From Candidatus Woesebacteria bacterium RIFCSPLOWO2_01_FULL_39_61 (lineage in GTDB: Bacteria > Patescibacteriota > Microgenomatia > UBA8517): 62,182 nucleotides of DNA. Location: contig MGHI01000029.1 in the NCBI GenBank assembly GCA_001793155.1, positions 1 to 62,182 on the forward strand, read 5' to 3'. Both the position numbers and the translations under genes were made by a program. Shown here piece after piece: positions 1 through 62,182 of the stretch. The stretch's first letter is position 1; each line of letters starts with the position of its first letter. The notes beneath the pieces were generated by a model, which saw only the letters and a list, made by a program, of their open reading frames with translations, had not been told where the DNA came from and searched no databases.

Positions 1-43
1 CATACAACTCCCATGTAAGTGCAATCTTTGTTAATTGATTCAT
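1..43 (-). CDS. 5' end of a CDS running off the window (MNQLTKIALTWELY...), possibly a transposase/integrase
   Basis: ATG at 43-41, open to the window edge, preceded by GGAGGTGGAC, the only strong SD motif noticed in the window. Only 14 codons are visible, so the product guess is weak. Confidence 0.4.
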   Translation of the reverse strand, partial: MNQLTKIALTWELY

Positions 44-102
44 GTCCACCTCCATTGTAACTAAAGGAAGTGGCGGATATTAAAGGTAAATACAACGAAT
101 CC

Positions 103-131
103 TTGACAAATTCAAAAGCGTTGTATAACAT
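103..131 (+). promoter_or_regulatory. Candidate sigma70 promoter for the 159..746 gene
   Basis: TTGACA (103-108), 17-nt spacer, TAACAT (126-131), 27 nt upstream of the ATG at 159. Confidence 0.55.
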
Positions 132-158
132 CACCCCATATTCATGCTCTTAAGATAA

Positions 159-746
159 ATGTTAAACTTTTTACTTTCACTTTTAATTATCGCGCTTTCA
201 TCAGGCCTTGGTGTTCCTGAAAAAGTCAGCCAACGAATCTCTGAAGCTTTAGAAGCGAAGTTGGAAAATAACCTAAATGCACCTAACCAAAACGCTGATC
301 CCCAGGAGAATATTTTCGGCAATCTCAACTTACCTGATGAAATACAAAACGAAAATGCACATCAAAACTCACAGCAGACTACCGAAACTAACCCTGATAC
401 CAATAAATCCCAAACCTACAATACAAAAAGCGGAAAAGTAGTAGAAACTGTGGCCAACGTTGCCATTAATAATTCCCCAGCCCTAGCATCCTGTCCGGAA
501 AATCCTAACTTGTGTACTACACCCACTCCCCAACCCACTCCGACTCCGATTCCAACTTCAATCCCAACCCTAATTCCTATTCCTTCACCCTTTCCTACAT
601 TTATTCCTTGTCCTCCCCCGCCTTGTCCACCTTATACGCTTTTTTCAGATAGTGAAAGAGTATCTCCAGAAATTTATCCATGCCCTGTTTATCCTGATGC
701 CCTGACTTCTGAAAGACCGATTTGTATACACGAAGAAGCTATGTAA
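159..746 (+). CDS. Hypothetical exported protein, Asn/Gln-rich then Pro/Thr/Cys-rich
   Basis: Hydrophobic N-terminus (MLNFLLSLLIIALSSG), PTPTP/PIP low-complexity tract, 6 Cys; overlaps the ftsZ 3' end convergently by 8 nt. Confidence 0.7.
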   Translation: MLNFLLSLLIIALSSGLGVPEKVSQRISEALEAKLENNLNAPNQNADPQENIFGNLNLPDEIQNENAHQNSQQTTETNPDTNKSQTYNTKSGKVVETVANVAINNSPALASCPENPNLCTTPTPQPTPTPIPTSIPTLIPIPSPFPTFIPCPPPPCPPYTLFSDSERVSPEIYPCPVYPDALTSERPICIHEEAM

Positions 747-1893
747 TTTTTCTCAAAAAAGCGGGTATTTCGAATTTTTCTCCGAACACATCTCTTTCGC
801 CCTCTTCAGGGATCTCTTCCTCTTTTTCAGCTTCATCTGTCAAAATTTCGTGCTCTTCCTCGTCTCTCGGAACTTCCGAAACGACTCCTTGAATCGGGGG
901 AGCTTTGGTTTGTGATATTTGTGCGATTCTTGCCCGAGTTTCATCAAAACCGGTAGCAACTACTGTTATTCGTATTTGATCGGCAAGGTCCTCGCGTATA
1001 ACAGCTCCGAAAATAATATTAGCGTCAGCATCTGCCGAATTTGAAATGATGCGTGCGGCCTCATCAACTTCAAACATTGTTAGATCTGGTCCGCCGGTAA
1101 TATTAAAAAGTACGCCCGTTGCACCTTCTATCGATAAATCCAAAAGTGGTGAAGAAATCGCTGCTCGGGCTGCCATTTGAGCCCGATTTTCTCCAACCCC
1201 AGTTCCAATACCCAAAAGCGCAGTACCGGCATTAAGCATTATCGTCTTTACATCTGCGAAATCTACGTTGATAAGTCCCGGAGTTGTAATAATATCTGCA
1301 ATCCCTCCGACGGCCTGCCCTAGAATAGAATCCGCAACCTTGAATGCCTCGAGTAAAGTCATTTTTCGGTCAATAACATCCATCAATCTTTGATTCGGAA
1401 TGACAATTAAAGTATCAACTTCCTGACGCAACTTTTCAATTCCGTCTTCCGAAATAACAGCTCGCCGGGTTCCTTCAAAATGAAAAGGTTTGGTAACAAC
1501 ACCGACTGTTAAGGCCCCCGCTTCTTTAGCCTGTCTTGCAACTACAGGTGCTGCCCCAGTTCCCGTCCCACCCCCCATTCCGGCGGTAATAAAGACCATT
1601 TCCGTGTCAAGTAAAAACTCTTTAATTTTTTCTACAGATTCTTCTGCGGCTTGAGACCCCAACTCAGGGTTTCCCCCCACACCCAAGCCTTTAGTTAGTT
1701 TTTCTCCGATTTGAAGTTTCGTCGGAGCTTTGTTGGCGAGAAGAACCTGGGCATCGGTATTTATTGCGATAAATTCAACTCCTTGAATCGTATTCCCTTC
1801 CACCATTGAAGAGACTGCGTTTCCCCCTCCGCCACCAACTCCCACGACTTTAATCTTTGCTATTCTAGCTGAATCTGGTTTAACAAGAGCCAT
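739..1893 (-). CDS. ftsZ: Cell division GTPase FtsZ
   Basis: [15 protein letters not shown], tubulin signature [16 protein letters not shown]-terminal EIPAFLRK. Start placed at MALVK (1893); the ORF track extends to 1929. Confidence 0.99.
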
Positions 1894-1965
1894 ACTCATT
1901 TCCTGCTTTCTTTTTCGAAAAGAATGCACGAGAAAGAAAAATCGGATTTGTAAAAAATTTCTTTG

Positions 1966-1994
1966 TCTACCTTACTTTTTAAAAGTAAGGTAGA
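1966..1994. repeat. Perfect 29-bp palindrome in the ftsA-ftsZ spacer
   Basis: TCTACCTTACTTTT-T-AAAAGTAAGGTAGA: 14-bp arms around a 1-nt centre. Confidence 0.9.
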
Positions 1995-2082
1995 AACAGT
2001 TACGCAGCAGGATTCTACTATGAACTAGATTGTAACACAAGTATGCAAAAACGAACTTTTTGCTTATTTTATGATAATTTGG

Positions 2083-3357
2083 TTAGGGCAGAAGGTCCTT
2101 GATAGTTTCTAAAATCTTTCCTGCTAATCCCTTCGAAGGCAACTTCAGTTTACTGGTAAACGGATTTTGCACCTCTTCCGCGTCAAGACCGGCAGCGTAG
2201 ATTATCAAACCGACAGGGGTGGCAAAAACCGGACTTACAATATCGTCAATTAGCCCTCCTATTCCTTTCGGCTTACCAATTCTCACAGGAAGTGACAACA
2301 TCCGACGCGCCGATTCTTCAATACCAACGGTTTCGGCTCCCCCACCTGTAAGTATTATGCCGGATGGGATACGAGATCCGAGATTTTCCTTATCGAGTTG
2401 AATCCGTACCATCGTAAAAATCTCATTTAACCTGGGTCTTATAATACCATCTGTCAAAGTCTTTCTGGATACTCTTTTTGTATCCTGAATACCCATCGTC
2501 TGCAAGTCGACTTCATCGGAAGCGTTGTTTTTATCCTTCTTTTTCTTTTTATCGGCCTCGGATAAACTTAATTTAATTTTGTCTGCCGATTCAAGTGAAA
2601 CTCTAAGCCCTATTGCTAAATCATTGGTAACGTTATTTGCTCCTATAGGTAAAACTCCTGAATAAATTAGACTTCCATCCGTATAAGCCGCGATTGATGT
2701 GGTCCCTCCTCCGATATCTACTAGACAACAACCGAGTTCTTTTTCCGTTCGAGTCAAAACCGCTTCTCCTGAAGCCAAACCGCTGAAAATTAGTTCATTG
2801 ACGTTGACTCCGACTTCATTGACTGCTTTTCTGAGATTTTTAACTGCGGCACCTGAGGCAGTTACGAGATGTGTTTGAACCTCCAATCTTACTCCGCTCA
2901 TCCCAATCGGATCTTTCACTCCGGATTCACCGTCAACGATGTATTCCCTTGGAATTACATGAATAAGTTCCCTCGATGAAGGGAGCGAAACTGCGCTTGC
3001 AGCTTCAACCACCCTATCAACGTCACTTCCTGAAATTTCACCTTCAGGGTTAGATACTGCCACAACACCGTGTGAGTTTTGGGAAGCTATATGCGCTCCG
3101 CCCATGGCAACATATGCGTTATCAAGGTTATAACCGGCCATTCGCTCAGCCGCTTCAATGCTCGCTACTGTTGCATCCACCGCCTCTTCGATATTCACGA
3201 TCTGACCCTTTTTAATTCCTTTGGATTCGGTAGATGAAACTCCGACTATATTTATTTCCCGTGCATAGCTAACTTCATCAACCCCGACTTGAGCAATTAT
3301 TGTTGCGATCTTTGACGATCCGAGTTCTATTCCGGCAATTAATTTGTTTTTAGCCAT
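2083..3357 (-). CDS. ftsA: Cell division protein FtsA
   Basis: IELGSSKI, VDIGGGTTS and ILTGGGA actin-fold motifs; directly upstream of ftsZ. Confidence 0.98.
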   Translation of the reverse strand: MAKNKLIAGIELGSSKIATIIAQVGVDEVSYAREINIVGVSSTESKGIKKGQIVNIEEAVDATVASIEAAERMAGYNLDNAYVAMGGAHIASQNSHGVVAVSNPEGEISGSDVDRVVEAASAVSLPSSRELIHVIPREYIVDGESGVKDPIGMSGVRLEVQTHLVTASGAAVKNLRKAVNEVGVNVNELIFSGLASGEAVLTRTEKELGCCLVDIGGGTTSIAAYTDGSLIYSGVLPIGANNVTNDLAIGLRVSLESADKIKLSLSEADKKKKKDKNNASDEVDLQTMGIQDTKRVSRKTLTDGIIRPRLNEIFTMVRIQLDKENLGSRIPSGIILTGGGAETVGIEESARRMLSLPVRIGKPKGIGGLIDDIVSPVFATPVGLIIYAAGLDAEEVQNPFTSKLKLPSKGLAGKILETIKDLLP

Positions 3358-3518
3358 AAAATCAAGCTGTTTTGTTGTTACTTACTTAATTTCTTTTTTA
3401 TTTCCTAAATGACTATTAAAAATAATTTAGTATATAAATTTACCAACCTCAAGTTAAAGAATTGTAACTCGTATATCAAACTTACTTATTGTTATTAAAA
3501 GTCAATCTAAAAATTGAT

Positions 3519-4220
3519 TTAACGAATAACCGGGTTTTCGTAACGCAAATCTATAGCAATGTTTTCGTTTCTCTCCAAATTAGCTTTAAAATCACTTTCA
3601 TCGTCTTTAGTTTTATTAAGGATTATAATAAGACTTCCCAATAATACTTTCATATCCCCTTCATACGGAAAGATTGCTCTGTTGCCATCGTTAAAGTAAA
3701 CCGTCAAGCCTTCTTTTTCAATGATACTTTTATCTACTTTGAAAATAGAATAAATTTGGGAAACCAACTTTAATGAAAAGAGCTCTTTATTTGTAACATT
3801 TTCTCCCGGAATCGGTAACTCATAATTAACCAACACTGAGGGGAGTGTCGTTCCGCCGGAATAACCTAATACTTTTCCCTCGTTGTCGACCATTGCAACC
3901 TTTTCCGAAATTTCGTTTTCTAATGCAAATGTCGGTTTTCTCTCGACTAAGTGTACCACATACTTCGCGGGTAATTTATAAGATAGAGAATAGTTTTTCA
4001 CCAAAAAACTTTCTGAAATAATTGTCAGAATTTTTTTCCTTGCCGAAATAATGTTTAGATCTTTTGTTCTTTCAAGTTCGCTGGATATCATTTCGCCACA
4101 CTTTCCGTATTGATTCTCGCAAGTCACTTGATTAATTCTGATGGAATTTAATAGTAAAAATATTAAAAAGGAGACAAAAACTACGGACATTAATTTGATT
4201 ACTACTTTTAATTTTTTCAT
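3519..4220 (-). CDS. ftsQ: FtsQ/DivIB-like cell division protein
   Basis: Single N-terminal TM, POTRA-like segment (YKLPAKYVVHLVERKP), C-terminal IDLRYENPV; lies between murG and ftsA. Confidence 0.75.
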   Translation of the reverse strand: MKKLKVVIKLMSVVFVSFLIFLLLNSIRINQVTCENQYGKCGEMISSELERTKDLNIISARKKILTIISESFLVKNYSLSYKLPAKYVVHLVERKPTFALENEISEKVAMVDNEGKVLGYSGGTTLPSVLVNYELPIPGENVTNKELFSLKLVSQIYSIFKVDKSIIEKEGLTVYFNDGNRAIFPYEGDMKVLLGSLIIILNKTKDDESDFKANLERNENIAIDLRYENPVIR

Positions 4221-5335
4221 GGTAAGAACTTCTCGACTAAACTTACAATATTTTTTGCCGCGTTCCTGTCAGGGCTATTTTTATTCCTGGTAGCTAAAAC
4301 CATAGATTTCCATTTGGCTTTAACATCTTTAACCTCTCCAAGAAGTATCGTTTCATTTAAGTCGTCCTGTTCGATAATTCTGGCAATCCCGAAGTTTTTG
4401 GCGATTTCTGCATTTTTTCTTTGCTCATCAAGATAGGCGAATGGGATCGGAATTAAAATTGAAGGTCTTTTTATTGCCATAATCTGGGAAACAATGTTCG
4501 CCCCGGCTCGTGAAATTATCAGATCACAACCCGACAGTACTTTTGGCCAATTCCAATGGGAAATTGTTCCGTAGACAAAATATCTTTGTCTTAAATTGCT
4601 TTTCAAAGATTTTTTAATGGATACAAACTTATTAAACTGAAAGTCTCCGCATTGATGAATTACAATAAAATCTCTGAGTAATTTGGAAATTATTTTTTCT
4701 ATCGCATTATTAATTGTAACGGATCCGGAATGTCCCCCTGTAATCAAAATCGTCGGTGGATTTCCGATGTCATTTTTTGTTTTTACCTGCAAAATCTCAG
4801 GCTCAACAGGATTTCCGGTAAGAATTACTTTCTTTTCAGGAAAATATTTTCGGCTGGATTCTCTAGAAATTGCTATTTTTGTAGAAAAAAAGGAAGAGTA
4901 TATATTTGCTCTGCCCGCCGCAGCGGTTTGATCATGAGAGATAATCGGAATCCCGGCAAAGTACGATATAACCACTACCGGAAATGATGTATAGCCTCCG
5001 AACGACAAGATACAGTTAGGTTTAATATTGGAAATTAACTTAAAAGCTTCAATAAAACCAAATGGAATTTTAAAATAAGATATGAGAGTCCAAATCGTAA
5101 ATTTTCTTTGAAGTCTTCCGCTTGAAAGTGAATAAACTTTTACTCCGATTTGGGGAAAAGTTTTGTGCTCCAAAGTATCTATATTTTTACCTTCAAGAAC
5201 CGTCCGCGAACCAACCCAGTAAAGTTCCCAGGGCTTTCTTTCCATCCTAATTTCTTGAATTACCGCGTACGCAGTCGCTCCGGCATGACCACCTGTTAAT
5301 AATAACTTTAGTTTATTATTTACTCTCTTTTGCAT
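4217..5335 (-). CDS. murG: MurG GlcNAc transferase (GT28)
   Basis: TGGHAG, SFGGYTS, TGNPV, ITGGHSGS, ISRAGA motifs; dcw position. Confidence 0.97.
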   Translation of the reverse strand: MQKRVNNKLKLLLTGGHAGATAYAVIQEIRMERKPWELYWVGSRTVLEGKNIDTLEHKTFPQIGVKVYSLSSGRLQRKFTIWTLISYFKIPFGFIEAFKLISNIKPNCILSFGGYTSFPVVVISYFAGIPIISHDQTAAAGRANIYSSFFSTKIAISRESSRKYFPEKKVILTGNPVEPEILQVKTKNDIGNPPTILITGGHSGSVTINNAIEKIISKLLRDFIVIHQCGDFQFNKFVSIKKSLKSNLRQRYFVYGTISHWNWPKVLSGCDLIISRAGANIVSQIMAIKRPSILIPIPFAYLDEQRKNAEIAKNFGIARIIEQDDLNETILLGEVKDVKAKWKSMVLATRNKNSPDRNAAKNIVSLVEKFLP

Positions 5336-6410
5336 ACTTTGAAATATTTAACAAGATTCCTATTGCTGATAATATAGATACCAAAGCATTGCCTCCATAG
5401 GAAAAGAAGGGCAAGGGTATTCCCGTTAACGGGACCAAGCTAACCATCGATCCCAAATTTAAGAATGCCTGTCCTCCGATCCAAGCAGCGACCCCAACAG
5501 CAAATATTTTTGAAAAGGTATCCGGAGCAGACTTTGCAATTTTCAATATTCTCAGGGTAAGAACTGCAAAAACGATAATTACTAAGCTTGCTCCCAAAAA
5601 TCCGGTTTCTTCCGCAATAATCGCAAAAATCGAGTCTGTTGCGGTTTCGGGCAAAAAAAGATATTTTTGCAGGGATTGCCCTAATCCGACACCAAACACC
5701 CCCCCGGCTCCTAGAGCGTAAAGAATTTGTCTGATATGATATCCTTTGCCTAACGGATCCTCGGTTTGCTGTAAAAAAGTCAGCAACCTATCTTTTCTGT
5801 AGCTTGAAGTTACTATTAATACAAAACTCAATAATCCTCCTGCCAGTCCGGCACCAATAAAATAAAACATATTAATTCCTGAAATGAAAATCTGCGACAT
5901 CGATATAGCAAGAATAACCATGGTAGTACCAAGATCTGGCTGAAGCATAATAATCGCAGTCACTAAGATAATCGGGATAAAAAATGAAATCGGTTTTTTA
6001 TTCTTGGAGGCCAACTTTGCCAAATAAATTGTTAGTGCCAATTTAATAAATTCTGAGGGTTGAAATGAAAGAGGCCCCACTATTACCCATCTTCTCGCAC
6101 CCAAAAATTCTCTACCTATACTAGGGATAAATACCAAAAAGAGAGACAAAAATCCCAAGATAAAAATTAGGGTGGCTATTTTGTCCCAGATTAAATATTT
6201 TGTTTTAGAAAAGACTAATAAAGCTACCACCCCCACAAAGGCCCAGACAGCTTGTTGTTTTACGAAGAAAAACTTATCATTGAATTGTCTTTCTGCCAGA
6301 GGTGCAGACGCATCAGCAAGAACTACCAGTCCGACTATTGTTAAAACTAAAGTTAATACTAGTAATTTATTATCAAAAGAGTCTATTTTTGTTCTGCTTT
6401 TTCTTCGCAC
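5316..6410 (-). CDS. ftsW: SEDS family peptidoglycan polymerase FtsW
   Basis: GARRW, FQPSEFIK, QPDLGT, LPETATDSIF, GIPLPFFSYGG; multi-TM; GTG start. Confidence 0.95.
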   Translation of the reverse strand: MRRKSRTKIDSFDNKLLVLTLVLTIVGLVVLADASAPLAERQFNDKFFFVKQQAVWAFVGVVALLVFSKTKYLIWDKIATLIFILGFLSLFLVFIPSIGREFLGARRWVIVGPLSFQPSEFIKLALTIYLAKLASKNKKPISFFIPIILVTAIIMLQPDLGTTMVILAISMSQIFISGINMFYFIGAGLAGGLLSFVLIVTSSYRKDRLLTFLQQTEDPLGKGYHIRQILYALGAGGVFGVGLGQSLQKYLFLPETATDSIFAIIAEETGFLGASLVIIVFAVLTLRILKIAKSAPDTFSKIFAVGVAAWIGGQAFLNLGSMVSLVPLTGIPLPFFSYGGNALVSILSAIGILLNISKYAKESK

Positions 6411-6472
6411 ACTTTAATCTTTACCAATCATAAATAATCTTATTTCTGACAATTAAATCGTCGCTAGCCTTT

Positions 6473-6545
6473 AGCAAAGCTTGGCCGATTTAGACTCGGT
6501 AAGCAAAGCTTGGCACTGCTGACACATTGTAAGCAAACTTGTGTC
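6473..6545. repeat. REP-like composite palindromic element, copy 1 (mraY-ftsW spacer)
   Basis: 6473-6511 AGCAAAGCTTGGCCGATTTAGACTCGGTAAGCAAAGCTT matches the reverse complement of 48315-48353 at 38/39 positions. A third AAGCAAACTT core follows between GACACA/TGTGTC arms (6521-6545). Confidence 0.9.
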
Positions 6546-6551
6546 TGTCGA

Positions 6552-7607
6552 CTATATTGTCGCCAGCCATAGACCGAAAATAGCTAAAATCATTCCCGCC
6601 AACCAGGCTCGCATAACGATTTTTGGTTCCTCCCAACCAATTGCCAAGAGCGTGTGGTGAATCGGTGCAATTGGAAAAATTGGTCTTTTAAGTACCTTCC
6701 AACCAAATATCTGAATGGCCGAAGACGCCACTTCAATAAAAAAAATTCCACCCACGACCAAAAGTGCAACTACACTTCCAGTTAAAAGACCAATAAGTGC
6801 CAGCATAGCACCGAAGGATAATGCTCCTACATCTCCCAAATGGATACGAGCCGGCCATATATTGAAATAGATAAAGGCCATTAAAGCACCGATCCAGAGT
6901 GAAATGAAAAGTGATAGTGGGGTATCCAAGCTTGCCGCGGCTATGGTTCCAAAAGTAATCAAACAAATAACGAGAAGTCCGCTGGCCAGTCCGTCAAGCC
7001 CATCCGTGATATTGAATGCATTCGAGAAAGTAACAATAAACAGTGCAGATAAAGGTATATAAAAAGTTCCTAAATTTAAGGTTAGATCGACTAAGGGTAC
7101 ATGAACAATTTCTATCCCCAGCCTTTTATTCAAAACATAACCTATGAAAAGTGCCAAGAGCCATTGAAGAACGAATTTACTTTTACGGGTGATTCCGTAC
7201 CATAAACCCATTTTCCCCTGCTTGGGTCTACCAAATATCTTTATTAAATCATCAGATAAACCCAGAAGTCCGAAGGAGATAAAGGTAAAAAAAATAAGGA
7301 AAAGCTCTACTCTAAAATCAAACGCGCTTCTTATATAAACACCCATATGAGATGCAAAAGGGAATAAAAGAAGAAAAAGTAAACTTACGGAGCCAATTAT
7401 GAGTAAACCACCCCCCACCGGCGTTCCTGCTTTTATATCGTGCAACTTATCAAAAAGAGGAATTTTACCCTGTTTAGGAGCTTCCTTACGACGGGTTATT
7501 TTCAGTTTATAAAGTAAGTCGATAAAAGGTACAACCAAAACCCCTGTAATAATAAATGAAAATATTATAAGACCCAATGCTAAAGATAATATACTTTCTA
7601 CCTGCAT
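6552..7607 (-). CDS. mraY: Phospho-N-acetylmuramoyl-pentapeptide transferase MraY
   Basis: KAGTPVGGG, LSDD, SNAFNITDGLDGLA, HLGDVG, APIHH. Confidence 0.98.
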   Translation of the reverse strand: MQVESILSLALGLIIFSFIITGVLVVPFIDLLYKLKITRRKEAPKQGKIPLFDKLHDIKAGTPVGGGLLIIGSVSLLFLLLFPFASHMGVYIRSAFDFRVELFLIFFTFISFGLLGLSDDLIKIFGRPKQGKMGLWYGITRKSKFVLQWLLALFIGYVLNKRLGIEIVHVPLVDLTLNLGTFYIPLSALFIVTFSNAFNITDGLDGLASGLLVICLITFGTIAAASLDTPLSLFISLWIGALMAFIYFNIWPARIHLGDVGALSFGAMLALIGLLTGSVVALLVVGGIFFIEVASSAIQIFGWKVLKRPIFPIAPIHHTLLAIGWEEPKIVMRAWLAGMILAIFGLWLATI

Positions 7608-7646
7608 ATCCCTGTGAAAAATATTATATATCCTAAAAAACCGTTA

Positions 7647-8669
7647 TCACAAACGTCTGACTTTTCTTCTGACAGTCTCGAATCCATACGTTAACCAATA
7701 ATTTGGAGATAAAGGAAGATCGTGTGCGTGTAGCCAATCCACCTTCTCTCCGCCAAATCCTTTTTTAAAAACAGTTACTCCGAAAAAACGATGTTTGGGA
7801 TCATCACCCGGGGCTATTCCCCAAAAGTCATAATATTTGATGCCTTTCTCTCTGGCGTTTTTTATTATCTCCCACTGAGTAAAGTAAGAAGCATTAGTTC
7901 TTTTGGATGTAGTTGAGGATCCTGAGTGGTGGTAAAAGGCTTTTTGTCCGTAAAAAATTATTATTGCGGCAACCAAAGGAATTCTGTTTTTTTCACAAAT
8001 AAAAAGTTCGGCTTGGCCGTCATTCCCAAACGTTTCCAACTGTGCCTTAAAGAGTTTTTCACTAAAACCGACAAATTTGTGCCTTTTAACGGTTTCGGTC
8101 TGCAAGGAGGATAGAATTTTCACATCCTTACTATTTTGTGAGATATTAATCTTAAATCCCTCCGTAAGGCTTTTTTTGATCAAATATCTGGTTGTCTTCC
8201 TCATTTCTTTCAAAAGCTCTTTTTCGTTTTTGGATATATCAAGGATAAGCGTATGCTCTCCGTGGAGATGCATAGGCGCAGAAACGAAACCTAACTTTTT
8301 AAATAGGGATCTAATTCCTGGGTAATCTTTTACATCCGGTCTCACCCGAACAAACCAAGCGCCGTTTTCTCTGGCTACCTTGCGGACATAGTCTAAAAGT
8401 ACTTTAACCAACTCCCCGTTTTCATAATTCACCACAGGTCCTCCGGGAATTAGGTAATGGGGTCCCCTTTTTGCCGGTTGGTGGATTAACTGGGCAACTG
8501 CGGAGAGTATCTTACCTTTATAAGCCCCCAGTCTTATAACCTTGTAGCCTACCAATCTGTTGGTCTCACCCCAGTTCCAGGACTGAAGAAATGTTCCGGG
8601 GTTCTGAGAAAGTAAAAAGCTTTCCCATGTGTTTTTATCTGTCTCTTCCCTTACTTGGTATTTAAACAT
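7647..8669 (-). CDS. FemAB/MurM-family tRNA-dependent peptidoglycan bridge ligase
   Basis: FLQSWNWG, YLIPGGP, MRKTTRYLIKK, YDFWGI, FKKGFGG are Fem-family motifs. Confidence 0.9.
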   Translation of the reverse strand: MFKYQVREETDKNTWESFLLSQNPGTFLQSWNWGETNRLVGYKVIRLGAYKGKILSAVAQLIHQPAKRGPHYLIPGGPVVNYENGELVKVLLDYVRKVARENGAWFVRVRPDVKDYPGIRSLFKKLGFVSAPMHLHGEHTLILDISKNEKELLKEMRKTTRYLIKKSLTEGFKINISQNSKDVKILSSLQTETVKRHKFVGFSEKLFKAQLETFGNDGQAELFICEKNRIPLVAAIIIFYGQKAFYHHSGSSTTSKRTNASYFTQWEIIKNAREKGIKYYDFWGIAPGDDPKHRFFGVTVFKKGFGGEKVDWLHAHDLPLSPNYWLTYGFETVRRKVRRL

Positions 8670-9904
8670 AGTTTAATTAATCGAACTACTTCTTTTGCAT
8701 CAGTTAGGGTCATTGTCGGATTCGTCGGTATGTTCAGAATTGTACGTGAATATTTTTCAGCGTTTCTACAAGTCAGTGGTTGGTACTCCACTAAAGATAA
8801 ATCGTAAACCGGAACAACCGGAGCTTTATACCAATCCCCAAATAAAATACCTTGTCTTTTCATGCATCTAAATATTTGAATTGAACGGCTGCTTAAAATC
8901 GGAAACCGCATATAAATAGATCCTTTTATTTTTACAGGTAATTGCAGATCCTTGATTTTTAAAGCACTGAAATAATAGTTGGAAATATTCCTTCTTCGTC
9001 TGTTGAATTTTTCTAATTTCCTTAACTGGTTTCTGGCAAGAACCGCAAGGGCTCCCGGCATTTTCCTTAGAAATCTTTTCGGTTTTTTACCTTTTTTTTC
9101 GTCTTCGGATACAGCTTTAGACAATATGTTAAAACTCTGTAGCAGAAACAGGGACATTTTACCTATGGTTAACTTCCCAAAACCCAAATTATAAGTTAGA
9201 AGAATCAAAGAGAAAAAAATAGGGTGTAGTAGTTGCTGGATAAGCCAAAAAGCTGAGGGATAATTAAGATCATATCTTTCTTGCTTTAATTTCTCATAAA
9301 TCTTTTTATTTTTACTAAGAATCATTCCTCCAAAAACTGACGATATGACTTTATCACGGCCAAAACTGAAAAAAGAAATATCACCCAAAGTACCGACTTT
9401 TTTACCTTTATTTTCGGCCCCAAGGGAAAGTGCACAATCCTCAATTATTACGATCCTTTTATTCCGAACCACCCTTCTGACCTTTTGAATATCCACTGGT
9501 ATACCAAACGAGTGTTGAACAATTATGGCTTTTGTTTTTTCGGTAATTTTTTCTTTAATTTTACCGATGTCTATATTGAAATTTTTATCTACATCAACAT
9601 AAACCGGCTTAGCACCTGTCCAGATAACTGAATTGGGTACTGCAACACAAGTAAACCCTTGTAATAATACCTCATCTCCTTCTGAAATACCGAGAGCCTT
9701 CAAGATAAGATAAAGTGCGCTCCTTCCGCTATCCACTGCAAGGAACTGATAATTTGACCCGAACAACTTTTTAAAATCATTTTCTAACCCCTCTGTTTGT
9801 CTGAAATCAAACCAACTAAAGGGCGAAAAAAGTAATTTTAAGGCTAAGGAAATATCATCTTTTTCGCAATTGGGTGATAAAGAAATGGCGATAGATCTTC
9901 TCAT
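8651..9904 (-). CDS. DegT/DnrJ/EryC1/StrS PLP-dependent aminotransferase
   Basis: SGRSALYL, FTCVAVPNS, HSFG, IEDCA, SFGRDKVISSVFGG (Schiff-base Lys), LNIPT. Confidence 0.9.
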   Translation of the reverse strand: MRRSIAISLSPNCEKDDISLALKLLFSPFSWFDFRQTEGLENDFKKLFGSNYQFLAVDSGRSALYLILKALGISEGDEVLLQGFTCVAVPNSVIWTGAKPVYVDVDKNFNIDIGKIKEKITEKTKAIIVQHSFGIPVDIQKVRRVVRNKRIVIIEDCALSLGAENKGKKVGTLGDISFFSFGRDKVISSVFGGMILSKNKKIYEKLKQERYDLNYPSAFWLIQQLLHPIFFSLILLTYNLGFGKLTIGKMSLFLLQSFNILSKAVSEDEKKGKKPKRFLRKMPGALAVLARNQLRKLEKFNRRRRNISNYYFSALKIKDLQLPVKIKGSIYMRFPILSSRSIQIFRCMKRQGILFGDWYKAPVVPVYDLSLVEYQPLTCRNAEKYSRTILNIPTNPTMTLTDAKEVVRLIKLCLNTK

Positions 9905-11517
9905 ATTTTTAAATCTGTATCTTTGAACAAGATCAGCGGAATTCTACCTTCGAGTAAAATTACCCCATTCTTTTGGTCGAGTTCTTTTTGTATTTTCAGA
10001 CTCAATTCTTCTCTATCGTTTGAAAAAACAAGCTTATTTGAATTAACTCCCAAGCCTTTTTTAAAACTCGTTAAAGCATCTGGATTGGTTAGAAACACCT
10101 TTTCAACTGAATTCGACATCATCTTAGCCAACCTTTCGTGTATTTCATCAGATTTTGCTCCCAGCTCTATTATTCCGCTGGTTATAACCACCTTTCTTTT
10201 ATCTTTAAAAAGACTCAAATATTCCAAAGCAGATTCAAATGCCCGTGGAGTAGAATTATGGGTATCGTCAATCAGTATTACCCCTGATTCAAGTTTGCTA
10301 ACACTCATAGTTTTTTCGGGTAATTTAATATTCCCGCAGGCTTTTTTAATATCCTTCCACGAAACCTTAAATAGTCTAGCAACTAAAATTGCGGCAGTTA
10401 TATTTTCGATAAAATGTAAACCGGTAAGCGATGTCTTAATTGTCTTTTCATCTTCATTAAAGTGAACTTTAATTTTGATAGAATGCGTATCTGCGGAGAT
10501 TACTCTGGAAACAATGTCTGCATCTTTAAACCTATTATCCTTCTTTTCTCTGGCCACATAGTAGCCCAAGACCTTAACATGTGTTGAAAGTTCACGAGCT
10601 CTTTCGGCTAACTCCAGGCAATACGCGTTAGATAAATTGAAAATAGCAATCCCGTCCGGAGGAAGTGCTTCAATTAACTCAAATTTTGTTTTTTTTATAT
10701 TCTCCAGATTTCCGAATAAGGATAAATGTTGCTCTTCTATACCGGTAATTATTGCTACCGAAGGTTTGACGATAGCCGTCAGCTTTTTGATCTCTCCCTG
10801 CTTATATGCACCCATCTCCGCGACAAAAAATTCTGTACTCTTTTCCAGAAAGTCTCTAATTTTTCTTGCAATCCCAAATTCTGTATTTTCGTTTCCCGTC
10901 GTTTTTAATACCTCATATTTCTTGGATAATATCTGCGCTACAAATTCTTTTGTCGAGCTTTTACCATAGCTTCCGGTTATCCCTATTACGATTGGTGACA
11001 CTTTCGAAATTTTCTCTTTAGCAATTTTGATTTCCTCGCTTTTAATTTTTTGCACAATAGGTTGTGTCCACAACACCCCTGCAAAAGGTGAAATGACCAA
11101 CAAGATTTCCGCAAAGATAAAATGCAACGTTCCCAGCTCCCCCGTTATAAAACCGAACATGGGCGGTAAAAGTGCTATTAATAATGCCGTTATAAATATT
11201 CTTTTTGCCCGTTGAGTGAAAACCGGCTTCCTGAGTGTTTCTTTCTTAATGTCTATTAATACACTTAAATCAAAAAGGGTAAAAAGTAAAATTAGGGCAT
11301 TTTGCGACTCTCTTAAAATTAAGGCTAAAATTAATGTAGCTATCTTAAAAACTATTATATTCACCTCGGTATTGTTTCTACCGCTTATCGAAGAAAAAAA
11401 TAACCTAAATCTGTCAAAACGATATTCTTTAATCTGAATCCAGTAGATCCAAATTAATAGCTGGCGTATTGCCTGAGGTAACCAGAAAATTACTAGTATT
11501 ATAGATTTTTGAACCAT
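9901..11517 (-). CDS. murF: MurF ligase with N-terminal membrane segments
   Basis: GITGSYGKSSTKE P-loop, NTEFGI, EMGAY, IDDTHNSTP, GIIELG; hydrophobic first ~150 aa. Confidence 0.93.
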   Translation of the reverse strand: MVQKSIILVIFWLPQAIRQLLIWIYWIQIKEYRFDRFRLFFSSISGRNNTEVNIIVFKIATLILALILRESQNALILLFTLFDLSVLIDIKKETLRKPVFTQRAKRIFITALLIALLPPMFGFITGELGTLHFIFAEILLVISPFAGVLWTQPIVQKIKSEEIKIAKEKISKVSPIVIGITGSYGKSSTKEFVAQILSKKYEVLKTTGNENTEFGIARKIRDFLEKSTEFFVAEMGAYKQGEIKKLTAIVKPSVAIITGIEEQHLSLFGNLENIKKTKFELIEALPPDGIAIFNLSNAYCLELAERARELSTHVKVLGYYVAREKKDNRFKDADIVSRVISADTHSIKIKVHFNEDEKTIKTSLTGLHFIENITAAILVARLFKVSWKDIKKACGNIKLPEKTMSVSKLESGVILIDDTHNSTPRAFESALEYLSLFKDKRKVVITSGIIELGAKSDEIHERLAKMMSNSVEKVFLTNPDALTSFKKGLGVNSNKLVFSNDREELSLKIQKELDQKNGVILLEGRIPLILFKDTDLKI

Positions 11518-12209
11518 AGGTCGGTTTCTTCTGCAATTACTTTAGGTTTGTTATAAGGAAGTCTGTGTCCCTCGTCCTCAAATAATACAATTTTCGAATT
11601 TTTAATAGATTCGTTAATAAATCGGGCATCTCCCATCGGAGTAACTCTATCGATTTTTCCCCATAAAATTAGAGTCGGTGTTGAAATTTGTTTAATTTGC
11701 GGCTTTAAATCCTCTGAAATCACTTTTTTAAATATATCTTTCATAATACCTTCTGTTTTTTCATAGTCATGTTCCCTTGCTGCTTTATATAAAAGCCTCC
11801 GAAAAGAACCCGCTAATACCGGAACCAATAAAAATACTTTTCCCGTTTTAGCCAAGGCACTAAACAATAATCTTTTTAATAATTTTCCCCGGGAAACACC
11901 ACGCGACGCACAAAGGATTATCCCAGAAAGTCCTTTGCACTTTCTATAGGCCAACTTAATAGCTATTCCTCCTCCGAAGGAGTGGCCAAATACGAAAAAG
12001 TTTTCGTTTTTAAACGCATTCCTTGCTTCCGAATAAACGTACTCAGAATACTCTTTTATTCCCCAAACTTTATCGGGTGGAGGATTTTCAAAACCAGCGA
12101 GCTTAGGAAGTAATACACTCCAACCTCTTTTTTCAAGTTCATCTTTTAGAGGCTTCAGTTTTTTTGTTTCAGCACCCCAACCGTGTAGAAGTACGATATT
12201 TTTTCGCAT
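11499..12209 (-). CDS. Alpha/beta hydrolase
   Basis: LLHGWG oxyanion motif, GHSFGG nucleophile elbow, LWGKID acid, GH catalytic His. Confidence 0.92.
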   Translation of the reverse strand: MRKNIVLLHGWGAETKKLKPLKDELEKRGWSVLLPKLAGFENPPPDKVWGIKEYSEYVYSEARNAFKNENFFVFGHSFGGGIAIKLAYRKCKGLSGIILCASRGVSRGKLLKRLLFSALAKTGKVFLLVPVLAGSFRRLLYKAAREHDYEKTEGIMKDIFKKVISEDLKPQIKQISTPTLILWGKIDRVTPMGDARFINESIKNSKIVLFEDEGHRLPYNKPKVIAEETDLWFKNL

Positions 12210-12219
12210 ATTATTAATT

Positions 12220-13617
12220 TTACATCCTGAGAAACTTTACGGCGTCTTCGAATTGCCTTCCCCTATCCTCATAGTCTTTGAACATGTCAAAAGATGTTGA
12301 AGCCGGAGATAAAAGAACTACACTACTGGGCACTGCTATTTTAGAGGCTAGCCTTACCACCTCCAACATTTTTGGAGAGCCTAAGTCGTATACTTCTCCA
12401 GAATATTTAAATTTCTTTAATGATTTCTTTATTCTTGGGGCTGTTTGACCAATCAAAATTACATTCAAGACGTTTTTTCTTTTTGCCAAATCTCTCCCTA
12501 AATTATCAAAAGAAATACCTCTATCGAAACCACCCAGAATAAGGGTTAGTTTTCTGTCGCTAAAAGACTCCAAAGCTGCGATAGTTGCCTCAGGTATTGT
12601 TGCAAGCGTATCGTTAACAAAGTCGACTGAGTTGTAAACTCCTACCGTTTCCAGCCTTCCTTCTAACGGTTTAAAACTTCTTACTGCCTTATTTAATTTT
12701 TCAAAATCAACGCCAGCGACTTTTGAAGCGATTATTGCAGCCATAACGTTATCCATGTTATGAATACCTAGAAGAGGAATTTTTCTTACATCAAAAGAAA
12801 ATTCTATCTGTCCCTTTACAACAAAATATATTTTTCTTTTATCGATATAACACCCGCTCTCAACTTTTCGTCTCGAGGAAAAAGGGTATTTTTTGGCTTC
12901 AGACAGTTTGGAAATTTTCTCAATCTCGGGAAAGTCTTTATTATAAATGAAAAAGTCTGCAGTACTTTGGAATTTTGTTATATTAGCTTTTGTTTTGATA
13001 TATTCATTGTAGCTGGAATAATAATCCAAGTGCTCAGGATATACATTTAAAAAAATTGCTATGTGTGGACTTTTTTCAGCATCCGTAAGTTGGTGAGATG
13101 ACATTTCAAAAACAAAAAGGGTATTTTCGTCACCTTCTTCTAAATAATCAAGGGGGGGATTACCGATATTTCCTAAAAGGACAGGGTGGACTTTTGCCGT
13201 CCTAAGAATATGGTAGATCAGAGAAGTTGTAGTGCTTTTACCCTTTGTGCCTGTTATGCCAATAATTTTACCCTTACAAAGTTCGAAGAAAATTTTAGTT
13301 TGGGAAGTAAACCCGACTCCTTTATCTTTAGCTTTTCTTATCCCATCAAACTTATATGGTATCCCAGGACTTTTTATTACGATTTCGTGTAGATCCAACT
13401 TATTTAGATAATCATTACCTAAATAAATATCTAAATTATTGTCGCTACCTATGATCTCAGAGGCTTTTACATCCAACTCTTTTAACTTTTTTTTATCAGC
13501 AATCGCCAACCTCTTATGAGGAAACAGTTTTCTTAAAAATCTATAAGTACTTTGCCCTTCTCTACCAAAACCAAGTATTAAAACCTTATTCGTTTCAAGT
13601 TTCCCTATTAGGCTCAT
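12220..13617 (-). CDS. murD: MurD-family glutamate ligase, probably MurD2 (L-Glu-adding)
   Basis: KSPGI, GITGTKGKSTT, EMSSHQL, PEHLDYY, LSPASTSFDMFKDYEDRG; start overlaps the murL stop (ATGA). Confidence 0.95.
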   Translation of the reverse strand: MSLIGKLETNKVLILGFGREGQSTYRFLRKLFPHKRLAIADKKKLKELDVKASEIIGSDNNLDIYLGNDYLNKLDLHEIVIKSPGIPYKFDGIRKAKDKGVGFTSQTKIFFELCKGKIIGITGTKGKSTTTSLIYHILRTAKVHPVLLGNIGNPPLDYLEEGDENTLFVFEMSSHQLTDAEKSPHIAIFLNVYPEHLDYYSSYNEYIKTKANITKFQSTADFFIYNKDFPEIEKISKLSEAKKYPFSSRRKVESGCYIDKRKIYFVVKGQIEFSFDVRKIPLLGIHNMDNVMAAIIASKVAGVDFEKLNKAVRSFKPLEGRLETVGVYNSVDFVNDTLATIPEATIAALESFSDRKLTLILGGFDRGISFDNLGRDLAKRKNVLNVILIGQTAPRIKKSLKKFKYSGEVYDLGSPKMLEVVRLASKIAVPSSVVLLSPASTSFDMFKDYEDRGRQFEDAVKFLRM

Positions 13618-14969
13618 ATTTCATTCTTAATTACCTTAGAAAATTTGGGTGTAAGGTTATTGTTATCATCCCAGTTTAATAAAATTTCTTTGGATTTACT
13701 TTCCAGATACTTAGTGTCTTCAAGATATTTTCTTTTTGCATATTCCAGTAACTTCGGTAATTCCTCTCCATGGTAACTTCTCAGCGATAAAAAAAGGCCA
13801 ACTTTTATTTCCTCCCTGGTTCCAACACACTCAAAAGGTTTGATTTTATTTTCTGAAACCAGATCGTCTAAAAGAGAAGCTAAATGCTCATCTTCATATA
13901 AACTGTGAGGAAATACTTTTATAATTTTTTTTGGGCCGAGAAAGGGAAAAAGAAGAATGAATGTTGATAAACATTTCGGACAATCACAACACCACACTCC
14001 AGCCTGCTGTCCAACATTACAACTTCTGAAAATATCAAAATATTTTTCATGTCTTGAAAAGATTTTTGCTATCTGCAGATCGTAAAGTGGCCTCAAAAAA
14101 CTAAATAAATCAATTTTGCTTAGGAATTTCTGATTATACTCCCTGAGCTTATTTTCAAATTTAAAAGTTTTCGAATATTGGTGATTAACATTTTTAGCCA
14201 GATATTCTATGTTTTCTTCATCTGAGCTCTTCTCGTTAGAAAATGCGATATTCTTGTATCCAGTTAAATAAGCGACCACTAAAGATATAAAAAATAATAC
14301 ATTTGTGTAAGGAATATGCCCATTTAAAAATCCTTGCGAGTTTAAATTTAGCAGTTCCGGATCTATCTTCCTTGAGACTTTTATAATTTTCTTAACACCG
14401 GATTTTTCTGCTACCCTAGTCGAATACTGGGTTGCAGGGTAAACTATTAGAACTGCATCGGCAAGACTAGAACTTGCTAAAGTTTCCAAAGTAACAACAG
14501 AGTCTTTCCCCCCACCTACCGGCACCAAGGTTTTATCTCCTTCAACCTGCCCCAGGTTTCCGTTAAATCTCTTTCCGAAAGAAGTAAATTCTATAAAATC
14601 CTTTGGAGTAAAATCTATTTTATTTTCGTAGAAATATTGCCCCATGCCATTCATCAATATATCCTTCCACCAATCTATCTGCTCCCTACCTAACGACGCT
14701 GCTTTAATATCAATAACTGGAGAACATGTTGTTTTCCAATAAGAAAACATTTCTGCAAGCCCTAAATGAAATACCATATTCTCGAATACAGGATTGTGTA
14801 TTTTAGACTTTACGTCCTCTCCTAAATTAAATACCAATTTATGTTGGAAATAGAATTGTTTTGAAATGTTGTATTCATAAGTTATCAACAAATCATTTTT
14901 TTCTATTTGAAAATGATACCCAATATATTCAAATACTGGATATTTTTTCCTTAAATCTCGATAGTCCAT
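13614..14969 (-). CDS. murL: UDP-MurNAc-L-Ala-L-Glu epimerase MurL
   Basis: GGGKDSVV, NGHIPYT, FSNEKSSDE, NHQYSKT, FRSCN, WCCDCPKC, KPFECVG match the MurL family; adjacent to murD. Confidence 0.88.
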   Translation of the reverse strand: MDYRDLRKKYPVFEYIGYHFQIEKNDLLITYEYNISKQFYFQHKLVFNLGEDVKSKIHNPVFENMVFHLGLAEMFSYWKTTCSPVIDIKAASLGREQIDWWKDILMNGMGQYFYENKIDFTPKDFIEFTSFGKRFNGNLGQVEGDKTLVPVGGGKDSVVTLETLASSSLADAVLIVYPATQYSTRVAEKSGVKKIIKVSRKIDPELLNLNSQGFLNGHIPYTNVLFFISLVVAYLTGYKNIAFSNEKSSDEENIEYLAKNVNHQYSKTFKFENKLREYNQKFLSKIDLFSFLRPLYDLQIAKIFSRHEKYFDIFRSCNVGQQAGVWCCDCPKCLSTFILLFPFLGPKKIIKVFPHSLYEDEHLASLLDDLVSENKIKPFECVGTREEIKVGLFLSLRSYHGEELPKLLEYAKRKYLEDTKYLESKSKEILLNWDDNNNLTPKFSKVIKNEI

Positions 14970-14977
14970 ATTTTAGC

Positions 14978-16147
14978 TTAGGAGGGTTTTTGTGTAGAAA
15001 AAAGTTTTTTACTGTCTTTATAGACTGTTCTTATTTCATACAACCTTTTTTTACGAAGTTCAATTTGGCTTGGATGTCTAAATTCTTTAATCTCATTTTC
15101 GTCAAATCCAAGTAAAAATATTTCTGGTACCAACTCGATTCCCAATTCTTTCTTGGCTTTATTGTAAATCATCTTCATAACTTCAAGATAATCTTTGGCA
15201 GACGCACCCCCCTCATTGATTATAAAATTATGATGATCTTTGGAGATTGCAGCACCATCAATTCTAAAACCTGTCATCTTCAAAAGATGTTCGATCACAA
15301 AACCGGCGCTTGTTGTCGGAATTCCAAGCTTATCTTTCTGTTCCTGGGTTAAATTATGAAAGGCACACCCCGGCGCATTTCGAGGCTGTAAACTTTTTCT
15401 CTTTGCCCATTCATAACGAACGAACTTTGCTTTTTCAACATCTCCTTTATAAAGTAAGAAAGTTACATTAAGAATTATTTCTCTTGTTTCCTGAAAACGA
15501 CTTTTATCATAGTCTACTCCCAATTCCTCGATACCCAGGGTGTGTGCACCACCTTGCAAGTCAAGAACTGTCACGGTGTCTATTACCTCGCTTATAAAAT
15601 GTGTTCCTCCGTGAATATTATTAAAAATTGCACCGCCTATTGTTCCCGGAATACCTGCATACCACTGTAACCCGGTTATGCCATTATCCAAAAGAAAATC
15701 CAACGCTTTAGGAAGATTGACGCCGCTATCTAATCGCACACGGATTCGTGGTTTGTCACTTTCGTCGTAATCCAAGTCCTTAAATTCGTATTTAAATGTA
15801 CCAACTTTGTCATCCGATTCCCATCGATAAACAGGTTTTACAATTTTTTGGAGTTCTATTTCCTCTGTATTTTCACCTAGAGTTTCAATTTTATCTGAAC
15901 GATCTACTAAAACGAGACCACGTATACCATCGTCTGAAATTAGAACATTACTCCCGTCACCAAGAATTGTTACAGGTATCTCAAGTTTTCTGGCTTCAAT
16001 CACGGCTTTTTTGAACACCTCTGTTGTTTCAGCTTCGTAAAAAATATCCACAGGCCCGCCAATTTTTAGAAAAGTATGATCCGCAAGAGGCTCATTCAGT
16101 TTTGTCCTGTTGCCTAACTTTTTATAAAGAGTTTTAATAGCATCCAT
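14978..16147 (-). CDS. murB: UDP-N-acetylenolpyruvoylglucosamine reductase MurB
   Basis: TFLKIGGP, ILGDGSNVL, GIPGTIGGA, HHNFIIN, ELVPEI; carries an internal insertion of about 43 aa. Confidence 0.93.
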   Translation of the reverse strand: MDAIKTLYKKLGNRTKLNEPLADHTFLKIGGPVDIFYEAETTEVFKKAVIEARKLEIPVTILGDGSNVLISDDGIRGLVLVDRSDKIETLGENTEEIELQKIVKPVYRWESDDKVGTFKYEFKDLDYDESDKPRIRVRLDSGVNLPKALDFLLDNGITGLQWYAGIPGTIGGAIFNNIHGGTHFISEVIDTVTVLDLQGGAHTLGIEELGVDYDKSRFQETREIILNVTFLLYKGDVEKAKFVRYEWAKRKSLQPRNAPGCAFHNLTQEQKDKLGIPTTSAGFVIEHLLKMTGFRIDGAAISKDHHNFIINEGGASAKDYLEVMKMIYNKAKKELGIELVPEIFLLGFDENEIKEFRHPSQIELRKKRLYEIRTVYKDSKKLFSTQKPS

Positions 16148-16239
16148 TCAAGGGTTATATTATCTCACAGAATGTCATTTTTGCTTCCACTTTGAGGCTT
16201 TTGCTGCACTCACGACTGTTAGTAATAATGTTTGAATTA

Positions 16240-17643
16240 TCATAAATTTCTTAATATTTCTCTTGCCCACATATAGCTATAACCAGCACCCATGACAAGA
16301 ACTACATCATTCGCCTCAGCTTCCCTCTTTATCAATTTGGTTATCTCATCTAAATTACCAATAGGTCTGATATCGCTATGGGAAGTAGCCTTAACTATCG
16401 ATGTATTATCAACCCCGAACTTCTTGATATCACGTGCTTTAAAGATAGGACCGACAATAACTTTATCGGCTATATCAAAAACGTCTTTATAACTACCCAG
16501 TAAGGCTTTAGTCCGCGAGTAAGAATGCGGCTCAACTATCGCCCAAATTCTTTTTGTTGGATATCGCTGGCGCAATGCCGAAATAGTTGCCTTGATTGCT
16601 GTCGGATGATGAGCATAATCATCATATATGAGGATTTTCTTTTTCTCTCCGATTAATTCCAATCTTCTTCCAATACCATCAAAGTTTGACAGTACTTCCC
16701 TTGTCGTTTCTAACTTAACGTTAAATAGTTGGGCTAAGATTATTGCGCCTAGACTATTTGACACATTGTAGTCACCCATTATTTTTAACCTAAAACTAGT
16801 GTCCAAATGCAAACTATCTGAGTAGACGACAAAGTCTGTAAATTCGGGTTCCTTTTTTGATATTGTTCCATAAACCATATTTTTGACTTTAAAAGTTGAA
16901 TTCTGTTTAAGAGTATAACCATATACTTTCAATCCTTGAGTCTTTTTTCCAAGTAAAGTAAAAAGATTTTGGATACCTGAAGAGTCTAAATTAATAATTA
17001 AAATTTTATCTCCTTGTAAACTTTCTACAAACTTTCTAAAACTTTCTATGAGTTTCTTTTCATCCTTGAAATAGTCGGGGTGATCGAACTCAATATTATT
17101 GAGAATGATAATTTGAGGTCCATAGCTTAAGAACTTATCATAGAATTCATCGGATTCAATTATAAAAAGATCGCTCTCCCCGATTCTATAGTTTGCACCC
17201 CATTCATGTACTGTCGCCCCAACCAAAACGTTAGGTTCCGTTCCGGCAGCCTCAAAAATAAGTCCGGAGAGCGCTGTCGTTGTCGACTTACCATGGGTAC
17301 CGGCAATGCAAATAACCTTTTTACCCTTCAATAAATATTCTCCTACAAATTCGTCCCACGGCTTTACTATTTTCTTTTCTTTCGCGCCTTTATACTCCAA
17401 GTGTTTACTGTTTTGAAAGACTACCGAAGGGCTAATTACAAGAAGGTCAGTGTCTTTCAGATGATCCGGACTGTGTCCATAATATATTTTAATCCCGGCT
17501 TTTTTCACCTTACCAAGATAGGGAGTCTCTTTTTCTATATCACATCCGTCTACTTCGTAACCCGCCTTCTTGGCCATAACAGCAACACCCGATAAACCGC
17601 TGCCGCCAATCCCCATGAAATGAATTCTTCTTAAATTGTTCAT
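16240..17643 (-). CDS. murC: UDP-MurNAc-L-alanine ligase MurC
   Basis: HFMGIGGSGLSG, IAGTHGKSTTT, ESDE, EFDHPDYF, DDYAHHPT, EPHSYSRT. ATG at 17643 is preferred over the TTG at 17670. Confidence 0.97.
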   Translation of the reverse strand: MNNLRRIHFMGIGGSGLSGVAVMAKKAGYEVDGCDIEKETPYLGKVKKAGIKIYYGHSPDHLKDTDLLVISPSVVFQNSKHLEYKGAKEKKIVKPWDEFVGEYLLKGKKVICIAGTHGKSTTTALSGLIFEAAGTEPNVLVGATVHEWGANYRIGESDLFIIESDEFYDKFLSYGPQIIILNNIEFDHPDYFKDEKKLIESFRKFVESLQGDKILIINLDSSGIQNLFTLLGKKTQGLKVYGYTLKQNSTFKVKNMVYGTISKKEPEFTDFVVYSDSLHLDTSFRLKIMGDYNVSNSLGAIILAQLFNVKLETTREVLSNFDGIGRRLELIGEKKKILIYDDYAHHPTAIKATISALRQRYPTKRIWAIVEPHSYSRTKALLGSYKDVFDIADKVIVGPIFKARDIKKFGVDNTSIVKATSHSDIRPIGNLDEITKLIKREAEANDVVLVMGAGYSYMWAREILRNL

Positions 17644-17699
17644 TCCTGAAATACTATGAAGTGGTTTCAAAACACTTCATATAACAATACCGTCAGGCA

Positions 17700-17770
17700 T
17701 CAAAACGAACCCGAAGGGCGAGTTTTGAAACAAGTTCTATATTTACCTTGAAAGGAGATTCCTTTCAAGG
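17700..17770. repeat. Two REP-like hairpins in the divergent murC/island spacer
   Basis: TCAAAAC..CCCGAAGGG..GTTTTGA (17700-17728) and the perfect hairpin CCTTGAAAGGA-GAT-TCCTTTCAAGG (17746-17770). Confidence 0.8.
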
Positions 17771-17826
17771 CAGCATTTCCACTGCCCATTACAAACTTCA
17801 AACGTAACGTTAAACTAATTATACCC

Positions 17827-17851
17827 TGTTATAATTGTTATGTGATACAAT
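17827..17851 (+). promoter_or_regulatory. Tandem extended -10 elements upstream of the island
   Basis: TG-T-TATAAT (17827-17835) and TG-A-TACAAT (17843-17851), 15-31 nt before the ATG at 17867. Confidence 0.55.
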
Positions 17852-17866
17852 ATGAGCCCCTAATGT

Positions 17867-18964
17867 ATGACTATTACTGAAACGCCATTATACCTTCCTC
17901 AACAAGTCTCCGATGATAGAGAAAGTTTCTGGTCACTTCCCCGTGCAGAATTAGCTCAATCTTTCGAATACTCATTTTCTCAAGAGCTTTTCATTCCCGA
18001 TGAAACCACAGGTCTCAATATAACAATAAAAGCAGAAACAAAGTCCGGTAACATAAACGGTCGCTTGAACGAAGACTCCACTCTAATTACCCCAATAGGT
18101 AATGGCAGAAAACTGGTTGCGGTTTTGGACGGGACCTCCAGCCAAAGGGATATTGCCGGATTGGCAAGGTACGGATTAAGCGGAGCTTGTTACGTTTCGC
18201 ACTTAGTAAGTTATAGCTTTACAAGATCTTCCGAATATCAATCTCTGGTTTTAGAAGGTGATATTAGTGCCGCTGATATTATGCGAACAATGAATGGGTG
18301 GCTTCGTTCAAGACTGAGTCAAATTGAAGGAGTCGACTACCAGGACGTTTTAAGTATTCCTGGTATGGCGGCTACTTTCTGCCTTATTGATGCCCATAAA
18401 AATGAGATATCTGTTGCCCACGTTGCGGATACTCTCGCCTTCGCTTATTTCGACAACGGGGATGTAACAGAGCTAACAGTTAATCAAAATGAAAGATTTG
18501 ATATAGAAACATTAAACTTATTGCTGGATCTTTCTAAAATGCACCAAATTACACCCAGACAAGTTCTAGAAACTCCCGAGCTCAAATCGTTAGTCAAGGA
18601 ACAATTAAGAATATCTTTTACCAAAAAAATAAATACACCTGATGGCTGCGGTATCTTAAACGGAATGGACGAACTCACTTCGAATAATCTTATTTACGAA
18701 ACGAAACTACCGATTACTCCCGATCTAAGGAAATTAATCCTGGCATCTGACGGAGCAGTACTTCCTTATCAATTGAACGGATTATCCAAAGATTCTGTCT
18801 TATGGAATTTGCTAGAAGACACTGAAATCTACACTATCGGAAAACAGCTTAAGTTCCTCCAAAAGGGTGCTGCTGAACTTCTCAGAGATACGGAGTACAA
18901 AAACATCCTAAGATTAAAACCAAGCGATGATGCAACAATAATTGAGGTAGATTTCAGTAGTTAA
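17867..18964 (+). CDS. PP2C/PPM-fold phosphatase-like protein
   Basis: AVLDG, AATF, AHVADT, LASDG and terminal DDAT reproduce the order of PPM metal-binding motifs. Confidence 0.75.
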   Translation: MTITETPLYLPQQVSDDRESFWSLPRAELAQSFEYSFSQELFIPDETTGLNITIKAETKSGNINGRLNEDSTLITPIGNGRKLVAVLDGTSSQRDIAGLARYGLSGACYVSHLVSYSFTRSSEYQSLVLEGDISAADIMRTMNGWLRSRLSQIEGVDYQDVLSIPGMAATFCLIDAHKNEISVAHVADTLAFAYFDNGDVTELTVNQNERFDIETLNLLLDLSKMHQITPRQVLETPELKSLVKEQLRISFTKKINTPDGCGILNGMDELTSNNLIYETKLPITPDLRKLILASDGAVLPYQLNGLSKDSVLWNLLEDTEIYTIGKQLKFLQKGAAELLRDTEYKNILRLKPSDDATIIEVDFSS

Positions 18965-18989
18965 CGTTTTCATTAATTACTCCATTAAA

Positions 18990-20147
18990 ATGGCTCGTGT
19001 AATAATCTCTGAGTATAAAGCAAAAGGCCTCCTCTCTTCCTATTTCGGCTATAAATACGAAGGGTTTAAAATCTTAAAAGAAGGAAGTCTACAGAAACAA
19101 ATTAAAACTCTTCAACCTGATAAAAGATACGTTATTAAGGTGGATGAAGGAATCAAAAAACGTGAGAAGAGTGGTTTCCTTTTTAAAGACATTCAAAGGC
19201 AACAACTTAAAACTTATGCGCGTAAATTATTTGATAAAAAATTTAATCGGTTATTAATAGAAGAGTACATACCCCATTCAAAAAAGGATGAAAAATTCAT
19301 CGCATTAGAAAGGGTAAGAGAGGGAATCGCAATTTATTACTCAAATAAAGGTGGAGTTGATATCGAAAACCAGAAAAATACCGTTAAAAAGGAAATCTAT
19401 TCCAATAAAACTATCACAAAAATCAGTAATTTTTTAAAAGTTAATGTGAAAATTTTAGAAGAGTTGATATCAGGATTTGATAAGTATTGTATATCATTTT
19501 TAGAGAGCAATCCTTTTATCATAAAAGGGGAAAGAATTATATTTTTAGATCTGGCGATTGAAGTTGACGATACTGCCGAATTTTTTGTTAATGGAATTTG
19601 GAGTAAAGCTGACTTAGTCACTACTCACTCGGCTTTGACTCCGGAGGAATTATCCGCTAATTTACTTGCCGAAAAAAGTCCGGCATCTTTCAAGTTAAAT
19701 CTATTGAATCCACAAGGAAATATATTTACTCTCTTTTCAGGCGGTGGAGCAAGTATAGTTTTAGCTGATGAAATTTATAACAAAGGAAAAGCTAAGGATA
19801 TCGTAGACTACGCAGAGTATAGTGGAAATCCCAACGACGAGGAGACTTACCTTTTCACTAAAATAATAATTTCGCTAGCGAAAAAGTCCCCGGCTAAAAA
19901 TAAATTGATTTATATTGCGGGTGGGGTCGCTAATTTTACGGATATCAGAATAACGTTCAGGGGGATAATTAGAGCCTTGGACGAAGAAAGCGTTTTCTTA
20001 AAAAAACATAAGGTGAAAATATATGTAAGGAGGGGAGGCCCTTATCAGGAAGAGGGACTGGAAATGATGAGAGATTTTCTTGATAAGCAAGGGTTGCTCG
20101 GAGAAGTGTACGGTCCGGAAAAAGTTTTGACAGAAATAATCAAATGA
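18990..20147 (+). CDS. aclB: ATP-citrate lyase beta subunit (ATP-grasp plus citrate-binding)
   Basis: ISEYKAK, GGVDIE, FLESNPF, SGGGAS, YAEYSGNP, IAGGVANFT, VRRGGP. Confidence 0.9.
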   Translation: MARVIISEYKAKGLLSSYFGYKYEGFKILKEGSLQKQIKTLQPDKRYVIKVDEGIKKREKSGFLFKDIQRQQLKTYARKLFDKKFNRLLIEEYIPHSKKDEKFIALERVREGIAIYYSNKGGVDIENQKNTVKKEIYSNKTITKISNFLKVNVKILEELISGFDKYCISFLESNPFIIKGERIIFLDLAIEVDDTAEFFVNGIWSKADLVTTHSALTPEELSANLLAEKSPASFKLNLLNPQGNIFTLFSGGGASIVLADEIYNKGKAKDIVDYAEYSGNPNDEETYLFTKIIISLAKKSPAKNKLIYIAGGVANFTDIRITFRGIIRALDEESVFLKKHKVKIYVRRGGPYQEEGLEMMRDFLDKQGLLGEVYGPEKVLTEIIK

Positions 20148-21943
20148 TAATCGACATCGAAAAACTAAGGAATAGCGAACCTAACATTATAGTTTTAGGT
20201 TCATATCCTCCAATTATACAGTCCATATTGGATTTTGATTTTATTGTAGGAAGGACAAGACCAAGTATTCACGGAGTTATCGGATTAAATAAAAAAAGTG
20301 AAAGATATTTTTGGGGAGATAAAGAATTACTTTTACCGGTGTATCGTAATCTGGAAGTAACTCCTAATAATCTTAACAATAAAATCAATCTTTTCTTAAG
20401 TGTGGTTTCCGCAAGAAGAGTACTCTTTACGACCGATATTACATTAAAATCCCTAACGAATTTACTTGGAGGGGTTATTTTTGCAGAAAACACCCCAGAA
20501 ACCCATTCACTAAAACTATATAAAGAAATTCAGTCAATAAACCGCTTTATTATCGGCCCCTCCAGCGTCGGACTTCTGATACCTGGAATACTTAAACTCG
20601 GTGCGATAGGTGGTGTTGAGATAAAACAGCTATTTAATCCCATTCTTTACCAGCCAGGTAATATTGCAGTGCTATCCGCGTCCGGAGGTATGACAAATGA
20701 ATTGTTAAATGTTGTATCCTCTCTTGGAAAAAGAATTTCATTTTGTATGTCTTTCGGCGGTGACAGATTTCCGATAACCACACCCATGGAGGCAATTGTA
20801 AGTGCCGAAAAGGATACAAAAACTTCACATATAATTTATTTCGGTGAACTGGGTGGAGTTGATGAATTTAAGATAGCAGAATTAATATCGCAAAATAAAA
20901 TTACAAAGCCAGTTTATACCTATATTGCCGGTTCCGTTTCCGAAGCTTTTTCTACTCCACCTCAGTTCGGTCATGCAAAGGCAATTGCAAGAAACTTCAA
21001 CGAGAGCGCAAAAGCTAAAATGAAATCTTTGAAAGAAGCCGGAGCCGTAGTCGGTTCTTCTTTTACAGAATTGGTTTCGTTAATTGAAAAAATACCTTCG
21101 TCTTCAAAAGAAAATTTTGCAATTGATAAAGAATGGAAAAAACTTATTAACCGTCAGAGGGCATTATTTGTTTCGACAATTTCGCATGAAACCGATTATG
21201 GCGTCAGAATTTTTGATGACGATCTTTTGGACCTTGCCAAGAAACATTCATTCTCCTATATAACCGCATCGCTTCTATTAGGCAAAAAGATAACCTCTAA
21301 GGAATTAGAAGAATTTGTTGATTTGGTTATGAAACTCCTGGTTGATAACGGACCTTCGGTATCCGGCGCAGTCAATACAATCATATCTGCTCGTGCAGGA
21401 AAAGATATGGTATCCTCACTCGCATCCGGTCTTCTGACCATCGGCAACCGTTTCGGAGGAGCTGTTAATAAAGCTGCGGAAAATTGGATTTATGGTGTTG
21501 AATCTGGTATTAATCCAGGTGATTTTGTTGAAGAACACTCCTCAAACGCTAAACCCATAGAGGGAATTGGGCATAAGAAATATAGGGTGGAAAATCCGGA
21601 CCCAAGAGTTAAAGAACTACGCAGGTGGGCGTCAAAACTAAAAAATAGAAAGTTTTTGGCGTTTGCGAAAAAAGTTGAATCGATAACGACGGATAAAAAA
21701 TCAAATTTAATATTAAATGTGGATGGTGCAATGGCCGCCATACTTTTGGATATTCTGTTTGAAAAAGAAGGATTATCAATAAAAGAACTAAAAAGGTTAA
21801 CTGAAGTAGAGTTTTTCAATGCCTTTTTTATAATTCCCAGGTCTGTAGGATTTATTTCACACTATTTGGACCAAAAACGAATGGATGAAGGTCTTTTCCG
21901 ACTTCCCAAAGAAGAAGTTGCACATGTATCAAGAACCCAGTAA
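20144..21943 (+). CDS. aclA: ATP-citrate lyase alpha subunit (CoA-binding, phospho-His and citryl-CoA lyase domains)
   Basis: IIGPSSVG, SASGGMTNEL, FGGDRFP, GELGG, QFGHAKA (phospho-His), TIGNRFGGA, GIGHK, NVDG; ATGA-coupled to aclB. Confidence 0.92.
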   Translation: MIIDIEKLRNSEPNIIVLGSYPPIIQSILDFDFIVGRTRPSIHGVIGLNKKSERYFWGDKELLLPVYRNLEVTPNNLNNKINLFLSVVSARRVLFTTDITLKSLTNLLGGVIFAENTPETHSLKLYKEIQSINRFIIGPSSVGLLIPGILKLGAIGGVEIKQLFNPILYQPGNIAVLSASGGMTNELLNVVSSLGKRISFCMSFGGDRFPITTPMEAIVSAEKDTKTSHIIYFGELGGVDEFKIAELISQNKITKPVYTYIAGSVSEAFSTPPQFGHAKAIARNFNESAKAKMKSLKEAGAVVGSSFTELVSLIEKIPSSSKENFAIDKEWKKLINRQRALFVSTISHETDYGVRIFDDDLLDLAKKHSFSYITASLLLGKKITSKELEEFVDLVMKLLVDNGPSVSGAVNTIISARAGKDMVSSLASGLLTIGNRFGGAVNKAAENWIYGVESGINPGDFVEEHSSNAKPIEGIGHKKYRVENPDPRVKELRRWASKLKNRKFLAFAKKVESITTDKKSNLILNVDGAMAAILLDILFEKEGLSIKELKRLTEVEFFNAFFIIPRSVGFISHYLDQKRMDEGLFRLPKEEVAHVSRTQ

Positions 21944-21965
21944 CAGATTTTAACTATTAAGACCC

Positions 21966-22670
21966 ATGAAGACACTGATAGTCAACGCCTACGATTTTGG
22001 ATATACCAGCGGGGTTAACGATGGAATAATTAAGGCTCACTCCGAAGGTATAGTCACCAGCACATCTTTAATGGTTTATGGAAAAGCCGCAAAAACGGCA
22101 AGTAAACTTTCAAAATTTCCAAAGCTATCTGTCGGACTGCATTTTCAAATCACCAGCAAAAAACTGGAGTCGGATATTTGCAACGGAAGATCTTTAAGTT
22201 TACAAACCACAGAAAAAATAAACAAAGAATTCATTAAACAGTTAAAAGATTTTAAAAAAATAACCGGAAAGAATCCTACTCATTTAGATTCACACCACCA
22301 TATTCACATGTCCCCAAACGTAAAATCAATTTTTGAAAAATACTCTAAAAAGTATGGTATTCCTGTTCGGGGTTTTTATGGTGTAAAAATGATCAAGGAT
22401 TTTTTTGGCTGGAATAGCTTAAGGATCAGGGATCTAAACCGCATTAGTGTAAATAACTTATTAAATATTTTGTCACGATTAGAAGATGGGGTAGGCGAAT
22501 TAATGTGTCATCCCGGATTGCTTGACAAAAAACTGATGGGTATCAGTAGGTACTCACTGGAGAGAGAAGACGAACTTAAAACTTTAACCGATGTAAAAAT
22601 ATCAAACTTTATCCGTAAATCAGGAATAAAATTGGCCAATTGGACCGAGGCCTATAAAGACATGCTATAA
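21966..22670 (+). CDS. ChbG/YdjC-family carbohydrate deacetylase
   Basis: LIVNAYDFG (canonical NADDFG), TSTSLMV, GLHF, THLDSHHHIH, ELMCHPG. Confidence 0.88.
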   Translation: MKTLIVNAYDFGYTSGVNDGIIKAHSEGIVTSTSLMVYGKAAKTASKLSKFPKLSVGLHFQITSKKLESDICNGRSLSLQTTEKINKEFIKQLKDFKKITGKNPTHLDSHHHIHMSPNVKSIFEKYSKKYGIPVRGFYGVKMIKDFFGWNSLRIRDLNRISVNNLLNILSRLEDGVGELMCHPGLLDKKLMGISRYSLEREDELKTLTDVKISNFIRKSGIKLANWTEAYKDML

Positions 22671-22698
22671 TCACATTGAAAAAATATTCGTCAAGAAC

Positions 22699-23697
22699 AT
22701 GTACAATCAAAAGATTGTTACTTTCGGAGGAGGAACAGGTCACTTCAATTTATTAAACGGCCTGAAAAGATTTAATAACCCGACATTGATTACCGCCGTT
22801 GTTGCATCTTGGGATAGCGGAGGAAGTTCAGGTAGGCTACGAACTGAGTTGGGAATCTTACCCCCCGGTGACATTAGAAGGTGTATTTTGGCATTGATGG
22901 AGGATGACGAACAGCAAAAAGTAGCTCAAAGACTCTTTGATGATCGATTAGAAAAAAGTGACGGTTTTTTTAAGGGACATTCATTGGGAAACCTTATCGG
23001 AGCACGCCTTGATCACATATTCCACGGGCAGGATAGAGGAACTGATGCGGAAAGAACACTTTTCCGTATAAGCGCTAAAATTTTACCTGCGACGCTAACC
23101 AACCTGCAACTTGTAGGGATAACTAAAGAGGGTATTAATATCGAGGGTGAAACCAATTTAGACTATCGTAGTCGCCGTTCAGATTTCGATCCCAAAGACC
23201 CAATAGTAAGAATTCATTTTCATACCCGGGCAGACCCGAATCCGAGGGTATTAAAGGCAATCAAAGATGCCGACAAAATTGTGTTTGCTCCCGGAGATTT
23301 ATTTACCAGTATTTTACCGCATCTTTTGATCGACGGAGTCAAGGAAGCAATTTCCTCTTCCAAAGCCAAGCTGTGTTTTGTACTTAACTTAACTACAAAA
23401 CCGGGAGAAACGGATGCATTCAATGCCTCTGACTACCTGGAAAAATTGGTATTTTATTTGGGCGATAGAAATAGATTAGATTATATAATTGTAAATACTA
23501 AAGTTCTGAGAGGTGAAATTGTTAATATTTATAAATCCGTAGGACAGGAATTGATTAAAGTGGACGAAAAAAGGTGTAAAAGTTTAGCTCCGAAGGCAAA
23601 AATAGCAAAAGCAAAACTTGGAGATTATTCGAGAAAAGAACATCTTCTAAGACATAATTCTGAAAAACTTGCAAAAACAATTTTAAGATTACCCTAG
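22699..23697 (+). CDS. yvcK: YvcK/GlmR (UPF0052, CofD-like) family protein
   Basis: FGGGTG, DSGGSSGRLR, PPGDIRR, GHSLGN, PGDLFTSILP, LRHNSEKLA. Confidence 0.9.
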   Translation: MYNQKIVTFGGGTGHFNLLNGLKRFNNPTLITAVVASWDSGGSSGRLRTELGILPPGDIRRCILALMEDDEQQKVAQRLFDDRLEKSDGFFKGHSLGNLIGARLDHIFHGQDRGTDAERTLFRISAKILPATLTNLQLVGITKEGINIEGETNLDYRSRRSDFDPKDPIVRIHFHTRADPNPRVLKAIKDADKIVFAPGDLFTSILPHLLIDGVKEAISSSKAKLCFVLNLTTKPGETDAFNASDYLEKLVFYLGDRNRLDYIIVNTKVLRGEIVNIYKSVGQELIKVDEKRCKSLAPKAKIAKAKLGDYSRKEHLLRHNSEKLAKTILRLP

Positions 23698-23734
23698 CCT
23701 ACTGTTTCGGAGCAGTGAAAAAAAGAAAAATCAT

Positions 23735-24898
23735 GTGATAAACAAGATAAGAAAATCTATACTTCTTGATTACTGTAGAAAAAATAACCTTTCAATTACC
23801 CCCGGTATAAAACTTTGTCGACCGAATACCAAGTTAACGGTGGTCATACCAGCTTATAATGAAGAGAAATTTATCGACGAGACGTTATTAAGCCTCGGAA
23901 ACATTCCTGAATTAATTGAAATAGTAGTTGTCAATAATGGGAGCAGTGATAAAACGAAGGATGTTGTCAACAAAATCTCTCAACACATTAAGTGGCCGAT
24001 ATACTTACTAGAATGTTTACAAAAAGGACCTGTTTACGCGCGTAAAAGGGGGATGGATGAAGTTGTAATTCAATACTTAGTCCAAAATCCAGAGGCAACC
24101 AAACTGAGATATATTGCCTTAACCGATGCGGACACTATAGTCAATAAAAATTGGGTTAAAGTAATTATCGACACGTTTCGAAAAACGAATGCGTCAGCCG
24201 TCGGAGGAATACACGGATACCCTAACTGGATCGATGAGGAAATAGAAAAAGTTACGGGGATAAAGAATTTCTTTGAAGATCTTGTTAATATTGCCTACTA
24301 TTTAAGCGAAAACGGGTTAGCTTTAGTACAAACTAATGGAGCAAACTTTGCTATCGAAGTAGTCGCTTACTCGGAGGTTGGTGGAAGTCGGCAACCGACT
24401 GACGAAAGGGGCAATCCTGTCAAGGGTAGCGATAGACTATTCGGGTACTCATTAAGAGATCGTGGAAAATTGGTGTCTTTTATTCCAACAATAACCATAA
24501 CAAGCCCAAGAAGAACCCTTTTTTCTCTGTCTCAAGGAAAAGATCCGGCTTACTTCAGAGATATAAAAAGATGGGTTGACGTGAGAGATAATGAAATTTC
24601 TCTAATACATAAAGCCGCCAGGAAACTTAGACTAAAAGATTGGATGGAAAACAAAAGACTTAGGGAGATATCATTTGTCGAACACAACATCATTCAACCC
24701 GCAATTAAAGGACAGCTTAGTTTACTTCCCTTAAGAAAACTCATGGGTTCAAATCATCCCCTAATTGACAAAATAGTCCGTGTAATAAATGATACTCATT
24801 CAGCCACCAGCACCGAAGCTGATAGTTATACGAGTAAAATTGCAGGTAGTTATACCCAAGAGCTTTTAGATACTGTCAGAACTAAAATATTATCTTAA
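23735..24898 (+). CDS. GT2 glycosyltransferase with C-terminal extension
   Basis: VVIPAYNEE, NNGSSD, TDAD (DxD), GANFA, GSD, TSPRR. Confidence 0.88.
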   Translation: MINKIRKSILLDYCRKNNLSITPGIKLCRPNTKLTVVIPAYNEEKFIDETLLSLGNIPELIEIVVVNNGSSDKTKDVVNKISQHIKWPIYLLECLQKGPVYARKRGMDEVVIQYLVQNPEATKLRYIALTDADTIVNKNWVKVIIDTFRKTNASAVGGIHGYPNWIDEEIEKVTGIKNFFEDLVNIAYYLSENGLALVQTNGANFAIEVVAYSEVGGSRQPTDERGNPVKGSDRLFGYSLRDRGKLVSFIPTITITSPRRTLFSLSQGKDPAYFRDIKRWVDVRDNEISLIHKAARKLRLKDWMENKRLREISFVEHNIIQPAIKGQLSLLPLRKLMGSNHPLIDKIVRVINDTHSATSTEADSYTSKIAGSYTQELLDTVRTKILS

Positions 24899-24912
24899 AT
24901 GTAATTTGTGGC

Positions 24913-25698
24913 ATGTTTACTTTCAAAAATTTAACTTATTCTTTAACCTGCCTTTTTCCGCAACCAAAAAATGTGGCAGTTGTCGTTACTTACCACACAA
25001 TTTCCGATTCTGGCGTATATAATGCCGTTTCACCAAAGATGTTTAAGGAGCAAATGAAACTACTACGTAAGAATAAATTCAATCCTGTACTTTTAAGTGA
25101 GCTTACAAGGATGATTAATGACGGCGGACTAAAGCCTAAAACTGTCTGTGTAACCTTTGATGATGGTTTTATGGATAATTATACAAATGCTTTTCCAATC
25201 CTGAAGCAGTATAAAATCCCCGCCACCATTTTCGTTGAAACTTGTCACATCGGTCTTGAATCAGAAAATCAAGGAGAAATGTTTCCTATGCTGGGAAAGG
25301 GGGAGTTAATAAAACTTCAAGATTCTAATCTGGTTTCAATAGAACCGCACACCGTTCATCATCCAAGGCTCACTAAAATTTCCGAAAATAATATGTATCA
25401 TGAAGTTCGACAATCAAAAGATTACCTCGAGCGGTTGCTAAATAAAAAGTGTGAGCACTTCGCATATCCTTACGGACTGCATAACAAAACTGTCCATCAG
25501 GCTGTTTCTAGAACTGGAATCAGATACGCTTATACAACAGAGGAAGGGTTTGTGCGGCTTGGCGATGATACTATAGAGCTAAATAGAAACAGTATGAACC
25601 GAACCATCTCTCTTAGGCAATTTGAAAGTATATGTCTTTTTGGGAAATTTTCGCAGAAAAGATTATTTCGCGCAATAGGCTTTACCCCTTTGTCTTAA
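24913..25698 (+). CDS. NodB/CE4 polysaccharide deacetylase
   Basis: YH, TFDDG, HTVHHPRL, FAYPYG motifs intact. Confidence 0.93.
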   Translation: MFTFKNLTYSLTCLFPQPKNVAVVVTYHTISDSGVYNAVSPKMFKEQMKLLRKNKFNPVLLSELTRMINDGGLKPKTVCVTFDDGFMDNYTNAFPILKQYKIPATIFVETCHIGLESENQGEMFPMLGKGELIKLQDSNLVSIEPHTVHHPRLTKISENNMYHEVRQSKDYLERLLNKKCEHFAYPYGLHNKTVHQAVSRTGIRYAYTTEEGFVRLGDDTIELNRNSMNRTISLRQFESICLFGKFSQKRLFRAIGFTPLS

Positions 25699-25782
25699 CC
25701 TCCCTTTGCGCAATATCAACTAAAATCGTTATAATATGGGAAAAAATAATTTCGGATTAATCCTTTAAGATATCATTTAAGT

Positions 25783-26736
25783 ATGACCCGAGAGCAATTA
25801 ACACCTTTTTTAACTCTAGATCAAAAAAATGTAGTTGGTTATTACTTGAAAATCGGTTGCGAAGATTTCTATTTAAGACAACCCCAAAAAGAATTCGAAG
25901 GATATAAACTTTTAAGACCATACTTCAGAATGCCCAAAGCACGCCTTGCACAAACGTCGGTAGGTCCTATTCTGGTTGTGCAAGCAATTAAAGATGCTTC
26001 CGCCGCAAGCAAGCTTCTTGAGACTGATCCTCAGGCGGCTAATCGGACTCTGGTTGAATTCATGTCCGATATGGAAAAGATGTGGTTGGATACCAGAAGA
26101 CCTATGGATGAAGAGCAAGTTGCAAGAAATTGGAGATTAGAGTCGTTAAAGACATTAGTACGATTGGCGTCTGATCCTACTATTGAATCTATCGGAGATA
26201 AGGCAGTTATCGTCAATGGAGAGAAATACCCGCCGGTCGGACAGACTTTAGAAGAGTGCCTTAACAATTTAAGCCGAAAAAAAGACCCAATAATGGTTTT
26301 GTGCCATGGAGATGAACACTTGGAAAACTTGTTAACGGCACATGATGGCTATTATGTAATCGATCCTGGCAATTATACCGGTCTGAACTCCCCTTCCTCA
26401 ACCGTCAACAATGTAGTAGGCGCAAATTATTTGTTTCTTTATCAATACAACGGTACAGCTTGTAGCGAGAATGGAAATTTTAGAGTGGATTATAGGGTGA
26501 AAGAACCCTATGAGAATGCAGAGAAACTAATGAAACCAACGCTTAGAAGGCTTGACGTGTTGGCAAGAGATATATTATGTGGAGATTCGCTTGATAAAGA
26601 ACTACTTTTTGCTAATGAAATACGCGTAGCTGTCGGTTGGGTCCATAGATCCATGGATCTTACCGAAATAAGAAAAACCGGAATGGTATATGCTGGTATC
26701 GCAACAGAGCATTATTATTCGGATGGAATAATTTAA
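25783..26736 (+). CDS. APH/choline-kinase-like phosphotransferase
   Basis: Brenner-type LCHGDEHLENLL followed by VIDPG. Confidence 0.7.
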   Translation: MTREQLTPFLTLDQKNVVGYYLKIGCEDFYLRQPQKEFEGYKLLRPYFRMPKARLAQTSVGPILVVQAIKDASAASKLLETDPQAANRTLVEFMSDMEKMWLDTRRPMDEEQVARNWRLESLKTLVRLASDPTIESIGDKAVIVNGEKYPPVGQTLEECLNNLSRKKDPIMVLCHGDEHLENLLTAHDGYYVIDPGNYTGLNSPSSTVNNVVGANYLFLYQYNGTACSENGNFRVDYRVKEPYENAEKLMKPTLRRLDVLARDILCGDSLDKELLFANEIRVAVGWVHRSMDLTEIRKTGMVYAGIATEHYYSDGII

Positions 26737-26763
26737 GATATCAACTTATATTTATTAGAGATC

Positions 26764-27999
26764 ATGACTAGAATTTTCTTTCCTTCTCAAGCAGTCATAC
26801 TTGCTGCCGGTATAAATTCAAGATTCGTTCCCTTCAACTCAAGAAACTATCATAAGAGTAACTTTCTTTTAATGGGTGAACCGATTATTCGGCAAACGGT
26901 TGGGGTTCTAAAAAAAGCGGGGATCAAAGAAGTGGTTGTTATTACATCTCCAAAAGATAAGATGACGAAAAAATCCCTTGAAAATTTAGGCGGTAAAGGG
27001 ATTGGGTTAGATTTTTATACTCAAAAACAACCACTAGGAATGGCATCTGCCTTATTGGGAGTTAAACGTTACCTACATGACAAATTTTTGGTTATCAATC
27101 CCCAACAGATTAACATTGATACTCACCTTTCTCGATTGAAAAATATTAAGACTCTTTCAAAAAATACTGTTTGTCTTTTTTCTCAATCTACGGACCAACC
27201 CCAAAAGTATGGCATTTTGGGGCTAAAGGGTAAGAGAGTTACAAAAGTTGTTGAAAAACCAGCTAATCTGTCCGGACTTTCAAACCAAAGAATACTCGGG
27301 GTCTACATTCTTAACTCAGATTTCATGGACTTAATGGGAAATTTTAATATAACAGAATACCTGTTGGAGGAAGCGCTAAATAAATATGCTTCCCAAGGCG
27401 AAGTTATCGCCATTAGAAGTGATCATCCCGCCCTATCTTTAAAATACGCTTGGGATCTTTTTTCTATAGCAAATTATAAATTCTCCCAATTCCCACAAAC
27501 TCCGAAAGTTCACAAAAAGGCCTGGGTTCATCCAACAGCCATAATTTCAGGACCAGTGGTTATAGAAAATGGCGCAAAAATTTACGAATACACTCTTATC
27601 CAAGGCCCTTGTTATATAGGTAAAAACTGCCTAGTAGGTAGTTTCTGTAAAATTAGGAAAGAAACGGTCCTCGAAGAAGACACAGAGTTACAAAACAGTG
27701 TTGAGATCAAACATTCTATCATTGGTGCGAAAACACATATTCACTCTGGATTTATAGGCGACTCAATAATTGGTGAAAACTGCCGAATAGGTGCCGGATT
27801 TATTACGGCCAACAGGAGACTTGATCGAGACAATATTCGAGTTTTGATAAAAGATAGACTGGTGGACGTGGGCACGTCCTTCGGAAGCGTAATCGGAGAT
27901 AATGTTAAAATTGGTATCCATTGTGGTACAAACCCAGGTACAGTCATTGCCAGTAACTCGTTAGTTTTACCCATGACTCTTATTTCTCATCAGAAGTGA
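26764..27999 (+). CDS. Bifunctional sugar-1-phosphate nucleotidyltransferase / left-handed beta-helix acetyltransferase (archaeal-type GlmU-like)
   Basis: VILAAGINSRF, QPLGMA, YGIL, VEKP, followed by hexapeptide repeats, GFITANRRLD and NPGT. Confidence 0.88.
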   Translation: MTRIFFPSQAVILAAGINSRFVPFNSRNYHKSNFLLMGEPIIRQTVGVLKKAGIKEVVVITSPKDKMTKKSLENLGGKGIGLDFYTQKQPLGMASALLGVKRYLHDKFLVINPQQINIDTHLSRLKNIKTLSKNTVCLFSQSTDQPQKYGILGLKGKRVTKVVEKPANLSGLSNQRILGVYILNSDFMDLMGNFNITEYLLEEALNKYASQGEVIAIRSDHPALSLKYAWDLFSIANYKFSQFPQTPKVHKKAWVHPTAIISGPVVIENGAKIYEYTLIQGPCYIGKNCLVGSFCKIRKETVLEEDTELQNSVEIKHSIIGAKTHIHSGFIGDSIIGENCRIGAGFITANRRLDRDNIRVLIKDRLVDVGTSFGSVIGDNVKIGIHCGTNPGTVIASNSLVLPMTLISHQK

Positions 28000-28782
28000 C
28001 ATCAGAAATTTAACTAATGCACCTTCATCTGAAAAGCCTATAACTTTCTTTGCGACCATTTTTAGCCTTACTGGAGAATTACCCATGACTACTCCATATC
28101 CTACATTTGATATCAGCTCGTAATCATTTTCATTATCTCCGACTGCCATTATATCTTTTAGACCTAAGCCTAATTGTCTGCACCAAATCCTAGCCGCCGT
28201 TAACTTATTCACTCCTTTAGCACAAATATCAAAATACTCCCCCCCCGAACTATTTTTTAGTAACCAGTTACTTATACTCTTAATTGATTTTATATACTTT
28301 TTAATATCAGGGTTAATTTGCACAACTGAAAGAAGTGTAATTTCGTAGGAAGTAGCATAACTTACGGGAAAGACGTCAATTTTCCAAGGATGATTTCTAA
28401 CATTATCATAAATAGAATCACTACAATACAAATTAGATCCGGTTCCAAAGATTACCGCTCCGCCAAGCTGCTCAACCTTTTGAATTAGTTCTTTGACTAA
28501 CTTCTCATCTATAACGTTCTGCCAAATAATTTGCCCCGATGATGTAACTATTTGTCCTCCACCCGAAGTTATATGTAAAGAATCTTTCGGAAAATGGGGC
28601 AAAATATAATTTTTAATAAAGGCATAATGTCTTGAGGTGGAAACCCCACAGGAAATCCCTGTTTTAGAAAGATTTTTAATTACCTGAATTATCTTAGGAG
28701 AAAACTCTCTTTTGGAGTTCGTTAGTGTTCCATCTACGTCAAGTAAAATGCCTTTGGGAACGAATTTAGTTGCTTCAGCCAT
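27967..28782 (-). CDS. Cof-type HAD-IIB phosphatase
   Basis: LDVDGT motif I, STSR, GVNK, GDNEND, VMGNS; overlaps the GlmU-like gene convergently by 33 nt. Confidence 0.92.
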   Translation of the reverse strand: MAEATKFVPKGILLDVDGTLTNSKREFSPKIIQVIKNLSKTGISCGVSTSRHYAFIKNYILPHFPKDSLHITSGGGQIVTSSGQIIWQNVIDEKLVKELIQKVEQLGGAVIFGTGSNLYCSDSIYDNVRNHPWKIDVFPVSYATSYEITLLSVVQINPDIKKYIKSIKSISNWLLKNSSGGEYFDICAKGVNKLTAARIWCRQLGLGLKDIMAVGDNENDYELISNVGYGVVMGNSPVRLKMVAKKVIGFSDEGALVKFLMSLLMRNKSHG

Positions 28783-28854
28783 ATTGTTTAGTGAAATATA
28801 AATAAAGTTTGCGATTTAGCACCTATACATTTCATGCTATCGGGCGGTTCTTTT

Positions 28855-30156
28855 TTAATTTTGAGATTTCTTCTCAAGGGCGAATCTAACTACTTCATGC
28901 TCTGACCAAGGTGTTTCTTGGATTCCGTCTAAATTCATCGATTTTTCATGCCCTTTGCCGAATAAAGCTACCGTATCTCCGGGTTCTGCTATCCTTATAG
29001 CTTCTTTGATTGCTTTTTTACGATTAACAATTTCAATAACATCTTTAAAGTTTTTCGAAATGCCGCTTCTAATTTGATAAATAATATCAGATGGATCCTC
29101 GCTTCTCGGATCTTCGGAAGTCAGAATAATTGTATCCGAATATCTCGCGGCAATCTCCCCCATTTTCGACCTTTTTTGTGCATCTCTTTCTCCCGCGCTT
29201 CCGAAAACTGAAATTAACTTCCCTTTTTTTATACTTTTTAAGTAAATAAGAACAGCTTCAAGCGAGTCGGGTGTATGGGCAAAGTCGATATAGATTTTAA
29301 TACCCTTATTATTCTCCACTTCTTCAAGCCTGCCTTCTGGTAGTTTAAATGAATTAAGAGTCGAGATAACTTTCTGTCTATCTATACCCAACACCTGAAC
29401 AACTCGAGTTGCGGCCTCCGCATTCAGATTATTAAACTTTCCGGGAAGAACATTTATTTTTGTAGTTTTAGGACATATTACCTTCACCTCAGCTGAGTTT
29501 ATAAATGACATTTTAATCTTTTTGTATTCGGTGAAAGTTTTGTGGTAGTCGAGGTGTTCCGGCGCTATATTGGTTAAAACCCCAACTTCAAACTTAACTC
29601 CTGCAATTCTATCTTGATCGATACCATGGGAACTAACTTCAATTACCGCGTATTTAAAGTTATTATCGACCATATCTTTAAGTAATTTCTGAAGTTCAAT
29701 AGAACCCGGGGTAGTAACGTGCAATCCAGGATAAGTAATTGATGATATTAATCCCGTCCTTTTTCCAAGTGAAGTTAAAATGTGGTATATAAGATGAACT
29801 GTGGTAGTTTTTCCCTTTGTACCAGTTACGCCAACAACTTTTAATTTTGACGAGGGGTTATCAAACCATTGCGACGCCAATAAACCCAAAGCTTTTCGGG
29901 AATTACCAACCTTGACGTAGGTAGTTTTTTTCAGCCAATCTTTTTTAGGGCTTTCTTCTCCAACAACCACCTGTGCGCCTTTTTCTAAAACCTCAGGGAT
30001 AAGCTTATGGGCATTTACATTTAATCCTTTGACTGCCACGAATATGCATCCTTTTTTTACATTTCTTGAGTCGTCGGTAATTTGAGTGATATTCCTATCT
30101 TTAGGTTCGAAGAGCTTATATTCTGGAAGAGCTTCAAGAAGACTAGATAATTTCAT
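28855..30156 (-). CDS. murE: MurE ligase (compact, EDPR specificity motif)
   Basis: DDSR, GVTGTKGKTTT, EVSSHG, TNIAPEHLDYH, DFAHTPDSL, FGSAGERD, EDPR, GKGHE; start placed at MKLSSLL (30156). Confidence 0.96.
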   Translation of the reverse strand: MKLSSLLEALPEYKLFEPKDRNITQITDDSRNVKKGCIFVAVKGLNVNAHKLIPEVLEKGAQVVVGEESPKKDWLKKTTYVKVGNSRKALGLLASQWFDNPSSKLKVVGVTGTKGKTTTVHLIYHILTSLGKRTGLISSITYPGLHVTTPGSIELQKLLKDMVDNNFKYAVIEVSSHGIDQDRIAGVKFEVGVLTNIAPEHLDYHKTFTEYKKIKMSFINSAEVKVICPKTTKINVLPGKFNNLNAEAATRVVQVLGIDRQKVISTLNSFKLPEGRLEEVENNKGIKIYIDFAHTPDSLEAVLIYLKSIKKGKLISVFGSAGERDAQKRSKMGEIAARYSDTIILTSEDPRSEDPSDIIYQIRSGISKNFKDVIEIVNRKKAIKEAIRIAEPGDTVALFGKGHEKSMNLDGIQETPWSEHEVVRFALEKKSQN

Positions 30157-30186
30157 AAAAGATAGCCAAGTTTGACATGTCAAGAT

Positions 30187-31476
30187 CTAGGGAACCTCCC
30201 GTATCTTGGCTCCGAGTTTCTTTAGATTTTCGCTAAAATTCGGGTGGCCGCGGGAAAGCGTGTCGGCATTTAAAATGAGTGATTCCCCTTCGGCTATCAT
30301 TGCGGACATAACGAGTGCAACAGTCGCCCGGATAATATAGGGGGCTTCCATTGACGCTCCTTTTAATTTCCTACCCGCAAATACTATCACTCTGTGGGGA
30401 TCACTCATAATAATCTCTGCCCCCAATTTTGTAAGCTCGCTCGTCCAGAAGAGTCCGGTTTCGTACATCCAGTTGTGAAATAACATGTAACCATCAGGAG
30501 CTGCCAAAGCCAGAGGAATAAAAATAGGAAGAAGATCGACGGGCAGTGCCGGCCAAGGCTGGGCACGTACAACATTAGTCTTTTTTTCAAACGATCCAGT
30601 GAGAGTAATTTTTTGATTTTTTCTTAAAACAGCAACATCGTTTTCGTAATCTACTTTTATATTAAATTTAGAAAATTCGTAATTAATGGGTGGAAACATA
30701 TCAGGCAGTGCGTTATGAACCCTCATTTCTCCCCCGGTTAATGCGCCTAAAGCCAGAAAGGTTGTAATCTCATAATGATCGCTCAACAAAGTATGTGTTA
30801 CCGGCCGAAGACTTTTTACTCCCTCGATCTCAAGAATGTTAGATCCAACTCCTTTAATTTTCGCTCCGGCACTATTTAAGAAATTACAAACGTCCTGTAC
30901 TTGAGGTTCGGCAGCTGTACCAATAATTCTCGTTTTCCCTTTTAAAAATACAGAGATCATAATCATATTCGTTGTTACGGTTGGACTCATTTCGGTTAAC
31001 CAAATTTCTTTTGCCTCAGCTTCTGCCAAATCCATCACCACTCCTTTTTCTGTCTCCGTAATCGAAATACCCAGATCTCTGAATGCCTTATATGCTGGTT
31101 CAAAAGGTCTGATTCCAAGGGTACAACCTCCGGGAAGATCCCTAAAGTCTACCTTACCAAAGCGAGATAGTAACGCTCCCCATAAAAGAGATGTTCCTTT
31201 CATATTTCCCAAATCTTCTTCCGTCAGATTCTTAAAGGATACTTTTGAATTATCTACGACCATTCGGCTCTCCTGTAAATTCCACTCAACATTGCTGCCT
31301 AACTTTTTAAGTATCTGAGTCAAACGTACAACATCAGTGATATTGGGAACGTTTTCTAAAACCACCTCTCCGTCAAAAAGAAGAGTTGCGGGTATTATAT
31401 GAACTGCAGAATTTTTACTGCCCGAAGGATAAACTTCACCGGATAAGACTTGGCCACCCTTTACCTTGACATTCAT
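30187..31476 (-). CDS. murA: UDP-GlcNAc 1-carboxyvinyltransferase MurA
   Basis: SGSKNS, NVPNITDV, LPGGCTLGIRP (catalytic Cys loop), AAEPQV, IRA, RGH; start placed at MNVKVKGG (31476). Confidence 0.96.
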   Translation of the reverse strand: MNVKVKGGQVLSGEVYPSGSKNSAVHIIPATLLFDGEVVLENVPNITDVVRLTQILKKLGSNVEWNLQESRMVVDNSKVSFKNLTEEDLGNMKGTSLLWGALLSRFGKVDFRDLPGGCTLGIRPFEPAYKAFRDLGISITETEKGVVMDLAEAEAKEIWLTEMSPTVTTNMIMISVFLKGKTRIIGTAAEPQVQDVCNFLNSAGAKIKGVGSNILEIEGVKSLRPVTHTLLSDHYEITTFLALGALTGGEMRVHNALPDMFPPINYEFSKFNIKVDYENDVAVLRKNQKITLTGSFEKKTNVVRAQPWPALPVDLLPIFIPLALAAPDGYMLFHNWMYETGLFWTSELTKLGAEIIMSDPHRVIVFAGRKLKGASMEAPYIIRATVALVMSAMIAEGESLILNADTLSRGHPNFSENLKKLGAKIREVP

Positions 31477-31495
31477 AAAGTTGAACTCAATTATA

Positions 31496-33205
31496 CTAGT
31501 TTTCCGGCTGAATTCCAAAATAAGTGAATAGGTCACCGGCAATTGAGTACCATAGGGGAGCGGCCGTCTCTGATGCCCAAGGTGAGGTCGAAGGCTCCTG
31601 CAAGGTTACCAACATTACAAACTTCGGATCATTATAAGGCGCAAATCCAATAAATGACGCATTTGTTTTTTCTTCATCATAATGACCGGCAATTGGAATC
31701 TGAGCCGTTCCCGTTTTTCCGGCGACCCTGAATCCTTTTTTATAGGTCCATTTTGATTCACCTCTGGAAGCAGCTTCCGCCATCATAAGAGTTACTTCGT
31801 TCGCAGCTTTTTCGGAGATTACCCTCTCCGCAGAATCGTTGTTGATAACGTCCTCCCAGCCGTCTCCTACAATTTTTTCTACGACTTGAGGTCTTCTGAT
31901 TACTCCACCGTTAGCAATTGCCGCTACCGCCCGTATCATCTGAATTGGAGTAACAGCTATACCCTGACCAAAACTGGCTGTGGCCACATCGACAATACTC
32001 CACGAGTCCTTTTCTCTTAACTTTGGACTAATCTCTCCCTGGAGATCAATTCCGGTAGGTTCACCAATTTTGAATTTCGTTAAATATTCGAACATCATCT
32101 GTGGCCCTAGCTTTTCGCCTACAAACGTCATACCCACGTTATCGGAGTTGACAATTACATCAACCATCGTCGAATTCGGGTGATACTGATTGTTCCAAGT
32201 CTCTATCGAATATTTATCTATCCTGTAAGGTCCCGAGCAAACGTCGCATATCGTTTCCGGTTTGATAACGCCTGCATCTATTCCAGCCGCCATAATTAAA
32301 ACTTTAAATATCGAACCCGGTTCAAAAGAGGAAAAAATAGCAGGATTATTAAAAAAAGTATCTCCGTATTCCCAATAGCGGGAAGGATCATAGGAAGGAA
32401 TTGAGCTCATTCCGAGTATGCTCCCCTGTTTAGGATCCATAACAATTACAGTCCCACTGACTGCTCCATACTGTTCAATTCCCTTTTTTAATTTTTTTTC
32501 TATGGAAAACTGAACGGACTTATCAATATGCGTCGATAAATTAACCCCTTTTATGGCGGAGACCTCCCTTGAACTTCCTAAGATAATGGGTATTCCGCTT
32601 GCGTCGGCATCACGAGAAATAAATCCGGGTTTACCGGAAAGCGGTAGGTCATAAAATCCTTCTATTCCAAAATATCCTTTATCATTACCCTCATCATCTT
32701 TTCCAACAAAACCCAAAATCTGTGCCGAAGAAGATCCCTCGGGATATATGCGTGATTCAACGGGCTCGAATCCTATTCCCTCTATTTTTAGCTCGTCAAT
32801 TTTATTCTTTATGTCGTCTGAGATTCTGGATTTTAAGGATATCCATACAATATCTTTTTTCTGCAAAAGCGAAGTAATTCTGTCTATTTCCTCCAAAATG
32901 TCTTTTCGGTCTTCACTTTCGATTAGTATGGGCGCTAATTTCTCAGCTATCTTTTTGGGGTCGTTTTTTAAATTAGGGATGGAGGCGTATATTAACCAGG
33001 ACTGTCCGCTTGCCACCAACCAACTGCCGTCGGAAGCCAGTATCTCTCCTCTTTGTGCGCTTAGACTTCTACCCTGTTTATATTGAGTTCTTGCTTCTGC
33101 GGAAAGGTTACTACCGTTATAGATTTGCCAATAAAAAAGCCTTATTAGAAGAACAATAAAAAAAACTATAAACAGCAGTGTGTAGACTCTTAGTCGAGTA
33201 ATCAT
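31496..33205 (-). CDS. ftsI: Class B penicillin-binding protein (FtsI/PBP2-type)
   Basis: N-terminal TM, RGEI, RIYPEG, EPGSIFK (SxxK), SDNVG (SxN), KTGTAQ. Confidence 0.95.
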   Translation of the reverse strand: MITRLRVYTLLFIVFFIVLLIRLFYWQIYNGSNLSAEARTQYKQGRSLSAQRGEILASDGSWLVASGQSWLIYASIPNLKNDPKKIAEKLAPILIESEDRKDILEEIDRITSLLQKKDIVWISLKSRISDDIKNKIDELKIEGIGFEPVESRIYPEGSSSAQILGFVGKDDEGNDKGYFGIEGFYDLPLSGKPGFISRDADASGIPIILGSSREVSAIKGVNLSTHIDKSVQFSIEKKLKKGIEQYGAVSGTVIVMDPKQGSILGMSSIPSYDPSRYWEYGDTFFNNPAIFSSFEPGSIFKVLIMAAGIDAGVIKPETICDVCSGPYRIDKYSIETWNNQYHPNSTMVDVIVNSDNVGMTFVGEKLGPQMMFEYLTKFKIGEPTGIDLQGEISPKLREKDSWSIVDVATASFGQGIAVTPIQMIRAVAAIANGGVIRRPQVVEKIVGDGWEDVINNDSAERVISEKAANEVTLMMAEAASRGESKWTYKKGFRVAGKTGTAQIPIAGHYDEEKTNASFIGFAPYNDPKFVMLVTLQEPSTSPWASETAAPLWYSIAGDLFTYFGIQPEN

Positions 33206-33213
33206 CTTTCATT

Positions 33214-33537
33214 TCAGGGTGCTTTGGCGACAAATTCATCGCTACTGATATAAACAGTTTTTTGGTTAGGAAAGTATCCTAAACTTTCAGCACGTTCTTC
33301 AAGTTTAAATAGCGAGGTAGCACCGATAAGTTCATCTTTCAATTTTTGGTTTTTTTCGGAAATTTCAAGAGTATTCTTCTCTAGCGTTGAAAGTTTGCTG
33401 CCCAGCTCTGATGTATGAATAGTAAAATAAATCTGGCTAAGTACAAATATAACTATAGAAATCCACACAAACCCGCTCTTTTTTAAGGGATTTATCCTTT
33501 TTTCTTTTTTAGGTATAGATTTTCTTATTCTATTCAT
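33214..33537 (-). CDS. ftsL: FtsL-like small bitopic coiled-coil protein
   Basis: Basic N-terminus, one TM, heptad coiled coil, EERAESLG; lies between rsmH and ftsI. Confidence 0.7.
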   Translation of the reverse strand: MNRIRKSIPKKEKRINPLKKSGFVWISIVIFVLSQIYFTIHTSELGSKLSTLEKNTLEISEKNQKLKDELIGATSLFKLEERAESLGYFPNQKTVYISSDEFVAKAP

Positions 33538-34514
33538 ATTTTCTCCAAGACTCTCATTTTGGCGCTTCTTGATTTAGGATTCCTATGTATTTCAGTATCT
33601 TTCGGAATAATCGGTTTTTGGGTTAAAATTTTGGCTTGCCCGTCACTTTCTTTTTCCAGATAAAATTTTTTGACGATTACGTCCTCTTTTGAATGGAAAC
33701 TTATAACAACCAGCCTGCCTTTTGGCTTTAATAGGCTAAAAGCCCGTGGTAAAGATTCTTTCAGGTTAACAAGTTCGGAATTGACTGCGATTCTAAGTGC
33801 CAAAAAAGGCAGCGTCGCGATATTTATTTTTTCCTTACCGTGAACAGTTTTTACGATTACACCTATAAAATCGCCGACGGTTTTAAACGGTGTCTGCCTT
33901 CGCCTATCAATTATTTCACCCGCTAGCTTACGTGAGATATATTTAGGTAAAGTAATCTCAAAGAGTTCCTGCAATTGCCTTTTATTTAGACTGTTGAGTA
34001 AATCAAAACCGGTTACACCTTGAACTTTCGGATTGAAGCGCATATCCAAAGTTGCCGCTTTATTTTGAAAAGAGAAACCGCGTGTGGATGAGGAAAGTTG
34101 TGGGGTAGAAATTCCCAGATCAAAAAGGATTCCATCGACGTTTGTAAATCCATAAGATCTGGCAATTTCGTCAATATGGATAAAGTTACCGATAACTAAG
34201 GTAAAAAACTCCTTACTATCTTGGTAAGGAGTAGGGCAGGCTTCCAGTCCGGTTAGGCTTTTCGCCCGAAGGACTTCCTTAAGTTTACTTTCTGCAATCT
34301 TTATCGCATTCTCGTCGACATCTATCCCCAGCACTTTTCCCCCTCTTTTTATTATTTCGACCGAATGACCCCCGAGTCCCAATGTCGCATCAATATATCT
34401 GGGTTTATCAACTGAGTCGTCTTTGTTTAAATGTGCGGGCAAACCGAGTGCTTTAATAACCTCTTCGGAAAGCACCGATTCATGAACTTGCCGATCGTTG
34501 TCCAAATTTACCAT
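33534..34514 (-). CDS. rsmH: 16S rRNA m4C1402 methyltransferase RsmH
   Basis: HESVL, DATLGLGGH, DLGIST, RGFSF, LDMR, ALRIAVNSEL, ISFHSKED, NPKSRSAKMR. Confidence 0.97.
   Translation of the reverse strand: MVNLDNDRQVHESVLSEEVIKALGLPAHLNKDDSVDKPRYIDATLGLGGHSVEIIKRGGKVLGIDVDENAIKIAESKLKEVLRAKSLTGLEACPTPYQDSKEFFTLVIGNFIHIDEIARSYGFTNVDGILFDLGISTPQLSSSTRGFSFQNKAATLDMRFNPKVQGVTGFDLLNSLNKRQLQELFEITLPKYISRKLAGEIIDRRRQTPFKTVGDFIGVIVKTVHGKEKINIATLPFLALRIAVNSELVNLKESLPRAFSLLKPKGRLVVISFHSKEDVIVKKFYLEKESDGQAKILTQKPIIPKDTEIHRNPKSRSAKMRVLEKI
34208..34273. repeat. Palindromic element read in frame within rsmH
   Basis: ACTCCTTAC-TATCTTG-GTAAGGAGT (9-bp stem, 34208-34232) plus TTCGCCCGAAGG; encodes part of the extra LRAKSLTGLEACPTPYQDSKE segment. 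Confidence 0.65.
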
Positions 34515-34620
34515 TTTTGTTTTCAGCCCTGATATTTTGTGAACTATTTAAAAATTCAAATACCGCATTTAAACTTTTTTTTACTTTCATTTTGTAATAC
34601 TTGATCATGTTTCAAATTAA

Positions 34621-35055
34621 TTATCTTTTAGCTTCCGCTAATCTTTCTATAAATTCTTTAGACGTTCCGCTGATTACTTTTGCTTTTTCGTCCCAAATCT
34701 CCTTAGCCCAAATTTCAATCCGGTCGCCAAGTCCCAAAAATATTAGGTCCTTTTTAAAAACTGCATACTGGGACAATATTTCCGGAATTATAATTCGTCC
34801 TTGACTGTCAGGTTTAATTTCGAAGGCTGAACCCAAAATAAAACGTTCAATGTCTCTTACTCCGAAACTGATCACCTTTGAACCTCCGGTCAACCTTTCT
34901 AAAAGTTTTTGCCAATAATTTTGATTGACCAGAACCAAACAATTCTCGTACCACTTCGCAATAATTAATTCGATTCCAATTTCGTCTAAAAATTTCTTAG
35001 GAATTGCAGTTCTTCTTTTTTCACCTAATAAACCCAAATATGAACCTATAAGCAT
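34621..35055 (-). CDS. mraZ: Transcriptional regulator MraZ
   Basis: RTAIPKKF, DSQGRIIIP, LGLGDRIEIW; first gene of the dcw cluster. Confidence 0.96.
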   Translation of the reverse strand: MLIGSYLGLLGEKRRTAIPKKFLDEIGIELIIAKWYENCLVLVNQNYWQKLLERLTGGSKVISFGVRDIERFILGSAFEIKPDSQGRIIIPEILSQYAVFKKDLIFLGLGDRIEIWAKEIWDEKAKVISGTSKEFIERLAEAKR

Positions 35056-35100
35056 CGGATCAATTCTGGGCAGATTTTAAAATGCGTTGATATAGTGTAC

Positions 35101-35130
35101 ACCACTATTCACCACTAATAACCATTTTTA
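35101..35130 (-). promoter_or_regulatory. MraZ-binding direct repeats
   Basis: Three repeats at exact 10-bp period: ACCACTATTC / ACCACTAATA / ACCATTTTTA (minus strand (G/A)TGGT cores); TTGACA on the minus strand at 35152-35147. Confidence 0.8.
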
Positions 35131-35228
35131 TACATTTTCACACCCGTGTCAATATGTACTCTGGGATATAGCTACCACCATAGATTGAGCCGAAGAAACT
35201 ACGAAAAGGGGATATTATTAAATATTAT

Positions 35229-35987
35229 TTATTTCGAAGATCCGTAAAAGATTCCGGTATCGGTATCAAATATCGATCCGTCGTTAAACTCTTCCCATAA
35301 AGAACCGGTAATATGCATGAAGATTTTACTTCCACCCATGCTTACTTTTCCCGAAAGTTTTTTTATGTCTATCGACGAAAAGAGACCATAAGGTCCTTTG
35401 CTTATTGTTGTCGGAGTCGAATCGGGAATGCCCCAAGTTTCCATCACAACAAAATACTCTTTCTTGGGAGTTTTATCTAAAGATATAGTGAACTCTCCGT
35501 CGGGTATAGAAATCAAATCTTTACTCGAAGACAAACTGAAACCGGTAGAAAATTTTCCCAGGAGTTTACCCTGATCATTTCTAAAAGTGAGAGTTAACGT
35601 TCCTTTTTCCACTCCTTCATCGTACCTGAATTTTCCCGAGGACTCGGTTCCCAAAAGTAAATCCGTTATAAAATCGTCTTTTCCTTTAATATCTACCGTA
35701 GGAGCGCTGCCTTGGGGTTGATCCTGTCCGGGAACCACGTATAGAAATTCGTAAGTTAGCGACGAAGCCTTAAGAGCTGTTAGTTTGATAATTTTAAGAT
35801 CCAGGTAATGACCGTCTGATCTGGGAGTTAAGGAAACAACAGGACGCGCCTCCAGTGGTACCTCAACCACTTCATCATCGACCCCATCTGACGCTTGCTT
35901 TGTAGCGGCTTTACGTACGAAAACGAAAGCACCAATTGTTATTAATAATCCTACAAAAAGTAATATAAAAGGCAGATATTTTTTCAT
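35229..35987 (-). CDS. Hypothetical membrane-anchored protein
   Basis: 252-aa ORF with one N-terminal TM; no recognised family motif. Confidence 0.8.
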   Translation of the reverse strand: MKKYLPFILLFVGLLITIGAFVFVRKAATKQASDGVDDEVVEVPLEARPVVSLTPRSDGHYLDLKIIKLTALKASSLTYEFLYVVPGQDQPQGSAPTVDIKGKDDFITDLLLGTESSGKFRYDEGVEKGTLTLTFRNDQGKLLGKFSTGFSLSSSKDLISIPDGEFTISLDKTPKKEYFVVMETWGIPDSTPTTISKGPYGLFSSIDIKKLSGKVSMGGSKIFMHITGSLWEEFNDGSIFDTDTGIFYGSSK

Positions 35988-36010
35988 TCCTCGTCGTCCC
36001 TCCTCGGGAC
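35985..36010 (-). repeat. Fragment of a REP-like palindromic element abutting a start codon
   Basis: Minus strand GTCCCGAGGAGGGACGACGAGGAATG: GTCCC/GGGAC hairpin, GC-rich in an AT-rich spacer. Confidence 0.55.
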
Positions 36011-36019
36011 AAGTTATTG

Positions 36020-37303
36020 TTAGTCCTTAAGTCTATTCTGAAAATATTGCTCAAGTTTGTCAACAGGATGCCTGACCTGGCTTGCCGAATCTCTATCTCT
36101 TATTGTTACAGTACTATCCTCTAAAGTCTGGAAATCGATAGTTACACACCAGGGGGTTCCGATCTCGTCCTGGGCAAAATATCTTTTTCCGATATTTCCC
36201 CGGGAATCCCAGGCTGTGTGGAAGTTTTTGGAAAGGGTTTGATAAATTTCTTTTGCTTTGGCGACTAATTCTTCCTTATTAGCCAAAAGCGGAAATACAG
36301 CCACTTTATAAGGTGCAAGTTTGGGATTAAGTTTCAAAATTACTCTATCACCGTCTTCATAATAGGAATCAAGTAGGAAAAATAATGTTGCCCGGTCAAC
36401 CCCGCCTGATGTTTCAATAACCCAGGGCGTATATTCTTCTCCCGAATCAGGGTCTTTATAAGTAAGATTATGTCTTCCCAAATCCCAATCACCCCTGTGG
36501 TGAATTCCCTCTAATTCACTCCAACCAAAGGGAGCCTTATACTGTATGTCCGTTGCGTATCTCGCATAGTGAACAAGATGATCTTTATCGTGATCTTGAA
36601 AGCGTAAATTCTCATCTTTAATTCCCAGTTTTACATACCAATTCAGTCTTTCTTCTTTCCAATATTCAAATAGCCTTTTTGATTCCTTTTCATCAGGTTT
36701 TATAAAAAATTCCAATTCCATCTGCTCAAATTCCCTACTTCTGAAAGTAAAGTTCCCTGGAGTAATCTCGTTCCTAAAAGCTTTACCGACTTGTGCTATA
36801 CCAAAAGGAATTTTTATACGTGTTGAGTCAATAACATTTTGAAAATTAACAAACACTCCCTGAGTTATCTCTCCACGTAGGTAGGCTTTTTGCTTGGGTT
36901 CTGTTACACCCAAATATACCTCCGTAAGTAAATTAAACTTTTTGGCCTCTGTCCAAGTTGATTTGCCTCCATGTTCTTTCTCATGAGCTTTAACCAAATT
37001 CTCGTCATCCGCCTTAATACGCTTATGACATACTCGACACTCTATTAAAGGATCGGAAAATCCTTCCGTATGGCCTGATGCAACCCAAACCTGAGGATTC
37101 ATAATTATTGCGGCATCAATTCCGACAACATCGTCTCTATCGTAAACCATGTCCTTCCACCACTGACGTTTGATATTATTTTTCAGCTCAACCCCCAATG
37201 GCCCGTAATCCCAAAATCCCGTAAGTCCGCCATAAATTTCACTTCCCGAATAAATAAATCCCCGTCTTTTGGCTAAAGAAGTAATGTCTGCCATCAAGTC
37301 CAT
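36020..37303 (-). CDS. glyQS: Glycine-tRNA ligase, homodimeric (alpha2) type
   Basis: EIYGGL, YGPLGVELK, YLRGE, FRNEITP, FRSREFEQMELE, IETSGGVDR, GNIGKRY. Confidence 0.97.
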   Translation of the reverse strand: MDLMADITSLAKRRGFIYSGSEIYGGLTGFWDYGPLGVELKNNIKRQWWKDMVYDRDDVVGIDAAIIMNPQVWVASGHTEGFSDPLIECRVCHKRIKADDENLVKAHEKEHGGKSTWTEAKKFNLLTEVYLGVTEPKQKAYLRGEITQGVFVNFQNVIDSTRIKIPFGIAQVGKAFRNEITPGNFTFRSREFEQMELEFFIKPDEKESKRLFEYWKEERLNWYVKLGIKDENLRFQDHDKDHLVHYARYATDIQYKAPFGWSELEGIHHRGDWDLGRHNLTYKDPDSGEEYTPWVIETSGGVDRATLFFLLDSYYEDGDRVILKLNPKLAPYKVAVFPLLANKEELVAKAKEIYQTLSKNFHTAWDSRGNIGKRYFAQDEIGTPWCVTIDFQTLEDSTVTIRDRDSASQVRHPVDKLEQYFQNRLKD

Positions 37304-37391
37304 ACTTCGAATTTTATCTCAAGATTTGGAAGATTCCAAGAAGAAAGATAAATCTCACCTTAAATGTAGCTGGTCTTGTAACTCTTGCAAT

Positions 37392-38522
37392 TCATTCCCC
37401 GCTCTCTAATTTTAAAGTCTTGATATCGGGTAGAGCGTTGCCCATTACTCCTTGCAATTCTCCAAACATTCTCGAGGTATTTAATTGTATCCTTTTAATT
37501 TGCGTCTCTCTTTTCTTCCAAATTCTCTCCATAGATCTTCTTTCTGTTAGTAAATCCCCCTCCATTGCGACAATTCCGTCTGCAAAGGCCTCGAATCGAT
37601 GTCTGAAAGCGTCGCTTTGAATATATTCATACAGAAGTTCCAATTTTTCGTCTTTATTAACTGAGGTTGATTTTGCTTGTGCTATAAGCATTAGATTGCG
37701 TCTTAATATTGCAGCGAGTGAAAGGCAATAAGATAAAGATGTAACGACTACACCATTCATTACTTTAAAATGCTCGATATCATTTGGTAAATTCTCACAA
37801 ACCAGAACTGTCATTGTGGCGTCATTTTTCCTACCATCTTCCTTTAATTTTGGAATCCAGGAGGTAGTCCATTTGGCTCTTTTTGTTTCCCACAAAATTA
37901 CTCCTGCAACTTTACCAGTTTGATTTCTGACGATTTGCAGAATGTCCGCTCCTTGGACGCCTTTCCCAATCGGGTTTATTTCGTCATACACAAAACTATT
38001 TTTCAACTTTTCTTCCAAATCCAGTTCCAACACCTCACCCTGAAGCTGCTGTGAACCTTGCTTTGCCTTTGATTGTGCATCACTCAAGGCTTTTTGTGTA
38101 TCCTCCAGCTTCTTCTTCATTTCAGCAATATCCAAACTTGCCTTTTCTCTTTCTATTTTTGCTGCATCCTCGCGAATTTCTTCTTCCTCGCTTGCTAACT
38201 TTCGCTTCATTTCCAAATCCCTTTCCTCATCCTTTCGTCTCAATTTTCTGATTTCATCGTTTAAGTTTTCCAGCTGATTCAAGAGTTTGTTACTTCTTTG
38301 CCTTTCTTCGTCAGCTTCCTTTTTGGCATTATTTAAATCATGCAAATATTTCTCGTTAATTTTTTTGAGAGCATTTTCTTCAGCATTCTTAATGGCGTCT
38401 TGCAGCTGTCTTTTATGGTCATCTTTTAAAGATTCAAGGACCTGCTCTTCGATCTGATGAGTTAAGGCTTCAGATACTTCAATTTGCTCTCCACAGTGCG
38501 GGCATTTAAACTTAGTTGTCAT
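37392..38522 (-). CDS. DUF2130-like coiled-coil protein
   Basis: N-terminal CPHCG, long coiled coil, QGSQQLQGEVLELDLE, GADILQ, ILWETKR, WKKRETQI. Confidence 0.8.
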   Translation of the reverse strand: MTTKFKCPHCGEQIEVSEALTHQIEEQVLESLKDDHKRQLQDAIKNAEENALKKINEKYLHDLNNAKKEADEERQRSNKLLNQLENLNDEIRKLRRKDEERDLEMKRKLASEEEEIREDAAKIEREKASLDIAEMKKKLEDTQKALSDAQSKAKQGSQQLQGEVLELDLEEKLKNSFVYDEINPIGKGVQGADILQIVRNQTGKVAGVILWETKRAKWTTSWIPKLKEDGRKNDATMTVLVCENLPNDIEHFKVMNGVVVTSLSYCLSLAAILRRNLMLIAQAKSTSVNKDEKLELLYEYIQSDAFRHRFEAFADGIVAMEGDLLTERRSMERIWKKRETQIKRIQLNTSRMFGELQGVMGNALPDIKTLKLESGE

Positions 38523-38564
38523 ATAATAGACTTGATATTAACATCTTACTTGCATAAATTTCTC

Positions 38565-39110
38565 TTAACTTAAAAGTCTTTTACCGACCCTTATCGAATT
38601 AACCTTTCTTTCAATAACTTCCTCTAAAACTAAATCGGGATTATTCATTTCTTTACCTTTTGGCCAAAAGCCTAATGAGACCAGCACTTTATAAATGAAA
38701 TCTGCTCTTAATTTTCCTAATTTGACACCGCACCTTAATTTATCAATATACGAAAGAGTGATCTCATAAACATCATTGTGTCTTTCTCCCTCGTGTAAAA
38801 CTCGTCCCAAAACTTCCATAAAAAAATAAGCAACGGCTACCTTTTTCAAATTCGCTCTTATACTATTGAAAGAATCTATAATTTCAACCTCCGTAATTAA
38901 GGCGAGTCCTTTTGTCTGGGAAGCTGAAAACCTAATGCGACTAAAAATCTCAAGCGATCCTCGTTTTTTACTAATGGGTTTTCTTACTCCCTTAGCCAAA
39001 ATATGAAGTTTACCCCAGTTCCTGGTCAGAAGAATGATAATTCTATCTGCCTCTGAGTAATTTTTTTTGGCTAATACGATTCCTTCTGAAGAATAATACT
39101 TTACTCTCAC
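38565..39110 (-). CDS. recO: DNA repair protein RecO (short form)
   Basis: EGIVL..KNYSEADRII, GKLHILAKGVRK..SK. Confidence 0.9.
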   Translation of the reverse strand: MRVKYYSSEGIVLAKKNYSEADRIIILLTRNWGKLHILAKGVRKPISKKRGSLEIFSRIRFSASQTKGLALITEVEIIDSFNSIRANLKKVAVAYFFMEVLGRVLHEGERHNDVYEITLSYIDKLRCGVKLGKLRADFIYKVLVSLGFWPKGKEMNNPDLVLEEVIERKVNSIRVGKRLLS

Positions 39111-39128
39111 TTTTTATTTTTACCTATA

Positions 39129-41174
39129 CTATTTGACTTTAAATTTAAACTCTTTATCTGCCTCCAGGTAAAAGTCTTCTTTCTTTTTCCCGAAACTTAT
39201 TTCGTGAAGAATTTTATCTTTACCGGGTTGTTTCTGGATTAAAAGTTTATATTCATTACTTGTCTTTAACGGTAACTTATATCTTACGGTGAGTTTTACT
39301 ACTCCTTTGGGACGCAGTTTAAAAAATCCGGCAAAGACCGTCTTTCCGAGATCATCATAAGGATCAATCTTTTCCTCCGCCCCGTCAAAAGAAATTAGTT
39401 GACTTCCTTTGGGCACGTAAATTCTCACCCAATTAGGTAGTACAGAATTCAGCCAACCGTCATAATCTTCAGGATTTTTATAAGTTATCGTCAAAGTCTT
39501 CTCGATAGATTTATCCTTGTTCACTTTTATTTCTTGGTTAACTTCCTGGGTAACATAAAGGTTGGACTTCCTCCCTCCCAGATTTGCATCATTTATATGC
39601 AAATAATCCCCTTCAAATTCGTCTAATGTTCCCGCAATACCGAATGTCTCGACGCTTTTTTGAGTATTTTTATCAACCAGATAAAAAAGTACGTGTTTTT
39701 CACTAAGAGATTTAAAAATTGCTTCGAAGAGTGCCGGAATTTTTTCCTTGGGTTGCCCCAAAGTATTTGCCAAAACAGAATTCATTAAGGGACCTATTAT
39801 CTTTTTACGGTTATCATAGTTTGCCGGAGCAAAGACTATTTTGCCTGGCTCGTTCTCACTCCAAACAATCGGGCCCTCAACATCGGCAAAGCTTTCTAAC
39901 TCATAGATTACTTGAGGACACTCACACTCGGGAACTATTTTGGTACTGAATTCCCCATAGCCCGAAACACCGATGGGGCCAATGACGTCCAGCAAATTTA
40001 CAAGAAGTTGTGTGTCGACTGCGATTATTCCGTCTACGTTTTTAATATTTACTTTTTCAACCTCCCCAAGAAACACTTTCATGGATTCCGAAAAGTCCGG
40101 CGACCAATTCAAATCTCTCAGCCAAACACGCTTGGATAGCGAATATGGACCTTTCAGATACTTTACAAAGGGGTCAGGTGCAGTAATTATGGGTTTATAT
40201 CCTTTGTCTAAATCATATATGTCGCTTGATGCTCCTGGTTCAAATTTTCCGTTCCTCACGGTTGCCAGTGTATAGGCTGTAATAAACCCACCGGTAGGCC
40301 TCAACTCTTTATCATTTTGGAAAAGAACCAAATATTTTCTGTCATTCTTTATTCCCAGAAGATAAGGAGAGGCTTCCAAAAGGGGCTTGCCGTTCTCAAT
40401 TAATTTAGACCCAGTTTCGACTGCGTCAAGACCTTTTTCTATAACCGATCGTACCTCGTGACCGGCAAGGGTTTCTGGATATCTGGCAGGATCGATATTT
40501 TCTAATTCGGTTTTCACTTTAATAGTTTTTTCAACCAGAACACCGGCGCGGGGTATGACATCGGGAATTGTTTTTATAACAAATTCAAGCCTGTCTTGAG
40601 CTGTTTCTTGCCCTGATACTGCCTGATCTCCTCCGTCAAAACCAATTATGTCGGCGTAAGGTTCTATGATTTGAACTACCGTATCACCTGCTTCAAGGCC
40701 GTAGTTGGCAGCATTTATTGCATGTTCGCCATCACTTATAAACCCGCCGATAAAGGGTGTAAACTTCAGCCAAGAAATACCTTTATATGAATTTTTAAGA
40801 TCGCCAACGGATTTTTTTGTTTCCTCAATTCCGGTTTTGATTTTTCCGATATTTTGTTCCTTCCCCGCGGCAACTAAGTTCTCAGCTACTTTCCTGGTCT
40901 TCATTGCCTGGAAATAAACCCTGTAAAAAAGAATTCCTGTAACAACTAAGAAAATAACCAGAAAAACTCCTACTCCCGATAAAATTTTAATAATTCTCTT
41001 TTTTCTTTTTGTCATAGGTATTTTCGGCTGAGATGTTTTTTGTCTATTTCCACCTTCCGATTCTATAAGTTTTATCTTTGGTACTAAAATTGTTCCGGAA
41101 GATTTATCCATTAAATTTGCCGGTGATTCTAGCTTGGACTCACTAAAAGTAATAGGTTTTAATTTTGGCTCCAT
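39129..41174 (-). CDS. DUF4012-like membrane-anchored protein
   Basis: YLVLFQNDKELRPTGGFI, RDLNWSPDF, DGIIAVD, NLGGRKSN; one N-terminal TM. Confidence 0.85.
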   Translation of the reverse strand: MEPKLKPITFSESKLESPANLMDKSSGTILVPKIKLIESEGGNRQKTSQPKIPMTKRKKRIIKILSGVGVFLVIFLVVTGILFYRVYFQAMKTRKVAENLVAAGKEQNIGKIKTGIEETKKSVGDLKNSYKGISWLKFTPFIGGFISDGEHAINAANYGLEAGDTVVQIIEPYADIIGFDGGDQAVSGQETAQDRLEFVIKTIPDVIPRAGVLVEKTIKVKTELENIDPARYPETLAGHEVRSVIEKGLDAVETGSKLIENGKPLLEASPYLLGIKNDRKYLVLFQNDKELRPTGGFITAYTLATVRNGKFEPGASSDIYDLDKGYKPIITAPDPFVKYLKGPYSLSKRVWLRDLNWSPDFSESMKVFLGEVEKVNIKNVDGIIAVDTQLLVNLLDVIGPIGVSGYGEFSTKIVPECECPQVIYELESFADVEGPIVWSENEPGKIVFAPANYDNRKKIIGPLMNSVLANTLGQPKEKIPALFEAIFKSLSEKHVLFYLVDKNTQKSVETFGIAGTLDEFEGDYLHINDANLGGRKSNLYVTQEVNQEIKVNKDKSIEKTLTITYKNPEDYDGWLNSVLPNWVRIYVPKGSQLISFDGAEEKIDPYDDLGKTVFAGFFKLRPKGVVKLTVRYKLPLKTSNEYKLLIQKQPGKDKILHEISFGKKKEDFYLEADKEFKFKVK

Positions 41175-41216
41175 AGTAAAGATGATACAACAAGTCGGAT
41201 GGTTTATGAAAACTTT

Positions 41217-41870
41217 TTACACCGCACCTTTTCCTGATATCATTGCCCAAGGAGTTTTCAATAGAACGAGTAAATCAAGAAGTACTGATTTCTTTCTTGC
41301 ATAATAAGCATCCATCTCGATTCTTCTGTCAAAATTAACTTCGCTTCTTCCCGTTACCTGCCAAAATCCGGTAATTCCGGGCTTAACTGTCAACATTTCC
41401 TTTATATGTTTTTCAGTACCCGGATACTTTTTCTTCTGCTCCTTGATTTCCTCCGGTAAATAAGGTCGTGGACCAACAATACTCATTTCCCCTCTTAAAA
41501 CATTTATTAATTGAGGTATCTCGTCAATAGAATGTTTCCTGATAAATTTACCTACTTTAGTAACCCGAGGATCATTCATAACCTTATAGTTACCTCCAGT
41601 GCGTTTTTCGATATAAACACCGTGAAACCGCGGATCAGTTCTTTCCAGAACATCCGCTTTAACCATCATTGAACGGAATTTATAGAGCCTGAAAAGTTTA
41701 CCTCCTTTACCCAATCTTTTCATATGCAGATTCGTCTTCTCCACAAATATCGGGCCAGGTGAGGTAACTGCGATAAGAAGTGCGGTAATGAATATTACAG
41801 GAGAAAAAATAAGAAGAAGAAGAATCGCTCCAACAAAATCTATTAATCTTTTAACTACCGTATAAAACAT
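41217..41870 (-). CDS. Initiating undecaprenyl-phosphate sugar-phosphotransferase (WbaP/WcaJ C-terminal type)
   Basis: KRLIDF, LYKFRSM, DPRVTKVGKFIRKHSIDEIPQ, SIVGPRP, KPGITG. Confidence 0.95.
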   Translation of the reverse strand: MFYTVVKRLIDFVGAILLLLIFSPVIFITALLIAVTSPGPIFVEKTNLHMKRLGKGGKLFRLYKFRSMMVKADVLERTDPRFHGVYIEKRTGGNYKVMNDPRVTKVGKFIRKHSIDEIPQLINVLRGEMSIVGPRPYLPEEIKEQKKKYPGTEKHIKEMLTVKPGITGFWQVTGRSEVNFDRRIEMDAYYARKKSVLLDLLVLLKTPWAMISGKGAV

Positions 41871-41903
41871 ATCCGGGCAGGGAATTATACTACAAAATGC
41901 TAG

Positions 41904-42992
41904 TTACTCAGTATACTCCTTAAAATAATGCTCTAATTTCTCGTATAAATCTTTAACTTGTTGTGTTTGGTCAAGCCTACAAACCAAAAGACCGTCAGTT
42001 GTGTCAACAACAGCAATATTTGAAAGTCCAATCACACCAACCATCTTACCCTTTGGTCCTATTATCAAGTTATTCTCCGAATCTATGAATTGTGTATCCA
42101 CCCCACCCTCGATAATTGTTTTTTGCTTAGGTGTAATAAGTGATCTATAAAATGTTTCCCAAGAAATACCAATATCTTCCCACCCCATATCGGCAGCGAT
42201 AGTGGCTCTAACTTTACTTGGCAATTTTTCAAATATTCCATATTCAATCGAATCTTTCTTAAAATTATGATATTCTTTAATCAAAACCGACTCCTGTTTA
42301 CTTGTTCCCCAAGAATCGACTATCTTCATCAATCCTTCATACATTGCGGGTTGGAACTGCTTATAATATCCTAGCATCAAATCTGTCTTCCAAACTCTAT
42401 ATCCGGTATTTATTAAATAACCTCCTTCTTTGAATAACTTTTGAGCTAAGGGTAATTTGGGTTTTTCTATATGCTTCTCTATCTCTACAATTTTAAATCC
42501 ATTTATTTCGTCAAGTGTCTTACCTAATTTTACCCACCCGTTATGTACGCTAGGAAATTCAGGTTTCGAGTCAACAGAAACAATTAAACCGCTTTTTTCA
42601 GCAAATTCACCAGCGGCGATAACTGCGTTTAAAAATACAGACTCCCTTGCAATGAGGTGTTTAGCCCAAGAAATAAGAACCGTTTCCCCAGGATAATATT
42701 TATTAACTATAGCTGTAGCCAAACCACATGCGGCCAAAATGTCTTTTCTTTCCGGTTCGGCAATAATATTATTTCGGGGTACTTCAGGCACTTGTCTTCT
42801 AACATAGTGTACATATATATCCTCGGTAGAAATGAATATGTCTTCAGGACTGTATTCTTTCCTATATCTTGCATAAGTCATTTGGAAAAAAGATTTTCCT
42901 TTTACAAGAGGTACGAAAGGTTTTGGAAAGGACTTTCTGCTAATTGGCCAGAGCCGTGTTCCATGTCCTCCGACAAAAATCACGATTTTCAT
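41904..42992 (-). CDS. manC: Mannose-1-phosphate guanylyltransferase-like nucleotidyltransferase
   Basis: GGHGTRLWPISRKSFPKPF, EPERK, EKP, SIEYG, WEDIG, VDTTDGLLV. Confidence 0.85.
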   Translation of the reverse strand: MKIVIFVGGHGTRLWPISRKSFPKPFVPLVKGKSFFQMTYARYRKEYSPEDIFISTEDIYVHYVRRQVPEVPRNNIIAEPERKDILAACGLATAIVNKYYPGETVLISWAKHLIARESVFLNAVIAAGEFAEKSGLIVSVDSKPEFPSVHNGWVKLGKTLDEINGFKIVEIEKHIEKPKLPLAQKLFKEGGYLINTGYRVWKTDLMLGYYKQFQPAMYEGLMKIVDSWGTSKQESVLIKEYHNFKKDSIEYGIFEKLPSKVRATIAADMGWEDIGISWETFYRSLITPKQKTIIEGGVDTQFIDSENNLIIGPKGKMVGVIGLSNIAVVDTTDGLLVCRLDQTQQVKDLYEKLEHYFKEYTE

Positions 42993-43038
42993 AATTATAT
43001 TTTCTAATATCTAGTGTGAAAAAGTGTAGCAGAAATAA

Positions 43039-44175
43039 TTATAGATGGCTACTCATATTCTTTTCAACTAAATTTTCAAATTCTTTCTTGAACCTTTCTT
43101 TGGAAAACCTTTGCGCATTTTTAACACATTCTTGGCTCATTTCACTTCGTTGATTCGAATCATCATAGTATTTAAGAGCTTTTATTAAACTTTCTTTTGT
43201 TTGCATACTGAAAAAAGTACCAGTTTTTCCTTCAATTACAGTATCCAGTGCGCCTCCTTTCTTGTAAGCAATCACCGGACAACCCATTGCTTGAGCTTCG
43301 ACCGCAACCATTCCGAAATCTTCTGCTTGAGGAAATATCAGAGCTTTTGCGTTTATGTAATAACCCACCAAGTCCTCATCCCCAACCAGCCCAAAAAACC
43401 TTATATTTTCTTTGGCCTGTGACTTTAATCTTTTCTCTTCACTCCCAATTCCTACTATAATCAGAGGCAACCTCAGTTCATTAAAAGCTTCAACGGCCAA
43501 ATCAACTCTTTTGTAGGGTACTAACCTGCTGACAATTAAGTAGTAATTTTTACGATCGTAGGCTGAATTCATTTTTAATTTTTGATTTGTATTTTTGATA
43601 TTTGATATTTGATTTTTGATAGTATTAACGTCTACAGGGGGATAGATCAATTCAGATTCTCTCTCGTAATATTTTTTAATCCTATTTTGAACCTCAGTCG
43701 AAATACCAACCATTACATCCGGTCTTTGCGCGGCAATTTTGTCCCAGTATCTTAAATAACTTACGACGGGTTTTGTTACTTGCAAGGACGGACCTTTAAA
43801 GTAGGAGTTATAGTGACTCCAAAGATACCGAGTTGGCGTAAGACAATAACAAATATGCAAAGTTGGCGGTTTGGTAATTACTCCTTTTGCAGCTTCAGAA
43901 GTAACTGAAATAACAAGGTCGTAACCTGTGAAATCAAACGTCTCAAAAGCAATCGGCATTAAATACGGAATTAATTGATTTCTTGTTCTAAGATACTTGA
44001 TTTTATTCAAAAAGCTCGTTGTAACTTCTGAAAAACTTGCTGCCCAAGTGGCTTTTTCTGGAGAGTAAACTGAAGTGAATAAAGGTGCATCAGGAAACAT
44101 TTCATGGAGCGCCAAAAGTACTCTTTCCGCTCCGCCCCACTTATTCACCCTGTCGTAAACAATTGCTGTTTTCAT
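43039..44175 (-). CDS. GT4 glycosyltransferase
   Basis: GGAERVL, CLTPTRYLW, VSRLVPYKR, EDFGMVAVEAQAMG. Confidence 0.95.
   Translation of the reverse strand: MKTAIVYDRVNKWGGAERVLLALHEMFPDAPLFTSVYSPEKATWAASFSEVTTSFLNKIKYLRTRNQLIPYLMPIAFETFDFTGYDLVISVTSEAAKGVITKPPTLHICYCLTPTRYLWSHYNSYFKGPSLQVTKPVVSYLRYWDKIAAQRPDVMVGISTEVQNRIKKYYERESELIYPPVDVNTIKNQISNIKNTNQKLKMNSAYDRKNYYLIVSRLVPYKRVDLAVEAFNELRLPLIIVGIGSEEKRLKSQAKENIRFFGLVGDEDLVGYYINAKALIFPQAEDFGMVAVEAQAMGCPVIAYKKGGALDTVIEGKTGTFFSMQTKESLIKALKYYDDSNQRSEMSQECVKNAQRFSKERFKKEFENLVEKNMSSHL
43571..43620 (-). repeat. Degenerate heptamer tandem repeat read in frame in a GT4
   Basis: Minus strand ATCAAAA-ATCAAAT-ATCAAAT-ATCAAAA-ATACAAA-TCAAAAA-TTAAAAAT; encodes IKNQISNIKNTNQKLK. 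Confidence 0.75.
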
Positions 44176-44729
44176 CTAAATAATTCAGGAGCTTTAAGCT
44201 GAGCAAGTTTTATGAAAGTTATTGTATCTGAAGCTTTAATCTCCCCACTTCTTATCTTCTCATCCACCCGCTTTACAGGTATACGTAAAACCTGTAAATC
44301 TTCGTTTTCGTCAAACCTTTGTGTATGTCTGATATCAATATCTCTTGCTAGGTACCCGTAAACTTTAAAAGTATCTTTTGATGGTTCTCCATAAATAGTT
44401 CCCAGATGAAATAATTGTTTTACGTGATATCCAGTTTCCTCTTCTAATTCATTTTTTGCCACCTCTTCCGGATTATGTCCAGTTTTAATTCTTCCGGCAG
44501 GTAGTTCGATAATGATATCTCCTGCTCCGTGCTTATATTGCCTAACGAAAACTATTTCTCCCTTCTTTGTTATGGGAACTATCATTGCCACGTCACCGAC
44601 TTTGGAAAGAAAATAATCATCAACTATCCTTCCGTTTGGGAGTTTAACTTTGTGTTTGAAAAGCGGAAACCAAGGGCTCGGGGAAATATCTATCTCTTCC
44701 AACAGTTTCCATTTTTTAATTTTTCTCAT
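44172..44729 (-). CDS. NUDIX hydrolase (ADP-ribose/NDP-sugar pyrophosphatase-like)
   Basis: RQYK, Nudix box ELPAG-x5-E-x7-ELEEETGY, FDENED. Confidence 0.93.
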   Translation of the reverse strand: MRKIKKWKLLEEIDISPSPWFPLFKHKVKLPNGRIVDDYFLSKVGDVAMIVPITKKGEIVFVRQYKHGAGDIIIELPAGRIKTGHNPEEVAKNELEEETGYHVKQLFHLGTIYGEPSKDTFKVYGYLARDIDIRHTQRFDENEDLQVLRIPVKRVDEKIRSGEIKASDTITFIKLAQLKAPELFR

Positions 44730-45627
44730 TATTTAATTTTCTCACTACTCCATTATCGGCATCAACTTCAACCAAATCCCCGTTCTTAAAAAATTCAGTT
44801 GCAATCTGTGTTCCTACAATGCAGGGAATTCCTAATTCACGGGCTAAAATTGCCGCGTGACTGAGCATTCCCCCCTGATCGGTAACGATAGCGCTTATTT
44901 TGGGTAGCAAAGTAGTAATCATTGGTGACGTCATTTTCGTAACGAGGATACAACTTTCGCTGATTTTGTTTACAGTATTCATATCGGATATTAAAGCGAC
45001 TTTACCCAAGGCCTTACCCTTACTTGCGGAGATTCCACGGATACTTTCGGGGCTGGTTTGTTTTATTAATTTGCTGGCCTTTTTGGCAGCATAATATTTA
45101 TCAAGAAGTTCTCGAAATTCATTCAGAGTGTTCTCTTCCTTCTTTAGAGACAGAGCCCTAATCATATCTTTAATGTAGTATATGTCTTTATCCAGCCTTT
45201 CTACCCCGAACCCTTCGCGCGTACTTAACGAGAGAAGTTTTTCAAATTCCCTGATCGCTCCAGTCGGTTTTTGAACTCTTATTTTTATTCCATTAGGAAG
45301 TTTATATAAAAGATATTTACCGTCTTTGGCTTCATAATCCATCTCTTCGGCGAGATTAATATCAAAATCGAATCCGGTTTTTTCGATAAATTCTTCAAAA
45401 CTATTTCTGTAGACGGTTCCATGGGGCGGATGTATTTCTACCCCCTCCTCTATTTTCCAGGGAATTTTCATTTTCCTAACCAGAATATTGAAATGACCGT
45501 ATCTTATTTTGACCCGATAGCCTAAAAGTTTATAGGCATATTGGGAAACCAGAATCCAGTCAGTCGGATGTATTCTCCAGCTTTGCAAAAGTTTTTCCAG
45601 TTCTACTAAAACATTTTCAACTTTCAT
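44716..45627 (-). CDS. Unknown N-terminal domain fused to a PEP-utiliser phospho-histidine swivel domain
   Basis: C-terminal ~100 aa: GISASKG, ILVTKMT, TDQGGMLSHAAILARELGIPCIVG, VDADNG; N-terminal ~190 aa unrecognised. Confidence 0.85.
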   Translation of the reverse strand: MKVENVLVELEKLLQSWRIHPTDWILVSQYAYKLLGYRVKIRYGHFNILVRKMKIPWKIEEGVEIHPPHGTVYRNSFEEFIEKTGFDFDINLAEEMDYEAKDGKYLLYKLPNGIKIRVQKPTGAIREFEKLLSLSTREGFGVERLDKDIYYIKDMIRALSLKKEENTLNEFRELLDKYYAAKKASKLIKQTSPESIRGISASKGKALGKVALISDMNTVNKISESCILVTKMTSPMITTLLPKISAIVTDQGGMLSHAAILARELGIPCIVGTQIATEFFKNGDLVEVDADNGVVRKLNNEKN

Positions 45628-47074
45628 TCTTGTTTAATTTCCTAGCAATACCCTCATATGCATTTAATTCTACTAAGTCTCCATCTTTAAATACCTTTGT
45701 AGCAATCTTTGTTCCAACAATACAGGGTTTACCAAACTCCCTCGATATTATCGCTGCGTGCGAAAGCATGCCTCCAAAATCGGTAATAATTCCTGAAGCC
45801 TTAATAATCGCGGGAGTAAACTCTGGTCTTGTCATCGGAGAAACGATGATATCGCCTATTCTGACTTTTTTAACTTCATTAACATAAAATATTATTTTGG
45901 CCTTACCAGTTGCTCTCCCCCTACTTGCTACTGTCCCTTGGACAGCTGTTTCTTTAATTACTTTTTCTTTTGTTTTCTCAACATTTAATCCTGAATATAG
46001 TTGTAGTTTTCCGTTTTCTAAAATTAACGCGTAATCTTCTTTACGTCGCTTAATTTCCCTTTTGTCGACCTCCTCAAGCCCCTTCAATATTCGTTGAATT
46101 TCATCCCCAGTTAAATAAACTAAATCATTCACAGCAATATTAACTCTTCTCGCAATTTCACTAAGTAAAGGAAAGGTTTTGTAATGTGCCAAGAAAAATA
46201 CATCGAGTCTATATGTTTGCAAGTAAATAAACTCCCGTGCAAAATCTATTAGCCTTAAAACTTTCGCTGATTTCTCTATCTTATTATATGCGAGTCGAAA
46301 ATCCTTTCTAGTCCTTTTTAAAATCTTCTCTCGCTCTTTTAGTCTTTTACCAGGATCTTCCTTAACTAAATCATCAACTTTTTGTCTAACATCTCCCTCT
46401 GTTTGAAAGTCTCCTAAATATGAAATTGAACTCATCCAAGCATATTGTTTTAAATGTTTTTGAATCGCACCAGCGATGTCATTATTTTTATTTCTTTGCA
46501 ACTCCAATGCCATTTTCAAAAGGCTTTCAGTTTCTTTTACAAAGAAGTTCTTCTTTTTGGGAATAACTAATTTGCTTAGTAAAATATCTTGGTCTTCCCC
46601 TTTAGCTATACCCAGCTCGCTGACGAAAAGTTGGGTTATTTCCTTTTTAAGAATGCCATCTAAAACGAGTATTGTATCAAGGAAGGGAATTAGAGCTAAA
46701 ACCCTTTTTTGATAATCTAGATACAAAGAAAGCAAATCTTCATTCGAGGCAAGAGTAAAACTCCCGCTGCCAAGCTTTTTAGAAGTTTCTAAAAGTTGGT
46801 TAGAAAACTTGTAACAACGAGAGGTGTACTTTTCGAGATAATCTGTGTTATATCGAAGTTTATTTCTAAGAATACTCTCAATCTTTTCTGTCTCATTTAG
46901 TTCAATCGATATTTCACCTGAAACAATTTTTTTATTTTTGTAAGTAAATTCTAAACCTAATGCACGAGGAGTTTCTTCTAAGCTGCCCTTAATCCAATAC
47001 CACTGAAATAGAAGTGAGCCTTTAATTTTCACAATCGGCTGCCAACGAATTTTTCGGTTTAACATAAAATGCAC
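45617..47074 (-). CDS. Large helical domain fused to a PEP-utiliser phospho-histidine swivel domain
   Basis: C-terminal GTVASRG, VSPMTRPE, TDFGGMLSHAAIISREFGKPCIVG; no ATP-grasp or TIM-barrel motifs recognised. Confidence 0.85.
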   Translation of the reverse strand: MHFMLNRKIRWQPIVKIKGSLLFQWYWIKGSLEETPRALGLEFTYKNKKIVSGEISIELNETEKIESILRNKLRYNTDYLEKYTSRCYKFSNQLLETSKKLGSGSFTLASNEDLLSLYLDYQKRVLALIPFLDTILVLDGILKKEITQLFVSELGIAKGEDQDILLSKLVIPKKKNFFVKETESLLKMALELQRNKNNDIAGAIQKHLKQYAWMSSISYLGDFQTEGDVRQKVDDLVKEDPGKRLKEREKILKRTRKDFRLAYNKIEKSAKVLRLIDFAREFIYLQTYRLDVFFLAHYKTFPLLSEIARRVNIAVNDLVYLTGDEIQRILKGLEEVDKREIKRRKEDYALILENGKLQLYSGLNVEKTKEKVIKETAVQGTVASRGRATGKAKIIFYVNEVKKVRIGDIIVSPMTRPEFTPAIIKASGIITDFGGMLSHAAIISREFGKPCIVGTKIATKVFKDGDLVELNAYEGIARKLNKNES

Positions 47075-47097
47075 ATATCTATTAAGGTAACAGGCAC

Positions 47098-47132
47098 GAA
47101 GCTATTCCACCCGTCGGGTGGAATACATTCAC
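47098..47132 (+). mobile_element. Isolated hairpin resembling an IS200/IS605 terminal palindrome
   Basis: GAAGC-TATTCCACCCG-T-CGGGTGGAATA-CATTCAC; the 11-bp arms are perfect. Family resemblance is from recall of IS605-type ends. Confidence 0.5.
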
Positions 47133-47137
47133 ACCTT

Positions 47138-48307
47138 TTACTTTTTTTCTAAAACCTGCTTGTAAACTTCCAATGTTTCCTTCGCCATTTTTTGCCACGA
47201 ATATCTTTTTATGAATCTCTGGGATTCTGAAATCTTTCGATTTCTGTCTTTCTGAGTCATGCCTTTAACTTTTAACATCAGTTCAGAGATATTTCCGGCA
47301 ATATTCGGATCAAAATAAAAAGCGTTGTGCCCATAGATTTCTCTAAAAACTGGGATATCCGAGGCTAAAACCAAGGTACCTGCAGCCATGGCTTCCAAAC
47401 CCTGCAAGCCAAACCCCTCTTCCTTAGATGGGTAAACAAAAGCGATTGCATTTTTGTATAACGAAAATAAATCTTCATCAGGAATATATCCTAATAGTTT
47501 TACGTATTTTTCTGCCCCAAGCCTTTTAATCTCTTCAGCCAATCTCTTTTTAAATACGCCCCTGCTTCCTGCTATTGTAAACATTACTTTTTCTTTACTT
47601 TGGCTATTCAATAAAACAATAGCTTCGACGGTCTTCTTCAAGTTTTTGTGAGGATAAGCATTTCCTACATACAAAAAATAAGGCTTTGAAATATCGTATT
47701 TCTCTATTAATTTATAACTTTGCTTGCCCCTCGAAGCTTTAGCGAAGTGGGGGGAATTTGAAATTCCGCCCAAGGCGGTTACTCCTTCGTAACTAACCGT
47801 TACCTTTTTCGAACTGATTGAATAATAATTTTCGACGTCTTTCTTTACAAATTCACTTGGGACTACTATTTTCATCGCCCTTTTCACGGCGGATCTGGCT
47901 ATGAGTAAAAAAGGAATTCTTTTAAAGAAATAAAGCGCTAAAGGCAAACTCGTTGCATCGGTTCCCTGTTTTTGCATGATCAAATCATGAACAGTCAAAA
48001 CAAATTTTCCTCTCCACAAAATCGGAACGTTGAGGTGGGGAAAATGCACCAAGTCGGGTTCCTCCTTATCAATTATTTCCGGAAGTTTAAACTGCTCTTC
48101 AAAGGTGTAGTGTCTGAAGTCAGCCTCAACCTTTTTCCAGTTTGGAGGCAACTCCAATTCATTGAAGTACTTCTTTCGTAATAAAACAATAAACTGTTCT
48201 TTTTTACCTAATTGGCTTAGACCCTCGATTAAGTTGATAAGATATCTCCCGATCCCGGCGTTCTCCAAGCCGTACATCCTCGCGTCGATTAAAATTCTTT
48301 TGGCCAT
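47138..48307 (-). CDS. GT4 glycosyltransferase
   Basis: IDARMY, GIGRY, TVHDL, YVGNAYPHKN, EGFGLQGLEAM, SDIPVFREI. Confidence 0.95.
   Translation of the reverse strand: MAKRILIDARMYGLENAGIGRYLINLIEGLSQLGKKEQFIVLLRKKYFNELELPPNWKKVEADFRHYTFEEQFKLPEIIDKEEPDLVHFPHLNVPILWRGKFVLTVHDLIMQKQGTDATSLPLALYFFKRIPFLLIARSAVKRAMKIVVPSEFVKKDVENYYSISSKKVTVSYEGVTALGGISNSPHFAKASRGKQSYKLIEKYDISKPYFLYVGNAYPHKNLKKTVEAIVLLNSQSKEKVMFTIAGSRGVFKKRLAEEIKRLGAEKYVKLLGYIPDEDLFSLYKNAIAFVYPSKEEGFGLQGLEAMAAGTLVLASDIPVFREIYGHNAFYFDPNIAGNISELMLKVKGMTQKDRNRKISESQRFIKRYSWQKMAKETLEVYKQVLEKK
47726..47767 (-). repeat. REP-like palindromic insert read in frame in a GT4
   Basis: Minus strand GGAATTTCAAATTCC (15-bp palindrome) then CCCC-ACTTCG-CTAAAG-CTTCG-AGGGGC; encodes ISNSPHFAKASRGK. 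Confidence 0.7.
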
Positions 48308-48314
48308 AATTCTT

Positions 48315-48353
48315 AAGCTTTGCTTACCGAGTCTAACTCGGCCAAGCTTTGCT
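48315..48353. repeat. REP-like composite palindromic element, copy 2
   Basis: Reverse complement AGCAAAGCTTGGCCGAGTTAGACTCGGTAAGCAAAGCTT, one mismatch to 6473-6511. Confidence 0.9.
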
Positions 48354-49261
48354 TATCCTAGTAAAATTACTCTTATAGCTCTTATTAATCTAAGAAGTTT
48401 TGTGCCTGTTAAAACAAAAAGATTTAATGCTAGCGGATATTTTTTCCAAAGTCTTTTTTTAACAAACAGCTCCATTGCATCGACTTCGGCTAAACGGTAT
48501 TTCAATTTTTCTTTTAGATTTACCTTCTTTTTTGTTTCTTTCGTTTTTCCTTTCGCCGCACCTTTAATGTGAGTAATCGATACTTCAGGGTAATAAATAA
48601 TTTTCCAGCCTTTTTCTTTTATCTTCCAACAAAGATCAATATCCTCAGCATTTAAAAAATAATCCTCATCAAACCAACCAACTTGATCTAATACCCTTTT
48701 CCGGGTAAGAAGAAAGGCTCCTTGAAGAGAATCCACCTCGTGTTCTTCGTTCGGTGAAATATAACCGTACCAGTATTTGGCAAAGAGTTTAGACTTAGGA
48801 AAGATTCTGTCAAGCTTCAGGTAGATATGAGTCAACCCAATCCACGGAGTTATAAATGAACGCCTCGCATCTTTATCTAATTGGCCATTAGGAAGTACAA
48901 TCTTGCATCCTAATGCTCCTACATCTGCATGCGAATCTAAATATTTTATTGTCTTAAATAAAGTATTTGTGTGAACCTGAGCATCGGGATTCAAAAAAAG
49001 GACGTATACACCATTTATGAAATATCTTGCTTTGTTGTTTCCGGCAGCAAATCCCAAGTTTTTACCAATTTTTATAACTTTTTTAACCCAAGGGAATTCT
49101 TTCTCCACCATTTCAGGAGAGCCGTCTGTCGAACCGTTATCGGGAACTATTACTTCAAACTCAACTTCGTTTCTAACTTTTTCTAACGATTTCAAACAAT
49201 TTTTTAACAAATCTTTAGTGTTATAACTTAAAACGACTATAGAAAGTTTTACTTTTTTCAT
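48353..49261 (-). CDS. GT2 glycosyltransferase (WbbL/rhamnosyltransferase-like)
   Basis: VVLSYN, DNGSTDGS, NLGFAAGNN, LFLNPD, GAFLL, FDEDYFLNAEDIDLC. Confidence 0.92.
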   Translation of the reverse strand: MKKVKLSIVVLSYNTKDLLKNCLKSLEKVRNEVEFEVIVPDNGSTDGSPEMVEKEFPWVKKVIKIGKNLGFAAGNNKARYFINGVYVLFLNPDAQVHTNTLFKTIKYLDSHADVGALGCKIVLPNGQLDKDARRSFITPWIGLTHIYLKLDRIFPKSKLFAKYWYGYISPNEEHEVDSLQGAFLLTRKRVLDQVGWFDEDYFLNAEDIDLCWKIKEKGWKIIYYPEVSITHIKGAAKGKTKETKKKVNLKEKLKYRLAEVDAMELFVKKRLWKKYPLALNLFVLTGTKLLRLIRAIRVILLG

Positions 49262-50448
49262 TTTGAGGCTAATTCTTTATAAATCGGGTCATGAAGTTTT
49301 ACTATCGACTTCCAGTCAAAGTACTTTTCAACATGTTTTCGGCCGGCTTCCCCAACTTTCCCGGCGAAGGCACGATCTTTGAGTAGACTCACCGCTTTCT
49401 CGGCTAATTCGTCTATCGTATCCGCAATAAGAACATTTTCCCCATTTGTAAGATTCAACCCAGCTACCCCAACCTTAGTTGAAACCACGGGAAGCCCGGC
49501 TGCCATAGCCTCTAAAATCTTAAGCCTTGTTCCCCCGGCTCCTTTTATGGGAGCGACCATAATTGTCGCCCCTCCGTAAGCATCTCTCGCGTCCGGAATA
49601 TTTTCTGTAACCTCAACACCTTCTTTTACGTCTTTTTTTACCCATACCGGAATTTTTCTGCCCACAATCCATATCTTGGCTTCGGAAAAATAATCTCTAA
49701 TCTTGGGCCAGACTTTTGTGATTAATATTTCAGTCGCCTCTTGATTTTGAAGCCATTCAAAGTTTGTCACACCATATAGAATTCTGGGCGGATACTTCTT
49801 TTCGACTTTCTTTTGCTTATAAAAATTCGTATCAACTCCATTAGGAATAATACCAACCTTTTTATTAGGAACCAGCTTTAACATAGCCTCTCTATCTTCT
49901 CTCGAAACACCGAACAGCCGGTCGGCTTTACTCCAATAGTATTTTTCCCAAAACATTATTTTGACCACGTCCTGCATATAAAAAACTCTTAAAAACCAGG
50001 GAACTTCGTTAACGACATAATGTTTATATACTTCATGCCATATTGTTTGCTCAACTAAAATAGTAGGTACGCTTAACTTTCCCAAGTGCGGCATCACATA
50101 AAACGTCTCGGCGTGGATGAGATCGTATTTTTCACCCTCAAGTTCCTGTCTAATTGCTCTTCTTTCTTCCAACGATTGGTTCCTTATAACTAAAAGTGGA
50201 AATGGTCCGAATACCGAAAGGAAAATATTTCTGATGGTCCAAGGCTTTTTGGGTCTTGTGAAAACTCTAACTTTTTTACAATACTTCAGAAGTTCAGGTA
50301 TAAACTTTCTCTCGCTGTCGTCTTTAATCAAAGAAAAAAGTGTTATATCGTGCTTTTTGGCAAGGTATTTTATGATATTGTACCACCTGGTTTGACCACC
50401 ACTCATGGTAATTGTAGGTAGATAAGGAACAAGCATCAAAATTTTCAT
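49258..50448 (-). CDS. GT4 glycosyltransferase
   Basis: SGGQTR, IPNGVD, GGTRLKILEAMAAGLPVVST. Confidence 0.93.
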   Translation of the reverse strand: MKILMLVPYLPTITMSGGQTRWYNIIKYLAKKHDITLFSLIKDDSERKFIPELLKYCKKVRVFTRPKKPWTIRNIFLSVFGPFPLLVIRNQSLEERRAIRQELEGEKYDLIHAETFYVMPHLGKLSVPTILVEQTIWHEVYKHYVVNEVPWFLRVFYMQDVVKIMFWEKYYWSKADRLFGVSREDREAMLKLVPNKKVGIIPNGVDTNFYKQKKVEKKYPPRILYGVTNFEWLQNQEATEILITKVWPKIRDYFSEAKIWIVGRKIPVWVKKDVKEGVEVTENIPDARDAYGGATIMVAPIKGAGGTRLKILEAMAAGLPVVSTKVGVAGLNLTNGENVLIADTIDELAEKAVSLLKDRAFAGKVGEAGRKHVEKYFDWKSIVKLHDPIYKELASK

Positions 50449-50451
50449 TAT

Positions 50452-51906
50452 TTACTTTTCGGCGGTTAAATCAATAATTATATAACTGGTAGCAGATTCA
50501 ATAATTTTAAATCTTTTTGCAAATTCAAGAGTTTGGTAATGATTCAAATCAACGGAAACAAAGTACATAGCACCTTTTTCAATGAGATCATCTATCGGTC
50601 TGTCGACTACCGGCCAACCACGCCTTTTCGTCTGATATAAAAACGCCGTGTCTCCATTATAAGGAGCGATAACTAAAGCGTCTTTAGGGAGTAGTTTATC
50701 CGCCCTTTGTCCTGCTTCAACAATTTCAGGACGATTAATCTTATAAAATTCTTTGATTTGAACAAAAGAGGTCATTATCATAATTATTAGTGTGAAAATT
50801 ACCAAAACTCTTGTTAACAATTTTGAATAATTTTTTAAATTCCAGAATTCGACTAACCCTACGGCCGTTGTTATAACGATCGTCGGAACGATTATTGTCT
50901 GGTAATAGTCGTGTCTGACATTTGCGGTAGCAAAGATACAAACGTAAATTAATGCACCCAATAAAAACATTTGAGAAAACAATTGCTTCTTTTTCACAGA
51001 AATAATTCCAAAAACAAACGGAATTAACCCCCAATAACCCAATATCATAGAAGTAAGTCTTTCACCAAAAATCCATCTCCAAAATGACGGTCTAAACCTT
51101 ATCCCATCGCCGTTAAAGGTCCACTTCCAGAATGGAATTCCCTCCGGAAACTTTAACATCCAAATTCGCCAAAAGATAAATGGTAATAAAACAATTGATA
51201 ACCAAAAATAAAACTCTTTCGCCTTAATCAAATCCTTTAGAGAATATTTAACATAGGCCAAATAAAACATAGGAACTCCAAAGAAAAGCACGTAGGGCTT
51301 TATCAATAAACTGATAGAAAATGATATTGCCGAGATAAACAAATTAATTAGTGAGTTATTTTCTAAATAAAGAATAAAAAACCATATAGCGGAAAGTGCG
51401 AAAGTTGTGGCTAGGGGTTCAGGAAGAGTTACCCTGGTAAAGTAGATATTGTAAGGCAAAAAGGCATAAAGTGCTGACGCCATTAAAGCTATTTTGTTAT
51501 TAAACATCTTTTTACAAATAAGAAAGATTAGAAACGTTGACACAAGCGAAGATATAATTGATGTTAGCCTCCCTACGATATCAAAACCCAGGCTGGGTAT
51601 GATTTTGTAGAAATATAAGTGGAATATATTAAAAATAGGAAACTCTACAAAGCGATAACCATTGGGATTAAAAATTCCGCTTTGAGTTGTCGATACATCG
51701 TGATAAATAGGCACTAAAGGGTTGACTCCTTCATTCAGAAAAAACCTTGTAACCGATGCCGTATCAGCTTGTCTAAAGGAATGCCAGTCCGCAATGGGGT
51801 TGTTTATCTTGTAAAAACGTGCGATTAAGGACAAATAGAGTATAAAAGATAAAATTAAGTATTCTTTTATGGGTATAAATAATGTTCGTCTAAATATTTT
51901 GTCCAT
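50452..51906 (-). CDS. GT-C-fold membrane glycosyltransferase (ArnT/PMT-like)
   Basis: DWHSFRQADT, EFPIF, about a dozen TM segments, HDYYQ, C-terminal soluble domain. Confidence 0.75.
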   Translation of the reverse strand: MDKIFRRTLFIPIKEYLILSFILYLSLIARFYKINNPIADWHSFRQADTASVTRFFLNEGVNPLVPIYHDVSTTQSGIFNPNGYRFVEFPIFNIFHLYFYKIIPSLGFDIVGRLTSIISSLVSTFLIFLICKKMFNNKIALMASALYAFLPYNIYFTRVTLPEPLATTFALSAIWFFILYLENNSLINLFISAISFSISLLIKPYVLFFGVPMFYLAYVKYSLKDLIKAKEFYFWLSIVLLPFIFWRIWMLKFPEGIPFWKWTFNGDGIRFRPSFWRWIFGERLTSMILGYWGLIPFVFGIISVKKKQLFSQMFLLGALIYVCIFATANVRHDYYQTIIVPTIVITTAVGLVEFWNLKNYSKLLTRVLVIFTLIIMIMTSFVQIKEFYKINRPEIVEAGQRADKLLPKDALVIAPYNGDTAFLYQTKRRGWPVVDRPIDDLIEKGAMYFVSVDLNHYQTLEFAKRFKIIESATSYIIIDLTAEK

Positions 51907-53833
51907 TTAATTTTCTATAGATTGTACCTATAACCAAACCTGCAATAAGCCAGAAGATAGTGGCAAATTTGGAGGCCTCGAACACATCGATAAAAACAGC
52001 ATTTATAAAAATTCCGGGAAGCGCTCCCATAAAACCCGCCAAGAACACTTTTTCTGTATTAGAATAATCTGGATAATTTCTATATGCTTTTATTAAGACC
52101 TCTATTAATTTTACAAAAATCAAAGAGAAAGAAATAAAGCCTAAAAAGCCCACTTCACCCAACGCTCTTAAATAATCATTGTCTGTCGCCAAAGATATTG
52201 ATGAATAACCGGTACCTAACAATGGATTCTTTGAAAACGCTCTTATCGCTCTAGGCCATTCTACATTCAGCCGAATATTTGTTGATCTATCTTCAAATAC
52301 AGGTGGGGGGGTCGGCGTAATATTCAATTGTTTTCTTTCTAAAAGGAGGTTGTCCTGAGCATAAACAGTATTATTAAAGATATAATAATTCAGTATTTTT
52401 ATTTCCATGATTTTTTGGAAAGAAACATCAAACAATCTTTGATAGCGATCTAATAAATTTGATGAAAACCCAATAAAAATTAGGCTTATAACTACAATTA
52501 AAGGTATTGCTTTGTATTTTTTAATGATAAAAAGGGCCAATATTGACGCAATTAAATATGAAACAAGAGAAATTCTGGAGGCTGAATTAACAATTAACCA
52601 AAGTCCTGAAAAAAAGGCGGATCCTAAAATTAACCTTGACCAAAATCCTTTTAACATAAAAAATCCACAAGTCACAATTGGTATCATTAAGACTAAGAAA
52701 CTGGCTAAGTCATAATGACCCGCAAAAGTAGAGTTTATATGACTTCCCGGGATCCACCTCAATGCAACCCCTTTGGCGTATTCTTCATTCTGAGTAATTA
52801 TGATCGGCCAACTAAAATATCTTTGTCCGAGTCCATATACAAATACGATCGGGATTACAATAAGTATAATTTTAAGATAATAATCCATTTCTACCACTTT
52901 TCTTTTGGAAACAAAAAAGGCCAGGAAAAAAGGTATAAAATACTCAATTCTCCTGAGCCAATGCAGAATAACAATGTACGTGGAAACATCCTTGGTAATG
53001 AAAATTGCCGAAAGACATGAAGTAAAAGCAACTATTAAAAATAAAATTATTGCCTTAAAGATGTTATTTTTCATAATAGATTTATATTTCCACAATACCA
53101 AAATTAAAACTATCAAGGCGGCAAAGGAAATAAGTAAATCCTCTAACCTAATTGACACAAAAGTACCCGGTACTCGAAAAAAAGGAAACTTCGGATACAA
53201 AGGGACTGCGATTAATATTGATGCAAGGCTGTATTTGGCGATGGGCCAAAACCACCCATAGTTTATAAATTTTAATTTTTCTAAACTTTTATTAAACAAA
53301 TTATTTTTATTTCTCTTTAAAAGCCCTACCTCGTCTTTCAACATTTTTGTTATTACAAATATCAACAACCCTATGAGTAACCGTGAAAATAAACTACTAG
53401 GTACTTGGCGTATTGTAATTTTTTGTCTCCAAAGCTTACCATCTACATAAATAGCATCTTTATCTTCTTTGGGTTCAAATCCGTTTATATAAAAGGATTC
53501 CCTAAGAGGATAAACAATTTCTTCTAAAAAACTACTTCTAGTTTGATCTCTTATGCGAAATTGAGCCTCTTCCGGGGGGTAATTTAAATTGATAGACGGG
53601 ATCCTAACACTTAAGATGTTATTTTTTTCAATTTCTCCTTTATAATAGTGGGTAATCTCATCTCTGGTATAGTCTGTAAAATAGGAGCGCCTTAAGGGTG
53701 TTTCCTGATCAGCCGGTTCGTTTGATTGAAGTGAGTTTACAGGTGGTATAGGAAAATTAGAATTGGGTAAAACAAGGTATAGAATAAGTACGAAAATAAT
53801 TAGATAGTATGTTATTTTCACGGCATTTATCAT
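51890..53833 (-). CDS. Extracytoplasmic N-terminal domain fused to an O-antigen-ligase/Wzy-like membrane protein
   Basis: PLYPKFP, IRLED, WLRRIEY, STFAGHYDL, SASRIS, NPLLGTGY, DNDYLRALGEVG in the C-terminal ~470 aa; the first ~170 aa form a separate TM plus soluble domain. Confidence 0.8.
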   Translation of the reverse strand: MINAVKITYYLIIFVLILYLVLPNSNFPIPPVNSLQSNEPADQETPLRRSYFTDYTRDEITHYYKGEIEKNNILSVRIPSINLNYPPEEAQFRIRDQTRSSFLEEIVYPLRESFYINGFEPKEDKDAIYVDGKLWRQKITIRQVPSSLFSRLLIGLLIFVITKMLKDEVGLLKRNKNNLFNKSLEKLKFINYGWFWPIAKYSLASILIAVPLYPKFPFFRVPGTFVSIRLEDLLISFAALIVLILVLWKYKSIMKNNIFKAIILFLIVAFTSCLSAIFITKDVSTYIVILHWLRRIEYFIPFFLAFFVSKRKVVEMDYYLKIILIVIPIVFVYGLGQRYFSWPIIITQNEEYAKGVALRWIPGSHINSTFAGHYDLASFLVLMIPIVTCGFFMLKGFWSRLILGSAFFSGLWLIVNSASRISLVSYLIASILALFIIKKYKAIPLIVVISLIFIGFSSNLLDRYQRLFDVSFQKIMEIKILNYYIFNNTVYAQDNLLLERKQLNITPTPPPVFEDRSTNIRLNVEWPRAIRAFSKNPLLGTGYSSISLATDNDYLRALGEVGFLGFISFSLIFVKLIEVLIKAYRNYPDYSNTEKVFLAGFMGALPGIFINAVFIDVFEASKFATIFWLIAGLVIGTIYRKLNGQNI

Positions 53834-53850
53834 AGTTCATGTACTCTAGT

Positions 53851-54492
53851 CTACTGAAAAAGCCTCGCTCTCCCTAATTTGTAATTGAGGTATTTATTTA
53901 CCCTTTCTCCTATCCTTCGAGCGGGTATTCCACCAACGATTTCAAAATCCCTAACATTTTTTGTTACCACTGCACCAGCAGCTATTATTGCTCCTCTGCC
54001 TATTTCAACTCCAGGTAATATTATTGCTCTTGGGCCTATAAAAACATACTCTAATATTATTACTGGTTTCTCTTTTGCTTTAAAATTTGGATCCTCGATA
54101 TCATGTTCAGAATTATAAATCATGACCTCTGAAGCTATGTCGACGTGATTTCCGATTATTAAGGGAGCCCTTCCATCCAAAAAGGCTCTGTCTCCAATCT
54201 TAGTGTCTTTTCCTATCTGAATATTTTTTGGTTCAAAGAACTTACACCCCATATGTATGGTAGAATTTTTACCGATTTTAACCCCAGCAAGCCTAAAAAC
54301 TAGTATCCTCAGGGAATGAGAAGGCAAATGTAAGCTTACCAAGTGAATAATAAAAAGTTTAAAATCCAAAAACCAGTTATAAATTCTAAATACGATCTTT
54401 GTTTTCGCTTCAGATGCCGAGAGAGAGTTTCCGTGTTTATCCGTGAAAATTAACCCTTTCGGTGTAAATTTTATATTTTCTGAGTAGAACAT
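53851..54492 (-). CDS. Hexapeptide-repeat acyltransferase
   Basis: Left-handed beta-helix repeats, IYNSEHD, VFIGPRAIILPGV, AAGAVVTK, VGGIPAR. Start moved to the ATG at 54492 because the upstream extension is IS-end sequence. Confidence 0.9.
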   Translation of the reverse strand: MFYSENIKFTPKGLIFTDKHGNSLSASEAKTKIVFRIYNWFLDFKLFIIHLVSLHLPSHSLRILVFRLAGVKIGKNSTIHMGCKFFEPKNIQIGKDTKIGDRAFLDGRAPLIIGNHVDIASEVMIYNSEHDIEDPNFKAKEKPVIILEYVFIGPRAIILPGVEIGRGAIIAAGAVVTKNVRDFEIVGGIPARRIGERVNKYLNYKLGRARLFQ

Positions 54493-54500
54493 AGGTAGTT

Positions 54501-54597
54501 TATAACATCCTCCCCGAGTCAGTCTCGGGGTTTCCTCTAAAAAGGATGACATATCAGCGTTCAATTCATCCCCGCTCTAAAGAGCGGGGTTTTCTTG
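54501..54597 (-). mobile_element. Non-autonomous IS200/IS605-like miniature element (two end hairpins, no ORF)
   Basis: Minus strand CAAGAAAA-CCCCGCTC-TTTA-GAGCGGGG-ATGAATTG, then GAAA-CCCCGAG-ACTGA-CTCGGGG-AGGATGTTA. Both hairpins and their flanks resemble IS605-type left and right ends as recalled. Confidence 0.65.
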
Positions 54598-54604
54598 AAT
54601 GCTG

Positions 54605-55735
54605 TTATAAAGTTGCTTTCTCCAATATTCTTAATGTTTCAAATGCTGTTTTCTCCCAAGAGAACTTTCGAGCCTGCCTGAGACTCAATTCTGACACATG
54701 TTTGTATTCCTCTTCATTCATTTTTAGAATCATTTCAACGCCTCGGGCAATAGATTTGGGGCTATTTGGTTCTACATATATAGCTGATTTACCTCCCACC
54801 TCGGGTAGTCCAGCAATATTGCTAATTACAACGGGTGTGCCACAAGCCATTGCTTCTAAAACATTTATCCCGAAACCCTCCCAAAAAGATGGCGAGACAA
54901 AAACCTTGGCTCCTTTAATTAAAAAAGGTTTATCATCCTCGGATACAAAGTCCGTAAAGACAACTTTATCCTTTATGTTTAACTCTTTTGTAATTTGAAA
55001 AATACTATTAAATAACCAACCCTTTTTCCCGGCGATAACAAGGCTTATATTTGGGTATTTTCTTAATAAGAGATGAAATGCTCGCAAAATTCCCTCAATA
55101 TTCTTACTGGGCTTTAAGGTACCCAAAAAAAGTATATAGTTTTTGGGTATCCTATATTTCTTAATTGTCCGTCGCACATCATTATCCCTAATTTTAACAT
55201 TAAAACGGTCTTTATCGAAACCGTGATACGTGATAAAAACTTTTTTAGAAGCAAAAGGGTAATGTCGTACAATATCTTTCTTGTTAAAACGCGAAACCGT
55301 GATGATATATTTTGATACAAATATAGAAATAGCAGTCCAATAGAGTAATTGCCAAAAATCGTATTTTTTAAATTGCTCCGAAGAATTGAGATAACCTAGG
55401 TCGTGAATTGTGCAAACCCTAGGACAAGAAGAAAATGGCGGTAAATAATGGCTGGGACTGAAAAAAACATCAACATTTTTCTCTGTTAATAGCACGGGAG
55501 TCAATTTTGTCAGCACCCAAAACCTATTTCCCGGTAAAACTCTGTATTTCAACCCTTCTCTTTCTTTAGGAAGAAAGTTTTTCGGCGCGTCTTTCAAAAA
55601 AACTATTAACCTATATTTTTTTGGTAGCTCATCCTGTAATTTATAGATCGCCCAAAGCAATTCATATGAATACTGATGCACTCCAACCCGCTCATCGGTG
55701 TTCGCTTCATTTCCGTCAATACCAATATTTAGCAT
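54605..55735 (-). CDS. GT4 glycosyltransferase
   Basis: GIDGNEAN, TIHDL, LGTLKPSKN, EGFGINVLEAMACG. Confidence 0.95.
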   Translation of the reverse strand: MLNIGIDGNEANTDERVGVHQYSYELLWAIYKLQDELPKKYRLIVFLKDAPKNFLPKEREGLKYRVLPGNRFWVLTKLTPVLLTEKNVDVFFSPSHYLPPFSSCPRVCTIHDLGYLNSSEQFKKYDFWQLLYWTAISIFVSKYIITVSRFNKKDIVRHYPFASKKVFITYHGFDKDRFNVKIRDNDVRRTIKKYRIPKNYILFLGTLKPSKNIEGILRAFHLLLRKYPNISLVIAGKKGWLFNSIFQITKELNIKDKVVFTDFVSEDDKPFLIKGAKVFVSPSFWEGFGINVLEAMACGTPVVISNIAGLPEVGGKSAIYVEPNSPKSIARGVEMILKMNEEEYKHVSELSLRQARKFSWEKTAFETLRILEKATL

Positions 55736-55756
55736 TTTTATTTCTATTTGTATATT

Positions 55757-56887
55757 TTAAGCTCTTTCTTTTTCAATTTCTATTTTTTTAACTTTTCTTT
55801 CCTGTCTCCTCTGATAAATTTTGAGAGTTGATCTAGCAATATTAGTCCATCTGTATTTTTTAACTCTTTCTGATCCTTTTTTAACTAACTCACCACGGTT
55901 ATTAATCGCTTTTTCTATTCCTTCCACAATCGAAGAAACACTATAAGGATCAACGAGTTGTGCACAACTGTCCGCAACTTCTCTCATAGCTCCAAAGTTT
56001 GAAGTAACTACCGGAATTTTACAAGAAAACGCTTCTAATATCGGCAAACCGAATCCTTCATATAAAGAAGGGTATACCAAAGCTTCTGCTCCGCTATAAA
56101 AAACCGGCAGCTCATTGCTTTGAACAGGACCTGTGAAAATAACACCACGTCTGTATGAAATTTCGGTTTTAGCTTCACCTACCACCACTAGCTTAAGTTT
56201 CTTACCCGTCTTTACTTTCTCATATGCCTGAATAATTCTTTCAACATTCTTGCGCGGGGTAATTCCAACAGAAATCAGGTAATTACCCTCTATCCTATAC
56301 TTAGACTTAATTTTCTGAATCTGGGTTTTCGTAGCGGGTTTATATATAGATTCCGGAGCTTCGGGTATAACAAATATCTTGTTTAAGGATACTCCCAAGT
56401 TTATCAAGTCGCCTTTTGTGGATTCCGAAGGACAGATAATCGCATCAACCACTTTTTTAACAATATTAAATCTCCTTACATGGGTCGACACAATTGTAGG
56501 ATGTGTTAATTTTGGATATTTTATAGGGATAACATCATGAACGGTTGTTACTTTGTATGCTCTGGTTGGTGGTTGAGCCCAATCAGAGGAATGCAAAACA
56601 TCAATATCTCCCACTAGTCTTTCGATAGGAAATAAATGTAGCCGATTCCAGGCCAGATCGGTTAATTTCGGAGGTAGTGGAAATACCTTCGTGAAAATGT
56701 TGTGGTTATTTTTTAACTCAAACAGTTTAAGTTTGTTTTTGAGCTCAAAGTAACGTCTTAGTGAACCGCCAAAAATAATATATTGGTTCTCTTTATCTAT
56801 TTGAAGCAGTCCCTCGATCAAGTTTTTGGTATAACTTGATACTCCAGTCTCATACAATATCTGAGATGAATCGATGGCTATTTTCAT
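55757..56887 (-). CDS. GT4 glycosyltransferase
   Basis: TGVSSY, TTVHD, PRKN, YPSLYEGFGLPILEA. Confidence 0.95.
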   Translation of the reverse strand: MKIAIDSSQILYETGVSSYTKNLIEGLLQIDKENQYIIFGGSLRRYFELKNKLKLFELKNNHNIFTKVFPLPPKLTDLAWNRLHLFPIERLVGDIDVLHSSDWAQPPTRAYKVTTVHDVIPIKYPKLTHPTIVSTHVRRFNIVKKVVDAIICPSESTKGDLINLGVSLNKIFVIPEAPESIYKPATKTQIQKIKSKYRIEGNYLISVGITPRKNVERIIQAYEKVKTGKKLKLVVVGEAKTEISYRRGVIFTGPVQSNELPVFYSGAEALVYPSLYEGFGLPILEAFSCKIPVVTSNFGAMREVADSCAQLVDPYSVSSIVEGIEKAINNRGELVKKGSERVKKYRWTNIARSTLKIYQRRQERKVKKIEIEKERA

Positions 56888-58275
56888 TTTGGTAACAATA
56901 TTTCTGTCGAATCGCTATAAGCACTCACGTTGTAATTCTGGTCGATGTAACTGTTAATATTAGGCATGAAAGTAGTTACTTTTATACCTGAAATTGTAAT
57001 ATTTTTGTCTCTTACAATAACCTTGGGCGGGTTACTTATTATAGCTGATAAGATTTTATTTTCTGCTTCGTACATAAACCAGGGAAATTGAAAAACAAAA
57101 AGACTTCCCGGAGGTAATGTATTCGTTTGCTGGTATATATGTGGAAAAGTACCCATTGCAAAGATAACATCTTTTGGAGTTGTAAGTTCGGCTACCTTAA
57201 ACGACACCTGTTTCTCGAAATCCCCGAAAAATAAAACGTTACTTCCGGTTAAACTTTGATACCGGGACGATGTTATTAAGATTGACACTAAAACGTAAAT
57301 CCCAGCGATTAAATATTTCTTTCTATGAACCAGTTTTTTGATTAAGTAAGTAAGTATTAATAATGCAAAAACCAATGACGGTTGCAGATGAACAAAATCA
57401 AATCTTGCATAAGCAAAAGCCAAAGTACTGATGAAGAAAAGTACAACCAAGATAAAGTTTGGTTTCTTTTCTTTTTTGATAAACAAAATATAAGAGATTA
57501 ATACAATCGATAGACCATATACTGGAATCAATTTCATAAGATCGGAAATTCCCGGATACTTTCTGCCCATCTGGGCAAATGTTGTGAGATTAAAGGTAAC
57601 AGTCCAAAAGATAAATTCCTTCCAAATTCCAAGTTTAAGTACCCAAAAAACCAAGGCGACAACCGGTATAAATAATCCGAACAGAAATGAAATTATATTC
57701 TTTACTCCTTCTGATGTAAAAAACAAATAAAGAAAGACCAGACCGATTAAAGGGATGGTGACCTGCTTAAATAAAAGGGCTACCCCAAGAAACAATCCTG
57801 ATAGAAATAAGCTTTTCTTTGTAAGTAAATAAAAAGCCAATAAAAGAATCGGTACGACAAATACATCTATCCACAAAACATATCCTTCCAAATACGGTTG
57901 CCAAATAAAATAAATAAGATTAACAAATAGTGCCCACTTTTCAGATCTATTTATTTTTTTGGCAGAAACATAAAGCATTATATGGGTGAAAACAATTATC
58001 CCAAATTGCCAATAACGCGCGTCAATAGGTGTATTCATACCTAAAGTACCAAGATTTATTGGGAAGAACATCAAACCCGGAAAATGTTGATCAAAAATCT
58101 GTTTATAAGGTAGCAACCCCTGGTTAGTCAGATATGGATATATGAACAACTCCGGGTACGGAAAAAAAACGAGATGTTTAAGTAAATACAGATGCAAACA
58201 AATTATAAGAATTAATAACACCCAAATATATTTCCGAAAAAAAATATTTTTACCAACTTTTTTAACTATAATCAT
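56884..58275 (-). CDS. Polytopic GT-C-like membrane protein
   Basis: PYKQIFDQHFPG, many TM segments, HLQP, C-terminal soluble domain. Confidence 0.7.
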   Translation of the reverse strand: MIIVKKVGKNIFFRKYIWVLLILIICLHLYLLKHLVFFPYPELFIYPYLTNQGLLPYKQIFDQHFPGLMFFPINLGTLGMNTPIDARYWQFGIIVFTHIMLYVSAKKINRSEKWALFVNLIYFIWQPYLEGYVLWIDVFVVPILLLAFYLLTKKSLFLSGLFLGVALLFKQVTIPLIGLVFLYLFFTSEGVKNIISFLFGLFIPVVALVFWVLKLGIWKEFIFWTVTFNLTTFAQMGRKYPGISDLMKLIPVYGLSIVLISYILFIKKEKKPNFILVVLFFISTLAFAYARFDFVHLQPSLVFALLILTYLIKKLVHRKKYLIAGIYVLVSILITSSRYQSLTGSNVLFFGDFEKQVSFKVAELTTPKDVIFAMGTFPHIYQQTNTLPPGSLFVFQFPWFMYEAENKILSAIISNPPKVIVRDKNITISGIKVTTFMPNINSYIDQNYNVSAYSDSTEILLPK

Positions 58276-59750
58276 TTGACCCAGTAGAAAACCTGCCCCA
58301 CACCGATAAAATTGTATACTTCCAATATTATAAAACCGTCTTTAATAAGCACTTCTTCAACAAACTTATTAGGATCGGAAATATCGCTTAAATATTCAAA
58401 ATAATAAACTCCATTTCTGTCTCGTATCGTTTTTTGAGTTTTTTCATATGTTTTTTCACGATTCGCAGAAATACTATCTGTCACTCCCTGGGATAAAACT
58501 TTTCCGGTTGCGTACCACCTGTAGGGTGTAAACGGTTCCGGATATTCAAAAATTGCTACCTCGTCATTTTTTGCATTTTTTTCAACAAAGGAGGTTACTC
58601 CTCTCCATTGTTCGCGTTGTTGATACTCATCTTGAATATAAACCATCCATGAAAATATGTTTATAACAAGTACACAAATCGTTAGAAATTTCACGAATAA
58701 CTTATTGTGGAAAGATGATATCCCAAAAGCGACAATTAGGTAAAACGCTGGAAGCAGATAAAGAAATCTGAAATAAATAAAAGCTGGAAAAAATAAGGAT
58801 AAGAGAAGTCCCGAAAAAAGAGGAATTAATAACCACATCCAAAGGAAATAGATTTTTCTTCTCACAACAATAGACGTCAAAAGAGCGATTGAAATAGGAA
58901 TTGATGATAATAAAATAACTGAGTAATAAATGAGTCTATTACTAAAAGAAATTCTACCGAGACTAAATTTAATCCAAACTAGAACAATCTGTTTGAAAGT
59001 TGCTCCTCCTGCAATTTCCTTCCATCCGGTAAGGGTTTCCATAAGCCACCTTCCGTGCTGGGATTGAGTCATGAATATCGGCATCCACAATATACCAAAA
59101 AAAACTACTGGTAAATGTACCGCGATAAAATTCCTCCACCAATATTTATTTTTCCGTAAAATATATGCCCAGATCCACATAACTGGAAAAAGAAGTACGG
59201 GCAGATAATCAGTAAATATAAGAGCAGTTATTGAGACCGAAAAGAGATACCAAAATCTTGGTTTCGTCTCCGGATCCGTCAAACATAAAAACTGATAGAT
59301 TGTGAGGCTCGCTAAAAAGGCAGCCATCGAATACATTCTTGCTTCCTGTGAATAATAAATATGAAGCTGAGAAGTTGCCAAGAAAAGAGTCGAAAGGAAG
59401 GTATATAAGAAACTTCCACCCGGATTAAGTTTCTTAGAAATAAGGTATGTTAAGTAAATCGTAAATAATCCAAATATTATAGAGGGAGCTCTTAGTGCTA
59501 ACTCCGAATAACCAAAATAATCAGTCCAGGCTTTAAGCGTTAAATAATACAGCGGAGGATGATTGTCATTTCGTATAAATTCACTCAGAATCCCAGTATA
59601 TGAATAGTTTTTTACCGCTTCCGCCCCAATTGCTTCATCTAACCAAAGAGATTGATTAATATTTGCAAGTCTAAGAAAAAGAGCAATGATAATTACGATA
59701 AAGATAAAAACTTTCGTGTCAAAATATTTTATTGTTAACGTTCTCACCAT
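58272..59750 (-). CDS. GT-C-fold membrane glycosyltransferase (PMT/ArnT-like)
   Basis: SLWLDEA, DNHPPLYY, SELALR, YYSQEARMYS; start placed at MVRT (59750), coupled to the upstream stop. Confidence 0.85.
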   Translation of the reverse strand: MVRTLTIKYFDTKVFIFIVIIIALFLRLANINQSLWLDEAIGAEAVKNYSYTGILSEFIRNDNHPPLYYLTLKAWTDYFGYSELALRAPSIIFGLFTIYLTYLISKKLNPGGSFLYTFLSTLFLATSQLHIYYSQEARMYSMAAFLASLTIYQFLCLTDPETKPRFWYLFSVSITALIFTDYLPVLLFPVMWIWAYILRKNKYWWRNFIAVHLPVVFFGILWMPIFMTQSQHGRWLMETLTGWKEIAGGATFKQIVLVWIKFSLGRISFSNRLIYYSVILLSSIPISIALLTSIVVRRKIYFLWMWLLIPLFSGLLLSLFFPAFIYFRFLYLLPAFYLIVAFGISSFHNKLFVKFLTICVLVINIFSWMVYIQDEYQQREQWRGVTSFVEKNAKNDEVAIFEYPEPFTPYRWYATGKVLSQGVTDSISANREKTYEKTQKTIRDRNGVYYFEYLSDISDPNKFVEEVLIKDGFIILEVYNFIGVGQVFYWVK

Positions 59751-60493
59751 CGCAGCTCTCTTTCCCAAACTTTTATCCAGGTTGTCATTCTGTAAATGGC
59801 CATTAGATAGGAAAGAACGAATCCTCGCCAACCATCAAGATATCCTTTCTTGTAAAAAAACCGTCTTAAAAAAGAAAATAATGGCGCAAAAAAAAGCATG
59901 AAATAAGAAAATTTCCTATTCTGAGAAACCATCTCATCCGCAATCCTGTCAGTGTAATCATTTATCATGTTCCAAAAATCGGATACTGTTTCATATTGGT
60001 AATGAATCTTTGCTCCTTTTAATTCGCTTGTCCAACCGTCGACAAAAACTTCTTCATGAACTTTTCCTATCCACTTCCCCTTATCTTTTCTCCATAGCCA
60101 AATATGCTTATCGGGGCTGAAGCGGGTATGTTTTATCTCGGCGCCAAAAATAATGTTCTTTCTGGGAATAAGATAGCCGTTAATGTCTTTTACTTTCACG
60201 ACGATTTTCACTTCCTCGGCCAGTTCCTCGGTTGCGACCTCATCTGCGTCTATTGAAAAAATCCACTCATTTTTTGACTTGCTTACTGCAAAATTCTTTT
60301 GTGTCGAATAGTCATCGAACTTTCTGAAAAAAACTTTGGCGCCAAGCCTTTTGGCTATATCGCAAGTCTTATCACTACTTCCGCTGTCAACAATCACAAT
60401 TTCGTCGGCAAACTTTTTTACCGAAGCTATGCATTTTTCTATATTTTTTTCTTCGTTAAGTGTAATTATTGTTACTGAAATTTTTTGCATCAA
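59744..60493 (-). CDS. GT2 glycosyltransferase (WaaE/KdtX-like)
   Basis: ITLNEE, VDSGSSDKT, QKNFA, IDADE, VHE, LDGWRG. Confidence 0.92.
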   Translation of the reverse strand: MMQKISVTIITLNEEKNIEKCIASVKKFADEIVIVDSGSSDKTCDIAKRLGAKVFFRKFDDYSTQKNFAVSKSKNEWIFSIDADEVATEELAEEVKIVVKVKDINGYLIPRKNIIFGAEIKHTRFSPDKHIWLWRKDKGKWIGKVHEEVFVDGWTSELKGAKIHYQYETVSDFWNMINDYTDRIADEMVSQNRKFSYFMLFFAPLFSFLRRFFYKKGYLDGWRGFVLSYLMAIYRMTTWIKVWERELRW

Positions 60494-61503
60494 TTTCCTC
60501 TTAGTTCTCTGAATAAACTCTCGTATTTGTCGGAAATAATATCCCAGGAAAATTTTTGCGCCTGCATTTTGGGTTTATCGTACCATTTAGCTAATAAAGC
60601 TTTCTTAAGGGCTAGGGAATAAGAGTGATTATCGTTCGGATTAACCAAAAATCCCGCATCGTCAACAATTTCCGCACGAATAGGATCGTTATTGACAACC
60701 ACGGGAATATTAGTCGCCAGCGCTTCCACGATGGCTATTTCGAATGAGTAATAAGGTTGTGAAACAAGTGTAAAAACATCAGCTATCCGGTATACACTCG
60801 GCATTTCTTCGAACGGTGAGCTAATAATTTGAAACCTTTCACCGAGTAATGTCTTTCCCATTTCATTTAATTTTTGTCTATCGGGTCCATCCCCGACTAT
60901 AAGCAAACTGGAACTTTTCATTCGAGACACCGCTTGTATTACCAAATCTACCCTTTTTGTCGGAGTAAGAGCAGAAACTGTAAGAATTATTGGTTTTTTA
61001 AGATGAGTCTTTAAACTTTTCCCCTCCGGTGTAAATTTCGTGACATCGACTCCATTGGGAATATATTCAATTTTCACAAAAGGATTAACTTTCTTGGCCC
61101 ATTTTTTTGCATATGTTGAGAGGGCAACAAAGCGATCAGGAAAACACCAAAGGTTGTTCTTATCGTCCCAACCGATTCCGGATTGCCCGCTTATTATCAT
61201 TTTCCCTCCATATAACCATGTAACCATCCTAATTAATGCAGGTTGCCAACCCCCGTTAATTGGAATTACAATATCAAATTTTTCTCTCCAAATTTTATTG
61301 AGATTTTTAAATGTAAAGGTGAAAGTGTAAAATCCGTGTGGATCCATGAAGGCTCTCCATAAAAAAGGCCATCTTCTAGGTATTTTTCTGTCTCCTAAAA
61401 TTAAAGTAACTTCGTTTTTTTTGAACAGTTCATTCGATAACTCATTTACAAAAGTTTCTGCGCCTCGCGTATTTGAGTAACCGTTCAAAAATGCGATTTT
61501 CAT
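60490..61503 (-). CDS. GT4 glycosyltransferase
   Basis: RGAETF, IPNGVD, VSALTPTKR, VGDGP, EALATNIPVV; start placed at MKIAFL (61503), ATGA-coupled to the upstream gene. Confidence 0.92.
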   Translation of the reverse strand: MKIAFLNGYSNTRGAETFVNELSNELFKKNEVTLILGDRKIPRRWPFLWRAFMDPHGFYTFTFTFKNLNKIWREKFDIVIPINGGWQPALIRMVTWLYGGKMIISGQSGIGWDDKNNLWCFPDRFVALSTYAKKWAKKVNPFVKIEYIPNGVDVTKFTPEGKSLKTHLKKPIILTVSALTPTKRVDLVIQAVSRMKSSSLLIVGDGPDRQKLNEMGKTLLGERFQIISSPFEEMPSVYRIADVFTLVSQPYYSFEIAIVEALATNIPVVVNNDPIRAEIVDDAGFLVNPNDNHSYSLALKKALLAKWYDKPKMQAQKFSWDIISDKYESLFRELRGN

Positions 61504-62180
61504 TGCCTTATCTCCTCGAGTGCGGTATCCAGAATCCTTGGATTTTGGTGTAGATAATTCTGCCTGACATACCTGATATCTAACTTCCATATGGAGGTCA
61601 TAAGTCTATACAGATGAAAGCGATTTTCGTCAAATCTTAGAGCGGCTCCTGACATTAAATCTTTATAATAGTCACCCTTTGTTCCTACAGAAAAAATAGC
61701 AATGTCATATAAAGGGTCTCCGATTTTGGCGTCGTTGAAATCTAATATTCCTGATAGTTTGTTTTTCACAACAAGTATGTGCATGGCAGAGATATCGCCG
61801 TGAATCAACCTACCCTGCTTAATATCCAAGGTTTGTCTAGCAGATAATATTTCATCTCTTACCCGATCTATATTATTAACTACGATTGTAAGTTTTTCTT
61901 TTTGTTCGTTGCTTAATCGCGATCCAATAAAACCAGCTTTTTGGTCAGCTTTAAATTTTTTTCTCACTCTGTCTGTCCTCCTGTCGTAAGACTGGAGAAG
62001 ATAATCGGACCATAAACTTTTGCTACCTTGAATTTGCCCAGTCTTTCTAAAATACTTTGCATCGATGGAGCCAAAACCAGGAAATTTTAAATCGTACACA
62101 ATAGCCATTTGTTCTCCTACCTCCTTAATAACTTGAGGCCAATTTTCCTTTTCTGCTTCTGCTAAACTGACCCCGGGCAA
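61500..62180 (-). CDS. APH-like phosphotransferase (5' end outside the window)
   Basis: LIHGDISAMHIL, LDFND, GDPLYDIA. Confidence 0.8.
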   Translation of the reverse strand: MPGVSLAEAEKENWPQVIKEVGEQMAIVYDLKFPGFGSIDAKYFRKTGQIQGSKSLWSDYLLQSYDRRTDRVRKKFKADQKAGFIGSRLSNEQKEKLTIVVNNIDRVRDEILSARQTLDIKQGRLIHGDISAMHILVVKNKLSGILDFNDAKIGDPLYDIAIFSVGTKGDYYKDLMSGAALRFDENRFHLYRLMTSIWKLDIRYVRQNYLHQNPRILDTALEEIRQ

Positions 62181-62182
62181 CT

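Follow-up and report, generated by a model that had tools for sequence, protein, structure and literature searches.

ATP-citrate lyase (ACL) acting on external citrate has been proposed for a Gracilibacterium (PMC6851277). The biology of GlmR has been described in several studies (PMC6171935, PMC7525490, PMC10128056, PMC13046274), and the pairing of a family-2 glycosyltransferase (GT2) with a YdjC-family deacetylase has precedents in HpnI/HpnK (PMC12583986) and in the undecaprenyl-P-GalNAc deacetylase NaxD (PMC11279074). In the locus analysed here, genes of all these kinds lie together in the dcw cluster, between murC and murE, within a stretch of 62,182 nt (the window). The host is a tiny-genome groundwater bacterium of the CPR/Patescibacteria.

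ORF and domain searches bear out the tightly spaced plus-strand run that the first-pass annotation placed between murC and murE, except that the run holds nine genes rather than eight (Table 1). Gaps within it range from −4 to 84 nt, the aclB stop overlapping the aclA start by 4 nt, and a 196-bp spacer (17671-17866) separates it from the divergent murC. The same divergent murC/acl arrangement is seen in three loci of relatives (L009, L019, L023), and the murE/murA flank order is that of L019-L021 and L023; beyond murE/murA come further dcw genes, ftsI, ftsL, mraW and mraZ, as identified with Pfam. The HAD phosphatase that had been taken to close the run is indeed convergent with it, overlapping the 3′ end of the GlmU-like gene by 33 nt, but it follows murE at a distance of 72 nt on the same minus strand and is therefore the last gene of the murA-murE operon; in L023 it is fused to MurE.

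Table 1. Features of the murC-murE region, in positions of the whole window.
Feature	Position	Strand	Basis
murC (left flank)	16240..17670	-	Mur_ligase, Mur_ligase_M, Mur_ligase_C domains
PP2C-type phosphatase, divergent; gene 1 of the candidate operon	17867..18964	+	PP2C_2, PF13672, E 3.9e-10
aclB, ATP-citrate lyase beta subunit	18990..20147	+	ATP-grasp + Citrate_bind; PF16114 E 7e-53, PF24948
aclA, ATP-citrate lyase alpha subunit	20144..21943	+	Ligase_CoA + Citrate_synt (CoA-ligase + citryl-CoA lyase module)
YdjC-family carbohydrate de-N-acetylase	21966..22670	+	PF04794, E 3e-43
YvcK/GlmR, CofD-family	22699..23697	+	TIGR01826 243.5 bits, above the cut-off of 196
GT2, soluble GT-A family-2 glycosyltransferase	23735..24898	+	PF00535
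CE4 polysaccharide/oligosaccharide de-N-acetylase	24913..25698	+	PF01522, E 4e-28
Orphan APH/ELK-fold small-molecule kinase, 317 aa	25783..26736	+	Motifs and predicted fold
GlmU-like enzyme, archaeal-type	26764..27999	+	NTP_transferase + hexapeptide; TIGR03992 271 bits, below the cut-off of 292.1
Cof-type HAD-IIB sugar-phosphate phosphatase	27967..28782	-	PF08282, E 9e-44; TIGR00099 135.4 bits, against a cut-off of 137
murE + murA (right flank)	28855..31542 (murE 28855-30183)	-	Pfam

The strand switch against the surrounding minus-strand genes is what suggested that the dcw cluster is split by an inverted island, and it is the observation that speaks for a chance accretion or a recent foreign insertion. 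However, the GC content of the stretch (0.375) is matched by its flanks (0.374, 0.369), GC3 is similar as well, and composition thus gives no hint of foreign DNA. In L023 the order is murD-murB-murC, then PP2C-aclB-aclA-YdjC-YvcK-GT2-CE4-GlmU, then MurE::HAD-murA-ftsI, which is the gene order of the window minus the kinase, and in L019, L020 and L021 a related set of glmS, nagB, PP2C, aclBA, yvcK and GlmU-like genes occupies the same place. Ranking relatives by identity gives one order, whether operon or dcw proteins are compared; to L023 the values are 90% for AclA, 92% for MurA, 90% for FtsI and 50% for GT2. Thus the murC/murE position of the module is ancestral to the clade, and accretion or recent insertion is exceedingly improbable. 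Nor is the stretch a chimera, since it was assembled identically in at least 20 metagenome runs from groundwater, soil and sediment.

Taken as a whole, the explanation that we consider probable is that the nine genes form one operon, read from the spacer shared with murC, and that this operon is made up of two modules: a supply module, in which ACL would convert scavenged citrate to acetyl-CoA for amino-sugar N-acetylation, with UDP-GlcNAc passing to peptidoglycan, and an accessory triad of YdjC, GT2 and kinase. In the first module, comprising PP2C, AclB/AclA, YvcK/GlmR, the GlmU-like enzyme and the neighbouring HAD, ACL would split imported citrate with the use of ATP and CoA, giving acetyl-CoA and oxaloacetate. 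This acetyl-CoA would be consumed on the spot, in the N-acetylation of glucosamine phosphate by the beta-helix half (the acetyltransferase) of the GlmU-like enzyme, and the nucleotidyltransferase half would then yield UDP-GlcNAc for MurA, MurB and MurC-F, whose genes lie to either side. YvcK/GlmR, which we take to be a UDP-GlcNAc-binding protein, would serve as a sensor that tunes the pathway. Citrate as the substrate source, flux into GlmU and the regulation are what we infer from gene content, domain identities, catalytic residues and synteny. The window holds no citrate transporter, and neither glmS nor glmM lies in it, so the pathway is not self-contained as had been supposed. Elsewhere in the genome there may be further routes to acetyl-CoA (PFOR, PDH, ACS) and further uses of it.

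The closest solved relative of AclB is the M. concilii ACLY-A (6hxi_A, E 5e-57), and AclA aligns to residues 498-1094 of human ACLY (E 4e-105), retaining the GHA phospho-His and the equivalents of human E599, H975 and D1026. At the position of human His900, which is the counterpart of citrate synthase His274, AclA carries Asn (a DNG motif in place of DHG), and because of this substitution citryl-CoA cleavage may be slowed or altered. Among relatives in which the motif could be located, DNG is found in all 18 AclA proteins at least 61% identical to that of the window and in no others; these 18 are exactly the dcw-embedded clade, and more distant CPR AclA proteins keep DHG. This pattern would also fit an outright block of the lyase step, with AclA retained for another role such as forming or binding citryl-CoA, or regulation. 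Yet the remaining catalytic positions are kept, AclA is strongly conserved (90% identity to L023), the Asn could take over the hydrogen bond that neutral His274 of citrate synthase gives to the thioester carbonyl, and the same neighbourhood surrounds both DHG-type ACL and non-orthologous citrate-cleaving enzymes (CCS/CCL); a blocked lyase is therefore very unlikely.

The proposed acetyl-CoA consumer, the GlmU-like enzyme, is a putative bifunctional protein joining a sugar-1-P nucleotidylyltransferase to a left-handed beta-helix acetyltransferase, and matches S. tokodaii ST0452 over its full length (5z09/2ggo, E 1e-39). It retains the equivalents of ST0452 H308 and N331, and its H327 and N350 are invariant in five CPR homologues; it differs from ST0452 at three of the five acetyltransferase residues and has G-I-N-S-R in place of GxGxR. 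The PP2C protein has no match among solved structures, but its orthologues also stand 5′ of aclB in L023 (70% identity), L019 and L008/L014 (43–47%). By analogy with the phosphoregulation of GlmR in Bacillus (PMC13046274), PP2C may control the phosphorylation state of YvcK, possibly acting on phospho-YvcK/GlmR.

Support for the link from citrate through acetyl-CoA to UDP-GlcNAc, which the first-pass annotation had suggested, comes from gene neighbourhoods that are both conserved and repeatedly re-invented, and it is strong. In CPR genomes the usual neighbour of aclBA is an acetyltransferase of GNAT or GlmU type, and glmS, yvcK or murB often adjoins it too. A GNAT lies beside citrate-cleaving genes at 11 loci (L001, L003, L004, L005, L007, L010, L012, L013, L017, L020, L022) and glmS at seven (L004, L008, L014, L018, L019, L020, L022); yvcK, at 60-81% identity, is adjacent or within a few genes at another seven-member set (L004, L008, L019, L020, L021, L022, L023), and murB adjoins aclBA in L027 and L029. 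In L008/L014 the order is yvcK-PP2C-GlmU-like-IMPase-aclBA-<HAD-glmS, aclA being convergent with HAD there and in L018. L020 amounts to a natural split experiment: its MurE::GlmU fusion has the uridylyltransferase half only, and a GNAT in that locus overlaps the stop of aclA.

The full combination of aclAB, YdjC, YvcK, GT2, CE4 and GlmU recurs in L023. In L022, outside the dcw cluster, the order is glmS-ccsA-ccsB-ccl-GNAT-HAD-YdjC-YvcK(78%)-GT2(56%)-CE4(62%), so that YdjC, YvcK, GT2 and CE4 recur but citrate is predicted to be cleaved by a different, Hydrogenobacter-type citryl-CoA synthetase/lyase set (6hxq_B E 1e-40; 6hxp_A E 2e-53). These proteins are only 27–32% identical to the ACL of the window and by sequence represent a non-orthologous replacement of aclBA; the solved best relatives of the accompanying GNAT include GlcN-6-P N-acetyltransferase (E 8e-8). 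With L023, L022 and the wider CPR loci, the notion that these genes never co-occur elsewhere falls away.

ACL could instead serve general carbon and energy metabolism, with acetyl-CoA converted to acetate plus ATP, oxaloacetate turned into aspartate or pyruvate, and no functional meaning in the cell-wall position. For the Gracilibacterium, ACL with external citrate was put forward as a route of central carbon entry (PMC6851277), an AMP-binding (acyl/acetyl-CoA synthetase-like) gene lies upstream of aclBA in L002 and a class I/II aminotransferase gene in L005 and L029, and five aclBA loci (L002, L006, L011, L015, L028) have no amino-sugar neighbour. However, the linkage to acetyltransferase, glmS, yvcK or murB recurs in many arrangements and orientations, outlives the replacement of ACL by CCS/CCL, and extends to fusions of neighbouring genes with MurE, which makes a purely general role quite unlikely. 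Since relatives keep this wiring of ACL to UDP-GlcNAc genes, scavenged citrate probably supplies the acetyl groups of the wall.

The remaining genes do not belong to the single pathway first envisaged: the YdjC-GT2-kinase triad, joined here by CE4, also occurs, though rarely, without ACL (L024, L025, L026). It would use UDP-GlcNAc to glycosylate an acceptor, the N-acetyl group then being removed to leave a glucosaminyl product. GT2 has an invariant DxD (D131, D133), an all-helical C-terminal domain (AF2 pLDDT 91) and probably a UDP-HexNAc donor; a search for full-length homologues brought up only about 14, and Foldseek returned only generic GT2 matches (HAS, TarS/TarP, PcManGT; TM about 0.4-0.5). 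With neither a TM-like segment nor a QxxRW motif in its sequence, GT2 is unlikely to be a polymer synthase of PNAG or Nod type. YdjC scores 175.8 bits with the ChbG model (cut-off 227) and 119 bits with HpnK. CE4, with TFDDG and HTVHH motifs and no membrane segments in its sequence, is closest to IcaB (100 bits) and PgaB (90 bits), both far under cut-off, and has orthologues 3′ of GT2 in L022 (62%) and L023 (63%). The kinase matches no Pfam or NCBIfam family, but its LCHGDEHxxN and IDPGN motifs are invariant and its predicted fold (AF2 pLDDT 89) suggests that it is probably a sugar kinase, the best Foldseek matches being methylthioribose kinase, glucosamine kinase (6hwk/6hwl), APH(3′) and LicA. 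It belongs to a tiny family: a word search retrieved 10 proteins, and 27 cluster representatives among 1.84 billion reached E<=1e-30. At every locus examined the kinase adjoins GT2 and YdjC.

Another possibility is salvage, in which these enzymes, with the HAD, would recycle amino sugars of host origin. YdjC and CE4 would de-N-acetylate chito-oligosaccharides or muropeptide sugars, the kinase would phosphorylate GlcN or HexNAc (C1 is a possible site, as with NahK, AmgK and methylthioribose kinase), and the GlmU-like enzyme would re-acetylate the product with ACL-derived acetyl-CoA and uridylylate it, bypassing GlmS and GlmM. The AmgK/MurU/MupP bypass likewise combines an APH-fold kinase, an NTP-transferase and a HAD phosphatase. 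In keeping with salvage, the closest solved relative of YdjC is a chitooligosaccharide deacetylase (7vi8, E 1e-24), the kinase resembles an anomeric and a glucosamine kinase and its gene is separated by 27 nt from the GlmU-like gene that follows, an NTP_transferase precedes the triad in L025, nagB adjoins glmS in L019, and glmS and glmM are missing from the window. But salvage gives no role to GT2, the invariant partner of YdjC and kinase, the operon has no glycoside hydrolase or sugar transporter, and the L023 cluster lacks the kinase yet keeps YdjC, GT2, CE4 and GlmU. We regard salvage as doubtful.

Alternatively, the product could be a soluble cytoplasmic glucosaminyl small molecule, for instance a compatible solute or the precursor of a thiol resembling mycothiol or bacillithiol, with the kinase phosphorylating the acceptor, GT2 adding GlcNAc, HAD dephosphorylating and YdjC/CE4 freeing the amine. 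Cof-type HAD-IIB phosphatases and glycosyltransferases are partners in two-step glycoside syntheses, and GT2 and CE4 lack membrane segments. HAD matches the MPGP and SPP models weakly, and in L022 the contiguous GNAT-HAD-YdjC-YvcK-GT2-CE4 includes a GNAT weakly matching the MshD model. However, a ligase of MshC or BshC type is absent, the triad in L024-L026 has no adjacent phosphatase or GNAT, and the HAD of the window is part of the murE operon and also persists in L008, L014 and L018, whose fetched contigs lack the GT2/YdjC module; a soluble glycoside is thus unlikely.

Under the two-module explanation, we infer that the triad probably makes a de-N-acetylated GlcN conjugate. Against this stand the missing membrane anchor of GT2 and its purely generic Foldseek matches. 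A distant GT2 homologue sits directly 3′ of a polyprenyl synthetase, and the window carries two PMT_2 (GT-C) transferases, a class whose donors are lipid-phosphate-sugars. By analogy with the closest GT2-YdjC precedents, all of which act on isoprenoid-lipid-linked HexNAc, the conjugate is possibly lipid-linked.

The minus strand of the window carries, by its Pfam domains, a complete cell-wall/division (dcw) cluster in the order mraZ, mraW, ftsL, ftsI, murA, murE ... murC, murB, a MurL-like gene, murD, a hydrolase gene, murF, DegT, FemAB, mraY, ftsW, murG, ftsA and ftsZ. The interval between murE and murC is filled by ORFs on the plus strand, spaced -4 to 84 nt apart; the first-pass annotation had named these genes correctly but counted eight of them, where there are nine. 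A HAD-IIB phosphatase gene, convergent to the operon, lies on the minus strand 72 nt downstream of murE and thus belongs to the murE operon. The full stretch was found in at least 20 metagenome runs (groundwater, soil, sediment), which argues that it is no assembly chimera. Among named organisms, AclA is closest to proteins of Levybacteria, Roizmanbacteria, Saccharimonadales and MAGs of the "Patescibacteria group", and GT2 and the kinase to those of Gottesmanbacteria, which makes the source a CPR bacterium and probably one of the Microgenomates. Promoter and terminator counts in 17500-29000 were not above those of shuffled sequence, and sampled words of the stretch were absent from three tiny SOLiD metatranscriptome runs. 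Between murB and murD, the MurL-like gene has an orthologue (54% identity) in the related locus L019 that carries the MurL_N and MurL_epimerase_C families.

Coordinates of the features discussed, in the window and in loci of relatives (L numbers)
Sequence	Feature	Position	Strand	Description
Window	MurL-like	13614-14969	-	451 aa; no match in the Pfam copy used
Window	murC	16240-17670	-	
Window	PP2C	17867-18964	+	PP2C_2 phosphatase; first of nine ORFs
Window	aclB	18990-20147	+	ATP-grasp + Citrate_bind
Window	aclA	20144-21943	+	Ligase_CoA + Citrate_synt
Window	YdjC	21966-22670	+	YdjC deacetylase
Window	YvcK/GlmR	22699-23697	+	CofD family; passes NCBIfam cut-off for YvcK/GlmR
Window	GT2	23735-24898	+	Family-2 glycosyltransferase
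Window	CE4	24913-25698	+	CE4 deacetylase
Window	Kinase	25783-26736	+	317 aa; no family match
Window	GlmU-like	26764-27999	+	NTP-transferase/hexapeptide protein; nearest model archaeal bifunctional GlmU
Window	HAD	27967-28782	-	Cof-type HAD-IIB phosphatase
Window	murE	28855-30183	-	
Window	PMT_2	50452-51906	-	GT-C, ArnT-like
Window	PMT_2	58272-59831	-	GT-C, ArnT-like
L003	GNAT::LIP	6883-8784		Fusion to secretory lipase, ~630 aa, directly upstream of aclB
L010	GNAT::LIP	373-2265		Fusion to secretory lipase, ~630 aa, directly upstream of aclB
L008	Frameshifted genes	5323-6485, 8301-9103		
L014	Frameshifted genes	3680-5523		
L020	MurE::GlmU	13299-15362		Fusion to uridylyltransferase half, 687 aa
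L020	MurC::MurB	4529-6727		Fusion, 732 aa
L022	Citrate-cleaving genes	4038-6864		Unfused citryl-CoA synthetase large + small subunits, citryl-CoA lyase
L023	MurE::HAD-IIB	13208-15295		Fusion, 695 aa
L030	Distant GT2 homologue	5932-8182		27% identity

We reject the reading of the stretch as a foreign island, and the inverted island that had been proposed does not hold. GC content is 0.375 within the stretch, while the flanks have 0.374 and 0.369, with similar GC3. In L023, which shows identities to the window of 90% for AclA, 92% for MurA and 90% for FtsI, the same genes stand in the same order, the kinase alone missing, and related modules occupy the murC/murE site in the more distant clade members L019-L021 (AclA 63-66% identical). 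Ranked by identity, the relatives fall in the same order for the proteins of the stretch as for the dcw proteins. Composition like that of the flanks, a site already filled in relatives and concordant identity ranks together argue that the module has been inherited vertically at the murC/murE site. In two MAG/metagenome contigs (L008 and L014), aclB, aclA and the HAD gene are frameshifted, which may be assembly error.

Gene order at related loci
Locus	Order
L023	murD-murB-murC / PP2C-aclB-aclA-YdjC-YvcK-GT2-CE4-GlmU / MurE::HAD-murA-ftsI-ftsL-mraW-mraZ
L019	glmS-nagB-x-PP2C-aclB-aclA-<yvcK-GlmU-like-IMPase
L020	glmS-aclB-aclA-GNAT-<yvcK-<MurE::GlmU (uridylyltransferase only)
L021	aclA-<yvcK-<162 aa-<Arch_glmU-<murE
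L008, L014	yvcK-PP2C-GlmU-like-IMPase-aclB-aclA-<HAD-glmS
L022	glmS-(three citrate-cleavage genes)-GNAT-HAD-YdjC-YvcK (78%)-GT2 (56%)-CE4 (62%)
L024	YdjC-GT2-kinase
L025 (a Gottesmanbacterium)	NTP_transferase-YdjC-GT2-kinase
L026	APH<-GT2-kinase-YdjC

The putative ATP-citrate lyase (ACL) has two subunits. AclB matches PF24948 and PF16114 (E 7e-53), the ATP-grasp and citrate-binding domains, and its residues 5-384 align with Methanothrix concilii ACLY-A (6hxi_A, E 5e-57). AclA matches PF00549 and PF00285, a CoA-ligase domain followed by a C-terminal citryl-CoA lyase module, and its residues 14-595 align with human ACLY 498-1094 (E 4e-105). The phosphohistidine is retained in a loop reading QFGHAKA, against QFGHAGA in human ACLY, and QFGHA is present in 120/120 relatives; the equivalents of human E599, H975 and D1026 are likewise kept. 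At the position of human H900, which belongs to the DHG motif, the window protein has Asn (LLVDNGPSVSG). DNG is found in all 18 relatives with at least 61% AclA identity in which the motif was located, exactly the dcw-embedded clade, and DHG in the more distant CPR AclA proteins with the motif found, so the His-to-Asn change is a fixed character of the clade and not decay. We take H900 to correspond to His274 of citrate synthase, which is neutral and donates a hydrogen bond to the carbonyl of the thioester, a role that Asn could keep.

Whether the gene set recurs elsewhere had been posed as a test of the proposed pathway, and it does recur, in L023 and in L022. The context of L022 is different, its genes lying on one strand between a tRNA synthetase gene and Sua5-SHMT-FolD, and its citrate-cleaving genes are not aclBA. 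Their products have Hydrogenobacter enzymes as nearest solved relatives (6hxq_B, E 1e-40; 6hxp_A, E 2e-53) and are just 27-32% identical to the window ACL. That this neighbourhood recurs around different enzymes performing the same chemistry is, of all the arguments for selection on citrate cleavage, the strongest.

Across about 20 informative aclBA neighbourhoods examined in CPR bacteria, acetyl-CoA consumers repeatedly stand beside citrate cleavage. A GNAT gene directly adjoins the citrate-cleaving genes in L001, L003, L004, L005, L007, L010, L012, L013, L017, L020 and L022, and glmS is a neighbour in L004, L008, L014, L018, L019, L020 and L022. In addition, yvcK is found beside aclBA in L004 and throughout the dcw clade, murB comes after aclA in L027 and L029, and a class I/II aminotransferase gene, whose product could convert oxaloacetate to aspartate, lies upstream of aclB in L005 and L029. 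No acetyltransferase or hexosamine-type neighbour was seen at the aclBA loci L002, L006, L011, L015 and L028. In L020, nature has in effect split the two activities: of GlmU there is the uridylyltransferase half alone, fused to MurE, and a GNAT gene overlaps the aclA stop codon. The best solved relatives of the L022 GNAT include the human, plant and nematode GlcN-6-P N-acetyltransferases (E ~1e-7); for the L020-type GNAT, sequence comparison gave no solved relative. The GNAT::LIP proteins of L003 and L010 and the MurC::MurB protein of L020 are further fusions at these loci. As Rosetta-stone fusions, those involving MurE, in L023 and L020, tie the HAD and GlmU-like functions of the stretch to peptidoglycan precursor synthesis. 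The proposed link from citrate through acetyl-CoA to UDP-GlcNAc holds, with all functional coupling inferred from gene order, fusions and residue conservation. A single self-contained pathway, as first envisaged, is not upheld: the YdjC, GT2 and kinase genes occur together at loci lacking ACL (L024-L026), and glmS is absent from the window.

The GlmU-like protein, with an NTP_transferase domain and a left-handed beta-helix acetyltransferase domain, scores 271 bits against TIGR03992 (cut-off 292.1), while the orthologue in L021, 41% identical, exceeds the cut-off with 298 bits. The window protein aligns over its full length with Sulfolobus tokodaii ST0452 (PDB 2ggo, 5z09; E 1e-39), a bifunctional sugar-1-P nucleotidylyltransferase/amino-sugar-1-P acetyltransferase whose acetyltransferase residues we take to be H308, Y311, N331, K337 and K340. 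It retains the counterparts of H308 and N331, both invariant in five CPR homologues; Y311 is replaced by Phe, K337 by Asp and K340 by Arg. The nucleotide loop reads G-I-N-S-R, not GxGxR, and all five CPR GlmU-like proteins compared have LA[AG]Gx[SN]SR instead of this canonical nucleotide-binding loop.

The CofD-fold YvcK/GlmR protein passes TIGR01826 (243.5 bits; cut-off 196) and is predicted to bind UDP-GlcNAc. GlmR/YvcK of Bacillus and Listeria is a UDP-GlcNAc-binding protein that stimulates GlmS and also acts as a uridyltransferase; phosphorylation and acetylation control it (PMC6171935, PMC7525490, PMC10128056, PMC13046274). In the window, as in L023, L019 and L008/L014, the operon starts with a PP2C gene, a position that would fit phospho-control of YvcK; no solved structure is related in sequence to the window PP2C.

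The 317-aa protein contains invariant LCHGDEHxxN and IDPGN motifs, in keeping with the HGDxxxxN catalytic loop and downstream metal-binding Asp of bilobal APH/ELK kinases. With Foldseek probability 1.00, its model (pLDDT 89) resembles methylthioribose kinase, the glucosamine kinase of actinobacteria, APH(3') and LicA; motifs and fold together identify it as a small-molecule kinase of the APH/ELK fold. This placement came from the fold, as its profile gave marginal matches (E 0.03 or worse) to the sequences of solved structures. The family is tiny, with 10 proteins among 5.8 billion in a word search and 27 cluster representatives at E<=1e-30 among 1.84 billion in a profile search, and in L024, L025 and L026 the kinase gene always adjoins those for GT2 and YdjC. 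No ACL was found at these three loci.

GT2 and YdjC form a conserved gene pair in the window and in L022-L026. A synthase-deacetylase pair of the PNAG or Nod type (PgaC/IcaA/NodC with PgaB/IcaB/NodB) was considered and rejected. Such a pair has a processive, membrane-embedded GT2 with multiple TM helices and a Q(R/Q)xRW motif. The window GT2 has an invariant DxD but no TM-like segment, and no QxxRW among its invariant columns; being soluble and without this motif, it is unlikely to be a processive synthase of that kind. It scores 40 bits against the PgaC model (cut-off 422). Its structural model (pLDDT 91) shows a GT-A core with a helical C-terminal domain, for which Foldseek returned generic GT2 matches alone (hyaluronan synthases, TarS/TarP, PcManGT), giving no clue to the acceptor. 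YdjC scores 119 bits against the HpnK model. Published GT2 and YdjC pairs act on isoprenoid-linked HexNAc (PMC12583986, PMC11279074): HpnI/HpnK produce glucosaminyl-bacteriohopanetetrol (PMC12583986), and NaxD de-N-acetylates undecaprenyl-P-GalNAc (PMC11279074), FlmF2/NaxD providing undecaprenyl-P-GalN for lipid A. For the window GT2, an isoprenoid-lipid acceptor is hinted at, not proven, by a polyprenyl-synthetase neighbour in a relative and by the PMT_2 genes; a salvage role for the GT2, YdjC and kinase triad, and one in making a soluble glycoside, are alternatives of low probability. In the relative concerned, L030, the distant GT2 homologue directly follows the polyprenyl synthetase gene, with methyltransferase, NUDIX and kinase genes coming after it, on a contig that also has a reverse-gyrase-like gene. 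The two PMT_2 transferases of the window, possible users of a lipid-phosphate-sugar donor, lie in a downstream glycan locus together with a Wzy_C ligase-like gene, several GT4 genes and a further GT2 gene.

Taken jointly, these elements allow a reading that we put forward as rather improbable in its entirety. In this CPR lineage, host-derived citrate would be the acetyl currency of the envelope, and the dcw operon would wire a lyase resembling ACLY, its active site altered from His to Asn across the clade, both to UDP-GlcNAc synthesis and, on one transcript, to an undescribed pathway of soluble GT2, YdjC, CE4 and orphan kinase. This pathway would yield a lipid-linked or phosphorylated glucosaminyl donor, with which nearby GT-C transferases would decorate the surface with cationic GlcN.

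CPR bacteria (Patescibacteria) are abundant episymbionts of minimal metabolism, whose source of acetyl-CoA and intake from their hosts are largely unknown. A two-subunit ACL using external citrate has been proposed for a Gracilibacterium and termed rare in CPR (PMC6851277), and misannotated citryl-CoA synthetase and lyase in CPR were noted in a preprint (10.1101/2022.10.25.513756). A non-exhaustive search of the literature on ACL in Patescibacteria, CPR and Saccharibacteria found these passing mentions alone, and none on linkage to hexosamine or dcw genes. New here are the dcw embedding of ACL, the fusion proteins that relatives form with MurE, the DNG motif fixed in the clade and the attached YdjC-GT2-CE4-kinase module. 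The repeated wiring of citrate cleavage to genes of amino-sugar N-acetylation and peptidoglycan synthesis, which persists despite a swap of enzyme type, amounts to a testable dependency, with citrate in and wall acetyl groups out, that could guide cultivation media for CPR. The triad, with its orphan kinase family, may define a new route of envelope modification or amino-sugar salvage.

Among known systems, the ACL of M. concilii (Methanosaeta; PDB 6hxi/6znw) and human ACLY (6hxh, 6poe) share the two-subunit domain layout of the window enzyme. The latter differs in its GHAKA loop, in the clade's Asn for His900 and in its setting, which is neither rTCA nor lipogenic but inside a dcw/UDP-GlcNAc cluster. 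The citryl-CoA synthetase and lyase of Hydrogenobacter thermophilus (6hxq, 6hxp) represent the enzymes found in place of aclBA in L022, a cluster equivalent in other respects; the window has the fused ACL type and lacks them. As in the GlmR-GlmS control of Bacillus subtilis and Listeria, yvcK is linked to glmS in L019, L020 and L022, and the PP2C gene sharing the operon with the window yvcK recalls GlmR phosphoregulation in those species. Unlike theirs, the window yvcK has neither yvcJ nor whiA as neighbours and is linked to ACL, and glmS is absent from the window. The conserved GT2 and YdjC pair, with PMT_2 transferases in the same window, resembles HpnI/HpnK and FlmF2/NaxD; it differs from them in a GT2 without membrane helices and in the attached CE4 deacetylase and orphan kinase. 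Finally, citrate cleavage in the cytosol likewise supplies acetyl-CoA for amino-sugar N-acetylation in the ACLY-fed hexosamine pathway of eukaryotes (GFAT, GNA1, AGM1, UAP1), to which these loci would be a bacterial parallel. In the window, where unlike in eukaryotes it is gene order that points to the coupling, the acetyltransferase is of the beta-helix (GlmU/ST0452) type and not a GNAT, and the product would feed peptidoglycan; in relatives, a GNAT beside ACL together with a uridylyltransferase-only GlmU suggests a GNA1-like route, as in eukaryotes.

Follow-up and report, generated by a model that had tools for sequence, protein, structure and literature searches.

What do two proteins that end in a phosphohistidine swivel domain do in a sugar-polymer (glycan) gene cluster of Woesebacteria, a tiny groundwater bacterium? 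In the window (the whole 62,182-nt stretch of DNA analyzed here), the ORF listing placed three overlapping minus-strand genes, A, B, and a NUDIX gene, between two GT4 genes (Table 1). The ORFs and the sequence bore out the preliminary description of this arrangement, including the coupling of the NUDIX stop codon to the start of the downstream GT4 gene, which share the overlap ATGA. Read directly in the sequence, the A/B overlap was 11 nt (ATGAAAGTTGA) and the B/NUDIX overlap was 14 nt. These overlapping stop and start codons indicate that A, B, NUDIX, and the downstream GT4 are co-translated from one operon.

Table 1. Coordinates of the insert, its flanking genes, and the predicted domains and sites (positions counted from the first letter of the window).
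Feature	Coordinates	Strand	Description
Upstream GT4	47138..48307	-	PF00534/PF13439; 5' border of variable insert
Gene A	45617..47074	-	485 aa from GTG; 482 aa from ATG at 47065, the gene callers' start
A_N, residues 1-365	45980..47074	-	Predicted helical central acceptor-binding domain of small-molecule dikinases (hhalign)
A swivel, residues 366-485	45620..45979	-	PF00391
Codon of His439 of A	45758-45760		Predicted phospho-carrier
Gene B	44716..45627	-	303 aa
B_N, residues 1-190	45058..45627	-	Alpha/beta domain (~1-135) and helical hairpin (144-185)
B swivel, residues 191-303	44719..45057	-	PF00391
Codon of His257 of B	44857-44859		Predicted phospho-carrier
NUDIX gene	44172..44729	-	185 aa
Nudix box	44430-44495		GX5HX7NELEEETG
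Downstream GT4	43039..44175	-	PF00534, sequence, synteny; 3' border of insert

Both larger proteins end in an intact swivel domain, as had been described. PF00391 was the sole Pfam match in each (A residues 407-475, E 5e-23; B residues 223-293, E 6.5e-27), and the TDxGGMLSH motif was complete in both (T431-DFGGMLS-H439 in A, T249-DQGGMLS-H257 in B). The motif residues were invariant in the family alignments, among them the predicted phospho-carrier histidines (H439 across 40 homologues and H257 across 33), and the A swivel was approximately 50% identical to that of the PEP synthase 8a8e. Neither PF01326 (ATP-grasp) nor the PEP-utilizers_C barrel was found by Pfam in A or B, and the NCBIfam models for PEP synthase, PPDK, rifampin phosphotransferase (RPH), and PtsI matched only the C-terminal parts of the two proteins, with scores far below the cut-offs. 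We rejected PEP synthase and PPDK as identities for A and B, as only the swivel matched and both the ATP-grasp and the PEP/pyruvate-binding TIM barrel were absent. PTS enzyme I was rejected because the PtsI models covered approximately 50-90 swivel residues at 28-45 bits against cut-offs of 342-824, and RPH because PF01326 was missing and the RPH models scored 48-88 bits against cut-offs of 999-1700 (for A, 87.6 bits with NF041857 and 68.6 bits with NF000283, with cut-offs of 999 and 1700, respectively).

Two of the three PEP synthase domains are missing from A and B, as would be expected if they were relics of gene decay or parts of a single PEP-synthase-like gene broken by a frameshift, the latter a refuting condition named in the preliminary description. 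We find this explanation scarcely credible and regard it as already refuted. Each ORF has its own complete swivel with invariant catalytic residues, full-length homologues of the same length as A and B are numerous, and the N-terminus of B coincides with those of its homologues in the alignment. The identical B protein and the A-B-NUDIX order were present on at least 24 contigs from independent assemblies, which rules out an assembly or frameshift artefact. A and B are separate, conserved swivel-histidine proteins without an ATP-grasp or barrel, and thus parts of a split phosphotransfer system, as had been suggested.

The N-terminal region of A (A_N) had no Pfam match even at E ≤ 10. Using hhalign, it aligned with the central domains of P0212, P0222, and P0239, which are three-domain ATP-grasp dikinases containing PPDK_N, over 354 columns (probability 100%, E 9e-42). 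BLASTP likewise aligned A residues 7-475 with residues 321-803 of P0212 (30% identity, E 3e-53), a protein composed of PPDK_N, the central domain, and a swivel, and the A-family profile matched residues 565-866 of RPH (5fbs). On this sequence-level evidence (the single-sequence AF2 model had a pLDDT of 33), A joins an RPH-type acceptor domain to a C-terminal phosphohistidine swivel and lacks an ATP-grasp. A_N is not novel, being homologous to the dikinase central acceptor domain and to part of the rifampin-binding domain of RPH. The earlier view that A and B bear no resemblance to PEP synthase or PPDK therefore held for the ATP-grasp and the barrel but not for A_N, which is an ordinary RPH-type dikinase acceptor domain, and the proposal of novel acceptor domains held for B_N only, as A_N shares its 354 aligned columns with the central domain of PPDK_N enzymes.

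These matches to the dikinase acceptor domain and to RPH make A resemble HpeH, CreH, and PpsA. These proteins bind the substrate and carry the swivel in the two-component small-molecule dikinases HpeHI, CreHI, and PpsAB (phenylphosphate synthase), where this subunit architecture has been experimentally characterized (PMC12167813). As in A, an RPH-type helical acceptor domain precedes a T/SxxGGxxxH swivel with no ATP-grasp in the chain, and the sequence of A has both the swivel with its histidine and the RPH-type acceptor domain N-terminal to it that mark such subunits. Weak NCBIfam matches of A to PRK08296-type models, covering the C-terminus, are a further point of likeness. However, HpeH, CreH, and PpsA are approximately 600-640 aa long compared to 485 aa for A, and outside the swivel their similarity to A was detectable only via the CPR three-domain relatives and part of RPH. 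Their genes adjoin those of HpeI, CreI, and PpsB and belong to aromatic catabolism, with no counterpart of B, whereas A lies in a glycan locus without an adjacent ATP-grasp gene. In RPH, the histidine swivel shuttles phosphate from the ATP-grasp site to the acceptor site (PMC4844700). The A profile covers the C-terminal part of the RIF-binding domain and the swivel of RPH-Lm (PDB 5fbs, 5fbt, 5hv1; PMC4844700), but in RPH-Lm the one chain also carries an N-terminal ATP-grasp, a domain that A and B lack.

B (303 aa) is laid out as an undescribed N-terminal domain, a helical hairpin, and the swivel. B_N gave no Pfam match at E ≤ 10, matched only designed helical proteins among PDB sequences (and these only in the hairpin part), and had no profile similarity to A_N or PPDK_N; by these searches, it matches no described family. 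The B_N family is small: a set of 1.84 billion proteins yielded 140 representative clusters, some carrying a swivel and some not, and stand-alone B_N without a swivel accounted for 47 clusters. Conserved residues include W17, W24, G36, Y37, P56-W57, P67-P68, and a polar set of H45, N/D47, and D/H89 on consecutive strands. An AF2 model of B from a 33-sequence alignment (pLDDT 87.5) had RPH as its best Foldseek match, with the pyruvate kinase C-domain, EI, and PPDK among the other top matches.

The order of secondary structure in this model (alpha-beta-alpha-beta...alpha-beta) is compatible with a Pol-beta-type nucleotidyltransferase core, whose hallmarks are hG[GS], [DE]x[DE], and a third carboxylate; H45-x-N/D47 and D/H89 stand at the candidate positions. 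Weak Foldseek matches were also found to phage nucleotidyltransferase-like and LicD proteins, and PF00391-type domains participate in His-to-His relays in PTS and DhaM. Together with the lack of a nearby ATP-grasp for B here and in most relatives, these features favor a B protein that charges itself, in which a nucleotidyltransferase-like B_N loads its own swivel histidine and the phosphate then passes to the swivel or the acceptor site of A, making a two-protein His-to-His relay of the kind suggested in the preliminary description, with no ATP-grasp needed. We consider this improbable: the Foldseek matches behind the fold assignment are non-significant (E 0.1-1.7), the canonical DxD carboxylates are not conserved (the window protein has N47 and L49), B occurs without A, and B_N also occurs without a swivel. 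Moreover, B_N follows a complete ATP-grasp within a single chain in P0244 and P0249 (PPDK_N, B_N, ~355 aa, swivel), where it would be redundant as a donor site, and this acceptor position argues that B_N does not replace the ATP-grasp.

Where, then, would the phosphate come from? Searches with five ATP-grasp queries (tblastn) found no ATP-grasp in the window, and in nine further independent neighbourhoods none was found closer than approximately 10 kb to a homologue of B or A, so that the separate partner for which the preliminary description had proposed a search was not among these genes. An adjacent cognate PPDK_N subunit, as in the two-component dikinases, was likewise absent for A and B within the window. 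Stand-alone ATP-grasps are, however, abundant in CPR bacteria (4267 matches, 144-441 aa), and in other CPR genomes they are found beside such modules. In L020 and L023, an HD hydrolase gene precedes the A-type module, and a 247-aa PPDK_N comes directly after it; in L026, an ATP-grasp is separated by 3 kb from a B-type module with a HAD phosphatase gene behind it.

The lack of a local ATP-grasp and the recurrence of a hydrolase partner might instead mean that A and B are ATP-independent transphosphorylases, moving phosphate via His~P between phosphorylated metabolites or glycan intermediates while the adjacent hydrolase pulls the equilibrium. Even in the absence of its ATP-grasp partner, HpeH transfers phosphate from a phosphorylated product to a second substrate (PMC12167813). 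No physiological precedent for such a side reaction is known in the family, however, and with stand-alone ATP-grasps so widespread in CPR and operon-linked to A-type and B-type modules elsewhere, we regard this explanation as very improbable.

Our preferred reading, to which we give about an even chance, is that A and B belong to a split 'water dikinase' system of the RPH type, as modules that have no ATP-grasp and are charged in trans, with a glycan-related acceptor for B. CPR bacteria and DPANN archaea commonly have such split systems. Each protein would combine an acceptor domain with a phosphohistidine swivel. An assumed ATP-grasp, encoded separately and outside the window, would use ATP to (pyro)phosphorylate the two histidines, His439 (A) and His257 (B). 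Each swivel, turning back to the N-terminal domain of its own chain, would then hand the phosphate to the acceptor bound there. The analysis establishes the domain composition, the homologies, the intact histidine motifs, the synteny, the fusions, and the local absence of an ATP-grasp; we infer the trans-charging, the glycan-related acceptors, and the role of NUDIX.

The gene neighbourhoods single out B. The syntenic loci have the order Wzy_C-PMT_2-GT4-GT2-GT4-insert-GT4-NTP_transferase-Bac_transf-DUF4012, and the upstream GT4 was syntenic in L001, L005, L010, and L011. B was the constant element of the insert, found in every syntenic or related locus examined, and it has a second, unrelated glycan context in a GT2/GtrA-PMT-Rml locus (L003). 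The glycan locus as such is conserved in Woesebacteria, and what varies in the insert is A, NUDIX, and other phosphohydrolases. B would be the locus-specific core. Its retention between one and the same pair of GT4 genes in a Wzy/PGT-type locus makes an intermediate of that glycan pathway (sugar, nucleotide-sugar, or lipid-linked glycan) its most likely acceptor. A would be an accessory HpeH/PpsA-type module recruited beside B in this lineage. Neither the distant B-type modules of L026 nor the B_N proteins standing alone in L008 lie in glycan loci.

The acceptor of A may be unrelated to the glycan. A orthologues (48-52% identity) adjoin hydrolases, GNAT, EamA transporters, and MacB-type ABC efflux genes outside glycan loci, A and B are on separate contigs in GCA_964593425.1, and the closest characterized relatives of A phosphorylate rifampin or phenolics. 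Since close relatives also differ in insert content, the gap between the GT4 genes could be an insertion hot spot, with A a small-molecule (xenobiotic/antibiotic-like) kinase and the three genes not one system. We think this unlikely, as the overlapping stop and start codons point to one co-translated operon and unrelated lineages repeatedly have A-type and B-type modules side by side or fused. Different A-type paralogues adjoin B in L001 and L010, and fusions were found in three DPANN-type proteins (B_N, swivel, A_N, swivel; P0171, P0202, P0292) and in P0254 (B_N, A_N). By this recurrent adjacency and these fusions, A and B are functionally linked. The self-contained A-to-B relay that had been proposed is nonetheless not indicated, given the occurrence of B without A, the A orthologues outside glycan loci, the separate contigs, and the placement of B_N downstream of an ATP-grasp in P0244.

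The third protein matched PF00293 above the Pfam cut-off (E 1.6e-11), and among PDB sequences it matched Ndx2 (2yvm, E 1e-19), NudF, and the GDP-mannose pyrophosphatase NudK, aligning with known pyrophosphatases over approximately 160 residues (E 1e-19 to 1e-9). These alignments probably place it in the ADP-ribose/NDP-sugar pyrophosphatase family. It has the ELEEETG core and the predicted Nudix fold of T. thermophilus Ndx2, NudF, NudE, and NudK, but its Nudix box departs from the canonical GX5EX7REUXEEXGU in having His for the first conserved Glu and Asn for Arg, and every NCBIfam equivalog model, including those for NudE, NudK, and YffH/AdpP, scored below its cut-off. A phosphohydrolase recurs beside the modules, as NUDIX in the window and L011, HAD in L026, HD in L020 and L023, and, in L005, a protein of 270 aa that carries an RHA motif. 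In the preliminary description, NUDIX would process the nucleotide product; since other hydrolases replace NUDIX in relatives, this slot suggests a generic phosphohydrolase partner, which here probably hydrolyses an NDP-sugar-like compound.

Superfamily enzymes are known that act on glycans (glucan water dikinase; PMC13553574) or with glycosyltransferases (TalE with TalC; PMC6482885). Among PPDK/PEP-synthase-like kinases, Cj1418 (the L-glutamine kinase that Campylobacter uses in capsule phosphoramidate synthesis) and TalE (PMC6482885) provide a small molecule in phosphorylated form, either to decorate a glycan or to be glycosylated on its phosphate. Both are described with ATP-binding domains, and no similarity to A or B was detected beyond the swivel. 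A bolder and distinctly doubtful possibility is that B is a new kind of glycan-pathway phosphotransferase, the bacterial functional counterpart of plant glucan water dikinase, with a shared ATP-grasp 'hub' and an obligatory phosphohydrolase. If so, B_N would let the phosphohistidine arm phosphorylate a component of the envelope glycan of Woesebacteria (sugar, nucleotide-sugar, or lipid-linked oligosaccharide), the hub would charge B in trans and also serve A-type modules, and the hydrolase, which is NUDIX in this locus and HAD, HD, or another type elsewhere, would close a cycle of phosphorylation and subsequent processing. GWD1, a swivel-histidine dikinase that phosphorylates polysaccharide directly (PMC13553574), is the nearest functional analogy for a module in a glycan locus. 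It differs from A and B in being one large chain with CBM45 domains and a C-terminal nucleotide-binding domain, both missing from A and B, and in having no sequence similarity to them outside the His domain. Some relatives gave weak matches to PF22973 (GWD1_pHisD).

The three minus-strand ORFs encoding protein A, protein B and a NUDIX protein lie between two GT4 genes (see the table) and overlap one another. Read from the sequence, A and B share 11 nt (ATGAAAGTTGA), B and the NUDIX gene share 14 nt, and the NUDIX gene and a GT4 gene share ATGA. Pfam assigned the third protein to PF00293 and found in A and B the PEP-utilizer mobile domain alone (PF00391, the swivel domain carrying the phospho-His), located C-terminally at residues 407-475 and 223-293, respectively. 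NCBIfam models for PEP synthase, PPDK, RPH, PigC/RedH, and PtsI matched the C-terminal parts of A and B alone, with scores far below the cut-offs. Both proteins have an intact phospho-carrier motif (T431-DFGGMLS-H439 in A and T249-DQGGMLS-H257 in B), which does not vary across the A and B family alignments. ORFs, overlaps, Pfam, and motifs thus agree with the preliminary description of three overlapping genes between two GT4s, two of them with an intact C-terminal swivel. An identical B protein and the A-B-NUDIX order were repeated in independent metagenome assemblies, on 24 or more contigs, showing that these are real genes and no artefact; gene decay can be given almost no credence as an explanation. 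The source organism is a Woesebacteria-type CPR bacterium; homologues carry the names Woesebacteria or Patescibacteria, with Candidatus Woesebacteria RIFCSPHIGHO2_01_FULL_39_32 being the nearest syntenic genome. With PADLOC, neither A nor B matched a defence system. A perfect inverted repeat was also observed in the 63-nt spacer from the upstream GT4 stop to the start of A. Without a T-run behind it, the repeat is no typical intrinsic terminator, and it may be akin to two GC-rich palindromic elements in the window.

Location of the features discussed in the window and in related loci (L) from other genomes
Feature	Locus	Position (nt)	Strand	Details
Gene A	window	45617-47074	minus	ORF; 485 aa from GTG, 482 aa from ATG three codons downstream (gene callers' choice)
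Gene B	window	44716-45627	minus	ORF, 303 aa
NUDIX gene	window	44172-44729	minus	ORF, 185 aa
Nudix box	window	44430-44495		GRIKTGHNPEEVAKNELEEETG, pattern GX5HX7NELEEETG
Inverted repeat	window	47103-47125	minus	11 bp, TATTCCACCCG-A-CGGGTGGAATA
GC-rich palindromic elements	window	47726-47767; 48315-48353		
Two GT4 genes with the variable insert between them	window	43039-48307		insert: A, B, NUDIX
Weak tblastn ATP-grasp match	window	26950-27162		
HD phosphohydrolase, A-type module, ATP-grasp	L020	3993-6744		
HD phosphohydrolase, A-type module, ATP-grasp	L023	4115-6744		
DedA/VTT-family membrane protein	L011	11502-12146		after B-NUDIX
270-aa protein	L005	7187-7999		directly upstream of B; two ORFs in L006
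Split A-type paralogue	L001	6218-7673		
Split A-type paralogue	L010	8203-9673		

The preliminary description had proposed novel acceptor domains in both larger proteins, which did not hold for A. Residues 7-475 of A align with residues 321-803 of P0212 (BLASTP, 30% identity, E 3e-53), an 809-aa homologue composed of an ATP-grasp domain (PF01326, PPDK_N; residues 14-317), a central domain, and a swivel. The N-terminal region of A (A_N, residues 1-365) had zero Pfam matches at E<=10, and its family profile matched the central domains of three PPDK_N-containing proteins over 354 columns (hhalign, probability 100%, E 9e-42). In a profile of 40 A homologues, positions 194-481 align to residues 565-866 of the Listeria rifampin phosphotransferase (RPH; PDB 5fbs). 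These sequence-profile matches point to A being an RPH-type dikinase acceptor domain plus swivel, minus the ATP-grasp; a single-sequence AF2 model of A was unusable (pLDDT 33). The architecture is the same as that of HpeH, CreH, and PpsA, the H-subunits of characterised two-component dikinases in which the ATP-grasp is a separate protein (PMC12167813).

For B, the proposal of a novel domain was upheld. The N-terminal region (B_N, residues 1-190) is an undescribed domain with zero Pfam matches at E<=10, and a PDB profile search returned designed helical proteins alone, on a helical hairpin. Its readings as a diverged A-type acceptor domain and as a cut-down ATP-grasp were ruled out, since hhalign detected no similarity to A_N or PPDK_N, respectively. 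The AF2 model of B, built from a 33-sequence alignment (pLDDT 87.5), has an alpha/beta domain (about residues 1-135), the hairpin (144-185), and then the swivel. Foldseek searches of the PDB used the whole B model and were dominated by the swivel domain, with matches to RPH, the pyruvate kinase C-domain, EI, and PPDK all due to the hairpin and swivel. In a viral library, the same model gave weak N-domain matches to phage nucleotidyltransferase-like and LicD proteins (E 0.1-1.7). Conserved positions of B_N are aromatic or proline-rich (W17, W24, Y37, P56-W57, P67-P68) or form a polar set (H45, N/D47, D/H89). The modelled helix-strand order and the polar set recall a fold of the nucleotidyltransferase type, and the weak viral-library matches agree with this; we treat it as a lead, not a finding.

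In 1.84 billion representative proteins searched exhaustively by profile, B_N was found in just 140 clusters, comprising B_N with swivel (63), stand-alone B_N of 150-245 aa (47), fragments (25), and a remainder that includes fusions; a narrower alignment matched 2 loci alone in 185,579 species genomes. Five weak matches to profile positions 79-146 (E 9e-8 overall) were observed in P0351, a 4256-aa protein with RHS repeats, lectin, and dockerin, which is probably not homologous to B_N; the matching segment is possibly a repeated beta-rich stretch.

Several library proteins fuse these modules. Three have the architecture B_N-swivel-A_N-swivel (P0171, P0202, P0292), and P0254 has B_N followed by A_N. 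P0244, a 900-aa protein, and P0249, a truncated relative of it, have the order PPDK_N, B_N, about 355 aa, and swivel, so that B_N stands behind a true ATP-grasp at the acceptor-domain position. This placement argues that B_N belongs to the acceptor side or is an accessory domain, and does not stand in for the ATP-binding domain. Self-charging of B, where B_N would bind nucleotide and phosphate would be relayed to A, is in our view unlikely. The region of P0244 between B_N and the swivel matched A_N at E 0.006 and a probability of 6% (hhalign), which is too weak for a claim.

Five ATP-grasp queries found nothing in the 62-kb window and, P0244 itself excepted, nothing in the other fetched neighbourhoods. 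A weak tblastn match in the window was rejected, as it falls within a GlmU-like NTP-transferase/hexapeptide protein. Stand-alone PPDK_N proteins are very common in CPR bacteria, with 4267 matches of 144-441 aa under names including Daviesbacteria, Nomurabacteria, Saccharimonadia, and Falkowbacteria. The two such genes examined in L020 and L023 each directly follow an A-type module (437 or 477 aa), itself preceded by a 190-aa HD phosphohydrolase, an operon order conserved in CPR. In L026, another swivel module is followed by a B-type module and a HAD phosphatase, with a 314-aa stand-alone ATP-grasp 3 kb off. Because stand-alone PPDK_N is common in CPR and occurs near A- and B-type modules, trans-charging by a separate ATP-grasp is the best-supported model, and an assumption for the source organism. 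A and B would be trans-charged parts of a split RPH-type dikinase, each with an acceptor domain and a swivel, with B as the core of the glycan locus and A as an accessory; we give this reading an even chance of being correct. ATP-independent transphosphorylation, a reaction within reach of HpeH alone, appears quite improbable. By eye, the 247-aa ATP-grasps of L020 and L023 are closely alike, and they have about 65 residues fewer than the L026 form.

The glycan locus keeps its order in relatives: Wzy_C, PMT_2, GT4, GT2, GT4, the insert, GT4, NTP_transferase (ManC-like), Bac_transf (a phosphoglycosyl transferase), DUF4012, and RecO. Variation is confined to the insert between two GT4 genes in the window, L001, L005, L010, and L011. 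The insert of L011 holds B, NUDIX (66% identical), a DedA/VTT membrane protein, and an S41 peptidase. In L001 and L010, B comes after an A-type paralogue split into 167 + 307 aa and an ORF of 83 aa, and before another A-type protein of 485 aa that shares 28% identity with A. L005 and L006 have a 270-aa protein without a Pfam match and B. Only B is common to the inserts of the window, L001, L005, L010, and L011, and in L003, a non-syntenic Patescibacteria locus, B occurs alone among GT2/GtrA protein, PMT-family, and RmlC/RmlD genes. B is therefore the constant element, found with glycan genes in two independent contexts; a more distant B-type module, in L026, and the stand-alone B_N of L008 lie outside glycan loci. 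Orthologues of A (48-52% identity) neighbour hydrolases, a GNAT, EamA transporters, and MacB-type efflux genes, and A and B are on separate contigs in GCA_964593425.1. That A has no connection to glycan and sits in an insertion hot spot is a tentative possibility, on the unlikely side.

Some inserts had further features. Over its 20 kb, the L011 locus (CAZVJU010000004.1) follows the Woesebacteria locus gene for gene, with protein identities of 53-77%, and carries the record title "uncultured Gammaproteobacteria bacterium"; this bin has probably been mislabelled or contains contaminant DNA. DedA/VTT family members are implicated in undecaprenyl-phosphate recycling, and the presence of such a gene in L011 is a hint of a connection with lipid-carrier chemistry. 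In the 270-aa protein of L005, which had no match in Pfam or PDB sequence searches, "VVVLRHADEE" and "IVTHN" recall by eye the histidine-phosphatase (PGAM) superfamily and its RHA motif. The halves of the split paralogue, seen in two independent assemblies, correspond to A residues 5-155 (167-172 aa ORF) and 187-485 (307-aa ORF); the gene is either truly split or carries a frameshift that is conserved.

The principle of split dikinases is already known from HpeHI, CreHI, and PpsAB (PMC12167813). The literature searched gave no account of ATP-grasp-less swivel-His modules in CPR, and the missing adjacent ATP-grasp, the B_N domain, and the fixed glycan-operon position were all undescribed there. 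CPR have tiny genomes, yet keep many such modules, and the fixed address of B in a conserved surface-glycan operon makes the substrate search narrower than with the usual anonymous arrays. If the acceptor of B is a glycan intermediate, B would represent a new enzyme class in bacterial glycan decoration and give a function to a domain of about 140 protein clusters. If one ATP-grasp serves unlinked modules, the known one-to-one two-component dikinases would be extended to one-to-many.

The NUDIX protein groups with ADP-ribose/NDP-sugar pyrophosphatases (Ndx2, 2yvm, E 1e-19; NudF; the GDP-mannose pyrophosphatase NudK; NudE). Its Nudix box is unusual and differs from GX5EX7REUXEEXGU in having His for the first conserved Glu and Asn for the conserved Arg. 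A phosphohydrolase (NUDIX, HAD, or HD) repeatedly adjoins A- and B-type modules, and this recurrence points to a functional slot and not to one particular step of nucleotide processing. A GDP-mannose hydrolase gene is part of the colanic acid cluster of E. coli, and, as a simpler alternative by analogy, the NUDIX protein may be a precursor-pool regulator for the adjoining ManC-like enzyme.
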